Source: Octopus bimaculoides (lineage: Eukaryota). From it: a stretch of DNA of 64,000 nt. This document shows, one piece after another, positions 1 to 64,000 of this stretch; within the stretch, counting starts at the first letter, position 1; the number at the start of each line of letters is the position of its first letter. The notes beneath the pieces were generated by a model, which had not been told where the DNA came from, searched no databases, and saw only the letters and a program-made list of their open reading frames with translations. Both the position numbers and the translations under genes were made by a program. The stretch covers positions 105,305,650-105,369,649 of the forward strand of contig NC_068984.1 in NCBI RefSeq assembly GCF_001194135.2, read 5' to 3'.

Positions 1-341
1 AGATGTACCATCCTGAGCGTGACCGTTGCCAGTACCGCCTGACTGGCCTTGTAGGGTTTTCGAGCAAGATCGTTGCCAGTGCCCCTGGACTGGCTCTTGT
101 GCGGGTGGCACATAAAAGACACCATTTCGAGGGTGGCCGTTTTCGTGCGGGTGACACGTAAAAGCACCCACTACACTCTCTGAGTGGTTGGCGTTAGGAA
201 GGGCATCCAGCTGTAGAAACTCTGCCAAATTAGATTGGAGCCTGGTGTAGCCATCCGGTTGCACCAGTCCTCAGTCAAATCGTCCAACCCATGCTAGCAT
301 GGAAAGCGGATGTTAAACGATGATGATGATGATGATGATGA
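1..341 (+). mobile_element. RTE-type LINE 3' UTR copy
   Basis: GCCAGT..ACTGGC repeat units and a (GAT)n tail. Further copies at about 26527-26675(-), 40845-41030(-), 47450-47725(+), 52845-53480(-), 54160-54500(-), 61880-61990(+) and 63015-63505(+). Confidence 0.75.
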
Positions 342-618
342 TATATATAAAACAATATATATATTGTAATATTTTGAATAAAGAATCTTGTTAATTCCAT
401 TTTCTGTTGTTTTTCTTTTATTTGTTTCAGTAATTTGACTGCAGCCATGCTGGAGCACCGCTTTTAGTTGAACAAACTGAACCCAGGACTAATTCTTTGT
501 AAGCCTAGTACTTATTCTATCAGTCTATTTTGCTGAACTACTAAGTTGTGGGGACATAAACACACCAACATTGGTTGTCAAGCAATGGTGATGGTGGGGG
601 GCAAACATAAATACACAA

Positions 619-688
<70 letters not shown>

Positions 689-1240
689 ACAGTAGACTTT
701 TTATCGCACAGCCACTTTATATAAACTCTACAAATACTATGAAATTCCTGAAGTATATCCAGTAGCATGTGCATTTCTACTGTATGATGACATCAGGTAA
801 CCAATAATTACGGACAAGCTTTGTACAGCATTCTACAAGGGTTTTACCTGAATCTCACTTAACTATAATATATATATATATATATGTATATATATAGCAA
901 TAAGGAAATGGAGGGGAATATGTGGTACACATCAACTTGCAGACACTGTACTATGTTAATTAACCTGTTTATTTTTCAACCAAAAGGACAATAAAGACAA
1001 TATACAAACACATATGACACACTATGTCATATCAACAATTAAAAATTCAAAATGGCATCTAGTGACCGAAGAAGGGACAAAGTCTTACAGCTGTTTCGGC
1101 CTAGTGGTTGCATGCCTCATTCTAACACAAAAAAACAATGCGTAAAAGCTACAATATAATCAATTTTATTTAGTGTCTTCAGCGGTCAACATATAAACAA
1201 ACAAACACACAAGTAAACTTTGCTTTTTATAAGTATATAA

Positions 1241-1295
<55 letters not shown>

Positions 1296-2063
1296 ATATA
1301 TATGAGGGGAAGTAAAAAATTATCCGCACTTTCGCCCACCATAATATATCTTTATTATTGTCACACTGCCTTCTGCGCACGCGTGCTTATAGTTGGTACT
1401 ATTGTGGTCACATGACTGAAGTTTGAGCCTGATCATGCCGTTTTTCTTTCTGGCTTTACAGTGTAAGCATGGCTGCTCCACTAGCAATGGGCGCCAAAGA
1501 AGAACAAACATGCTATACACAAGTGCAAACCATAATGGTAACGGAAAAAATATAGTGAAACATTAACTACACAAAGACACCATTATCACCCCACCAATGG
1601 CTGTGTAAAATATAGGAGGTTTTTATGCTGCACCTTGTATTACGAATATTAACACAAATACTAAATAATAGCCTAGTGGTAAAGGATTTTTCACTCGTGA
1701 CTGTGAGATAGTGGTTTCAATTCCTAGACTGGGTGGTGTGTTGTATTCTTGAGTAAAACACTTCATTTCATGTTGCTCATCAATCACTTTGACATCTGAC
1801 ACGTGGTACACCATGCACCTGTTCAGGCAATGTCAATTTGATGGTGGGAGTGAGCTAAGGTACAACACATACATTTGTTCACCATAAACAAATTATTTGT
1901 GCAGGTCATTCAGCAAAAGCTGAACACTCATATGTTGTCCAAGATGGGAGAGACCATCACTAAATAATTAAACTGTTATACAAGTGGACCATAGAATACA
2001 GTTTTATAATCATCTTGATTGGCATAGCAAAATATTTTGATTGAAAATAAGTATTGCTAGAAC

Positions 2064-2465
2064 TCTCTCTTTACTCTTTTACTTGTTTCAGTCATTTGAC
2101 TGTGGCCATGCTGGAGCACCGCCTTTAATCGAGCAAATCGACCCCAGGACTTATTCTTTGGAAGCCTAGTACTTATTCTATCAGTCTCTTTTGGCGAACC
2201 GCTAAGTTACGGGGACGTAAAGACACCAGCATATCGGTTGTCAAGCGATGTTGGGGGGACAAACACAGACACACAAACATACACACACACACATATATAC
2301 ATATATACGACAGGCTTCTTTCAGTTTCCATCTACCAAATCCACTCACAAGGCTTTGGTCAGCCCGAGGCTATAGTAGAATACACTTGCCCAAGGTGCCA
2401 CGCAGTGGGACTGAACCCGGGACCATGTGGTTGGTAAGCAAGCTACTTACCACACAGTCACTCCT
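2064..2465 (-). mobile_element. tRNA-derived SINE, same family as 12039-12515
   Basis: Reverse complement of the 12039-12515 sequence. Confidence 0.75.
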
Positions 2466-2617
2466 TTATTCTTGAATGCTTTAACCTATACTAACCTATA
2501 TTTTCTAACTCAAGTGAATTGGATAATTGGTTTTGGTAATAGTGATTCTACAACATTTACATCTGATAGTAGTTACAAAAGATACAAAAAATATCATTAA
2601 TGATAGTTTCATATTTG

Positions 2618-2625
2618 AAGGATAC
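2618..2625 (-). other. U12-type (minor spliceosome) 5' splice site of PCTP intron 3
   Basis: The donor reads GTATCCTT, matching the U12 consensus RTATCCTT at +1..+8. The 3' end of the intron is outside the window. Confidence 0.8.
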
Positions 2626-2705
2626 ATCACGGTAAGACATAGGTTTGGGGAATTTCACTCCCCAGTAGATGAGGTTTTTATTATCTATTGTTTTTTCATA
2701 CAGCT
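2626..2705 (-). CDS. PCTP: PCTP coding exon 3 (the gene continues beyond the window start)
   Basis: tttacAG acceptor, phase 1, (E)LYEKTIDNKNLIYWGVKFPKPMSYRD. Matches PCTP ELYE......YW.VK.P.PMS.RD. In frame with exon 2. Confidence 0.95.
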
Positions 2706-3729
2706 CTGTAAATGACATAAGAAAAAGAAAAGAAAAAACAACTAATATTAACACATTTGATTGATGCAATTATTTTATTTACTTTTAATTGTTAATATCT
2801 TTTATTTTAAGACTAAAAATTAATTCTGTTCAGTGTTCATAGATTATAATGTTATAAAATTGTTAACTCTCTCAACTTTACATTATATCATATCATTTAC
2901 AATGCTCATAAACTGAAATGTTATAAAACTTTGAAATTAAAATAATAATATAGCCTTTCATTCTCAATATTTTCTGGCTTATGATAAAATACAACAGCAA
3001 GCAGCATATTCATGTTCAAATCTGTCAGAATGTATTAAGAATGAATAGGTATGTTATTGTTTGAATGCTTGTTGTCCTGTGTGCACCCCATCAATTAGTA
3101 CCTGTTTGGCAGACATCAGCAAGCATCAGCAAATAATTTCTTTGTTGATTTCTATAAACAAGAAACTCATGCTCTTGTTATATTTATGAGTCTGTCAAAG
3201 CAGCTTTGACTGAGGAGGCGCATAATAAAGTTGAAACACTGTTGTATCTCAAAGTTCTCTTACAGTGGTAAATCACGTGTATTATGGACACACATCATCA
3301 AAAGGGACTAGCTAATCTCCAATGATGAAAAATGACAGCAATCAGATATTCCTATTTGAATTTGCCAGAACATAAGAATGAACAGATGCAGTATTGTCTT
3401 GACTCTCATGCAGCCCATGAATTAAACAATCAACTTTATATCATATATTTTTTACACTTTTCATTATTATAAAACTGTGATGTTAAAACTATCAATTTTT
3501 TATTAGATTTTTTTTTTTAACATTATGAGAAACAGTGAATTAGCTAAAACAGGCGTTGATGTTCCAAGTTTCAGTGAAAGCCAACGATTTGATGGGCAAA
3601 CAACAAAATTAAACTTATTCAGAAGAAATATATTTTTATACAATTTGATTTTTTAAAAAAATGTAACTTCACATTACTTCCTTAACAATAATAACCTTAT
3701 TAATGTAATCAAGCAACTGATTCACTCAC

Positions 3730-3844
3730 CATGTACATAGTTGTCCCATGTCTTACGATATTCAAGATCCATGTACACCTGTGAGCATATTTCAGGATCT
3801 AAATCCATTTCTCCAAAGACTTTGTACTTGTATAAACCTGAACT
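3730..3844 (-). CDS. PCTP: PCTP coding exon 2
   Basis: ttttAG acceptor, then SSGLYKYKVFGEMDLDPEICSQVYMDLEYRKTWDNYVH plus 1 nt, then GTGAGT. Matches the PCTP motif GLYEYKVFG...YMD..YRK.WD.YV. Phase 0 in, phase 1 out. Confidence 0.95.
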
Positions 3845-4606
3845 CTAAAAGAAATTAGAAATACTGGTAAGAAGTTGAATACAAGAGTAGAGTCAAAAAC
3901 TTAATTGTTAAATGTAAATTTGTCTCTAAACTGATATGTATTTATTATTATAATATATATATTATTTTATGTATCTATATTATGTATTATTATTATGATT
4001 ATTACTATTATATATAAAGACGGCGAGTCTGACAGAATCACTAGCATGTCAGAAAACATATTTAGCGGCATTTCTTACAACTCCTTTCAAGGTTGATAAA
4101 TTATAGTATCAGTCAAGTACTGGGGTGGATATGATTAACTAACCCTATCCTCCTAAAATTACTGGCCTTGTGCTAAAATTTATAACCACTATTATTATTC
4201 TGCCAAAGTTGATTTATCCTTTCATCCTTTCGGGGTCAATAAAATAAGTCCCAGCTAAGCACTGGGGTCCATGTAATCAACTAGCCCCTCCACCAACATT
4301 TCAGGTTTTGTGCCTGTAGCAGAAAGAATTATCATTATTGTCATTATATATCAAATATCTCGTTACAATTATTATATATTAAGGTGGCAAGCTGGCAGAA
4401 TCAATAGAGTGTAGGAAAAAATGCTTAGTAACATTTTTCCCAACTCTTTATATTCTGAGTTCAATTATCTGCAAGGTCAACTTTGCATTTCATCCTTTCA
4501 GGGTTGATAAATCATAGTATCAGTCAAGTACTGGGGTGGATATGATTAACTAACCCTATCTTCCTTGTGCTAAAATTTGTACTGGCCTTGTGCTAAAATT
4601 TGTAAC

Positions 4607-4637
<31 letters not shown>

Positions 4638-4934
4638 GTTGTTGTTGTTGTGAAAGCACATGGGTTAATGGTTAGGGTGTTTCACTCATGATCATAAGAT
4701 TGAGGTTTTGATTCCTGGACTGGGTGATGCATTGTGTTCTTGGGCAAAACACTTCATTTCATGTTGCCACTCAACTAGTAAAAATGAGTAATCCTGTGGC
4801 AGACAAGAGTCCCATGCTGGGGAGACAAAATATATATGCCGCAGAATCTGGGAAACTGACTTTATAAGACAATGGGTCAGGAAGGACCTTTGGTCTTGCT
4901 TGTTTGATTATTATCATTAAGTATGTCAGCACAG

Positions 4935-5900
4935 TCATGTATTTCTAAGCTGATGGTCTAGTTGACTAATGTGGATGAGGCTTCTCTTGATTGTAATGGT
5001 GCAAGTGGTGTTATTGTTTTTCTCAGGTGTGGTACTGGTGCTTACTGCTGATGTTGTTGAATGGATCTTTCCTGCTGCTCTTTCTATTGATGTTTGGGAT
5101 GTTGCTGCTCTTGGCACTGATGTTGTTGTTGTTGTTATTGCTGGTGCTTTTGATATTGTCATTGGTGTTGTGTTAAAGGTGTTTGCAGTAGCAGGGTTTT
5201 TCCTTTCTTTGCATGGGATGGGAAGCATTTAAATGGCTTGTCTTCCCACAAATGTCATCTTGGCTTTCTGCTCTCGACTGCTACAAATAACTGCATTCTA
5301 TCAGGAATGTTGATCAGGTTAGGGACAGCTTTGATAATGCTCAGATCAGAGTGTGTCCACATTTCCATATCTGACCAATTTAGCTTTCCCATTATGTTGA
5401 CTTGCAGAATTCTTGTTTTGCTCACTATGTCATATAATATAGCTTCCACCAGCAAGATGTCCACTTTTGGTGGCACCTCCACTACCTTTATTTTGAGCAC
5501 CCTTTGACCAAAGTATGTGGGAATTAGGTAGGAATTAACCTTAATTCCTCACTTTTTTTGGTTAATTCTTCAGTTGAGAATCTTACCCCAACTGTGCCAA
5601 AAAGTCTTCCATGGGCAACATAAGTTTTTAAACTCCAGACAGGTCTTGGGCATTTTTCAGTCTGGGTCTGCATTGCTCGTTCCAGTTGCCTGGTCTTTAT
5701 TGAAATATATTTATATAAGATGTTTTTTCCTTAGTGTTTACCTGTATTTCCTCTAGTATGTTAAGGAAGACTATTCTCCCATTCTTTGTTTAAATGCACT
5801 TTGGTGTTGCTTAATGTTTTTTTTCTGTTAACTCAACTTTTTTCATTTTGCAATAAGCTTGTGAGAAACCATTTCCATTCTGCTTAGAAATAAAACAGCC
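4935..5900 (-). mobile_element. Degraded non-LTR ORF1-like remnant (L1/Tx1-type, decayed zinc knuckle)
   Basis: ...KIKVVEVPPKVD...IPDRMQLFVAVESRKPR*HL followed by low-complexity Q/T-rich sequence, with many stops. Confidence 0.4.
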
Positions 5901-6320
5901 ATTATTGTCATTTTATTAATGCTTCTGTTGGATTTGGTGATGGTGTTGATACTGGAGACAGTGGTGGAGGTTGTGCTTGTGTCATTTTAAAATATATCCT
6001 GCTCATCACTGCTACTTCTGATGCTGCTGCTGTCTGAGCTTTGTTTCTTGACCATAACAGCTGTTCCAACAGCTACCACTTCCCTCAATTTGGGAAGCCA
6101 TATTGATATTTTTTGTTTTAAAATATTAAATCTTCAATTTTAAATCTAAAAATTTTCCCTTAAAGGGCAAATTCTCACCAGACCAGCACATTTCACTTGC
6201 AGTGAGCTGGCTTATTTAGCAAACAGCTAAAAAAACAGAATTGGAATACCAGCTAATAAAACAACAAATTTTAAAGAAAACTTATGAACTACAAACAAGT
6301 ATCCACTCCTTCCAAACACC

Positions 6321-6354
<34 letters not shown>

Positions 6355-7830
6355 GTTTCAAATTTTGGCACAAGGCCAGCAATTTGGGGGAGGGTTAAGT
6401 TGATTCCATCAACCCCAGTAATCAACTGGTACTTATTCTATTGACCCTGAAAGGATGAAAGTCAAAATCCACCTTGGCAGAATTTGAACTCAGAACATAA
6501 AGACAGATGAAATGCCACTAAGCATTTTGCCCTGCGTACTCACAATTCTGCTAGCTCACCTTTGGCTTGAGGTCAGCAATTTCAGGGGATAGGGGTAAGT
6601 TGATTACATTGACCCCAATACTTAACTGGTACTTATTTTATTGACCCCAAAAAGAAGAAAGGCAAAGTCGACTTTGGCAGAATTTGAACATAGAACATGA
6701 AGGCAGATAAAATGCCATTAAGCATTTCACCTGGTGTGCTAACAATTCTGGCAGCTTGCCACCTTAGTAACAACAACAACAATAATACAGTGAAAATAAG
6801 AGCACCACGACAAACCACAGCACATACCAAAGGCACACAAAGCTGTGCTCAGTAGTGCAGTGAAAGCACGTGATAAAGATAAGACTGCTGAATATTATAA
6901 TAATTCTGCTTGTCATTCTGTTACTCAGCCCATCAGTAACACTTTCATGCGATTAGAGAAAAAAGGGAGAAAGAAAAGGGGGAGAGAGAAGTGCCCATGA
7001 TGTGAAGTAGAGGGAATGTAACTGTAACGCTTTCACATGATCAGTTGAAGGGAAAGTGAGGAGAAAGAAAAAGGAGAAAAAGAGTATAAGGCAAAGAGTG
7101 ACACAGAAAGAGGGAGAAAGAAAAAGAAAAGATGGAGAGAGAAAAAGAGGGAGAGAGAAGCGTCCATGATGTGAAGTAGGGGGAACATAATATTTATTAC
7201 GTGGTTAAAAAAGTTAGATGAAAGTAGTGATGATATAGAGGGGGAGAGTTAAAAATATAATTTTAGCAGAGGGGTGATGTTCTGATGATGAATTTAAAGA
7301 AAGGCAGGGAGAGAGAGGGGGGAGATAATGATGATGGTGGTGGTGGTGGTGGTGGTGGTAGAGATGGAGGTGGTGGTGATGATTGGATAGTGAAAAGTGT
7401 ATTTTTTTAAAAATTGAACTAACTTTTTTATATCACCTATCACTTAACACATGCACATAAGTGCAATCCCATAAAATATTCGTGCTTATTTACATGGCAG
7501 ATATATGCAATTTAACTAAAGGTTGTATCATATGTACAGGATATTTTTTTTGTTCATGGGGAGAATAGAAAAATAAGAGTGCATATTTATTTCATGAGTG
7601 CTGTGTATTAAGTCTATAAAATTGTGCATAAAATATATAAAGTGTATATATAAAAGGCATTATGTAATCATCGTATTCCAATTTCTTTCTCTTTTCAGTG
7701 AATAGCAGATGAGCAACTATCTTTCCATACAGACACAACATAGGCTACACTGTCAGGTTTTTTGGATAAAGTTTTCAGAAATAACCAGACAGGTTTACCA
7801 TTAATTCCATGAAATATTCATGGGTCCTGC

Positions 7831-7866
<36 letters not shown>

Positions 7867-8059
7867 TAATGCCTGGATGCNNNNNNNNNNTATATATATA
7901 CACACGCACACAATAACGATATAATTGCTTTTTATTTTTAATTCAAACTGTAGGGTTGCTATAAGAAAAGGTCATTTATCAGCAGTAGCAACAACAACAC
8001 CAACAATGGCACCAAACGTGCCGTTATGAAATAGAAGAATAAATAGAATGGTTATTTAC

Positions 8060-8314
8060 TTGTTTAGGATCGTCATAGTAAATGCCAATGGTTTTCTTAT
8101 AAGGTGCCAGTCGTACCACTTCGCAGAATAAATGGCCCGCGTCTTTGTAGGGCCCACGAGCGAATTTGTACGCAACAACAATTTCGCCGATAGGAGGTCT
8201 CCCTGTGGTAATCTGGATATTATAGAAGAGACCCGAGTAGACCAAGAGAGCGAAAATAGAAAGTAGAATCCCCAACAGTAAGCCAAATATTCCCCAAATG
8301 AGCAATGTCTCCAT
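8060..8314 (-). CDS. TEX264: TEX264 first coding exon (N-terminal transmembrane anchor plus start of the GyrI-like domain)
   Basis: METLLIWGIFGLLLGILLSIFALLVYSGLFYNIQITTGRPPIGEIVVAYKFARGPYKDAGHLFCEVVRLAPYKKTIGIYYDDPKQ, then a GTAAAT donor (phase 0). Hydrophobic N-terminus plus YSGL..., AYKF..GPY...G.LF and G.YYD.P motifs typical of TEX264. Later exons not found in the window. Confidence 0.9.
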
Positions 8315-9232
8315 TTCAACGAAAAAAAAAATCCAGTCTGGTTTAAGGCGACAAGTTAAAAGTAAATTGAGCTTCTGTTCTCTCAACTGGAGAGAATTAA
8401 CACAAGGGGGATAACTAGTGAGATATCAATGGTAAATAGGGGAGGAGAGAGAGAGATGATGTTAATGCGGAGAGACAGAGAGGAGGCGAGAGAAAGGAGA
8501 AAGAAAGAGAGAGAGAGAGAGAGGGAGAAACAGACCAGGAAGAGAGAAAAAATGTAAAAGAAGAATAGAGAATGAAAGAAATGAAGAGAGAGAGAGAAGG
8601 AGAAAACGGAAGGGGTAGGAGAGAATAAGAGAGGAAGGGAAGGGTGTGAAGCCAGAGTGGGAGTAAAGAAGATGAAGTGGGTTGAAAGTGCAAGTAACAT
8701 TGAGGGAATTTAGCATCATATGAAGTTAACTGTCGTTGAGTTTGTTTAGCCCAAGGCAAAGCTTGATCAAACAGGCTAATGATGTAAGGCGTTGAAGCCG
8801 TAAATATCCAATCTCTCTGTCATCGTATATATAAGATTTCATTAACCTTTGTGCCTTTCCTACTATTTTTAGCGGTGGTGGTCATGTCGCCAGTTTTGGG
8901 TAGTGTTTCCTACTTGTATTTTTGAGCAGGAACTGAATTAAGTTTGTTAGCTTTTGTTGTTTTTTTTTCAGTGTTAGTTATTTTATATTTAACGTGGTTT
9001 TGAATAATATATGCATCATATACATACATGTTATATACGTAATTATTATCTTAAAAAACTTAGTGACTAAGATGAAGTTACGGACTTAAAAAAAAGTTAT
9101 TTCACTTGAGTTCCCCAAATGGATGAAAGTCAGAGTCAACTTCAGAGGGATTTTGAACTCAGAACGTAAAGACGTACGAAATACCGCTAAGCATCTTGTC
9201 TGGCGTGTCAAGGATTCCACCGTCTCGCCGCC

Positions 9233-9279
<47 letters not shown>

Positions 9280-9914
9280 AATGATGATGATGATGATGAT
9301 GATTATGATGATGATGATGATTGCCCTGATGCAGTACCAGGCAGTGACTCTCATGGCTTCTGATCTTAATTGATTGGAAGTGTTATCAAGTGTTAAAATG
9401 GGCTACAGCAAATATTCTGCTTAATATCACAGATTTGCTTGTCANNNNNNNNNNATACCACAGATTTGCTTGTCAGTTGTTTGACTTTAACCAGTTGAGC
9501 ATGATCCTTAGTGGCTGATAATATGTGCATCTCTGATCACGAGCAGAAGTAGTAGGGGAGCATCATAGCCATGTGTTGAGAGAAATTCTTTGGGGTTTTA
9601 ATAATTTACTTCTGGAAATATGGATGCTTCCTTCAACATCCTTAAACAACCCTTATTCAAGGACCACTTGAGCGGGGTGGGCTACTCGACCTGAAGACAA
9701 TTCTAACTGGGCCCCACCTGCGAGGTCATGCGCTGTTTATCTTGATATGAGATCACCATGTCGCGCACATATGGTTGTGATGCATATGCCTGGTGTACCC
9801 TTATCAGATGGGTTGTCATGATGGGTGTACTGGGCTTCGTATATTTCACCCCAGTGTCCCTTTGATGGCATGCACTACTCTCTCACTCAATAATAATAAT
9901 AATTCTTTAAGAGG

Positions 9915-10330
9915 GACAAGCAACAGTGCCTAATAATTGATGTGGCAGTGCCAGGAGATCAACATCTTGTCATGAAGAGAAAAACTTCACAAATATAGAG
10001 ACCTGAAAGTTGAGATCACCAAGTTGGGGCAACTGCCAGAGTCAAATGTAAAAGTTGTTCCTGTTGTCATTGCAGCATAGAGTTTAATACCACCTAACCT
10101 AAAGAAACATCTGGACACTTTAAAAAATACACTGGAATCTTGGGTTATTGCAAGAATTGGCTTTACTTGGAACTGCACAGTTACTGCATAAAGTGCTGGC
10201 TATCTGCGGTCCTTGTTATGACTTGACAGACAGCAAAAATCCCCAGTACATACAATATCTTCAATCTACAATATCCCAATATTGGATACTGTGCAATGTC
10301 TTCAACAGTAACAACATCAACAACAGCAGC
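9915..10330 (+). mobile_element. R4/Dong-like non-LTR retrotransposon 3' fragment
   Basis: CLIIDVAVPGDQH..., KYRDLKVEI.K...KVVPVVI, LQELALLGTAQLLHKVL: a restriction-like endonuclease C-terminus. Sits in AAT/AAC repeats. Confidence 0.65.
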
Positions 10331-12038
10331 AGCAATAGCTACTATGATGACAATGATGATGTAAATATTCCATAAAACATTAAAGCTTTAAGTAATGTTT
10401 CTTATGGTTTTTGTTATTTTTTTAAAAGTAGGAATTGGATCAAAAGAAAGAATTTGCAAACAAAAGCAACAAACTAATTATGTATAATTAAGTAGATAGT
10501 CTGACTGCAATACTTTAATAATAGTGAATAAGTTTATTTTCATAAATGAAACAAAAGCACTGAAACTGAGCCAAAAGATTTTAATTAATTATAATTACAC
10601 CTGCAGGGAGAAAAGAGAAAAATGAGGACAGTTTTTGCTTTGGTTCTTTATGTTCTCAGTTCAAATCTTGTCACAGTCAACTTTGCCTTTCATTTTGCTG
10701 AAGGCTGATGAAACATATACCAGTGAAGGCCTAGGACTGACTTAACCCATTAGCATTTAAAATGGCCATGTCCAACCTAAATATTCTATTTGTTTTATGT
10801 TCAAACTGGCCAAATCTTGGCTCTCACATTTATCTACTCTACAATGTCAATTTAAAAACAAAAAATCACATGATGGAAATCTTGAAGCTGTGAGATAATG
10901 CATGATTAATTCAAAAGAATGTGAATAAATGAGCATTATGTTCAGCAAAGTAATCTGAGTACTATTAGGTTGACCAACAGTTAATTTAAGCCAATGTGCA
11001 ATGCGCTAACTTGTTACAAGGGAACTCAAATCTTCACCCACCTACATGTAGGGTTCTAAAGACAAGTGAATTGACAAATTAGCCTGAGTACATCTCATCA
11101 CTCCTATTTTTGTCTCTTTCCAGTTCCAACTAAATCATACCCACCCTCTTCTAAAATGTGAGTAAGCATATAGCTACTCTACAGTAAAAAACCTGTTCTG
11201 CTCTGGCCCCATCTCTTAATCCTTTATCTCTTAGCATAAAACTACCTCTCTTAGGGATTTATAGTCTTGCAAGCTGCATGGTAACCTTACTAGTGATGGT
11301 AGCATGAAAAAAGAATCCAGTACCCACAGTAAGGTGGTTTGCATTAGGAAAGGCATCTAGCTATAGAAATCATGGCAAAATAGACAATGGAGCACAATGC
11401 ACCAGATCCTCTCAAACTGTCCAACCAATGCCAACGTAGAGCATGGATATTAAAGTGACAATGATGATGATGATGATGATAATGAAGACCCTATATTACT
11501 GCCAACACACACACACACACACACGCACTATAATCTACCTATACATACATATACTCTTTCAAATATGCAAAGGTAAAATAAATAAGGACAGAAAAATCAT
11601 CTTAATCATTCATTTTCATGAAAGAGAGGAAAGAACACTAGAATTAGAATTCATTTTAAAATATGGTACACAGACTGAGCTTCGGCAGTAATGGACAAAA
11701 CTTTGGGCATGTTTCACTTTTATTAGATCTCATCAGTGAAACTAGGTTTAAGCCAGTCTTTTCCACCCAAGTTCCTCAAAACCTTACAACTCCTAAAGGT
11801 GTCGCAAGGTATTCTGCAAGAAACTGTCATAAACAGTCTAATTATATGTAAGTACAATTTTGAGGCAGTTTTTTTGTTTTTATGTCTATTTTTGAATTTT
11901 ACTTTGAAAAGGTAAATTTATGAAAATATCACTACCAGTGGAAAATTCATGAGAGATATGATAATTGCTTAAGGCAAATCCATTTTGAACTGGATTAATT
12001 GAATAACATACTTATTCCTCTTAATAATAACAAATGTA

Positions 12039-12515
12039 GGCGCAGGAGTGGCTGTGTGGTAAGTAGCTTGCTTACCAACCACATGGTTCTGGATTCAGTT
12101 CCACTGCGTGGCACTTTGGGCAAGTGTCTTCTACTATAGCCTTGGGCCGACCAGAGCCTTGTGAGTGGATTTGGTAGACAGAAACTGAAAGAAGCATGTC
12201 GTATATATGTATTTTTCTATATATGTGTTTTTCTCCTTGTCTCCGTATTCTTTCTGTTGAAGAGCGTNNNNNNNNNNATATATATATATATATGTATGTA
12301 TGTTTGTGTGTCTGTGTTTGTCCCCCCAACATCGCTTGACAACCAATGCTGGTGTGTTTACGTCCCCGTAACTTAGCGGTTCGGCAAAAAGAGACCGATA
12401 GAATAAGTACTAGGCTTACAAAAGAATAAGTCCTGGGGTCGATTTGCTCGACTAAAGACGGTGCTCCAGCATGACCGTAGTCAAATGACTGAAACAAGTA
12501 AAAGAGTAAAAGAGA
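12039..12515 (+). mobile_element. tRNA-derived SINE, full length
   Basis: A-box-like TGGCTGTGTGGT, B-box-like GGATTCAGTTCC, internal (TA)n/(TG)n and a GAAACAAGTAAAAGAG tail. Other copies at 2064-2465(-) and 27835-28200(+); partial copies at 415-610, 40660-40830 and 41050-41205. Confidence 0.75.
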
Positions 12516-12814
12516 GATATATAAAATCTGGGCAATGTTTCGGTATTAGTACATGATGTCAGTCATGAGTGAGTATGTGTATGAGTGTGCGTTTAACTGT
12601 TCAACTCTGTAGAAGCGGTGTAAGACAATGTCATGCTAACTCCTGATATCATAGACTTTTACCGAAAGAGGGCCAAAATCTGTACATGGACAGTAACTGT
12701 TACCTTGTCATTTAGTAAGGCTGAATAACATTATTCAGCATTACAAAATGACAAGATAAGTTTCATGGAATTCAAAGTACCACAGCAGCTCATTGTCATT
12801 GATGTACTAGTTGA

Positions 12815-12824
12815 GAGAGAGAGA

Positions 12825-12916
<92 letters not shown>
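12815..12916. repeat. (AG)n microsatellite
   Basis: Direct read. Many other (TA)n, (TG)n, (AAT)n and (GAT)n tracts occur, e.g. 631-680, 1245-1290, 41205-41250 and 62760-62820. Confidence 0.95.
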
Positions 12917-13854
12917 TTCAGTAATATCAAATCAACAAGGTCTGGGTTTCTTCCCATTGCTTATCTCCCAATCTTGAAATACATTGTTTGAATTTTATTG
13001 AAGCTTTCTTTCAATAGCAATGACACCTTTGAGGTGTAAAAATAATTGATATCACACACACATACATACAGTAAAGTCCGAGGCCACTGTCAACCTTTTC
13101 TCTGTAAAATATGTACTCTATATAAAAATTAATTTTTCAGAGAAAGCACATGAGAAGTGAAAATATTTGTTCGGCAATTTCCGTACAATTTTTTTTTATT
13201 TCTTTAATTTTTCTTTTCAGCTGAATTGTTTATTTTTATGGGTTTTTTTTGCGCCTGTGCGTGTATGTATGTATATTTGGATGTTTGTGTTTATGTGCAT
13301 GTGTGTATATTGTGTACGTGTATCTATTTCTTCAAATTTTTTCTAGGTGAATCGCTTATGTTTATGTATTTTTTGGTGTACGTATGTGTGTGTATGTATA
13401 CATATTTGTATATGTATGTATTTATGCTCATGTATGTGTATACACATGTATATTTGTGTATGCATATACTTACATACACAAATATATAGATACACACACA
13501 CATAAACACATCATACACAAAAATACAAAAATATAAGGTGAAAACAAAAAGAGGAAAAAAAAACTTTACGGAAATTGCCGAACTAATATCTATCACTGCT
13601 CATATATATACCTTCTCTGAAAGATTTCCTGATTTCCACAAAGGCAAACTTTAATATACAATATATGTCTAGCATTATCAGGTATTTATACAGTTTATAG
13701 TAACAACAAAAGCAGGAAAATACTGTGAGTGTCAAAAAAACACAGTATAAAATATTGATTAAAAAATGACGTATGAATTAGTGCAAAGTCTAATTACATT
13801 TCAGATTAGATAAAACTCTCACAAGTGGTAAACTTGATATATTATCTCTCATAA

Positions 13855-14055
13855 GGTGGCAAGCTGGCAGAATAGTTAGCACGCCGGGCAACGGCATTTC
13901 GTTCTGAGTTCAAATTACGCTGACATCGATCTTTGCCTTTCATCCATTCGGGATCGATAAAATAAGTACCAGTTGAGCACTGGAGCCGATGTAATCGACT
14001 TACCCACTCCCCCACCCCGAAATGACTGGATTTGCACCAAAATTTGAAAGCAATA
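13855..14055 (+). mobile_element. Second SINE family (GGCAAGCTGGCAGAAT...CTTTGCCTTTCATCC...AAGTACCAG)
   Basis: Multiple diverged copies at 4020-4620, 6360-6770, 9130-9240, 17410-17560 and 30620-31170. Confidence 0.65.
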
Positions 14056-15356
14056 TATTATCTATTTCAGTTTGTGAAGGATGTTTGAAGTACAAATGTT
14101 AATTTGTTTATAGCAACAAGAATCACCCATTCGAATAAACAAGGACACCGCTAGTAGTTAAATAAGGGCATTCCTACAGATTAGTACCCCACTAATTTAG
14201 TTTCTTCATAATTCCTTGAAAAATGCTTAGTTTTTAATAAAAGTTTGCAGATATGTATTTTAGATGAAGATTACAATTATATTCAGATCGTTCTTAAGCG
14301 CAAATCGCCACGACCAACAGTTTCCGTCACAAAAGCATTTATTTATTTTTTTTTCAGACTTATAAGTTTGAAACATCAAAACATCAACATAACGTAATAT
14401 ACACTCACCGAAAATATTTCTGCAAAATGTCATTTAAAAATATTCATTTTACAGAAAACTATGAGAAAACAAAATCGGAAAGTGTGAAACTGATCCGAAA
14501 CTTCCTTTTACAAAAAATTTCAATATTGTCAACATAATTGTAATCCTTACTCTGGAAAATGTATCTCTATAAAGTTTCATTTTAAAATATACATTTTTCA
14601 GAAGGTTATGAGGAAACAGATTCAGTGAAATCTCAAACTGTAGTTATACCTATTAGAAAATGTTTCTATACCTCGAAGCCCTCTAAGTATTATCACAGAT
14701 TTATATAAAGAATGTACTTGACAGAGTGAAAACAACGATTTATTATTTGAAAAGTATCACAAAAAGTAAGATTATGTATGAGGAATTAGTAAAACTTAAT
14801 GTTAGATGTAAACAAAAACAGAGGAAATGAAACTGAAATACATAAATAAAGGATTTCTATGGCAATATTCCACACAACGCAGTCAGGAAGCGCTGACTAT
14901 TAAGTGGTGTATAAATAATTATGTTAAAAGACTACTGAAGCTGTAAGAACAGTAGAGACAAATGTAAATACTTTTATAGTCATGGCAGTTAGTAATTACA
15001 TATATATAAATATATGATTTATTGCCATGTAGGTATATATATTGTCCTAAATGGATTTCCACATCTGGGTAGCATGAGGTGACCCCACCCCCACTAAATA
15101 TGTCATTTCTGACATTTTTGTGGGAAAAGTTCGTCTGCCAAAATTTGTTTCTATTTACTTCCTGGAGTGACACACGATCAGTAAATTAACTACAATAATT
15201 TCAGGTTCAGTGAGATCATAATTGCTCAACAAAGTGTGACGTCTCGCCAAAATGAATTGTTTTTTTGTTTTTTTTTTACCCAACTCATGTGAATCGTGTT
15301 TACATATCCAGTAGATTTATTTATATATTTTTGATTTCCTACATAATCATACTCAC

Positions 15357-15482
15357 AGCATTATATAATCTGTAGATTTTCATTCCGTGTGATTCAGTAA
15401 AAAATTCCCATTCTTCTAATTTCGGTTCGTCTAATTCCTCACAAGCTGCCGTAAATTCCGAATCTTCAAACAATGCCGCCAT
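15357..15482 (-). CDS. PCTP: Phosphatidylcholine transfer protein (START domain), coding exon 1
   Basis: Translates MAALFEDSEFTAACEELDEPKLEEWEFFTESHGMKIYRLYNA (42 codons), resembling the PCTP N-terminus (F..AC.EL..P...W....E..G..IYRL). Followed by a GTGAGT donor, phase 0. CpG-rich context. Not in the ORF track. Confidence 0.92.
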
Positions 15483-17559
15483 TTTATGATTAAAGATTAA
15501 TAAACACTATTTTTTTCCTGTTTTTATACCATAAAAATATCTAAAAAAGAAGATCGATATTCTGTTTAAAGGTTACAGGTGAAGAAATTAGCTGTCACGC
15601 TGTCAGTAACTTTCACTATCTCGGGTTTCGGTTCAATCCTAGCGCGGCCCCTTCACACACTTCCGCTCTCCAATGTCCGCTCCTCGTCCACTGACGACCG
15701 ATAATGATTATTCATAATAATTCTTCTTTGAAAGTATATAAAAATAAAACAATCTCCGAACCTTTTATTACATTACTCATGTTATATGGTTTCTTATTAA
15801 ATTAATATGTTGCTTAGCGTTTGTGATCAATGTGTTTACCAGACATAAACCCACTGTTCGCATAAGATAGTGTAGGAAAATAGAAAAACCATTTCAGTGA
15901 CATTTCACGTTTTATTGATCAATGAACCTGGAATTGCTATTGTATACGTAATTTTTTTTATTTTAATTATCTATCGTGTGATACTTGGGAAAGTAAATAA
16001 AACTATTTGGTATCCCATCTTCGACTTTGATTCCTTGTAACTTCCCGAAAAAAAAAAAGCATATTTTTTAAATGAAATTGTGGAGAGACGACTTTTTCGA
16101 ATGTATATGCTACAATTACGTCGATAAAATCAAGATATTTATGCAAAAACGTCATCTAAAAACGCGTACTTTAAAAAGAGTTATGAGGTGACAATGTCAA
16201 AAGAGGAAGAATGATATGAAACTTAAAATTTGTTTTCGTAATATTGTCAACATAACTGTAATCTACACCCTCGAAATCGTGTCTGTAAGATTTAAATACA
16301 AGAATTATTCATTTTACAGAAAGTTATGAATAAACAAAGTGTTGGGGTACCAAACTGTACGTATGCCATTGTTTATATTATTTCTCTTCATCATGTGATG
16401 CATTTCATTTACTGCTTTTCTTTATATCTCTTAGCTTCACACTTCTACCTTATTTATTTATCGAAGATCGCCTATTTATCTATTTTTAAAGTCTTCACTT
16501 TATCTTTTTATTAAATAATTCTTTAATAACATTTCTATGAATCCTTATTAATGTATGCCTTTGAAGGCCTTAAGCATCATCGATTTCTTTAGCGCTTTCA
16601 CATATTTAGTACATGGTGCATAAAAATGTCCCGTTTTATGTAATTATTTGAAGGTTGTTTCTTTGGAGTAATCAAAAATATATTTTTGTTTTACCTAATT
16701 GCTCACAATTTATATTAGTTTCTTTTTTAAATGTTATCCTTTATAAACAGGTTTAATTGAATGCATTTTACTAAACAGTAATACATTAATTTGAAAACCT
16801 GCTTATGATATAGATTATTTATGAATAACTAACTAGATAATTAGATTCTAAAGCATATATTCGATTGTTGAATAGGAGTGATGGACAACACTGGTTTGAT
16901 GCATTCAATCAGAGTATAAAAATATTGGGAATAAACCTGGAGTAGCATGTTTGTTTGATATTAGTGTGACAGATTTTTAAAATCTATAAATCCAATAGCC
17001 ATGTTCATATCAAGGCACAGAAATATAACCTGGAAAAAAAAAGAGAGGCCTTTCTTCTTGTCATTAATCAGTATTTACAGACCTAGCTACCTAATGACTA
17101 TTGATATCACTAATAGCGGCTGTGACGACAGATTACCGTCGTTTCAGGCTGAGGATTAAGTTGCTCGATCAACTTGAATTACTTGCTCCTGAATGTGCGT
17201 ACACAGACATGTGCACTCTTAACGTCTCAGGGAGAATCAACGTGTATCACAAGTACAACCCAGCTGACGAGCTTCTAAAATGTTTCAGTCACGAGATATG
17301 AGTCGACCTGAAGCTATGCCCAAGAAGCTATGCTGTGAGACGGAAGCTGGGACCTTGTGGTTGCAAAGTGAACTTGTTAGCCTTTTGTTTATTAACGTTA
17401 ATATGACGGTTTCTAATTTAAGCACAAGGCCAGCAATTTTGAAGAGAAGGGGTTAGTTTGATACCATCGGTTCCAGTAATTGACTGGTACCGTATTAACT
17501 CCGGGGGTGAGGCTGGGCAAAGTTAAAGTTGACCTCGGCAGGATTTGAACTCGGAACGT

Positions 17560-19072
17560 AAATAATCGGAATAAATTATTGAAATGATTTTCCTGCCACC
17601 CAAACGGAGTGGCAACGGCTAGAAGTAGGTATTGCAGCCGGATGCACGATATCAGTCATCTTATTCGTGCTAGTCATGGAGATGTTACTAAGATCAACAA
17701 ACTGTGAGAAAGCTGCTATAAAGATACCATTAAGGGCATTTATGGACGACGTCACTCTACTATCGGAAAGTAGAGAAGCAGCAGAGGGAACGTTAGCGCG
17801 GTTGGATGAACTGATAGGATGGGCAAGAATGAAATTCAAAGCCAAAAAATCTCGAAGCGTGGCTTTCGTGAAAGGAGTGCAAGAAGTGAAATTCAGGATA
17901 GGAGATGAAGACATACCAAAGGTGAAAGAACAACCAGTAAAGAGTCTCGGCAGATGGTATAGAGACTTATTAAATGATAAGAAGCAAGGGAAAGAGACAC
18001 ACAAGTTAGTAGAACAAGGATTAAAGGCAATTGACCGAACAACACTGCTGGGAAAATTCAAATGTTGGATACTGCAATTTTGACTGTACCCAAGGATAAT
18101 GTGGCCATTGCAAATGTACGAAATAGCCTTGAGTAGAGTAGAAAGGATAGAACAAAGATGCAGTGTGTTTATCAGAAAATGGCTTGGTCTGCCGAAACCA
18201 CTGAATACAACTGCACTATATGGAAAACCCGTGCTGCAACTACCAATAACATCGATCACCGAAGAATATAAAGCAGGAAAGGTGAGGACAGTAATGATCC
18301 GAGAAAACCCTCCAAAGGTATGAACAGGGAGGAAATGGAATGCGGAAGAGGCAGTAAACAGGGCGATCAGAATACTAAAACATGCCGATATAGTTGGAGC
18401 AACGCAAGAAGCAAGAGCCGGCCTAGGGACGAGCAGTTTCAGGCTATTTTGCAAGAGCAGTATAAAAGAGATGAAAGAGGCAGTGGTACACGAAGTGAGA
18501 AAGGAGGAAGAAGAAAGGCGGAATGTACATTTGGTACAATGTAGTCAACAGGGGCAGTGCCTGAGATGGGAGGAAAACGTGGTCAGTCGCAGAATCTCAT
18601 GGAAGGAACTTTGGGCTTGGGAACAAGCAAGAACAGCCTTCCTGATCAAGTCTACCTTCGACGTTCTACCCTCACTGGCGAACTTAGTCCGATGGAACAT
18701 AAAAACAACCGATGAATGTGGATACGGTGAGACACGTTCTGTCAAGCTGCAGACTAGCACTAGAAAGGTATACATGGCGCCATAATCAAGTCCTCGGCGT
18801 CATAAGCGCAGCACTCAAGGAGAAGATCGAGGGATACAATTGGGAAGAGTACCCCAAAGTGGAAAAACGCAGGAAAATATACTTCCAGAAGGAGGGAAAA
18901 GGACATAAGATCAGGCCTCCAAATAAAATATACGAGATAGACGAAAGATGGATGGGATACTGGGAGCTGGCCACGGATTTGGGAAGTCTAGCAATTTTTC
19001 CACTTATAAAAACAACAAAAAGACCAGACTTAGTCATATGGAACACAGAACGGAGAATAGGAATCTTGCTAG
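17560..19072 (+). mobile_element. HERO-like (R2/NeSL superfamily, restriction-like endonuclease) non-LTR retrotransposon, 5'-truncated and disrupted
   Basis: RT motifs GIAAGCTIS and AFMDD; GRKW.AEEAV...H.DIVG..Q..RAGLG block; HVLSSC zinc-knuckle remnant; RYTWRHNQVL; RPDLVIW endonuclease start. One stop at about 18081, frameshifts and deletions. Runs into the N gap at 19073-19765. Confidence 0.85.
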
Positions 19073-19778
19073 NNNNNNNNNNNNNNNNNNNNNNNNNNNN
19101 NNNNNNNNNNNNNNNNNNNNNNNNNNNNNNNNNNNNNNNNNNNNNNNNNNNNNNNNNNNNNNNNNNNNNNNNNNNNNNNNNNNNNNNNNNNNNNNNNNNN
19201 NNNNNNNNNNNNNNNNNNNNNNNNNNNNNNNNNNNNNNNNNNNNNNNNNNNNNNNNNNNNNNNNNNNNNNNNNNNNNNNNNNNNNNNNNNNNNNNNNNNN
19301 NNNNNNNNNNNNNNNNNNNNNNNNNNNNNNNNNNNNNNNNNNNNNNNNNNNNNNNNNNNNNNNNNNNNNNNNNNNNNNNNNNNNNNNNNNNNNNNNNNNN
19401 NNNNNNNNNNNNNNNNNNNNNNNNNNNNNNNNNNNNNNNNNNNNNNNNNNNNNNNNNNNNNNNNNNNNNNNNNNNNNNNNNNNNNNNNNNNNNNNNNNNN
19501 NNNNNNNNNNNNNNNNNNNNNNNNNNNNNNNNNNNNNNNNNNNNNNNNNNNNNNNNNNNNNNNNNNNNNNNNNNNNNNNNNNNNNNNNNNNNNNNNNNNN
19601 NNNNNNNNNNNNNNNNNNNNNNNNNNNNNNNNNNNNNNNNNNNNNNNNNNNNNNNNNNNNNNNNNNNNNNNNNNNNNNNNNNNNNNNNNNNNNNNNNNNN
19701 NNNNNNNNNNNNNNNNNNNNNNNNNNNNNNNNNNNNNNNNNNNNNNNNNNNNNNNNNNNNNNNNNGGGGGGGGGCCCG

Positions 19779-19841
19779 CCACGTCAAAACGGTAGAGGAG
19801 TAGGGGCCGAAACCGGACGTGGTTCCTCCTGATGATGTCTT
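19779..19841 (+). ncRNA. Candidate non-circularly permuted hammerhead ribozyme (probable HERO 3' region)
   Basis: Core strands CUGAUGA (19829-19835), GAAA (19809-19812) and GUA (19792-19794). Stem I GAGGAG/UUCCUC; stem III CGGU/ACCG extended by CCACGUC/GACGUGG; imperfect stem II. Confidence 0.6.
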
Positions 19842-20169
19842 GAGCTAACTGGATCCTACAAAGGAGCTGTTGTGGTAGCAGACCACGAAACATGGTTGAA
19901 ATTCCTAATATGATATTACTTAAAGCTTTCAACTAATGAAGAATTCGAGTTGTTTTGCAACAAAATATTTACAATTAGATTGCAGCAGTGATTTTAAAAC
20001 GTACTCCTGTGTACGTCCGTGTTGTTATTTTTTTTATAGTAATAGACTTTCATAAACTTTCAATAATATGCATTTACAAATAATAACTAACCGTTTTACA
20101 AAATTTAATTAGAAAATTGGACAAAACAGAGAACACAATTGAAAAAATTAAAAAGAAAAAAAACCAAAG

Positions 20170-21420
20170 CAATTCATCACCTTGCAGGCACTGGGAAACC
20201 TTTCTAATGGCTATTGATGCACACCAGCACGCTTGCAGCGTTGCTGTGGGTGATGGCAAGGCTGATGCACTGGAACAGCCAAGCACCCTCACGAGCCTCA
20301 CCAGTTGCTTCTGCAAGGCGAGTTGCCAGTGAAAACAGGAATCTTGCGGTTAGTGGTCTGACCCCCACCAAACGTCTCGAACACCACAGGATGGAAAATG
20401 TAGTTGGCCAAGAGATCGTGGTATTTCAGGATTTTGTTCCATTCGGCCACAGAAGCTGTGGATCTCACCCTGACCGCAGCATTTAGGATGTGAGAAGAAG
20501 TGAAGGAGTTGCTAACTGTGACATCCCAGACAAGGCCTTGCGACTGGATGGTTCCAAGATGGAGGGGATGTTTGCCTGGGCCAAGCTCCTCTTGAGTATC
20601 AGGTTCCACCTCAGGAGTCCAACAGGGTGACCCACTCAGACCTGCTCTGTTCGCACTAGGCATTGATGACATCACCAAGATGGGGGTTGAGCTAGACCTT
20701 AACATCTGGTATCTCAATGATGCTTGTTTGGGAGGGACCTCCAGACAGGGTTTTTGCCATTGCAAACATGATGGTTGGGGAGCTTGGTCACCAGGGTCTC
20801 CAAGTAAACAGCCCAAAATGTGCGTTCTGAATCCTCAACCACCTGGCTTCTCAACATCAACCAACTATTGACTTTTTTGCAGAGTCCTTCCCTTCCATTG
20901 TGGTCCTTCCCCCATCAGCTTGATGCTCCCTAGGAGCCCCAATCACTGACCTTGCCTTTGAGTCCATCTTCCAGTTGAGGGTGCCTGCCCTTGAGCAAAT
21001 GCTGAAAAATATTGAAGCTATCGAACCCCATCAAGGCTTTTTCAAAACTAAGAATTACCTCTCGATCCCCAAGCTTCCGTATTTACTCAGAGCCAGCTCA
21101 TCTTACTGATTCCCATCATGCCTCCAATGCTCCGACAACCTAATCTTTGAGAGACTCAAATGCTTAGTTAATGTCAGACTCTCTCCAACATCCCGCAATC
21201 AGGCTGCATTGCCCAAGCGATTTGGAGGTCTTATTCTTTGTAAGTGTTTGTCCCTCTCTCTCCTGCTTCCTTTCCTCCACCCACACCTGCTCCACCCTGG
21301 TGAGCAACATCCTCTCCTCTCCAACATGGACCAGTTCCAACAGGGAGTTGGATGAAGTTCTCCAACACTGGAAAGAATTGGGCCTGTCTGTAGGTGCTAA
21401 ATCTGGCAAATAGGGCAGGT
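20170..21420. mobile_element. CRE-clade non-LTR retrotransposon remnant with internal inversion
   Basis: Minus strand, about 20580 to 20204: endonuclease C-terminus LVWDVT...AE..K..KY..L...F.P..FET.G...LAEATGEARE..WLFQ..SLAI...NAASVL*. Plus strand, about 20600-21420: RT GVQQGDPL..ALF....WYLND and QAALPKRFGGL. Confidence 0.8.
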
Positions 21421-21446
21421 GTGAAAGTTATTTTTTACTAAACATA

Positions 21447-21480
21447 ACTAGTCCAGGAACTTTTTGATACCACCTTGTAT
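21447..21480. mobile_element. Solo mariner terminal inverted repeat fragment
   Basis: CTAGTCCAGGAACTTTTTGATACCACCT matches the right TIR of the element at 59756-60405. Confidence 0.6.
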
Positions 21481-21492
21481 GTGTATATATTT

Positions 21493-24400
21493 TGTTACAG
21501 GTTAGACAATGGAGTCAACAAATAACAACAAGCCCATATAATTCAATTATGTATTGAGAAAGAAATATTGCAGTGCCGATGGACTGGCTCCTGTGCAGGT
21601 GGCACGTAAAATACACCATTTCAAGCGTGGCCGTCGCCAGTACTGCTGGACTGGCCCTCGTGCTAGTGGCACGTAAAAGCACCCACTACACTCTCGGAGT
21701 GGTTGGTGTTAGGAAGGGCATCCATCTGTAGAAACTCTGCCAGATCAGATTGGAGCCTGGTGTCGCCTCCTGGTCCACCAGTCCTCAGTCAAATCGTCCA
21801 ACCCATGCTAGCATGGAAAGTGGACATTAAACAACGACGACGATGATGATGATGAAAGACAGCACAAAGCTGTTATAATATATTTCAGTCCAAGACACAA
21901 AGCTGTAACAAAATAGAGTTCAAAGCACAGAGCTGTTACAAATAGATTTGAGTTAGTCAGTCCTGGAGATACAAAGTTGCAGATTTCCTTGGCATGTTCC
22001 AAATTCTCGATATGCTGGTCAAAACAAAAAGGAGGTTGCTCTTTTTATCTTCTTGTGTTGTTGTTTACTGTTTTGGTCGTATTTGCAGCAGTAAGTCAAA
22101 GAGAAAGATAGAGTAACAATGAATAGAGGAGGAAGACAGAATGATGGTATCATTCTGCCTGTCCTTTTAGCAGCAGCAAAGAAAGACAAAATGACATTTG
22201 CCCTTGAAATGTGAGTCAGCGAAAGCTGTATAATAATCGTCTTCTTTTCACCAACTAACTTGTCCTTGCAGGATCTTAGTATTTATAATTGTCACAGAAC
22301 AGCAAGAAAGAGAGACTTATTTCCGAGAACAATGGGGAAATCTGCTGTAGGTAATTCTTATATATTTTCAGCTTTTGGTAGCATAGAAGAGGTCAAAAGG
22401 GTTAAGTGGAAAAGACATAAATTGACTTGGCAAGGCCATGAGATCAATGTAACTGGTGTCAAGCATTGTTTCTCTGTGAGAAACTGCTGTTGTAATTTAA
22501 AGGAGAAGTCTATAGATTCATTTTTGAATCTATATGTCCAAATGAAATCCACTCGTAACACTCCCACCCCCTTAGGGAAAAGAAAGTTTCAGAGAAGATT
22601 TCTGTAACAATAACAATGATAATACAATTAACCAATCCCCAACTGGTGCATAACTTGTTGAAACGCCTTAGACATGAAATTTGAGCCCTGATCAAATTGA
22701 ACAACATCTGGCAAACCAACTAAGGTAAAAAAAAACTTGATCAAAGCCATGGCAGTCTTACAAAGAGGAATAGCTTTAGGAAATCTGGTAGAAGCTCACA
22801 TGATGGTGAGAAGATACTGATAACCAACTTAGTCTTAGATAACAGACCAACACAACCAAAGATAACCAGACTGAAAGGTTTTCCAACAATTTGGCATGTA
22901 TGACAGGCTTTACAAAATTCAGCCACATCTTGTCTCAAACTAGGCCAAAAGAAATGTGCCAAAATTTTTGCACAAGTTTTATTTATACCTAAATGACCTG
23001 AATAAGACTTTCATGTGCCAATGAAAGTACATGACTTCGTAATAATTTTGGTACCACAGTTTGATAGTACACTTTCAAATCATCCCCCACAGGAATGTCC
23101 GGTGGCCTATATTTCCTCATCATAACACTATCCCTAAAGTAGTAACAAACTGGAACCTTGCTAACCTCCTCAAAAGAAACAGCCTTATTAGCTAACTTCT
23201 GCAACTGAGCATCCTCACCCTGTGTACTAATAAGTTGCTCTCTAGAAAGAATGTGGTCACCACCTGACCCACCATCAGACCAATCTCGAGATCAGAATGA
23301 ACACTCTGTTTGAAATCCTCCATCAAAACTAGCTGCCTCAAACTATCAAAATCTGTGAGTGCCTTAGAACTACACCACTTATCAAACAAAGTTTCCTTCT
23401 CCCTAGCAAACTCTACAAAAGTCTTGTTGTCCCTTTCATGAACATTCCTCAATTTTTGCCAATAAGCCTCAGGCACTAACTCATAAGCTTTTAGAAGAGT
23501 CCTCTTAACCAGATCATAATCAGAACTTTGCTCTACAGATAAGGACGAAACTGTGTCCTGAGCCTTACCTTTCAGCACAGTGTGCAGTAGCATAGTCCAT
23601 GACTCCTTAGGCTACTTGAGGTTTTCAGCAACATTTTCAAAATGCAGAAAATACTTGTCCATCTCTTTTTCATTGAAATGGGGAACTAGTCTGGCATGTC
23701 TCGCAACTTTGAAAGAGGAAAGGTGTTAGGAAGGAAAAGAAGTTTTTTAGCTTTTTAAGCTCAATTTCCCTTTCAATTTCAAGCTTTTTAAGCTCAAATA
23801 TTCTAAATTCCATTTCATTTTCAATTTCCAATATTTTCAATTGTAATTGAAGCTCAAGCCTTTTTATTTCCAAATAGCCTGAAGGTTCTTCCTTTACTAT
23901 TTCCAAAATATCGTGTCCCAAAACTCCTTCGTTGATGAAGTGATTCAAAATGATTTTCAAAATGTCTCTAATGAATTCGGACACTGGATGAGCTCCAATT
24001 TTGTTACGGGTTAGACAATGGAAGCAACAAATAACAACAAGCCCATATAATTCAATTATGTATTGAGATAGAAATATTGCAAAACTTACATGAAAGACAG
24101 CATGAAGCTGTGATAATATATTTCAGTCCAAGGCACAAAACCATCACAAAATATTAGAGTTCAAAGCACAGATGTTACAAACAGATTTGAGTTAGTCAGT
24201 CCTTGTTGATTGAAAATCCAGTGTTGGAGATACGAAGTTGCAGATTTCCTTGGCATGCTCCAAATTCTTGATATGCTGGTCAAAACAAAAGGGAGGTCAC
24301 TGTTTTTATCTTTTTGTGTTGTTATTTACTGTTTTGGTCACGTTTGCAGCAAGTCAAAGAGAAAGATAGAGTAACAACGAATAGAAGAGGAAGACAGAAT

Positions 24401-24817
24401 GATGGTATCATTCTGCCTGTCATTTTAGCAGTAGTGGAGAAAGACAAAATGACATTTGCCATTGAAATGTGAGCCAGCGAAAGCTGTATAATAATCGTCT
24501 TCTTTTCACCAACTAGTCCTTGCAGGATCTTAGTATTTATAATTGTCACAGAACAGCAAGAAAGAGAGAGACATATCTCTGAGGATATTGGGGGAAAACT
24601 GCTGTAGGTAATTCTTATCTATTTTCAGCTTTTGGTGGCATAGAAGAGGTCAAAAAGGTTAAGTGGAAAAGACATAAATTGACTTGGCAAGGCTATGTGA
24701 TCAATGTAACTGGTGTCAAGCATTGTTTCTCAGTGAGAAAATGCCATTGTAATTTAAAGGGGAAGTCTATAGATTCAGTTTCGAATCTATATGCCCAAAT
24801 GAAATCCACTCGTAACT
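21493..24817 (-). mobile_element. Gmr1-like Ty3/Gypsy LTR retrotransposon, internally deleted, both LTRs present
   Basis: Direct repeats at 21493-22560 and 24002-24817 with TGTTAC...GTAAC(A) ends. Degraded PBS (AATTGGAGCTCATCC) and PPT (AAGGGGGTGGGAG) on the minus strand. SCAN-related gag (LKGKAQ...DYDLVK..LLKAYELVPEAY.QK.R) followed directly by the integrase zinc finger (AHE..H..FFWPSLRQDVAEFCKACHTCQ). No RT left. Confidence 0.85.
21573..21853 (+). mobile_element. 5'-truncated RTE-type LINE 3' UTR inserted into the left LTR
   Basis: Same sequence family as the tail of 46190-46830, with a (GAT)n tail. Absent from the partner LTR. Confidence 0.75.
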
Positions 24818-25691
24818 ATATACATATATACACACACATATCACTTGATAGCTGTGAGCAAGTGTCACATCATTCACATAATGTCTTTTGTTTTTAATCT
24901 TTTGTGGAAACTTGCTTGGGTTTTCTACTTACCAAAGTCATTTATGAGGCTTTGGTCAGCTGTGAGCTGTAGTAGAAAATACTGGCCCAAGGTACTGCAT
25001 AGTGAGACTGGATCTGAAACTATGTGGTTGGGAAGCAAACTTCTTAACTACACAGCCATATCTGTGCCTGCTTCTCTCATAGAAATGGAAGAAAGGAATA
25101 ATATCTGGTCAGTGGATATCTAGTGAAATCATCATCATCAATGTCTGTTTTCCATACTGGCATGGATTGGATGGCTTGACAGGAACTGGTAACGCCAGGG
25201 GCCACTCCAGAGGCTTGGTTTCTACAGCTGGATGCCCTTCCTAACACCAACCACTCTCCACAGAGTATACTGGGTGCTTTTTATGTGGCACCAGCACAGT
25301 TGCTTTATAAGTGACACCAACATTAGTGCTTTTTAGGTGGCACCAGCACAGTTGCTTTATAAGTGACACCAACATTAGTGCTTTTTAGGTGGCACCAGCA
25401 CCCATATCAATGCTTATGTGACACTTTTGTCTTAGGATCTCAATTCCATTATGGTGGGTGGGTTTTCTCAAGTACAGCAATACACCACATATCTTATCCC
25501 TCTGTCATCTCCTTTGCAAAGTTCAACGTTTTGAGATTGACCTTCAAAAGTGATAAAGAAAGTTAAAATGAATTCATTTACTAAATACCAGCAATGTCTC
25601 TGGGTAGGGTTACTAAGTGTATATGTAGACCAGATGTCTACAAACAACTAACTTTAAACATTCTCTAGAGACAATTGTAAAACTACATCTG

Positions 25692-26391
25692 GATCTTGTT
25701 CAAAACGAGGGCACCAGTTTTCATTAATGTTTTATGTAGTGTTTTTGGTACCGAAAGACTTTCAAACTTCGTATACTTATCTATTTTGTGTTATAGAACA
25801 GAAAAAAATTTTTGTATTCGGATTTATTTCATGTAAAAAATTGTCTTATTTCGATAATTTCAACCAATCACTGACAAGTATTCAGCTGTTTACAGTTACT
25901 CCTAAGCGGTGTAAGGCGTATTTAATCTCCATTACTTCTGACATTTTGCAGAGGCAACACACATGTGTTCGTTTTCCCTAACCCTAACCGACTTGCTCCT
26001 TCCCTCAAAAACCATGCCTTGTGCCTATAATAGAAAGGTTTATTAGCTACNNNNNNNNNNNNNNNNNNNNNNNNNNNNNNNNNNNNNNNNNNNNNNNNNN
26101 NNNNNNNNNNNNNNNNNNNNNNNNNNNNNNNNNNNNNNNNNNNNNNNNNNNNNNNNNNNNNNNNNNNNNNNNNNNNNNNNNNNNNNNNNNNNNNNNNNNN
26201 NNNNNNNNNNNNNNNNNNNNNNNNNNNNNNNNNNNNNNNNNNNNNNNNNNNNNNNNNNNNNNNNNNNNNNNNNNNNNNNNNNNNNNNNNNNNNNNNNNNN
26301 NNNNNNNNNNTATATGACACATTCTACCAGTGTCCCAAGTTTCAAAGTGTTTCGTTAAGAAAATACTGGTGCCCCCGTTTTGAACAAGATC
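25692..26391. mobile_element. MITE-like element with about 26-bp TIRs (interior partly gap)
   Basis: GATCTTGTTCAAAACGAGGGCACCAG at 25692 and its reverse complement CTGGTGCCCCCGTTTTGAACAAGATC ending at 26391. Confidence 0.7.
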
Positions 26392-27219
26392 TGTTACACT
26401 CAGAAGACTAGTTAATTTCCCTAGTGACTCTAATTTGGTTTTTAGATTATTTTATTTCACACCATCCACACTGAATTTTAAGTATTTCTGAAAACATGTC
26501 AGACTGCTTCAACTTTAAATAGGACATCATCATCATCGTTTAACGTCCGCTTTCCATGCTAGCATGGGTTGGACGATTTGACTGAGGACTGGTGAAACCG
26601 GATGGCAACACCAGGCTCCAATCTAATTTGGCAGGTTTCTACAGCTGGATGCCCTTCCTAACGCCAACCACTCAGCTGTTATTTATTTATTTACTTACTT
26701 ATTCGAACTGAAATTATTTCTGCTGCTGTAAGAAAACTCTCATGATACAAAAACAATAAATATTTACAAATGTAAACAAAAACTTCATTTATCCTTTCTG
26801 TCTATTCTTGATAGAATGGTGGTGGTGGTGGTGGTGGTAGGTCAGTGATGTGAACATAGCCTTCTCTTTCACATTAAGAAATAGAATTAAAGCAAAAACA
26901 AAATATATTAAACCAGATTCAAAAGAAATGTGGAAGCTTAAGCTTAAAACTGCAAACTTTTAATTATATAGAGTTGATTTACAATTAAGAAAAACAAATA
27001 TTTACACTCAAACTACTCTTTTGACTTCATTGACTGCAGTTCAATATCATAAATAACAATAATGTTTTGTTTATCAATGATAAAAGAAGAAAGAAAACTA
27101 TGTCACATATTGATATCCCTAATAATCTTTGCAATCTCTTAGATTTGGACAAATGCATCACACACACTTGCCCTTTATACATACGTCTAAACAAATTTCA
27201 TATATATATATTTTTTTTT

Positions 27220-27350
27220 AGTGGAAGTGTGTGGCTTAGTGGTTAGGGTATTGGACTCACGATTGTAAGATTTTGGTTTCAATTCCTGGACCAGGTGATG
27301 CATTGTGTTCTTGAGCAAAACACTTCATTTCACATTGCTCCAGTCCTGTC
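27220..27350 (+). mobile_element. Third tRNA-headed SINE family (head)
   Basis: A-box TGGCTTAGTGGT and B-box GGTTTCAATTCCT. Copies at about 1665-1960, 4650-4900 and 34650-34830(-). Confidence 0.6.
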
Positions 27351-27939
27351 CAAGGGGAGAATATATATATATACTATGGAAACCAGCCCTATGAGTTTAT
27401 ATGACTCAAGAAGGATCTTTATCCTTTTTATATTTATTTCTAGCTGTTTGTCTCTCTCTCTCTCTCTCTCTCTNNNNNNNNNNNNNNNNNNNNNNNNNNN
27501 NNNNNNNNNNNNNNNNNNNNNNNNNNNNNNNNNNNNNNNNNNNNNNNNNNNNNNNNNNNNNNNNNNNNNNNNNNNNNNNNNNNNNNNNNNNNNNNNNNNN
27601 NNNNNNNNNNNNNNNNNNNNNNNNNNNNNNNNNNNNNNNNNNNNNNNNNNNNNNNNNNNNNNNNNNNNNNNNNNNNNNNNNNNNNNNNNNNNNNNNNNNN
27701 NNNNNNNNNNNNNNNNNNNNNNNNNNNNNNNNNNNNNNNNNNNNNNNNNNNNNNNNNNNNNNNNNNNNNNNNNNNNNNNNNNNNNNNNNNNNNNNNNNNN
27801 NNNNNNNNNNNNNNNNNTATATATATATATATATATATATATACATAGGCAACTTGGGCAAAAATCTTCTACTGTAGCCTCGGGCCGACCAAAGTCTTGT
27901 GAGTGGATTTGGTAGACGGAAACTGAAAGAAGCCCGTCG

Positions 27940-27971
<32 letters not shown>

Positions 27972-28439
27972 CGTGTATATATTTGTGTGTGTGTGTCTGT
28001 GTTTGTTCCCCCACCATCTCTTGACAACCAATACTGGTGTGTTTATGTCCCCGTAACTTAGCGGTTTAGCAAAAGTGACTGATGGAATAAGTACTACGCT
28101 TACAAAGAATAAGTGCTGGGGTTGATTTCTTCGAATAAAACCCTTTAATGCAGTGCTCCAGCATGGCCGCAGTCAAATGATTGAAACAAGTAAAAGAATA
28201 GGCAGTATTGAAAGTTTCCATAGAAAATCAGAATTGAAAGAATAAATACTGTTATTAATATAGTCTACTGGTCCAGTTAGGGGTACTTTAGAATTTGTAA
28301 TCCTTCTTATGGATCTCTTATCATTCCTAAATAAGACGGCGATGGTAACCTGAAATCATACTATTAAAAGGGACGGAATTGGTCAGGGGACATAACTCTT
28401 GTTATATTTAGGTGAAAATTTCTTATTAAATTATTTCGT

Positions 28440-30200
28440 TTTTAGATTTGGTTTGCAAGATTCTTTATGTGAATTCGTGTGTTGAAGCATACTCTGTTGT
28501 GTCTCCGGAGAGTCATTCTATTTTAGTGCCTTATAATTTAACACACTCACCGGTAAAATTTCCACTCATTTCCTTAATTTTTCTAAAACTTATTGCGTTT
28601 TGCAACCTTTTCAATAGTTTTGACTCTGTCCGTTATTCACACTGCGTTCTTTTTGTTTGTTTGTGCGCATGTGTGTGTGTGTGCATGTGTGCATACACAT
28701 GTATATTTGTATGCATGCCTGTGTGTATATGCATGTATATATGTGTGTACATTTGCATGTATGTATTCTGCATATTCATGTGTTTGTGAGTTTTTATGTG
28801 TGTGTGTGCGTGTGTGTATGTACCTCTGTTTCCTTGTGTGTGCCTGTCTGAGTGTATGTGTTTTTTTCAATTATGTACTGTTTGTATGTATGTATATCTC
28901 CATATGTATGGACGTGTGTATCCATACGTGTCCTTGTGTGAAGTGAAGTGTGTGTGTATATATGGTCATGTGTTTCAGTCTTCATTTGTGTATGTGTGCT
29001 TGTCTGTTCATATAACCTATGTATCTATCCGTCTGTATATTTATGTTTACTTTCATAGCCATATGCTTACATACATGTGCATATACATATATACATACAC
29101 CCCCACACACACATACATCTATCTACATAACAGCCCACTATTCTACTCTACCTGTATAGTCTGTGGGTATATCTACTATGTATATTTTCTATTTAGTATT
29201 GGAGAAATTTCATTTATGAGGACGTACTCCTGTTTTTGTCTGAGTGTTGGGTCCTTGGATAAGATACAGATGTCAAGTCGATCCAGGTTGCCTCCATGTT
29301 GGTAGAATATGGAGGACTGTTTTTTATTGTCATATTGTCTCAAATGTTCATTTAGTCATTCTGCAATGCTCCTAGATGTCTCCCCTATGTATGTCATGTT
29401 CATGTCTTTACAAGCATCTTTTATGCATCTTATGCTGTAAACTACATTTCTCGTTCTACAGTTAATGCTTATTAAAATTTTAGTAATTTGTAGATGTGTG
29501 ATTGGTGGATTGGCTAGTTGTACTTGTTTGCGTATACTGCATGTATATGCTTGTGCAGTTAGTGTGCATGCTTCGTATGTATGTCAGACTATAATCGTTG
29601 TTACATATTATTTGTAGATTGTGTGTGTAGAAATAATTTATGTAGCTAATTTAGATGGGTATGTTGGGTGTTGAAATTGTGTGGTTATTCCACTATATTT
29701 TCCTGCAAGAGGTGGGGGCTTGATGTAGAAGCATCCTCTGAAGATCTCACTTTCATTATTCAAGTATATTTTATTGGATTTTAATCCCTGTAATATCCAG
29801 AACTTTTCAGTTAGGTAAAGATCACATTTGTTTGTTTTTCTGCTATATAGCTTGGACCTATCCTAAATTTACCTGTTGATGTTATATGGTATTCTTTTTA
29901 TTTTTAATTCCCAGACTCTGCTTCATAAAGGCCACTGATGTCCTCTTTTCTGAATGTTTACAGTACACAATATGTGAACAGTACCTGTTGCTTAAAAAGT
30001 GTCTTCTTACCATATTCACATATTTTTCTTCACTCTGGTTGATTTCAACTGGTGTAAAGGTGATTTCATGCAGTATAGATTTCACTTTACATTTTTGTTG
30101 TAGCAAGTAGTCATCCTTTATTCTGAAGAAACATCTTGGCTTTCCTCCAGATTTGACTTTCTGTATGATTTTTGACCTCATGGAAAGTCCACAGGAATAG
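28440..30200 (-). mobile_element. Degraded Penelope-like element (GIY-YIG endonuclease plus 3' repeat)
   Basis: Minus strand, about 29470-29176, reads NCRTRNVVYSIRC...YIGETSRSIAE*LNEH...KQE..LINE..P.LN, a GIY-YIG signature. Sequence 28450-28630 recurs at 48955-49170. Confidence 0.75.
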
Positions 30201-32248
30201 CTGATTTTTACTGAACATCTTACTATAATTATGGTGAGGGAGGAACTGCTAATCTATTAGGTTAAAAAAGTTTCTACTAATGTTACTCTTAAGAAACAGT
30301 GCACTCAAGCACCCTGTTGTTTTGCACAGTGTTCTTCCTCCTTTGACTAAAAACAAATATATATATATATTTAGGGTATATAGAACAACAGAATGATGCT
30401 CAGGGTCAAAGGTAATTTATTTTGAAATGAGCCAATGACAAAAGTAGAGTACTGTATTTATTTATATATGATACTCACTCATAGGTGATGAAATGCTGAA
30501 AAAGAATCTCTTATATATAATATGCATTGACTTTTCTTTGGCAATTCAATGTATATATAAAAAAAAACAACATAATTTTCAAGGCCTGATTAAGTATAAT
30601 TTTATAACAATTCTTCTTATCAGCACAAGGCTGCTAAATTGGAGGGGAAAGATATTATATTAGAATGCGCTATAAGAATTTAAATTGACTGCAATACTTG
30701 ACTGATACTTTATTTTATTGACTCCCAGAAGGATGAAAACCACATCAACCATCAGCAGGATTTGAGCTCATAAGGCAAAGGCCTGTAACTAAGTATTGAT
30801 TACAAATTTTGGCACAAGGCCAGCTATTTTGGGGCAGGGTAAGTCGATTAGATCAACCCCAGTACTCAACTAGTACTTATTTTAATCAATCCTGAAAAAG
30901 GATGAATAGCAAAGACGACCTAGGTGGAATTTGAACTCAGAATGTGAAGATAGATGAAATGCCACTAAGCATTTTGGCTGGTGTGCTAATGATTCTGCTG
31001 GCTTGCCACTTTCCTGTAACTAAATATTGGTTTCAAGTTTTGATGCAAGGCCAGCAATTTCGGTTACATTGACTCCAGTGCTCAACTGGTATTTATTTTA
31101 CCAACCCTGAAAGGACGAAAGACAAAGTTGACCTTCCTAACTATTGCAAGGCATTTTGGCCCAATTCATTGACAATTTTATCAGTTAATCCAATAGCATA
31201 CTTGCTACCTGACACTTTCTTGATTGTTTTTTTTCTATCTGGATTATTATTAGTAGTTAGGTTTAAATGTTGCTTGCATTGTATGTGTTCACACTAATTG
31301 TTTCTTATGTGGAAAGCATATTTGGGATACCTGTTAGCAAAAATGGTTAGTTTTAGAATTTGTATTGATGTGAACATTTTTTTATAGAGTACAAAATGTC
31401 AGGGAAATAATTTCACTCTAGAGTAAAAAGTCTAGAGTGTGGTCTTTTATATTTTAGAGAACTTACCTCAACGGAAAACAATAACTTTTTTTCTTAGCTA
31501 GGAAAAAATTAGAGCCAAAATTAAATGAATAAAGTTAGACTATGTGAATGAAGTATAAGGTAAAGAAGAGAAACAACTCAATACCTTAAAAGTCCATTAA
31601 AAATATTGATGTCCCTTTAATATTCGTTTCAAGTATTTTTTCATGTGAATTGAATTAAAGAGTAAGAAATTATTTGAAACCCAGTCGAGGTGGATTGATG
31701 AATTGATTAAGAGCCGGATAAAATAACTTGCGGTATTAAGTTACGACCATTTATAATTTGAATTTAAATGCAGCTGAAGTCAAGTTTGCTTTCCGCTCCC
31801 ATCCAGGATCGGTAAAGATGAAGTGTTATTCAAGTAGAGAAAATTCGATTGATATTCCTATAAAGCATCTGAATGAAATATTAAAAGTGTTCGGCGATTT
31901 TTAAAGATATGAAATGGCTTTTTTTTAACCTACAGATTTAAAATAGTGTCCGCAAATAGCATAAACATAACAACTTTATAACATACCTTGCATTGTTCTT
32001 AATATTCATTAAAAACGATTTTATTCAGAACAAATGTCTTCAGAATACAAATTTAAAATATCAATTATTTCCCTTAGTTCACCTTTTTAAAATAGGTAAT
32101 TATTTAGTGTGGACCGCTTTGAAATTTATCTGGTTCCTTTTGTATATTTACATGTTTGATATTTTGTTTATAGTATTTAGTTTACAATATTCTGCCAACT
32201 AATTAGCTCTTACAATGAAAGTTTAAAACAATTTTAACATAAAAAAAC

Positions 32249-32593
32249 ATGTCTGAACGTGGCGTTGGCAGCTCATCGTTTTGGGAAAGTCAAAATTACT
32301 ACAGTCGATTGGGTGTTCCTTGTGGTCATCCTCGTCGCTACGATAGCAGTAATGTTGTACGTTTACCCTCTGACTCTCGAACCAAACTCACCAACAAATA
32401 CGATCAAAATACAAAGACAGAAGGAGAACAACAGATTAAATACTTAGCACAAAAGCAACTTGATACTAAACTGACAAAGGAACAGTACATGTCTCATCAA
32501 CGAACTTTCGTTGAAAAGGTCCTTTATAAACCAAAAACAGCTGAATTGAAAGGAATCTGCTCTTTGGACTCTTTTAATAAAATTCAGAAGCAG
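32249..32593 (+). CDS. RBM41: RNA-binding protein 41, coding exon 1
   Basis: ATG in AAAAAAC-ATG context. Contains TEGEQQIKYLAQKQLDT...YKP...SL..F, resembling the RBM41 N-terminal TEGERQLKSLLQHQLDT block. CAG|GTAATA donor, phase 0. Confidence 0.85.
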
Positions 32594-32882
32594 GTAATAC
32601 ATTTAGTTATTACAATTACTAGACTATCGTGTTGCACAATTACTCATGTATACAAAAACTGTGACCGTAAAAGGGGTGCATTGATTCGGCCAGATCAAAA
32701 TGGTCCCAATACTCTTGAAGCAAATTTGATCAATATTTTAGGTCGTTTTTCTCTGACTAATTTAAAGCATTTCAATATGTTTGGAAAGCCTTAATCTTGA
32801 CACTCTGCAACCAAAGAAAACAAACTACGGTCAAATGTATACCATCTACAACAGTGTTCAGGAGTTCGATGTGGCTGCAATT

Positions 32883-33118
32883 TTCTGCAGGTTATGCAAC
32901 TTCCGTAGAGCTGGGGGTTGAGAACGTTTTTGTATCTACAGGACTCATCGCCGTTTTAATAGAGTGGAAAGTGGTCCGGGTACGTGGGTGCGCGCGTCGG
33001 GTCACTCTTCTTAAGTAGTACCCGGGTCACTATCCACTCAATTAAAACGGCGATAAGTCCTGTAGATACAAAAAAGTTCTCAACTCCCAGCTCTACGGAA
33101 GTTGCATAACTTGCAGAA
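32883..33118. repeat. Long inverted repeat (101-bp arms, 34-nt spacer) in the RBM41 intron
   Basis: Arms 32883-32983 and 33018-33118 are reverse complements with about 8 mismatches. Confidence 0.95.
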
Positions 33119-35783
33119 GCAAGTCAGTGGCACCCCGCGATACCCCCCCCCCTTCCACATGTATAAATGTGTAAACAGTAAATCGGGGGTGTGGGGTTTT
33201 TGTGTACACCCATCATACTCTTGAGTCTGCGTTTTGCATTTTTTCAGTAACACTCAACTGAGTTTCTTTCGAGGGAAAAATGTGTGGAAACTGGGGACGA
33301 ATGTTTTCAGAACATACTAAAACATCTTTCAGAATGGTTCACATTTGAATAACATTTTATTTCATTATTTTCACTTTTCTTTATGACTACTTTTGAGTAA
33401 GATTTTATTTCAAAATTTGTTTTATTTTCACTTTTATGTNNNNNNNNNNNNNNNNNNNNNNNNNNNNNNNNNNNNNNNNNNNNNNNNNNNNNNNNNNNNN
33501 NNNNNNNNNNNNNNNNNNNNNNNNNNNNNNNNNNNNNNNNNNNNNNNNNNNNNNNNNNNNNNNNNNNNNNNNNNNNNNNNNNNNNNNNNNNNNNNNNNNN
33601 NNNNNNNNNNNNNNNNNNNNNNNNNNNNNNNNNNNNNNNNNNNNNNNNNNNNNNNNNNNNNNNNNNNNNNNNNNNNNNNNNNNNNNACGTGTGGAGGGTT
33701 TTTTTTTATCGCGGGTGCTACTGATTTGCGCGTGTGCGTGCGTCCGTCTACTGACGGGTGCGCGCTGGGATATGAAAATTATTCATTTAATATGTCCAGT
33801 TATATTTTTCATCGACGGAGGTAAAGAATACGCACACCACCCATTTTCTGAAATTATTAGGCACATGCATTTTTCCTTCTGTTATTTTAATTATAAGGAA
33901 GGACAAATTAAGTTCCTTAGTTATTTAGGGAATAAAAAACAAAATGTACCCCCTCTTCCCCCATCAAATTTACTTATGTGAAGAAACTTAAAAATTGCCA
34001 TAAGTTTTGTTTTCATAAGAAGTGCTATCAAACTGAGCCGACATTTTCAGTTGTTCCACTACTGTTTTTGGTAGAGGCATAAATGTCACAGCTTCTATTC
34101 CCTGCAATCATATGTTGATTAATACTTGTGATCACAAAAGAAAGGGTAATTGACTCTTGATTGTGATTATTAACATTTTAATCATTGTAACTGGGAATTT
34201 AGCCAGAACCTGAAAGTGATTGTTTATCAAACCCACATCATGAACCTCAGCTTTCAATGTGTTTTTAATAATTGTTTTTTACATGGAAATAGGAGGGTTT
34301 GTTTTGTTGATATGGAATTGGCCAATCAAGACTGTTTATCAGTCCTACCTTGGCTCATCAAACCAACTGTCCTTCTGCCAAGGCACTGATAAACAGTAAT
34401 CATAGACAAAGGCTTCAGCAGTCCACTCATCTTCAGGAAACACTTCATGCTGGACATTCTTAACAAATTTTATCTCGATTACATCATCGAATTTTGATAT
34501 TTCTGACAAAGACTATAACTAGCTTACTTGCACATACATCCACACATTAAAAACTTGTATCGTTGAATACCTAAACGTACCCTGCACACATGCACATAGT
34601 TATTTCTATACAGTATGAAAGAATTGTCAGAATGACGTACCTTTTGTAAAGGTAAAGTTACCTTGTTTCATGGTGTTATATTCCCCATCTAGATGGGATG
34701 CCAGTCCATTGCAGGATTACTCGTTTTTGCCAGCTGATGGTCTGGAGCAATGTGAAATGAAGTGTCTTGCTCAAGAATACAATGTGTCACCCTGGTTCAG
34801 GAATTGAAACCACAATCTTACGACCATGAGTTGTATCAGATATTTAGCCCTTTAGCATTCAAATTATTCTATCAAATGTAATGCTTATTTAACCATGTAG
34901 TATCTTGTAGCTTTCAGATTTTGATGATGTAATTGTATATTTTTAGATTGACATTGCAGGGTAGTTGTGAGTGACCTGATCTGGCTGATTTGAACATAAA
35001 ACAGGTTGACTATTTTGGCTAGATGTGGGTTAATTTGAAAACTTCTGGACCCTAAATAGAAGAGAAAGATGGCTCAACTACTTTGATGTTATTGACAGAA
35101 ATATAGACAAGATGACTTAGGGAATCTATCAAAAAACTAAATGGAGACAGAAATACCTGGTGTGGCATTGTGAAACAGATCATGCCAGACTTCATACTAT
35201 ACTGTATATTAATAAAATGGTAAAGTCAGTCATTGGATAATTGTTTTATTTAATTTGTCAAGTGCTCGTCTTTTCATATAGCCAAGTATTAGCCTTATAC
35301 ATCCCCAGGCATCAGGGAATGGAGATGATGCTCTTTTTCAAAATATCAATGTAAATAGAAAGAACTATTGCAACTTCATATTTTTTACCATTACTCTGCT
35401 CTGAGTTTTTAATTTGATTCTTGAATTACTTCAAGAATAAACTAAACAAGACTGGGAATAACTTTTCTTTAACCCTTTAACATTTAAATTGGCCATATCC
35501 AACCCAAACAATCCACCTGTTTTATATTCAAACTGGCTAGATCTGGCCTCTTACACCTACCCTACAATGTCATTCTAAAACTATATATAACCACATCATC
35601 AAAATTTCAAAATCACAAGATAATACATTACTAATTCAAAACAATGTGAATAAATAAGCATTACATTTGACATCTGAATGCCAGAGAGTTAAATATTTAC
35701 CAAGTGTGTGTTTTGTCATATTGTTTTACACCAATTATTAATGTACACTTTTAAACTGATGTCTAATATTTCTCTCTTTTAAG

Positions 35784-36704
35784 GATGAGGAACTTGAATT
35801 TCTTCGGCAATGTGGTTTGTCTGAAGATGAGATTTGTCTCAAGAAAGAACATGATTCTGCTGCAGAAGAAATACCAGCTCAGAAACGGAGCAGATATGGT
35901 ATGAACCCTAGTGTACAAAAAGAAATTATACAGAATATAAATGAGAAAATAAATGAGAAGAAAGCTAATTCTAAAATTCCTAATTCATTTAATGGGGCAC
36001 GCAATATAAGCCGACTTCGGATGGAATTGGAGAATGCTGTTAGAACTCCTAACAAAACCTCTCTAATGAACTGTTTAATTACCACAAACACCAAAGACAC
36101 CAATGTATGTGAAGAACACCCTATTAATCAGTTAAAAGATATTTCTGATAGTTTGTTGACTAAAAAACGCAAAATCCATTCTCCAATAAAGAATGGCACT
36201 TTTGACAAAACAGAGACTGATGACACAGAAATAAAGTCAGAAAATATCTGGAAGGGTGTCGAAACTTTACCTGAAGAAAATCACACAGTCAATCATGTTT
36301 CATCTTCTGATGAAAATTCCAAAAGTAACAGCTTAGGTCTTACACATATTGAAGATGAAGTGCAACCTATTTCAAAAGAATTGATTTCCAAAAACTGTAT
36401 TTCAACAGAAGAAATTCTTTTAATCAGTAGATTCAAAGAATATCATCCTGGCGAAAAAAATAATACTTTATATTTGAAAAATCTTTCTAAAAAAGTGACT
36501 GAATATGATCTGATCAAACTTTTTCTTCACTTTCAAACAGAAAAATTTCCCATTCAGTATAAATTGCTCTCTGGTAAAATGCGAGGACAAGCATTTATAA
36601 CTTTTGAAACTGCACACATTGCAGAAGAAGCATTAGAACTGGTTAACGGTTATGTCTTGAAAGGTAAACCTATTATCATACAATATGGAAAAAGGCAATT
36701 TTAA
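35784..36704 (+). CDS. RBM41: RNA-binding protein 41, coding exon 2 (C-terminal RRM)
   Basis: ttttAAG acceptor, in frame with exon 1. Starts DEELEFLRQCGLSEDEI and ends with the RRM LYLKNLS..VTE.DL..LF..FQ....PIQ...L.G.MRGQAFITF...A..AL.LVNGY.L.GK..IIQYGK of the RBM41/RNPC3 type. The single RRM and the N-terminus favour RBM41. AATAAA motifs at about 36755-36770. Confidence 0.9.
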   Translation, partial: DEELEFLRQCGLSEDEICLKKEHDSAAEEIPAQKRSRYGMNPSVQKEIIQNINEKINEKKANSKIPNSFNGARNISRLRMELENAVRTPNKTSLMNCLITTNTKDTNVCEEHPINQLKDISDSLLTKKRKIHSPIKNGTFDKTETDDTEIKSENIWKGVETLPEENHTVNHVSSSDENSKSNSLGLTHIEDEVQPISKELISKNCISTEEILLISRFKEYHPGEKNNTLYLKNLSKKVTEYDLIKLFLHFQTEKFPIQYKLLSGKMRGQAFITFETAHIAEEALELVNGYVLKGKPIIIQYGKRQF

Positions 36705-37984
36705 TTTATTTTCCTAAAAGACAAATATATTTAATTTATTTTGTAAAATATTAAAATAAAAATAAATAAATCTAATATATTTTATAGGCTTGTTAAACAT
36801 CAACATCATGTCATATAACCCTGGTAGTGATGGAGGTGCTTGTTGTGGTGGTAGTGATGGCAGCAGCAGGTGGTTTCTACTATAGTGCTGGACCAGCTAA
36901 AGCCTTGTGAGCAGATTTGGTATGAAAGAAGTGTGTGTGTGTGTGTGTGTGTGTCTCCTTGTTTTTTTTATTGCATTAAAGTTGTAAGGAAGCATCACTA
37001 TCATACAGTTTCCAATATTCTGCAAAAACATGTTTGGCCATGGAGATATATATTACCTTGTTTGGAAACACATGAGGATTTGCAACTGGAATGTCATCCA
37101 GTTGTAGAAAATCTGCCTCACAGAATTCAGTCTGACCCATGCAAGTATGGAAATATGGATGTTAAAATGATGATAATGTTGTTTCAAGCCAAAGAGGAAT
37201 TCTGCATAGGTGCCACTTTAACATGCTGCAGGCCTTGCCATTTACACTTTAGCATGCAAACTAACTCCAAACCTTAATCCTAATGTAGATCAGGTCATTT
37301 CACAGTGTACGATACAGATAGAGTGGTAGACCACATACTGAAGTAGCACCCCTGTAATTCTGAACTCTTTTGCTTTCATCTATCTCCACTCAGCTTGATG
37401 AGCAAACGAACTGGGGGTGGGTATCTTTTAATGAATGTTTATACAAATACTTTTCAAATGGCTCAGATTACAATTATAAAGAAATTTGTGTGAAAAAATT
37501 TTTCCAAGTGGGTGGGGAGAGGAGTTTCGGATCAAAAAGACCACATAAGTTGGAATTTCTCCGTTTTGACGGGGATTTTTCCAATTGTTTTTCACCACAG
37601 CTTCGAAATGATGGAGAACATCTTTTTATGAAAAAAAACAGTTTGGGAAATTTATGATTTTTTTTTTACTCTCTTAATTTTAATAGCATACTTTTCTGTT
37701 AGAAAAATTTTTTATTGCATAATCGTATTCAATCCATTATGCAGAAGACAATCGAAAAAGTTTTGTGAAAATTCTTAAAAATAAAAAATAGTTACGGGTG
37801 GTTTTAGTACGTGCTTACATCAGAATTCCACCAGCTTGTGTAAGTTGAACTATGGAAAATGTCATCAATGATGTTTGTTGTGGTTCATTATGGTAGGAGG
37901 GTTTAATTAAAGCCAGTTAAATCCGGTCTTCTTTAGGTAGTACAGCATGATGAAAGGAAGGAAAGAATGGTTCTGCAGTACTCC

Positions 37985-38400
37985 ATATTGAGGGAAAATG
38001 GATGCTAGCAATTCCAAGGTTGTGCAAATACTTAGAGGAGGAATAAATAATACATTCTGGTGAGAGAAGAGATAGATAGGTAAGGGGTTTGTATCAAATA
38101 TAGATATATACTGTTCAGTGTATTGAGGAGTATTCACTCCAGAGAGAAAATGAATGCTAGCTGTTCCAGAGTTGTGCAAATACCAAGAGGAGGAATAGAT
38201 AATACATTCTGGTAGGAGAAAAGATAGACAGGTAGCTAAGAGCATTGTATTAGATATACACTGTTCAGTATATTGAGGGGTATCCAGTCCAGAGAGAAGG
38301 AATAAATAAATAATACACTCTGGTATGAGAAAGACAGGTAGATAACTAGATAAGGGCATTGCAGTAGATATATACTGCTGAGGGGTATTATTGTCGAGGG
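37985..38400. repeat. Degenerate tandem repeat, period about 152 bp, about 2.7 copies
   Basis: GAAAATG(G/A)ATGCTAGC recurs at 37994 and 38146; AATAATAC(A)TTCTGGT occurs three times. Confidence 0.7.
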
Positions 38401-38924
38401 AAATTAGAGGAAGTGAGTGCAAGGGCAGGTAAAATGGCATTCCCATCCAAAGAAATTAGGATGGGGGCAAATGTAAAGACAGACAAATAAGGGGAAAAAT
38501 AACATAAGGCAGATGCCAGACCTATAGGGCTGGGTATCAATGTAGGTAATAAAGTGGACATAAAAAAAGATAATAGACAAGTCTATAGTGGGTGGGCATA
38601 TTTTACTAGAGGGGATATGTAGGGTTGACTAGCTACTAAGAAAAGCTAGAAATAGATGTCAACTAGTAAAGAAAAGATTTAAAAATAAAACTAAGGTTAA
38701 GATAATGTTATAAAAGTAAAATAAAAAATAATTAAATTTAAAATAAAGTTGATGCTTAAAATTAAAAGTAAGAAATGAGCAGCCATAGTGCTAATGAAGC
38801 TACATTGTTAATGAGGCCTACAGAAGAACTAGGGGCCTAAGGAATCTATGTATATATGGAGAGAAGGTTTAGTGCTGTTCATTTAATAACAGTAAAACAG
38901 TTATGTATGTGGAAGTGTCAGATA

Positions 38925-39420
38925 TATTGGGTCATCCGATAATGCAGTTTTTTCAATTGCATGAACTAACTATAAAAGCAGGTAGTAATTTTACCTTGTA
39001 CTTATTCTTAGTGCAAGTTTTGAAGAATTTGGTTTGTATTGTGGTTTAAATATTGTTGTACTGTTGTTTGAATTGTTGTAGTGTTTGCTGAACACTTTGG
39101 TTTTTGCTACCTTGTGGCAGTCTGGTTGTACTTTCCCTCCTCATAGAGGAGGGTAGGTCAGGTAGGAAAATGGAAGACATCAGATTTTCAGATAGCAGCT
39201 ACACTGAGGTCTCCGATTCTGAGAAGTTGGATATTCCATGGACCACTAAGAAGGAAAAAAAAGCAAGGCTAGATAGAAGCAAACCCTGGTGGAACAAAAT
39301 CCTATCATAACTGTTGAGTAACTAGCAGAGAAGCTTGAATTTGGTCATTCAATCATTCATCAACACCTACACTAGAAGAGCATTGTAGAAAATGAAGGAG
39401 AGTATATTTTAGATTAAAAA
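38925..39420 (+). mobile_element. Mariner remnant, same family as 47773-48940
   Basis: Shares the TIR and subterminal sequence, and the HTH remnant QNPIITVE*LAEKLEFGHSIIHQHL. Confidence 0.6.
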
Positions 39421-41200
39421 AGAACTTTGTTTTCTTAATTAGTAGTATAAAAAAAACATATTATTTATGGATTTACCCAATATATATATATATATTATTA
39501 GGCTTGGGTATACACCTGGTGCTATGCCATTCCAAACTACAAAACCCTGTTTGCAATCAGCTATGGGCAAATAACAAAATGCATTATAATTGAACCAAGT
39601 GAAACCAAGTTTATTGAGCGAGGTACCATTTGAAAAGTCACCTGATGAGACCCATCTGCACCACAGCTAATTGTCCAGAATCTCACCTGTGAGAGACTGA
39701 TGCATAATAGGTTGAAATGATCATTGTGATTAATAAAGAATCTCATGAATTCCATTTTCTCTTCCTCTCATTTGTTATGTATATATATGTGTGTGTGTGT
39801 GCATGTATATATATATATATATATATGTATGTATATATCCTCATCAGTGTCCCCAGTGTAACTCCATAGCAAAATCCATACCTGGAACTCAAATTACATT
39901 CATGCAGCCATTGCAAATATATGCAGCTTCTTTTTTTAGACTTATTATTTAAAACAAATCTTTTCCTTCAAACATACATTGAAACTGACAGAAGTGACCA
40001 TCATGTGTGTGTGTGTATATGTATGTATGTATGCATGCATGCATGTACGTATGTATGTGGGTACCATCATCGTTTATAAAAATCCACTTTTTCATGCTTG
40101 CATGGGCAGACGGAATTTATTGCAGCAAATTTTCTGTGGCTGTATATCCCTCCTGTCACCAACCTTTATTTCTTGCCAAGCAGGATATTTTCCCATTACC
40201 AGACATATTTTTGCAGAATTTTGGAAATGAATGGCTTTCATTTACAGCAATCATGTCATGTCAAGAAAAATAGGCACAAATATACACCCCCTCCTCACAC
40301 TCACATATATACACATACATGCACACGTATGTATACACAATGAGCATCTTTCAATTTTCTGTCTACTAACTCCATTCACAAGGCTTGGTCAGCCTGCAGC
40401 TACTGTAGAAGACACCCAAGATGTTATGCAGTGAGACTGAACTTGAAACCATGAGGGTGGGAAGCAGACTTAACTACATATTATGCCTCTGCTGCAACTC
40501 TCCAATGAAAGATTTAATTCAAGAAGTCTAACTGGATCTGACAGCTTTACTATTTTAAGTACATAATCTTAGCAGCTTAAGACTTAATACGATAAGATCA
40601 AGGATCAATGTAAAGTGGTGGTGGTCTGCACTGGCAAAAATTGATCCAAAACAGACAGAGGCATAGCTGTGTAGTTGAGAAGTTTGCTTTTCAGCTATGT
40701 GATTTTGGGTTCAGTCCTACTGTGTGGCACCTTGGGTAAATGTCCTCTATTATAGCCCCTGGGTTGACCAAAGCCTTGCAAGAGGATTTGGTAAATGGAA
40801 ACTGAAAGAAACCCATTGTGTATGTGTATATATATATATATCATCATTGTCGTTTAACGTCCGCTTTCCATGCTAGCATGGGTTGGACGATTTGACTGAG
40901 GACTGGTGAAACCAGATGGCTACACCAGGCTCCAATCTGATTTGGCAGAGTTTCTACAGCTGGATGCCCTTCCTAACGCCAACCACTCCGAGAGTGTAGT
41001 GGGTGCTTTTACGTGCCACTGGCACGAAGATATATATATATATATAATTACAGGTACAGGTGTGGCAAGAAGCTTGCTTCCCAACCACATGTTTCCAGGT
41101 TCAGTCTCACCGTGTGGAACCTTGTGTTAGTCTCCTCTACTGTAGCTTTGTGCTGACCAAAGCGTGAGTGAATTTGGTAGATGGAAACTGAAAGAAGCCT

Positions 41201-41239
<39 letters not shown>

Positions 41240-41253
<14 letters not shown>

Positions 41254-43180
41254 ATAGAAAGGACAACAAAAGAAAGAGACCTCGATATTATGTAAATAGA
41301 GGAATTTATCTGTAAAAATATGTGACAATTATTTGGTAGCCATGATAAAACTCCGAGTTTCGAATGCTGGGGTGGAAACCCACCCCACTATCTCTTCAGT
41401 TATCTGGCCATTGAAAATTGCTATGAAAATGACCGTTAAACAAAGGAAAATTACTGTGTGGTTGACCGTTATTAAGACAAAAAAGCTATTAGAATGACCG
41501 CTAAGTGAGGGGAGGGAGTGATGGTAAGGGAGTAAAAATGTCCATAGTATTTGCGTAAGCGCACCAGTCCATACATATACATGTGCAACCGCATACCCAT
41601 GTACATGCGCCTATATGTAAATACTCATCCACCCTTGCTTGAAACACGCACGTGCTCACCCACACATTCGCCAAATATATATATATATATATACACACCC
41701 ACACACACGCATGCAAAAAGGTTCATACACAGGTCAATATATGCACATACTCAAGGAAAAAAAAAACGGCTAAAGGCAAAATACAGAAAACTGTAAAAAA
41801 GTGTGAAAAAGCTTTAAGGGCAAAACGCATCTATATGCGCACATTCTTGCATGCATGCACACACATCTATATACGCACATACCCACACACACGCACAAAA
41901 AGTTCCATGGGTTTCTGCTCTGGCCGAATAATTGTCACATATTTTTACAGATATATATATATACATATATNNNNNNNNNNNNNNNNNNNNNNNNNNNNNN
42001 NNNNNNNNNNNNNNNNNNNNNNNNNNNNNNNNNNNNNNNNNNNNNNNNNNNNNNNNNNNNNNNNNNNNNNNNNNNNNNNNNNNNNNNNNNNNNNNNNNNN
42101 NNNNNNNNNNNNNNNNNNNNNNNNNNNNNNNNNNNNNNNNNNNNNNNNNNNNNNNNNNNNNNNNNNNNNNNNNNNNNNNNNNNNNNNNNNNNNNNNNNNN
42201 NNNNNNNNNNNNNNNNNNNNNNNNNNNNNNNNNNNNNNNNNNNNNNNNNNNNNNNNNNNNNNNNNNNNNNNNNNNNNNNNNNNNNNNNNNNNNNNNNNNN
42301 NNNNNNNNNNNNNNNNNNNNNNNNNNNNNNNNNNNNNNNNNNNNNNNNNNNNNNNNNNNNNNNNNNNNNNNNNNNNNNNNNNNNNNNNNNNTTACCACAC
42401 AGCCACTCCTGCGCCTATATATATAAATAATATATAAATATATGCATATATACATACATATATGTACATACCTACATATATATGTATATATACATGCATA
42501 TATGGGTACAGGACATCAAAAAATGCTAAACACAATGAGAAACAAAAACATAGAAAACAAACTTTTTTTCGAACAACGAAAAAAACAAACAGAGAAACGA
42601 GACAAGCAACATAAAGAATGTACCCCTTCTTCAGTTGTCCGTTTCATCTACTCTGTGTTTCGAAGGTAAGGACAATACACGACTTCGTTGAAACAGTCCT
42701 TCCCGCAAAACAAACTAAATAAAATTTGGGATTTTTTGCGGAGGGCGAATGTGTTAACAAGAACAGGACAGTGAGAACAAGACAGTAAAAACAAACGGTG
42801 AGAGCTGATGATGTTCCAAGATGATGGAAAAATTATTATGAACGCAAGGAGGACGAGCCATGAGAGGAGACAGGCGAGGCACGTCTTTTCGTTAGGAAGG
42901 CTGTGGACAGAAATAGAGATCCCCTTTCATCATGTGTCAGCAACGAGAGAGTCAAAGAAGAAGAGTGAGAGAGAGAGGGAAAGAAGAAGAGTGTGCATTG
43001 TAATTATTAAGACAAAACTTACTTGGAAAAGGATGCGTGGCATTCGATTATATAATAATATAAATAATATATAAATATATGCATATATACATACATACAT
43101 GTACATACCTACATATATATGTATATATACATGCATATATGGGTACAGGACATTAAAAAAATGTTAAACACAATGAGAGA
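41240..43180 (-). mobile_element. Penelope-associated repeat region (pseudo-LTR-like) with an internal direct repeat
   Basis: Contains a minimal type I hammerhead of the kind found in PLEs, and a direct repeat of about 130 bp at 42415-42545 and 43050-43175. No coding remnant seen (gap at 41971-42391). Confidence 0.5.
41339..41408 (-). ncRNA. Minimal type I hammerhead ribozyme
   Basis: GCCAGAUAA-CUGAAGA-G..UGGGGUGG GUUU CCACCCCA..C-GAAA-CUCGGAG-UU-UUAUCAUGGC. All core nucleotides present; stem I 9 bp with one bulge; near-palindromic stem III. Confidence 0.75.
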
Positions 43181-43349
43181 CAATGTGTGTGTGTGTGTGT
43201 GTGTGTACCCATACAAAGTCATTCATTTCCAGTCTTCCATGAAAAACATCTCTAGTTATGAGAAAAGGTTGGTAACAGGAAAGGCATACAGCTGCAGAAA
43301 ATCTTCCTCTACAGATTCTGTCAGACTTGTGGAAGCATGGAAATATGGA

Positions 43350-44942
43350 TGTTAAAGTGCCACTTGTGTGAAATGAGAGAACATATATCGTGCCACACGG
43401 GAGGCGAGGCAACGGACGTTTGCGGTGAGACGTTACGTGTGTGGAGACAGTCGACCAAGGCAGCGACGATCGTCGACTTGAAGTCGGCATATTTGCAGCT
43501 CCGTGTGAGTGACAAGCTGTGGCGATACCAGCTGGTGTGGTACAAGGGCCGGACGTACTGTTTAACCAGGCTGGGTTTCGGGCTGAATTCCGCTCCGAAA
43601 ATTATGGCGATGGTGCTCAAGTCCATCCTAGTGAAAAAGGAGAGGATAAGGAAGGCCACCAGACTCTCTTCTCGCTGGTAATTACTGTTCCTACCCAGCC
43701 GACCACGGTNNNNNNNNNNNNNNNNNNNNNNNNNNNNNNNNNNNNNNNNNNNNNNNNNNNNNNNNNNNNNNNNNNNNNNNNNNNNNNNNNNNNNNNNNNN
43801 NNNNNNNNNNNNNNNNNNNNNNNNNNNNNNNNNNNNNNNNNNNNNNNNNNNNNNNNNNNNNNNNNNNNNNNNNNNNNNNNNNNNNNNNNNNNNNNNNNNN
43901 NNNNNNNNNNNNNNNNNNNNNNNNNNNNNNNNNNNNNNNNNNNNNNNNNNNNNNNNNNNNNNNNNNNNNNNNNNNNNNNNNNNNNNNNNNNNNNNNNNNN
44001 NNNNNNNNNNNNNNNNNNNNNNNNNNNNNNNNNNNNNNNNNNNNNNNNNNNNNNNNNNNNNNNNNNNNNNNNNNNNNNNNNNNNNNNNNNNNNNNNNNNN
44101 NNNNNNNNNNNNNNNNNNNNNNNNNNNNNNNNNNNNNNNNNNNNNNNNNNNNNNNNNNNNNNNNNNNNNNNNNNNNNNNNNNNNNNNNNNNNNNNNNNNN
44201 NNNNNNNNNNNNNNNNNNNNNNNNNNNNNNNNNNNNNNNNNNNNNNNNNNNNNNNNNNNNNNNNNNNNNNNNNNNNNNNNNNNNNNNNNNNNNNNNNNNN
44301 NNNNNNNNNNNNNNNNNNNNNNNNNNNNNNNNNNNNNNNNNNNNNNNNNNNNNNNNNNNNNNNNNNNNNNNNNNNNNNNNNNNNNNNNNNNNNNNNGACG
44401 AAAGGTGCTGCGAAGATGTTGGTGAAACGCCGCCTAGAAATTCTGGGAGAGCTGATCGCCGAGTTCGGACTGAAGCTGAACGTGGTTTTCGTGCCTTCGG
44501 AGAGAAACAGGGCGGACGCACTGACCAGGGTGAAAAGGGTGTGGCTGGAGGAACCGGAGGAAGCAAGGAAAGGGATAGCGGCAGCGTGTCGGCTGGGTGA
44601 CTCCGAACTGAAAGAGCTACATGCTATGCACCACTTGGGGGTGGATAGGACCCTGTATCTGTCGAAAATGATTGATGCTGACGTTACTAGGAGAAACGTC
44701 AAGAAAGTGGTCGCGAAATGTGACAGATGCCAGTCCATTGACCCCGCCCCGGGTGGGCATGAGCAGGGGAACCTCTCAGTAGAACACAGCTGGAGGAGAC
44801 TAGCTGTGGATGTGACGCACTACCGTCAGGAAATGTATCTCAGCATGGTCGACTGTGGGCCGGGCCAGCTGGCCATTTGGAGGGAGCTGAGGACAGGCAT
44901 TGCCGATGAGATTGCCCGCATTCTGAACGGGATATTCTTGGA
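43350..44942 (+). mobile_element. Ty3/Gypsy-like LTR retrotransposon pol fragments (RT, RNase H end, integrase), interrupted by gaps
   Basis: IVDLKSAYLQL..., YCLTRLGFGLNSAP (RT); N.ADALTR (RNase H end); H..HHLGV...CDRC and LAVDVTH...MVD (integrase). Confidence 0.85.
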
Positions 44943-46133
44943 NNNNNNNNNNNNNNNNNNNNNNNNNNNNNNNNNNNNNNNNNNNNNNNNNNNNNNNNNN
45001 NNNNNNNNNNNNNNNNNNNNNNNNNNNNNNNNNNNNNNNNNNNNNNNNNNNNNNNNNNNNNNNNNNNNNNNNNNNNNNNNNNNNNNNNNNNNNNNNNNNN
45101 NNNNNNNNNNNNNNNNNNNNNNNNNNNNNNNNNNNNNNNNNNNNNNNNNNNNNNNNNNNNNNNNNNNNNNNNNNNNNNNNNNNNNNNNNNNNNNNNNNNN
45201 NNNNNNNNNNNNNNNNNNNNNNNNNNNNNNNNNNNNNNNNNNNNNNNNNNNNNNNNNNNNNNNNNNNNNNNNNNNNNNNNNNNNNNNNNNNNNNNNNNNN
45301 NNNNNNNNNNNNNNNNNNNNNNNNNNNNNNNNNNNNNNNNNNNNNNNNNNNNNNNNNNNNNNNNNNNNNNNNNNNNNNNNNNNNNNNNNNNNNNNNNNNN
45401 NNNNNNNNNNNNNNNNNNNNNNNNNNNNNNNNNNNNNNNNNNNNNNNNNNNNNNNNNNNNNNNNNNNNNNNNNNNNNNNNNNNNNNNNNNNNNNNNNNNN
45501 NNNNNNNNNNNNNNNNNNNNNNNNNNNNNNNNNNNNNNNNNNNNNNNNNNNNNNNNNNNNNNNNNNNNNNNNNNNNNNNNNNNNNNNNNNNNNNNNNNNN
45601 NNNNNNNNNNNNNNNNNNNNNNNNNNNNNNNNNNNNNNNNNNNNNNNNNNNNNNNNNNNNNNNNNNNNNNNNNNNNNNNNNNNNNNNNNNNNNNNNNNNN
45701 NNNNNNNNNNNNNNNNNNNNNNNNNNNNNNNNNNNNNNNNNNNNNNNNNNNNNNNNNNNNNNNNNNNNNNNNNNNNNNNNNNNNNNNNNNNNNNNNNNNN
45801 NNNNNNNNNNNNNNNNNNNNNNNNNNNNNNNNNNNNNNNNNNNNNNNNNNNNNNNNNNNNNNNNNNNNNNNNNNNNNNNNNNNNNNNNNNNNNNNNNNNN
45901 NNNNNNNNNNNNNNNNNNNNNNNNNNNATCGGGATTCATGCCCTTTTTGAACGGGGTCGCGGACAGGACAAGACGTGTTCAGTGACGGTCTAGGTTTGGG
46001 AGAAGCAGCTGCTATTCCTGGTGTTCTTTGGGTCGGGGCAAGCTTCAAGGATTGGATACCGCAAGACAGACTCGCAGTCAACGAAAGGAAAACCGAGGTA
46101 AGGCAATTACATCTACTCGTACGCACACACCAC

Positions 46134-46189
<56 letters not shown>

Positions 46190-46190
<1 letters not shown>

Positions 46191-46830
46191 ACAAAGTGTA
46201 AGCGCCCTCAGAGAAAAGTTGGACATAAGAAGCATCAGATGTGGTGTGCAAGAGAGATGACTGCGTTGGTATGGTCATGTGTTGCATATGAATGAGGACA
46301 GGTGTGTGAAGAAGTGTCATACCCTAACAGTGGAGGGAACTTGTGGAAGAGGTAGACCTAGGAAGACATGAGATGAGATGGTGAAGCACGACCTTCAAAT
46401 GTTGGGCCTCACAGAGGCAATGACAAGCGAGTGAGACCTTTGGAGATATGCTGTGCTTGAGAAGACTCAGCAAGCCGAGTGAGATCATGCTGTGGCCAAT
46501 GCCTGTGTCGCATAACTAGCCCATTTAAAAGCACCAACTGAAATTGTAGTCATGGCTGATACCAGTGCTACCTGACTAGCTCCCATGCTGGTGGCATGTA
46601 AAAAGCACCATTTGAGCATGACCAATGCCAATGCTGCCTAACTGGCTCCCATGTCGGTGGTACGTAAAAAGCACCCACTACAGTCTCAGAGTGGTTGGCA
46701 TTAGGAACGGCATCCAGCTGTAGAAACCTTGCCAAATCAGATTGGAGCCCGGTGCAGTCCTCAGTCAAACCATTCAACCCATGCCAGCATGGAAAGCGGA
46801 CGTTAAATGACATCGCCAATGATGATGATA
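46190..46830 (+). mobile_element. 5'-truncated RTE-clade LINE (ORF2 C-terminus plus 3' UTR with GAT tail)
   Basis: LREKLDIRSI...LRWYGHV..M.EDR.VKK...VEG..GRGRPRKT... followed by the abundant GCATGGAAAGCGGACGTTAAA(TGA)n tail. This shows that the many short copies are LINE 3' ends. Confidence 0.8.
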
Positions 46831-47735
46831 CACACACACACAAAGAGCTTCTGTTTCTGTCTTTACACAAAAGCTATGTATTATTTTTTTAATAAAAGCT
46901 ATTTGTATATTCTTACAACTACAACATGACCATAAATGAACAGATTCCCAAGTTATCTAATTATTAATCCACAAACTCATGCAAATGCCATGACATTGAA
47001 AGCACTCCACAGAGTGGAAATGTGATTGGCCTCTTGTTCATATATTGTCACCTCTGCTGTGTCTTACAACAAAATGTAAATTGCATCAAGCGATTGTTGT
47101 AAACTATGTGATCTGTGAACTGAAAGTAGAAGATTACAATAGTTAGATGCTGTGAATTAAGTATTATAGTGTTACATAGAAACTAATATCATCCGTGGAA
47201 TCTTAATATACCAATAGTATTGTTCCTCACTGAAAACAGAAATATGTGACAGTTTAGGTTTCATGAAGAATGGAAATATTTAACAGAAGTGACTTACTCT
47301 GAAATTTCAGCTGTTTCCTATTGACAGTTACTTTTACTTTATAATGTAACCTTAAACAAAATGCATTTGAGACTAGCATATTTGAGGTCACTATAAAACT
47401 GAAATTTAATATTGCTATACAGTCTCTTTAGCAATTTATATATATATATGAGATCGTTGCCAGTGCCGCTGGACTGGCTCCTGTGCAGGTGGCACGTAAA
47501 ATACACCATTTTCAGCGTGGCTGTTACCAGTACTGCCTGACTGGCCTTCGTGCTGGTGGCACGTAAAAGCACCCACTACACTCTCGGAGTGGTTGGCATT
47601 AGGAAGGGCATCCAGCTGTAGAAACTCTGCCAAATCAGATTGGAGCCTGGTGTAGCCATCTGGTTCACCAGTCCTCAATCAAATCGTACAACCCTGCTAG
47701 CATGGAAAGCGGACATTAAACAATGNNNNNNNNNN

Positions 47736-47772
<37 letters not shown>

Positions 47773-47774
<2 letters not shown>

Positions 47775-48940
47775 GGTCATCCCATAAATAATGCATTTTT
47801 AAAATATTTATTTTATTTTTTAAAATTAAGATAAACAAAGTTCTTTCTTAATCTAAAATAGACTCTCCTTCATTTTTGACAATGCTTTTCTATCTCTCTG
47901 GTAGACTTGCAAGGCCCCTCTTCCAAAATTCACTTGCTGTGATGAAAAATACTCCTCTAGTACTGTTCTACAGAATTCATACATTTTCTGTCCAAATAAT
48001 TTTGAAGATTGCGGAATAAATAATTATCAGATGGGGTAATGTTCGGCGAATATGGTGGGTGGGGCATCTTTTCCCATTCAAACTGCTTCAGACTTTGACA
48101 TGTCATCCTTGTTGTATGTGGTCGCCGCTCAAGCTACTCACAGTAGATCTCTTTTATCATTTGGTTTGGGTTTGAAAGTTTGAAGTGGACTAAACCTTTC
48201 ATATCCCACCAAACAGATAACAACACCTTACGTGGGTGAAAACCTTCTTTAGCCTGTGCCAGTGTTTTTCCTTTCCCTACCCAGTCTTCCATGCTTGACA
48301 TTTTTATAGAGAACTCATTTTTCATCACCAGTCACTATTTGGTCCAAAAAAACCTTCATACATGAGATATGACAGCAAAGAAGAGCACACATTCACTCTC
48401 TGTGCACAATTAAGCTCAGTAAGATTGAGGAATCCATTGACCCAATTTGCTGACTTTTCTGATGGCACACAGGTGTCAATGAATGGTTGAATGACAAGAT
48501 CCAAACTTCTCTGCTAGTTCTTCAACAGTTACGATGGGATTTTGTTGAACCAGGGTTTGCAGAATGTCTTTGCCAAGCTCTACAGATCTTCCAGGACAAG
48601 GCTCATTTTCTAGGCTGTAGTTTTCAGCTTGGAATTTCTGGAACCTCTGTTGACACTAGCTTACACTTATTGTCCGATCTCCATATACTGCATTAATATT
48701 CCTTGCACTTCCCGTTGCGTTGTTGCCTTTATTGAACTCATAAAGCAAAATATGCTCCTTTGTCACTGAAAAAATAACTGTTAAAATCGAACTGCACTCT
48801 TCAAAACTTGCACTAAGGATAAATACAAGGTAAAATTACTGCCTGCTTTTATAGTGAGTTGATGCAGGTAATTTATCCTGTCCCCCTTCAACTTTTAGTT
48901 CATGCAATTGAAAAAAGCTGCATTATTTATGGGATGTATA
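47773..48940 (-). mobile_element. Degraded Tc1/mariner (mariner-type) transposon
   Basis: TIR core CATCCCATAAATAATGCA at both ends in TA context. Transposase remnant AKEGFHPRKVLLSVWWDMKGLVHF. Confidence 0.85.
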
Positions 48941-49009
48941 TATATTTAATTTTTGTATCTGGTTTGCAAGATTCTTTATGTGAATTTGTGTGTTGAAGCA
49001 TATCTTATT

Positions 49010-49591
49010 GTCTGGGGAGAGTCATTATCTTTTAGTGCCTTATTAATTTAACACACTCACCAGTCTGATTTCCACTCATTTACTTATTAATTTTTACTAA
49101 AATTTTCATTGCATCTTGCAACCTTTTCAATAGTCATTGACTGTCCATTATTGGAACTGCTTTCTTCTTTTGTTTGTTTGTGAGCATACACATATGTATG
49201 TAGGTATGCAGACAGACTGGCACACACACATATACATCCAAATGAAGACTGAAACAAGCGACCATATAAACACACACGCACACAGAGACACACATCCATG
49301 CATAACAGTCATATAAACCCATACACAGACACAAGCACATGGATATGCAGAATACATAAAAACGTGCACACATATATATATATATGCATACATACACACA
49401 TAAATGTGTATGCACACACAAAAAAAAAAAGAAAAAAAAGAATGCAGTTCTGATAACAGAGTCAATCACTATTGAAAAGGTTGCAAGACACAATGAAAAT
49501 TTTAGTAAAAATTAATAAGTAAATGAGTGGAAATCGGACTGGTGAGCGGTGTTAAATTCATAAGGCACTAAAAGATAATGACTCTCCCCAG

Positions 49592-49593
<2 letters not shown>
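49010..49593. repeat. Inverted duplication of Penelope-derived sequence
   Basis: Arms of about 155 bp at 49010-49165 and 49440-49593; same sequence family as 28450-28630. Confidence 0.85.
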
Positions 49594-49658
<65 letters not shown>

Positions 49659-51340
49659 TAAATGTATATAAATATATATCATGAACATGTATATATGTGT
49701 ATATGTATATATACACACATGTATGTGTGTGTGTATGTATGTAATTTCAGGTAATATTCATCTGATGACAAGATAATTGGTACATAAAATTAGTGCTAAA
49801 GTTGACTTCCTTCTTAAACTCCAACTTGAATTGCAACTAAAAATACAAGTGTCTAAATCAGAATTGGCTATGGCAGTGTTTCATTTGAGCTGGTACATGT
49901 ACAATAGAACAAAGATCAACTGGAAAGGCAAACAACTTTGCCTGTCTAATCCTTTAGTCTATTCTCTCTATATATATCATCGTTTAATATCTATTTTCCA
50001 TGCTGGCATGGGTATGATGGTTTGACAGGAACAGACAAGTCAGATGACTACACCAAGCTCTGTTGTCCGTTTTGGTTTCTACAGTTTGGTGCCCTTCCTA
50101 ACACCAACCACTTTACAAAGTTTACTGGGTGGTCACTAAGTAACTTGCAGGATAAGACCGCTCAACTGGAGGAAGTAATAGAGGGACAAAAAAGTGTCTT
50201 GCATTAGAAGCAGCACAGCCTCCTCAGATGGAAAAGAGAGAGGAGAGAAAGATGGGTAAGATGTGACAAAGAAAGGGCCATACACCCAAATTACAGGGTG
50301 GCATATATAGTGAAGTGGATCAGGGATTGAGAGGGTGGGTTGGTGAGTTCACAAGATTTCAAAAGGTGAGTGGGAACTAGGTGTGTGTAGGGAAATCCCC
50401 ACACAATTGCAGGTGAGTGCTGGTGTAGCTTCTACCTCTATCCTTCCAGCAGTTAGGGTATAATTACCTGAAAGGTGTCCCTGTCTGCTTTTGACTTTAA
50501 AGGGAATTAGCTAAGTCCATTGTACTTGGTATTAAATCATCCTTGATTCCAAACAATACATACATTTATATGATCTAAAATATCATTTAATGTCTACTTT
50601 TCCATACTTGCATAAGTCAGATGGAATTTGTGGAGGTAAATGTTTTACAGCTGGATGCCCTTCCTGTCACTAATCCTAATCTATTTCTAAGTAAGGTAAT
50701 GTGTTTCCTTAAAAGACTGGAAACAAAGAACACTACTTGCATGACTATGACATTTGTTTACAACTATCACATGAATCAAAAGCAAGGAGACAGTAACACA
50801 CATATAAACAGATACATACATATGATGGCTTCTTTTGGTTTCTATCTATTAAATCCACTTACAAAGCTTTGATTGACATGGGGCTTATAGTAAAAGACAC
50901 TTGCCCAAGGTGCCATGCAGCCAGATTAAACCTGAAACCATGTAGTGGGGAAGTACTTACAACATAGCCAAGATAGGATTAAGAAACATAAAAACAAAAT
51001 GAAGTCTTTTATACATTATTTAAATGCTAAAGGGACCCAGTATGATAAACAGATGGCATGCTGATTAAAAAGTGTCTCAATCGGAGGTTGATAGAGTAGC
51101 TGGTGAAAGGGTTTTAAAGCATATCCAACATGTGATAGAGAATTCTAAGATAACTTCCTGTCCAAACAAGGATGGGGCTGGATATTACAAGATAATAATG
51201 AAACTGACATTCAAAAAGTACAGAAGAACAAAAGCCAGGATAAGTTTAAACAATCATTTCTTTATTTTCATATTTGTACAAAATACTATTAAATATAACT
51301 TCCTTAAAAATACAAATGAGAAAAGTAATTAGATATTATT

Positions 51341-51561
51341 TTAACCCTTTAGCATATAGATTACTGTCAAACGTAATGCTTATTTATCCACATTCTTTTG
51401 AAATTGTGCATTATTTCATAGCTTCAAGATTTCAATGATATGGTTGTTTAGTTTTAGTGACATTGTAGAGGAGGTGTGAGAGGCTAGATCTGGCTGGTTC
51501 AAACATAAAACAGGTAGAATATTTTGGCCGGATATGGTCAGTTTAAATGCTAAAGGGTTAA
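51341..51561. mobile_element. piggyBac-like MITE (TTAA-CCCTTTAGCAT...ATGCTAAAGGG-TTAA)
   Basis: TTAA on both sides and CCCTTT/AAAGGG termini. Related copies at 10742-10972, 34845-35040, 35469-35692 and 55399-55610. Confidence 0.75.
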
Positions 51562-53479
51562 ATCTTCATTTTGCAATAAAAACTGGCTAAACATTGAAAA
51601 AATGATATACCTACCTTTGTGCTACAACCTGCACTTCCTTAACATATAGTATCATGGAGACACATTTGTGCAACAACCTGCACCATCTTCTTAGGTTTGC
51701 CAATCAATATAACATTATTATGACAACTTCATTTTCAACCACCAACATAATTCTGTAACCCCCCTACATAAAAGAGAAAAACCTTCAAGCTAGTCCATAT
51801 CATATTATGTCTCTGCCATTTGGTAGTTCTGGCCACTACTCTTTATCCATTATTGTTAGTGGCTCTAGACTACCATTCTGAGATATCCCAGTGGTAAATC
51901 CCTTAGCTTTTCCATCATGAAGAGAGAAAATTTCTTAGCTGGAATGAAGATTACCTGCTTAACCCTTTTATTACCAGGTTTCTGTTGAAATACATTGCCT
52001 TATGATTTTGAAAACAATGAAGAATTTAATAAAATAATGGTCATTATTAAGTTAATGTTTGAGACTTAAATTAACATGAAATTTTAATGAAAGGTTTTAA
52101 TTTAGATTATTTTTTAAAACAGGATATTTGTAAAATAGAACCAGAAGCAATTGAAAGAAGGTTGGTATTGAAAAGGCTAACTCTTTTGATACCAATCCAC
52201 ACTAACTCTGAATAAAAACTGATAAAGTGTACAGAGAACAAGTTAGTCTTGACAGACAGCCTCTCCATAGGTGTGGTACAATAAAATAACATTAAGGCTC
52301 TGTTGTAAATAGCTAATGAAAGAAAGATAATAAAACATTAATATAAAATCAATGAAAAATCCTAAATGCATATACAGAACTAACATGTAGTATCGGTAGT
52401 GCAGTGGTCAGGTAAAAACATCTGGCCATTGGTGAGGACCACTTCACTTATCAAATAGTGGCAACAATTCTTTTTGTTTCAGATGCAGAAAACATCAAAG
52501 AATTCAGCCAAGCTACCCACCTCTGGAAACTCCTTTTCTTGTTAGGTACAAAACTTTCAATGTACTCCAATGTTTGTACAATGAACTGTAGGTCTGGAGA
52601 GGTTGTAGAAACACAATAACGATGAACAGATGCACACCACAAACAAAAGGTAAAATGGAGAGAAAACCTCAGTCAAAATCCTTATTGGTACACATACAAA
52701 TTCTTCTGAGTGAGTAATAGTGCTATATCGGGTGAACCTGTGATATTTGTTGTTAGGAAAAAGGAATTGAAGTAATCAGAGCATGTGGTAGAATAATTAT
52801 GCTTAGACTAGTCATAAGTAACACAACAGCAAGTTACCTCTACATCATCATCATCGTTTAACGTCCGCTTTCCATGCTAGCATGGGTTGGACGATTTGAC
52901 TGAGGACTGGTGAAACCGGATGGCAACACCAGGCTCCAATCTAAATTTGGCAGAGTTTCTACAGCTGGATGCCCTTCCTAACGCCAACAACTCAGAGAGT
53001 GTAGTAGGTGCTTTTACATGTCACCCGCATGAAGGCCAGTCAGGCGATACTGGCAACGGCCACGCTCGAAATGGTGTCTTTTATGTGCCACCCGCACAAG
53101 CCAGTCCAGGGGCACTGGCAACGATCTCGCTCGAAAATCCTACGAAGGCCAGTCAGGCGGTACTGGCAACGGCCACNNNNNNNNNNCACAAGCCAGTCCA
53201 GGGGCACTGGCAACGATCTCGCTCGAAAATCCTACAAAGGCCAGTCAAGCGGTACTGGCAACGACCACGCTCGAAATGGTGTCTTTTATGTGCCACCCGC
53301 ACAAGCCAGTCCAGGGGCACTGGCAACGATCTCGCTCGAAAATCCTACGAAGGCCAGTCAGGCGGTACTGGCAACGGCCACGCTCAAAATGGTGCATCTT
53401 ATGTGCCACCCGCACAAGAGCCAGTCCAGGGGCACTGGCAACGATCTCACTTGGCTTGCCGGGTCTTCTCACGCACGCA

Positions 53480-56290
53480 AAGCATTGTTCTTAAGAGGTT
53501 CTTTGCAGACTACTCTGATAAGGAATGACAGCTGATCCAATGTACATGGTAATGGATATGAAAAAAGGAATGAAGTGGGATCAAAGTTCTTAGAGTTCTA
53601 TGATGCAAATAAACTAACAAATTGCATCACTAACTTCAGGAAATTTGCCAGCCACCAAATAATCAGGCAAATATACAAGTCAGATAAACTTCAAAGGAGG
53701 CAGAATACACAACTTGTCATGAATACCTGGTCTCTCTTTGGTGAAGAATATACCCCTAAACTTAGACTACTGATTGGCAACCCTAGGGTAAGAGTTAGAT
53801 GAATTCAGAGAGACAAGACAATTTGGAGAAAGAATGTTAGGAGGCTGAAATATCCCCCAGCCAAAACATAGTTTCAAAATGAACAAAGTGATATGGATAT
53901 TGAGGAGGAGGTGATTAAAGGCAACTGGGAGTTTCTGAGGTAACTTGGTATGAGTCAGACCAAATCCCTGATTGGAGAATGTTTGTAACATTGTGGAAGA
54001 ATACAGCAGATAGCCATAAAAGCTAGGAGAGAGAGAAAGAGAGAGTATAATGTAGCTAGAAGGAAAGCTAGACATTGATTACATTAAACAAGGTGAGCAT
54101 GTATGAATAAAAGATTTGTCAATGTTCTGTGAGATTAGAGATGTGAGCTTTCTGCATTGCAACGCTCATCATCATTTAACTTCTGTTGTCTATGCTGTCA
54201 TGGATTGGTTTCTATGGCTGGATGCCCTTCCTAACACCAACCACTCCGAGAGTGTAATGGGTGCTTTTATGTGCCACCAGCATGGGTGCTATTTGCATGA
54301 CACCAGTGTCTGTCACGACTGCGATTTTACTTGGCTTGATGGGTCTTCTCAAGCATGGCATAATGCCAAAGGTCTCGATCATTTGTCATTGACTGTGAGG
54401 CCCAACACTCGAAAGGTGCTTTCCATGTGCCACTGGCATTGGCCACTTTGCCTCTGTGAGGCCCAACACTTGAAAGGTGCTTCTTATGTGTCACCAGCAT
54501 TGGCCATGACAGTAAATAATCAGAATGTTGTTGGAGAAGAGTGTATATGGAATGATGGTGATGCATTTGCTCTCACTGATGATAAGAAGAGGTATGGAAA
54601 TGTCAGTAGTTGTTGAATGTGTAGGGAAGAGTAGGACAACTCTGAGTAGATCCATCAGAAGGATTAGCTACTGAAGTTGATAGATGTATGTTCAAAAGAG
54701 CAATTAGTGATGTGAAAGTAGTAATGCCATCATGGGCAGTTACTGAAAGGCTAAAAATATCTGGTGAAGTAGGATATGCACCAGTTCATCAAGTAGTAGA
54801 GAGAAGTGTTATTCCTCAATGACTAGCACTACAGTATCGTAAGCTGTTACAAGATGAAAGGAGATGCTTAACAAAGAAGCAAGTACAGAGACATCAAACT
54901 GACTGATTGGATGATGAAAATAATAGAAAAAGTTTAATTAGGAAGAGAAACTAGTGAGACGAGATGCAATTTGTCTCTGTACCAAGATAAGGTGCCATTG
55001 GTGTCTGCTTCCTAGGGAGATAACTATAGGAGACATTCTTAGCTAAAAGCAAGTTACTATTCTTAGCATTTATGGACTTAGAGAAGGGCTCTGACAAGAT
55101 GCCATGCTCTACAGCATAGGGATCACTAAGAAAAAGGTAGGTGAGGATAAATGGCATGTGAGAACCAAGTATGTCATATACAGATACTATCAATAAGGTG
55201 AAATTTAATGAGTGTAGTAAAGTGTCCATCAAAGCTCTGTTCTCAGTCTCCTTCTGTTTAACACCAAGTCATATTAGAGAAGTTTCAGATCAGTTGCCAT
55301 CGAAACTATTATATTTTGATGACCTAATTCTTATAGCTGAATATGTTGAAAAATAAGAGAATTCCAAACATGAAAGCAAAGCCTAGAATTGAAATGTCTT
55401 AACCCTTTAACATTCAGATTACTCTGTTAAATGTAATATTTATTTATTCACTGTTTTGAACTGATCATGCATTATTTCATAGCTTCAAGATTTTGATGAT
55501 GTGATTGTTTATTTCTAGAATGACATTGTAGGGTAGGTGTGAGAGGCTAGATCTGGCCAGTTTTGAACATAAAATAGGTCGAATATTTGGGTTAAATGCT
55601 AGAGGGTTAAACTAAACCTATGAAAGATGATGGTTTTAGTTACCAAGCACAGAGACAGGAGTTTGAAGGAATTCCATATGGCATACTCAATAGTAAGCAA
55701 TCAGTGTACAAGAGCAGCAGTGGGAATATAGTCAGATTTATTGAAAACACTTTGTATATAGGAAGGGAGGAGTTGGCAGTAATAATACTGAGATAAATTC
55801 TTTTAAAATGCTTAGAAGACGCCCTAGAATTAATTGACCCTCTCTGTTACCTAAGTAACCTAACTGACAGTTGTGGTGGATGTTCTGGAAGTATAGCAAC
55901 CAGAATAAGATGGAAGAAGATCAAGGAGCTGTTACCATAGTTGGGAATAAAGGGATTCTCTCTGTGAATGAAAGGTTATCGATGTGGGGTATGTTGAGAA
56001 GGCTGGGAAAATGAATGAACGTGCTCTGCAGGATCTGTAATGATAATGTGTATGAATGGCAGAGTACATAATGAGCTGAGTAAAAACCTGGGTATAAGAG
56101 GAACTGACTAGTTTGTAGGAGAAAAAAACTGAGTTTGGATAGCTATGTGATACATAAGGAGGGTGACAGTTAAGTGGAAGGAACCTATGGGAAAAAAAGA
56201 TTGAGGAAGACATGGGAAGTGGTGAAAACTGATCTTAAGAGGTTGAACATCAAGCAGAAGATAAAAGATTGCAGTAACTAATAAAACAGA
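53480..56290 (+). mobile_element. Old, heavily degraded RTE-clade LINE ORF2 with nested insertions
   Basis: APE-end remnant GSKFLEF.DA..L....TNFRK.ASH.I and RT remnant KLLYFDDLILIAE (YADD box). Interrupted by a LINE tail (54160-54500) and a MITE (55399-55610). Confidence 0.65.
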
Positions 56291-58319
56291 CACTGTACTG
56301 GAGAATAATTTCATAATTATTGACCAAATGGATATAAAATGAATGAAATCCTGAAAAGAATAGTGAAGAACAAGAGGACAGAATCACAATATATAATCAC
56401 ATATAACATATTGGACATACTAAACAATGTTGGTGGGCAATCATGAATACATAGAAAATTCTCATAATTTTCTACAGCTTGTCCATATGAATTTGACAAT
56501 GTGATTCCAACAAAGGTAAACAGAGAGAGAGAGAGAGAGAGAATTTTCTAAGAACTGCCCATGCATTTAAAATTTCATGTCTGCACTGTATGATGTACAG
56601 TGAATAAGTTAACTAAGCTTTCAACCATTCTCTTAAATGTTGTTCTTGTATATCTCAGAAAAAACTGTTTATTTAAATTGATTCTGTATCAGCCTATAAG
56701 TGTGTTACTATTTCAAATGCTTTACAAAATCAGATCTTATAATAATAAACAACCCTTAAAAGCTGTTGTATATCTAAACTGACCGAAACATGGCAACATA
56801 TCTGAAGAGCTTAAGCTTATGGCTTGCTCTCAAACAATACAATAGAACTCTTTATGCCATGCAGTCTATTTTTTTGTTGTTGACGAACAGACACTGGCGT
56901 TACTTTCCACAACTAAATCCCGTTTCTTTTTCACTCCCTTGAAGCATTTCTCTAAACTACTTTTGGAGAAATTAACCTCATTTCCTTGACACTCCTTTAT
57001 TTAATAGGAGATCGAGTAATGGACCAAGAGGTTAGCAGAACATATCCTGAAGCTGCATTGAAAATACTATCAATAAGTTTAGAATCCACCACAACATTCA
57101 AATAAAAGTCTTGTCAACTTTGTTGTGCCATTTAATATGGAATGGACCCTGGTTTTGATGACATACAACATACGACTGTTCTGCAACATACTATTCCGCG
57201 TTTAATTCACTTGGTACAATAATCTATCCGGTTCATAACTTTCTTGAGTTATGAAAGATTCTAGGCTTGCTTAACACTATTTATATCTCTTTAAATGACT
57301 GTACTTCAATCTAAGCTGGTCTTTTGAAACTACATAGTAATTTTCTTAGAGTAGTTAAATAAGAATAAGCATTTCACATAACTACTTTATCCACTTCAAT
57401 CGATTAACGATATGAACTAAACACAAGAAATATTTTAACTATGTTGTAAGAGTATAACATATGTATATCATCTTTAAATTCTGACCACCAGATTTATAAG
57501 AGGTAAAAATACAAGATTTTGAAAGAATTTATTTGTATATGCATATATAAGCACGCTTAGGTAATGTGTGGACATTTCACTTTCTCACTTCATTACACGA
57601 GAAAACAAAGGAAGATAACTCTTGCTGGCAATATCAATATGCACGAGGGAAAAACAGAACAAGTGTTATGTTAGGATTTAATCAATTTCCTTCGAAATAA
57701 TAGCAATAATTATTTTGCTCCTTTTAAGAAAATAATTTTTTTAGAAAATGCAGAAGTCCGAGTTTCATTAATGATTTATGCTTATTTCCAACTAAAATGT
57801 TAAGCTGCTGGGACAGTTCCCCAGGGTAGTAAACTAGTTTATCGTTATGTGACATTACATTACCGCATGTACAAGTCATTCACGTAATTTGAGGCGTGTT
57901 ATATCAGACGTGTGTTACAGGTACATGACGAAACGCCAGAAGCAGGTTTAGTCATATGAATCATGTAATCATCTTATTTTTGATAGGTAATAACTAAAAA
58001 TATTTTGCACGAAGCTTGAAACATTGAGAGACAGAAAGAAAATAGGAAGTCTTGGTACAATTATACCACAATTAAATGACTAGTAGAATTAACTGGAACC
58101 AAAACCAGATTGTTTGTTAGGTTAGCTTTAATAACAAGGATTTAAGGGCAAGGTAAGATTAAAAAGTCTAGCAAGTGTAGTGTTTATGTTTAAAGAAACC
58201 TTTAAGTGTAACATACAGGAAATACAATTCAATAATTACTAGAAAGCATTAGATAATACAAATTGTCAGTTTCTATAATTTGATAAAAATACAAGTTTGT
58301 TAAGGTGAAAGGGAGATTA

Positions 58320-58515
58320 GCAGAAAATGGTACATAATGGCGGTTAGCAGCCCGCCTACTTGGGAGTGGAGTGCGCATGCGCCAGAGTTTCTCCTTGACT
58401 ATCGTTGCCCACAATACTATCATCAGTCCCTCCCCACAGCAGCACATCTCCACACACAGCCACACTAACAGCACACCAACGCCCTCCAGTGAGCACCAAG
58501 GAAGACGCAGTAAGT
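58320..58515 (+). promoter_or_regulatory. CpG-rich promoter-like region and probable non-coding first exon
   Basis: YY1-like AATGGCGG (58336-58343), NRF1-like TGCGCATGCGC (58372-58382) and a perfect GTAAGT donor at 58510. Confidence 0.5.
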
Positions 58516-59755
58516 AAGATAATTTCTAAAATAAACAAAACAACCAAACAAAACAATTATGAATAAAATAAGAGAATAACGAGGGAGAAAGTTAGTAAAA
58601 ATAGATATATAAATGTATATATATAGAATAGCAACAATGATAATAATAAACTATCGTGTTGATTAATTGGAAGTTAAAAAAAAAATGACCGTTGTTAATT
58701 TCGTAAGCTGAAGGATGATCAAATGAAACAACTTAGATTAGCACTAATTATGTCTTATTAGACTTCATATAACGATTAGTAATTCTTCTCAACACAACAG
58801 AATCGACATTTATGACATGATAGACGAAACAACAAAAATAAAACCCTACTACAGACAGACACAGCTATAAAATAACATATTTGTAAAGAAATGAGTCGTA
58901 AGATAACAAGGTACTTGAGTGATATATATATATGTGTGTGTGTGTGTGTGTATATATAGACATTGTCGAATAATTGCCATTTACACACACACTGAACTGG
59001 TGTTTCTGGATGTTGACAAAGATGTCATATTGTCGCTGAAACTACTTGGTACGATGGAAGTCTTGGTTTGATGTCGAACCTAAGCATTTTAGCTTCATAT
59101 ATACAAATAAAAATGAAATTCGTGCTTATTTAACTCTCATTTTCGTGATTTACATTTTCTGGTAGTACCACACTAGTTATTTCCAGAAAATTAATACTAA
59201 TAACAACAATAATAATGTCTTCATAAAATAATGTATGTATATACACACACAAAAAAAAAAGGTTAAGCTGATTTTGTAATGGTAGTAAGTATGGCGCGAG
59301 GCCATTAAAGAAGATGCTTGCGTTTTGCACCAACATGGGCGATTCTGGTGACAATTTCTTGTTGAGCGCTTCTTTGGTCGTTGCTGTGTCTGAGCAGATG
59401 GCGCTCGGATGGGAACGGGGGGTGGGGTGGGGGTGTTGTTACTAAGAATGGAGCTGCTACTGCTACTGTTTTTACTACTACTACTACTACTGCTGCCGCC
59501 TTGGACAGACACCTCTACTCTAAACAATTATACCTTATACTTCCTTCCTCTATTTCTCACCGTTTACTTTCAAATTGAAAATTCCTTATGTCTTAATATT
59601 TCTGAAATCCTATCGATTTTTCATTTGTTGATTCTACTTTCACTGTTAGAATTCTCACAGACATCTATGTACAAACATTCATAGCTACATGGTCATATTT
59701 GATTAAAAAACAAAACATTCTACATACATAACCTTTGTCTATGTTTACACACACA

Positions 59756-60405
59756 CGAGGTGGTATCAAAAAGTTCCCGGATTAGTTATATTTAATGAAT
59801 AGTCACCTTGCGCAGCAATACACCGGTCCTAGCGTTCCTGCCACTTTTGGAATCCGGCCTGGAAGTCGTTTTCCGTTATCGAGTCGAGAACCTTCTGCAA
59901 TTCGTTCTGGATCCCGACAACGGTTTTAAAACGACGACATTTCAGCAGCACTTTCATCTTGGGGAAGAGATGGAAGTTTGCAGGTGCTAAATCTGGCGAA
60001 TAGGGCAGAATGATGGGTCATCAGCGGCATGCTTATCGTCTTCCACGGACGTTGTTCCACTTTTGAAGCGCTCGTGCTGCTCGAAACATTGTGTACGACC
60101 CGTTGCCTCATCGTCGTAATCTTGTCGAAGCATGCTCAATGTCTCTGTAGCAGACTTTTCAAGTTTAACGCAAAATTTCACGTTGCCCTTTTGTTTCAAC
60201 TTCCTGTCCATGACAAAATAGCAGACTACAGCATACACGTGATCGCAAAAACACAAATTTCACAACTTGTGAAGCAAAGACAGCAATATCATTTGGTACA
60301 TTGCATCATCAAGGTCACTGCTAGCTCTTGGTGCAGACACAATCGTGTGCTGCCATCTGTTGGCGCGTTACAGAGCTAGTCCGGGTACTTTTTGATACCA
60401 CCTGG
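59756..60405 (-). mobile_element. Internally deleted mariner with both TIRs
   Basis: TIRs CGAGGTGGTATCAAAAAGTTCCCGGA / TCCGGGTACTTTTTGATACCACCTGG. N-terminal HTH (NVKFCVKLEKSATET..ML...F.SG..S.EDD) joined to the C-terminal DLAPA.FHLFPKMK segment. Confidence 0.85.
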
Positions 60406-60449
60406 TGTGTGTGTGTGTGTATATAAATACATATATATNNNNNNNNNNN

Positions 60450-60995
60450 GAGACATTGTCTCTAGTTGGTTATACAAAACGATCTGTCCTTATTTTTGGA
60501 CAAGGGAATCTAACACTCCCACTCAGTTCAAGACAATATCTGTGTATCGCAATTTCTGGGTTATTTTTCTTCATAAGCACTGAATAATTGCTCAGCTTGA
60601 GGTGGCGCTGCAAAATTCCCGTTTGAAATATATAGTTTTCAAAGTGACAACTAGTCACTGATTTATAAATTTGAAAATTAATATTTTTAGATCTCACAAC
60701 GTGAGATATTAAGCAACAGTACTTTGTAGTAAAGATTGTTAGCCAACGTAACATGGCAGTGCTCGTTTAGGACTAATGTTGGTGTAATTGAACTGAGTGG
60801 GGGTGCTAGATTCCCTTGTTCGAAAATAAGGACACAGATTGTGTTGTATAGCCAGCTGGAGACGATATCTCCTGAAGATAAATTGCAGCAACATTAGTTC
60901 TAAACCAGGACTGCCATGTTGTGTTGGCAAACAATTTTTACTACAAAGTACTATTGCTGAATATCTCATGTGAGATTTAAAAATAGTAATTTTCA
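60450..60995. repeat. Two interlocked inverted repeats (A..B A' B')
   Basis: A 60450-60535 pairs with 60785-60870; B 60670-60790 pairs with 60880-60995. Confidence 0.8.
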
Positions 60996-61835
60996 TATAT
61001 ATATATGTTTAAATATATATATATATATATATATATAATTATGTGTATTTCTTCTTTCTTAATGAATAAAAAATCTTCTGATAGAATAAATGGGTTAATA
61101 GAAACCAATGTAGCAAAGAACACAAAATAACTGTGGTTTAGTTCCTGTTTTTAAGGCAGGAACTCCTTGAAATTTTGGGTATTTGAGTATATTTAAGGAA
61201 TGGAGAAAACGCATGTTATAATTGCATACTTTATTCCTACATATGTTTCAAAGGATTACAACCTGTGTGATCCATAGGGATCTTTGATATATATATATAT
61301 ATATATATATNNNNNNNNNNNNNNNNNNNNNNNNNNNNNNNNNNNNNNNNNNNNNNNNNNNNNNNNNNNNNNNNNNNNNNNNNNNNNNNNNNNNNNNNNN
61401 NNNNNNNNNNNNNNNNNNNNNNNNNNNNNNNNNNNNNNNNNNNNNNNNNNNNNNNNNNNNNNNNNNNNNNNNNNNNNNNNNNNNNNNNNNNNNNNNNNNN
61501 NNNNNNNNNNNNNNNNNNNNNNNNNNNNNNNNNNNNNNNNNNNNNNNNNNNNNNNNNNNNNNNNNNNNNNNNNNNNNNNNNNNNNNNNNNNNNNNNNNNN
61601 NNNNNNNNNNNNNNNNNNNNNNNNNNNNNNNNNNNNNNNNNNNNNNNNNNNNNNNNNNNNNNNNNNNNNNNNNNNNNNNNNNNNNNNNNNNNNNNNNNNN
61701 NNNNNNNNNNNNNNNNNNNNNNNNNNNNNNNNNNNNNNNNNNNNNNNNNNNNNNNNNNNNNNNNNNNGAATCTGCTGCCCTAACCACTGAGCCATTGCGC
61801 CTCCACATATATGTATATATATATGTATGTAGATA

Positions 61836-61881
<46 letters not shown>

Positions 61882-62599
61882 GCGGAGCCTGGTGTAGCCA
61901 TCCGGTTGCACCAGTCCTCAGTCAAATCGTCCAACCCATGCTAGCATGGAAAGCGGACGTTAAACGATGATGATGATGATGATGATGATGATATATATAT
62001 ATATATATGTGTGTATATATATGTATGTATATATATATATGTATATATATGTGTGTATATATATGTTTTTATATATATGTGTGTGTATAATAGATTTATA
62101 TGTATATTTCCCACTTGTTTATTTCCCCTGTACCTTTCTCTTTGTCTGATTTTTTTTTTTAATCCTTTAATACCGTTGTCCCCTACCCATCTCTCCTTCC
62201 ACGTGACGAGTGTCCGACCAGCCATGATCTTTCTTTCTTGGCCTAACTGCCGACCACCAACACCTCTTATGTCCATCCCCTATGTTCCTGCCTTCAGGTT
62301 TTCACTTCATACACGCCAGCTCAATTTGATTTGTTCTCAGTCGAAAGACGCCTGTTGTTACTTCTTGTTGTTTGTATTCGTAATTGTGTACCATGTTCTG
62401 CGTTTTTTGTTTGTTTGTCATTTTGTATTTCTTGCTGTACATATTCGCTAGCTTTCTTACAAAGGGGTTTAATGCTCTTAGCTTAGACTTTTNNNNNNNN
62501 NNNNNNNNNNNNNNNNNNNNNNNNNNNNNNNNNNNNNNNNNNNNNNNNNNNNNNNNNNNNNNNNNNNNNNNNNNNNNNNNNNNNNNNNNNNNATATATA

Positions 62600-62755
62600 T
62601 TTATAATATATACATATATATTTGTCTGTATATACGTGTACATATATGTATATATATGTCTGTATATGCGTATACATATATGTATATATATATGTATATG
62701 TCTGTATATGCGTATACATATATGTATATGTATATGTCTGTATATGCGTATACAC

Positions 62756-62825
<70 letters not shown>

Positions 62826-63005
62826 GTCTATATATATGTATACATATATGTATGTAAATGTCTCTATATATATATATATGTCTGTGTATCTATGCATATA
62901 TATATACGTATATTTCTATATATATGTATACATATATGTATGTATATGTCTATATATATGTATACATATATGTATGTATATGTCTATATATATGTATACA
63001 TATGT
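62600..63005. repeat. Compound TA-rich micro/minisatellite
   Basis: Repeated TATATGTCTGTATATGCGTATACATATATG-type units around a long (TA)n. Confidence 0.85.
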
Positions 63006-63501
63006 CTTTTGATGACTGGCACCCGTGCCAGTGGAGCACTAACAGCACCATCCGAGTGGGATCCCTGCCAGAGCAGCAATCTCGCTCCTGTGCTGGTGGC
63101 ACGTAAAAAACACCAGTTTGAGCGCGATTGTATCCAGCTTCACCTTATTGTTACTTGTGCCGGTGGCATGTGAACAAAACATTGGACTGACTCCTGTGCG
63201 GGTAAAAAATACCATTTGAGCGGGATCGCTGCCAGAGCAGCTGTCTCGCTCCTGTGCCGGTGGCACATAGAAAACACCATTTGAGTGTGGCTTTTGCCAG
63301 TACCGCCGGACTGGTCCTTGTGCCAGTGGCATGTAAAAAGCACCTACTACACTCTTGGAGTGGTTGGCGTTAAGAAGGGCACCAGCTGTAGAAACTCTGC
63401 CAGATCAGATTGGAGTCTGGTGTAGCCATTAGTTTGTCAGTCCCAGTCAAATCGTCCAACCCATGCTAGCATGGAAAGTGAATGTTAAATGATGATGATG
63501 A

Positions 63502-63545
<44 letters not shown>

Positions 63546-63546
<1 letters not shown>

Positions 63547-63860
63547 GAGGGTTAATCAAAAAGTAATGCCATTTTGTTTAGGGCAGGCATAATTACCAAC
63601 GCAGGAATGTGTATCATACATCAAAATGAATTTGGTCCTCTGTGGATCACATCCTTACTTCTCAGCATAGTCACCGTTTGTATCAATAGCAATGTTCTAC
63701 CTTTGAATGAGAGCATGTATTCTTGCCCTGTAAAATTCTGTTAACTGTTCTTTGAGCCACTTCTTCTCTACAGTTTTCACTTTGTCATCACTGGAATAAT
63801 GTTTCCCTTTCAAACCCTCTTTTATGGGGCTGATTTGAGCGAAATCTGTTGAAATTGGTA
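63546..63860 (-). mobile_element. Mariner transposase C-terminal fragment with one TIR
   Basis: TA-CGAGGGTTAATCAAAAAGTAATGCC end; KEGLKGKHYSSDDKVKT...WL.....FY...I..L..R. Confidence 0.7.
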
Positions 63861-64000
63861 AACATTTGGCCGAAGATGGGTTGCAGGCAATTTGATTGGG
63901 AAATCCCATAAGAAATCGGTTTATAAATTTTCTATCCTGATTGAATGGAAAACCCCAAATGGATGCCTGCTACTGATAGTGTTTGGCCTTGGGATTTGTT

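What the first reader, a model, noticed from the sequence alone, without database searches (positions are those of the whole stretch)
3730..15482. TEX264 first coding exon nested on the same strand inside PCTP intron 1, with fully compatible splice phases
SEEN: the order on the minus strand is PCTP exon 1 (15482-15357), TEX264 exon (8314-8060), PCTP exon 2 (3844-3730), PCTP exon 3. The TEX264 exon is stop-free and CpG-rich, and ends in a phase-0 GT donor. No further TEX264 exon was recognisable down to base 1. PCTP exon 2 begins in phase 0, so splicing TEX264 to PCTP exon 2 is in frame. A pyrimidine-tract AG at 8388-8387 opens in the TEX264 frame, which would also make 8386-8060 (327 nt) an in-frame cassette between PCTP exons 1 and 2. 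KNOWN: TEX264 is an ER membrane-anchored ER-phagy receptor; PCTP is a soluble START lipid-transfer protein. INFERENCE, four options: (a) interleaved genes in which TEX264 transcripts must skip PCTP exons; (b) an alternative promoter giving a membrane-anchored TEX264-START chimera, which would lack the first 42 aa of the START fold; (c) a shuffled partial duplicate of TEX264; (d) a scaffolding error. The exon lies on a 1.55-kb contig between 10-N gaps (7881-7890 and 9445-9454), although the right gap has overlapping flanks that support adjacency.
Basis: partly seen in the sequence, partly recalled or inferred. Interest (0 to 1): 0.8.

Follow-up and report, generated by a model that had tools for sequence, protein, structure and literature searches.

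The report
TEX264 first exon inside PCTP intron
The first coding exon of the ER-membrane gene TEX264 really does lie, on the same strand, inside the first intron of the lipid-transfer gene PCTP, but this looks like two separate genes sharing space in a gappy draft assembly, not an engineered fusion protein.

Summary
On the minus strand the order is PCTP exon 1 (15482-15357), TEX264 exon 1 (8314-8060), PCTP exon 2 (3844-3730), PCTP exon 3 (2705-2626). No other TEX264 exon exists anywhere in the 64 kb, by tblastn with 49 full-length TEX264 proteins and by a profile HMM on six frames.

Two of the three gaps between PCTP exons 1 and 2 show sequence evidence of continuity. One has a 21-nt flank overlap; the other sits inside a single SINE-like element. 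That places TEX264 exon 1 downstream of PCTP exon 1 whatever the third gap (7881-7890) hides.

The "compatible phases" are ancestral. The same exon boundaries occur in abalone, scallop and other invertebrates where the two genes are unlinked, so they do not suggest a designed chimera.

TEX264 exon 1 keeps every invariant family residue. Its CpG signature (o/e 0.96) matches a first exon, unlike the CpG-depleted PCTP internal exons.

Best reading: a lineage-specific same-strand host/nested or interleaved gene pair, with the remaining TEX264 exons outside the window or unassembled. An orphan 5' duplicate and a misplaced contig remain possible; a functional TEX264-START chimera is unlikely. Interest is modest.

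The parts
15357..15482 (-). PCTP (START-domain lipid-transfer protein) coding exon 1, 42 codons, ATG to phase-0 donor GCT|gtgagt
   Evidence: Translation, sequence. tblastn to human PCTP residues 5-46 and to scallop PCTP-like. The exon boundary is the same in scallop L007.
15483..16500 (-). CpG-preserved region upstream of PCTP exon 1, the presumed PCTP promoter and 5' UTR
   Evidence: CpG o/e 1.32 against a window mean of 0.45. The promoter role is an inference.
12044..12516 (.). SINE-like element containing assembly gap 12268-12277; its two halves are collinear across the gap
   Evidence: 12044-12212 aligns to 2465-2297 (92.3%) and 12281-12516 aligns to 2299-2063 (92.5%) of another copy. About 55 nt next to the gap do not align.
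9424..9475 (.). Assembly gap 9445-9454 with a duplicated 21-nt flank (20/21 identical), i.e. overlapping contig ends and probably no missing sequence
   Evidence: (family D13). The 17-mer occurs only at these two places in the window; 0.03 matches are expected by chance.
8315..8425 (-). Stretch upstream of the TEX264 ATG, open in frame for 37 codons, with a pyrimidine-tract AG at 8388-8387; presumed 5' UTR, and the hypothetical acceptor of a 327-nt cassette
   Evidence: This strand is CT-rich for about 300 nt, so it has few stop codons and any AG resembles an acceptor. Judged to be chance.
8060..8314 (-). TEX264 coding exon 1: start codon, hydrophobic membrane anchor (about residues 4-26), the first ~45 residues of the GyrI-like domain, and a phase-0 donor CAA|gtaaat
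   Evidence: All 27 columns invariant among the eight aligned first exons are kept. The donor position is the same in 7 distinct loci of other animals. CpG o/e 0.96.
7881..7890 (.). Assembly gap with no sequence evidence of continuity: a (TAA)n tract on one side and a (TA)n tract on the other
   Evidence: This is the only join between the TEX264 exon and PCTP exons 2-3 that remains unverified.
3730..3844 (-). PCTP coding exon 2: acceptor ttttag, starts in phase 0, ends in phase 1, donor gt at 3729-3728
   Evidence: The boundaries are identical in scallop L007.
2626..2705 (-). PCTP coding exon 3: starts in phase 1, ends in phase 0 at GAT|gtatcc

Best explanation
A genuine, intact first coding exon of TEX264, with its own CpG-preserved 5' region, lies 7 kb downstream of PCTP exon 1. 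It is on the same strand, inside the 11.5-kb first intron of PCTP. The two are separate transcription units. PCTP transcripts splice exon 1 to exon 2 and remove the TEX264 exon along with the intron. It is a first exon and has no conserved acceptor. TEX264 transcripts start at their own promoter and splice the conserved phase-0 donor at 8060 to TEX264 exon 2. That exon is not in the window. It lies either beyond base 1, which would make the genes interleaved with TEX264 intron 1 containing at least PCTP exons 2-3, or in sequence missing at gap 7881-7890, which would make TEX264 a complete nested gene. The phase compatibility with PCTP exon 2 is an ancestral coincidence, not an adaptation. Any TEX264-PCTP chimeric transcripts would be splicing by-products. 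Shown here: exon identities, order, strand, phases, continuity across two gaps, absence of further TEX264 exons, and absence of linkage in other lophotrochozoans. Inferred: an independent promoter, the separate transcription units, and the location of the remaining TEX264 exons.
For: Exon identities and coordinates. TEX264 exon 1 keeps all 27 invariant columns of the first-exon alignment. It ends at exactly the exon boundary used in abalone, Pecten and five other invertebrate loci (DDPxx|GT). After the donor the homology stops (VNNHSIYSSIS*), so it is a genomic exon and not a processed retrocopy. First-exon CpG signature: TEX264 e1 o/e 0.96 and PCTP e1 1.57, against PCTP e2 0.28, e3 0.38 and introns 0.14-0.21. 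Continuity: 21-nt overlap at gap 9445-9454, and gap 12268-12277 inside one collinear SINE-like copy. PCTP exons 1, 2, 3 appear in the correct order and orientation across the scaffold. This independently supports the relative placement of the contigs that carry them. Phases are ancestral: scallop PCTP has the same e1/e2/e3 boundaries with a 1.5-kb intron 1 and no TEX264. TEX264 is a compact gene of three coding exons in Haliotis and Pecten, and it has no START-domain neighbour within +-10 kb there or in Tubulanus and Lingula. Same-orientation host/nested pairs are common in mammals and favour long 5' introns (PMC11694760).
Against: TEX264 exons 2 and 3 were not found, so it is unproven that this exon belongs to a complete, expressed gene. 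There is no transcript evidence. Gap 7881-7890 is unverified. A truly interleaved arrangement is harder to reach in evolution than a single insertion of a duplicated 5' fragment. It would also expose the TEX264 donor to strong in-frame PCTP acceptors. The protein databases available here held no cephalopod TEX264 or PCTP; the best PCTP hit was a scallop protein at 61% identity. Orthologous loci therefore could not be compared. The species was not verified.
Confidence: 0.55

Rival explanations
1. Orphan partial duplicate. A DNA-level duplication copied the TEX264 promoter and exon 1, about 1-2 kb, into PCTP intron 1. The functional TEX264 gene, with its own exon 1, lies elsewhere, and this copy is a recent non-functional or exon-shuffling fragment.
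For: Only exon 1 is present. The profile HMM and 49 full-length queries find no exon 2 or 3 in the window, including 8 kb downstream. A single insertion explains the arrangement more simply than interleaving. The genes are unlinked in five other lophotrochozoan loci.
Against: The exon is fully intact with all invariant residues, a correct start codon and a conserved donor. It has CpG o/e 0.96 while sitting in an intron that is otherwise strongly CpG-depleted. An old silent copy would have decayed, so the duplicate would have to be recent. No flanking repeats or target-site duplications suggesting capture were found. Octopus-type introns are large, so 8 kb without exon 2 is not surprising.
Confidence: 0.2
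2. Scaffolding or assembly artefact. The small contigs 7891-9444 and 9455-12267 were inserted into the PCTP intron-1 gap by the scaffolder but belong elsewhere, nearby or inverted. Alternatively, sequence carrying TEX264 exons 2-3 is missing at gap 7881-7890.
For: The window is a fragmentary draft with 15 gaps in 64 kb, five of them of exactly 10 N. The flanks of gap 7881-7890 are microsatellites with no overlap, and a similar (TAA)n tract occurs at both 7822-7880 and 9225-9319. About 55 nt next to gap 12268-12277 do not align to the reference SINE copy.
Against: The 21-nt, 20/21 overlap at 9445-9454 is unique in the window. The two flanks of 12268-12277 are collinear halves of one element, equally diverged (92%) from the same reference copy. 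With those two joins, the TEX264 exon is physically linked downstream of PCTP exon 1 regardless of the third gap. The 10-N value is the shortest gap length in the window, which suggests an estimated gap of about zero or less.
Confidence: 0.17
3. Functional chimera. The TEX264 exon acts as an alternative first exon, or as a 327-nt cassette, of PCTP and gives a membrane-anchored START protein.
For: The TEX264 donor (phase 0) and the PCTP exon 2 acceptor (phase 0) are in frame. The stretch 8386-8060 is open and a multiple of three. No TEX264 exon 2 lies between the donor and PCTP exon 2.
Against: Both phases are ancestral and occur in species where the genes are unlinked. Phase 0 is also the commonest intron phase, from general knowledge. 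The product would carry only about 45 residues of the GyrI-like domain. It would also lack the START residues that align to human PCTP 5-46, so it would contain two truncated folds. None of 154 retrieved TEX264 relatives has PCTP/START similarity. The CpG profile marks the exon as a first exon, which argues against the cassette version. The open frame and the AG are expected in a CT-rich strand.
Confidence: 0.05

Closest known systems
Host/nested gene pairs (a gene inside an intron of another gene)
   Same: A promoter-bearing first exon of one protein-coding gene sits inside a long 5' intron of another. Same-orientation pairs are nearly as frequent as opposite-orientation pairs in mouse and human, and nested genes favour long 5'-proximal introns (PMC11694760).
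   Different: Only the first exon of the inner gene is seen. In the assembly as it stands, the inner gene's intron 1 would contain host exons 2-3. That makes the pair interleaved rather than fully nested, which is a rarer arrangement.
TEX264 (ER-phagy receptor and p97/SPRTN cofactor; N-terminal membrane anchor, GyrI-like domain, disordered C-terminus)
   Same: The hydrophobic N-terminal anchor, the conserved YSGLF...AYKF..GPYK...YYDDP motifs and the exon-1 boundary are identical to those of animal TEX264 genes. The domain layout is described in PMC7062751.
   Different: The rest of the GyrI-like domain and the C-terminal tail are not in the window. In Haliotis, Pecten, Tubulanus and Lingula the gene is compact (1.6-6 kb) and stands alone.
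PCTP / STARD2 (soluble START-domain phosphatidylcholine transfer protein, PDB 1LN1)
   Same: Exons 1-3 align to human PCTP residues 5-113 at E 8.6e-29 and to scallop PCTP-like at 61% identity, with identical intron positions and phases.
   Different: Intron 1 is 11.5 kb here against 1.5 kb in scallop, and it contains a foreign coding exon. Exons 4 onward are outside the window.
Membrane-anchored START proteins such as STARD3/MLN64 (from general knowledge)
   Same: The hypothetical TEX264-PCTP chimera would tether a START domain to a membrane.
   Different: STARD3 has a complete START fold, whereas the chimera here would lack the N-terminal 42 residues of the fold. There is no evidence that it is made.

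Membership tests
TEX264 | N-terminal hydrophobic membrane anchor followed by the conserved YSGLF / AYKF-x-GPYK / YYDDP block | tested here: met
   Residues 4-26, LLIWGIFGLLLGILLSIFALLVY, are hydrophobic. All 27 invariant alignment columns are kept. The profile-HMM match is E 1.4e-38. Relatives are named TEX264 in Haliotis, Pecten and Lingula.
TEX264 | Complete GyrI-like domain (Pfam PF06445) | tested here: not met
   The 85-aa exon has no Pfam hit. The exons that encode the rest of the domain are absent from the window. This reflects an incomplete gene in the window, not a divergent protein.
TEX264 | Disordered C-terminal tail with LIR and SHP motifs | not testable with these tools
   The third coding exon is not in the window, and no cephalopod sequence was reachable.
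TEX264 | Conserved phase-0 intron after the ...YYDDPxx codon | tested here: met
   CAA|gtaaat in the window. The same position is used in L001, L002-5, L006, L008 (Haliotis), L009/10 and L011 (Pecten).
PCTP / START domain | START fold (Pfam PF01852) | tested here: inconclusive
   Exons 1-2 score 19.4 bits, E 7e-4, which is below the gathering cut-off of 22 because only part of the domain is present. Exons 1-3 match solved human PCTP at E 8.6e-29.
PCTP / START domain | Closest to PCTP rather than to other START proteins, with shared intron positions | tested here: met
   1LN1 PCTP scores E 8.6e-29 against STARD10 at E 0.003. Scallop 'PCTP-like' is 61% identical. The e1/e2/e3 boundaries are identical.
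Host/nested gene pair | The entire inner gene is contained within one intron of the host | tested here: not met
   Only exon 1 of TEX264 lies in PCTP intron 1. No exon 2 or 3 lies between 8060 and 3845. The feature could still be met if sequence is missing at gap 7881-7890.
Interleaved (mutually overlapping) genes | Exons of the two genes alternate along one strand and each gene is complete | tested here: inconclusive
   The alternation PCTP e1 / TEX264 e1 / PCTP e2-e3 is shown. The downstream TEX264 exons were not found, so completeness is unknown.
Chimeric or fusion gene | Transcripts or homologous proteins that join the two parts | tested here: not met
   None of 154 TEX264 relatives has PCTP similarity. 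No paper links TEX264 and PCTP structurally. Transcript data are not available with these tools.

The most novel reading that the evidence does not exclude
In this mollusc lineage the TEX264 promoter and exon 1 have been inserted into PCTP intron 1 and serve as an alternative first exon. The product would be an ER-membrane-anchored START-domain isoform (TEX264 anchor + PCTP exons 2 onward), either alongside or in place of a canonical TEX264. This would be a natural case of exon shuffling that tethers a lipid-transfer domain to the ER.
Probability: 0.05. Interest if true: 0.6.

Novelty: new member of a known kind. Interest (0 to 1): 0.3.

Why it matters
If the arrangement is real, it is a clean example of same-strand gene nesting or interleaving that arose within one lineage. 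The genes are unlinked in abalone, scallops, a nemertean and a brachiopod. It would be a useful warning for gene predictors, which could easily emit a false in-frame TEX264-PCTP fusion model here. It could also be used to study how a nested promoter and an exposed in-frame donor coexist with host splicing. It does not bear on any long-standing open question. Without transcript data it does not show a new protein.

Tried and rejected
(1) I searched the window for the remaining TEX264 exons. I used human TEX264, 49 full-length TEX264 proteins and a profile HMM on all six-frame fragments. Only exon 1 was found, and the next best hit had E 0.6.

(2) I looked for cephalopod TEX264 and PCTP proteins or loci in the protein collections. 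None was reachable. The closest hits were Haliotis, Pecten and Lingula TEX264 at about 50-55% identity over the exon, unnamed Logan contigs at up to 65%, and scallop PCTP at 61%. The third protein search, with a profile, was swamped by fish TEX264. The word-indexed search is lossy: Haliotis TEX264 shares an 8-mer with the query yet was missed. Absence from it is therefore weak evidence.

(3) I looked for TEX264-START fusions among the relatives and found none.

(4) I tested synteny in other lophotrochozoans and found no linkage within +-10 kb. The flank limit of 10 kb means looser linkage was not tested.

(5) I looked for transposon-capture signatures (terminal inverted repeats, target-site duplications) around the exon and found only microsatellites and SINE fragments.

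(6) I looked for PCTP exon 4 onward in the window and found nothing.

(7) Literature searches for a TEX264-PCTP or TEX264-octopus link returned nothing relevant.

(8) A processed retrocopy was rejected, because homology ends exactly at the conserved donor.

(9) A cassette-exon reading was judged unlikely because of the first-exon CpG signature, and because the upstream open frame and AG are expected in a CT-rich strand.

(10) A tRNA scan found no genes.

Full report
**What is in the sequence**

On the minus strand the window carries four coding exons in this order.
- PCTP exon 1 is at 15482-15357. It has 42 codons starting at an ATG, and its donor is GCT|gtgagt.
- TEX264 exon 1 is at 8314-8060. 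It has 85 codons, METLL...YYDDPKQ, and its donor is CAA|gtaaat.
- PCTP exon 2 is at 3844-3730. Its acceptor is ttttag|AGT. It ends one base into a codon, and the donor gt is at 3729-3728.
- PCTP exon 3 is at 2705-2626. It runs from acag|AGCTG to GAT|gtatcc.

**Identity of the exons**

- The TEX264 exon matches human TEX264 residues 27-87 (tblastn E 1e-13).
- It matches a profile of 42 full-length TEX264 proteins at E 1.4e-38.
- Its relatives include proteins that NCBI names TEX264 homologues in Haliotis, Pecten and Lingula.
- It keeps all 27 columns that are invariant among eight aligned first exons.
- Residues 4-26 form the hydrophobic anchor known for this family (PMC7062751).
- The three PCTP exons joined match solved human PCTP (1LN1) residues 5-113 at E 8.6e-29. 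The next START protein, STARD10, scores only E 0.003.
- The same three exons are 61% identical to scallop 'phosphatidylcholine transfer protein-like'.

**The gaps (tested first, as requested)**

None of the three gaps between PCTP exons 1 and 2 lies in an exon, so no reading frame depends on a gap.
- **Gap 9445-9454.** A 21-nt flank is duplicated on both sides with 20/21 identity. Its 17-mer core occurs nowhere else in the window; 0.03 matches are expected by chance. The contig ends overlap and probably nothing is missing.
- **Gap 12268-12277.** It lies inside one SINE-like element. Positions 12044-12212 align to 2465-2297 of another copy, and 12281-12516 align to 2299-2063 of that same copy. 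Both halves are about 92% identical to it, collinear, and in the same orientation. About 55 nt beside the gap do not align, so this support is good but not absolute.
- **Gap 7881-7890.** It has a (TAA)n tract on one side and a (TA)n tract on the other. There is no evidence for or against continuity.

The window has 15 gaps, ranging from 10 to 985 N. Ten N is the shortest length, which suggests it stands for an estimated gap of about zero.

The consequence is this. The contig with PCTP exon 1 (12278-19072) is linked through 9455-12267 to the contig with the TEX264 exon (7891-9444). PCTP exon 2 must lie downstream of exon 1 and is not on those 7.4 kb. So the TEX264 exon sits between PCTP exons 1 and 2 regardless of the unverified gap. 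That holds unless both supported joins are wrong, or the PCTP exons belong to two different loci.

**What is not in the sequence**

TEX264 has three coding exons in Haliotis and Pecten and in three unnamed invertebrate loci. They cover roughly residues 1-87, 88-161 and 162 to the end. Neither exon 2 nor exon 3 is anywhere in the 64 kb. This was tested with human TEX264, with 49 full-length proteins, and with a profile HMM on every six-frame fragment, where the next best hit had E 0.6. PCTP exon 4 onward is also outside the window.

**Are the 'fully compatible splice phases' meaningful?**

They are not.
- The TEX264 exon-1 donor follows the codon after ...YYDDPx in seven distinct loci of other animals.
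- The scallop PCTP gene has exactly the same exon 1/2/3 boundaries and phases.
- In scallop, PCTP intron 1 is 1.5 kb, and the 23-kb locus contains no TEX264.
- In Haliotis and Pecten no PCTP lies within 10 kb of TEX264.
- In Tubulanus and Lingula, TEX264 is a compact stand-alone gene, and none of its annotated neighbours has a START domain.

The phases therefore predate the juxtaposition.

The upstream 'acceptor' at 8388-8387 sits in a strand that is CT-rich for about 300 nt. An open frame (37 codons) and a pyrimidine tract before any AG are expected there.

**First exon or internal exon?**

CpG observed/expected values are as follows:

| Region | CpG o/e |
|---|---|
| TEX264 exon 1 | 0.96 |
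| PCTP exon 1 | 1.57 |
| PCTP exon 2 | 0.28 |
| PCTP exon 3 | 0.38 |
| Intervening intron | 0.14-0.21 |

Animals with gene-body methylation lose CpG in methylated bodies and keep it at unmethylated 5' ends (general knowledge). On that basis the TEX264 exon looks like a promoter-proximal first exon, not a cassette exon of PCTP. It also does not look like an old silent fragment. This is an inference.

**Explanation and rivals**

The best-supported reading (about 0.55) is a lineage-specific, same-strand host/nested or interleaved pair of independent genes. The remaining TEX264 exons would lie beyond base 1 or in unassembled sequence.

Host/nested pairs in the same orientation, preferentially in long 5' introns, are common in mammals (PMC11694760). 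The kind is therefore known, although interleaving is a rarer form.

The rivals are:
- **A recent orphan duplicate of the TEX264 5' end (0.2).** It is parsimonious and consistent with the missing exons. It requires a recent origin, because the exon is perfectly intact and CpG-rich.
- **A scaffold artefact or missing sequence (0.17).** This is weakened by the two supported joins.
- **A functional TEX264-START chimera (0.05).** It is in frame. It would join about 45 residues of a GyrI-like domain to a START fold lacking the residues that align to human PCTP 5-46. No such architecture appears among 154 TEX264 relatives.

**Limits**

No cephalopod protein or locus, no transcript data and no further sequence of this assembly could be reached with the tools. 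The species was not verified. Synteny was tested only within +-10 kb.

**Verdict**

Novelty: a new member of a known kind. Interest: modest (0.3). The main practical value is as a trap for gene prediction and as a candidate for junction-level RNA checks.

Noticed in passing
window 35817-36704 (+): A 295-aa open reading frame ends in an RNA recognition motif (Pfam RRM_1, E 8e-9). It is probably a large exon of an RNA-binding protein gene on the opposite strand.
   Followed up: partly
window 17576-20816, 23192-23593, 43337-45993: There is retroelement debris here. It includes a reverse-transcriptase fragment (RVT_1, 17667-18083 +) and a SCAN/gag-like ORF (23192-23593 -). An integrase-like ORF is broken by the large gaps 43710-44396 and 44943-45927.
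   Followed up: partly
window 2063-2465, 414-646, 12044-12516, 27848-28197, 40344-41227, 50783-50920: A SINE-like element of about 400 nt, with an internal (TA/TG)n microsatellite, recurs in the window. Two of the assembly gaps (12268-12277 and 27474-27817) sit at or next to a copy, at its microsatellite. ARAGORN finds no intact tRNA in the window.
   Followed up: partly
window 1-64000: There are 15 assembly gaps in 64 kb. Five are exactly 10 N and one is 11 N; the others are 100-985 N. Most contig ends next to gaps are microsatellites. Only gap 9445-9454 shows a suffix/prefix overlap.
   Followed up: yes
window 8420-8700 (-): An unusually long CT-rich low-complexity tract of about 300 nt lies directly upstream of the TEX264 start codon. 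A related GA-rich tract (on the + strand) lies at 7047-7320. Whether it is part of the promoter or 5' UTR is unknown.
   Followed up: no
window 2500-7500 and 10000-11250: CpG depletion is extreme (o/e 0.0-0.15) in PCTP introns and internal exons. Islands at both first exons are spared. This fits heavy germline gene-body methylation across the locus.
   Followed up: partly
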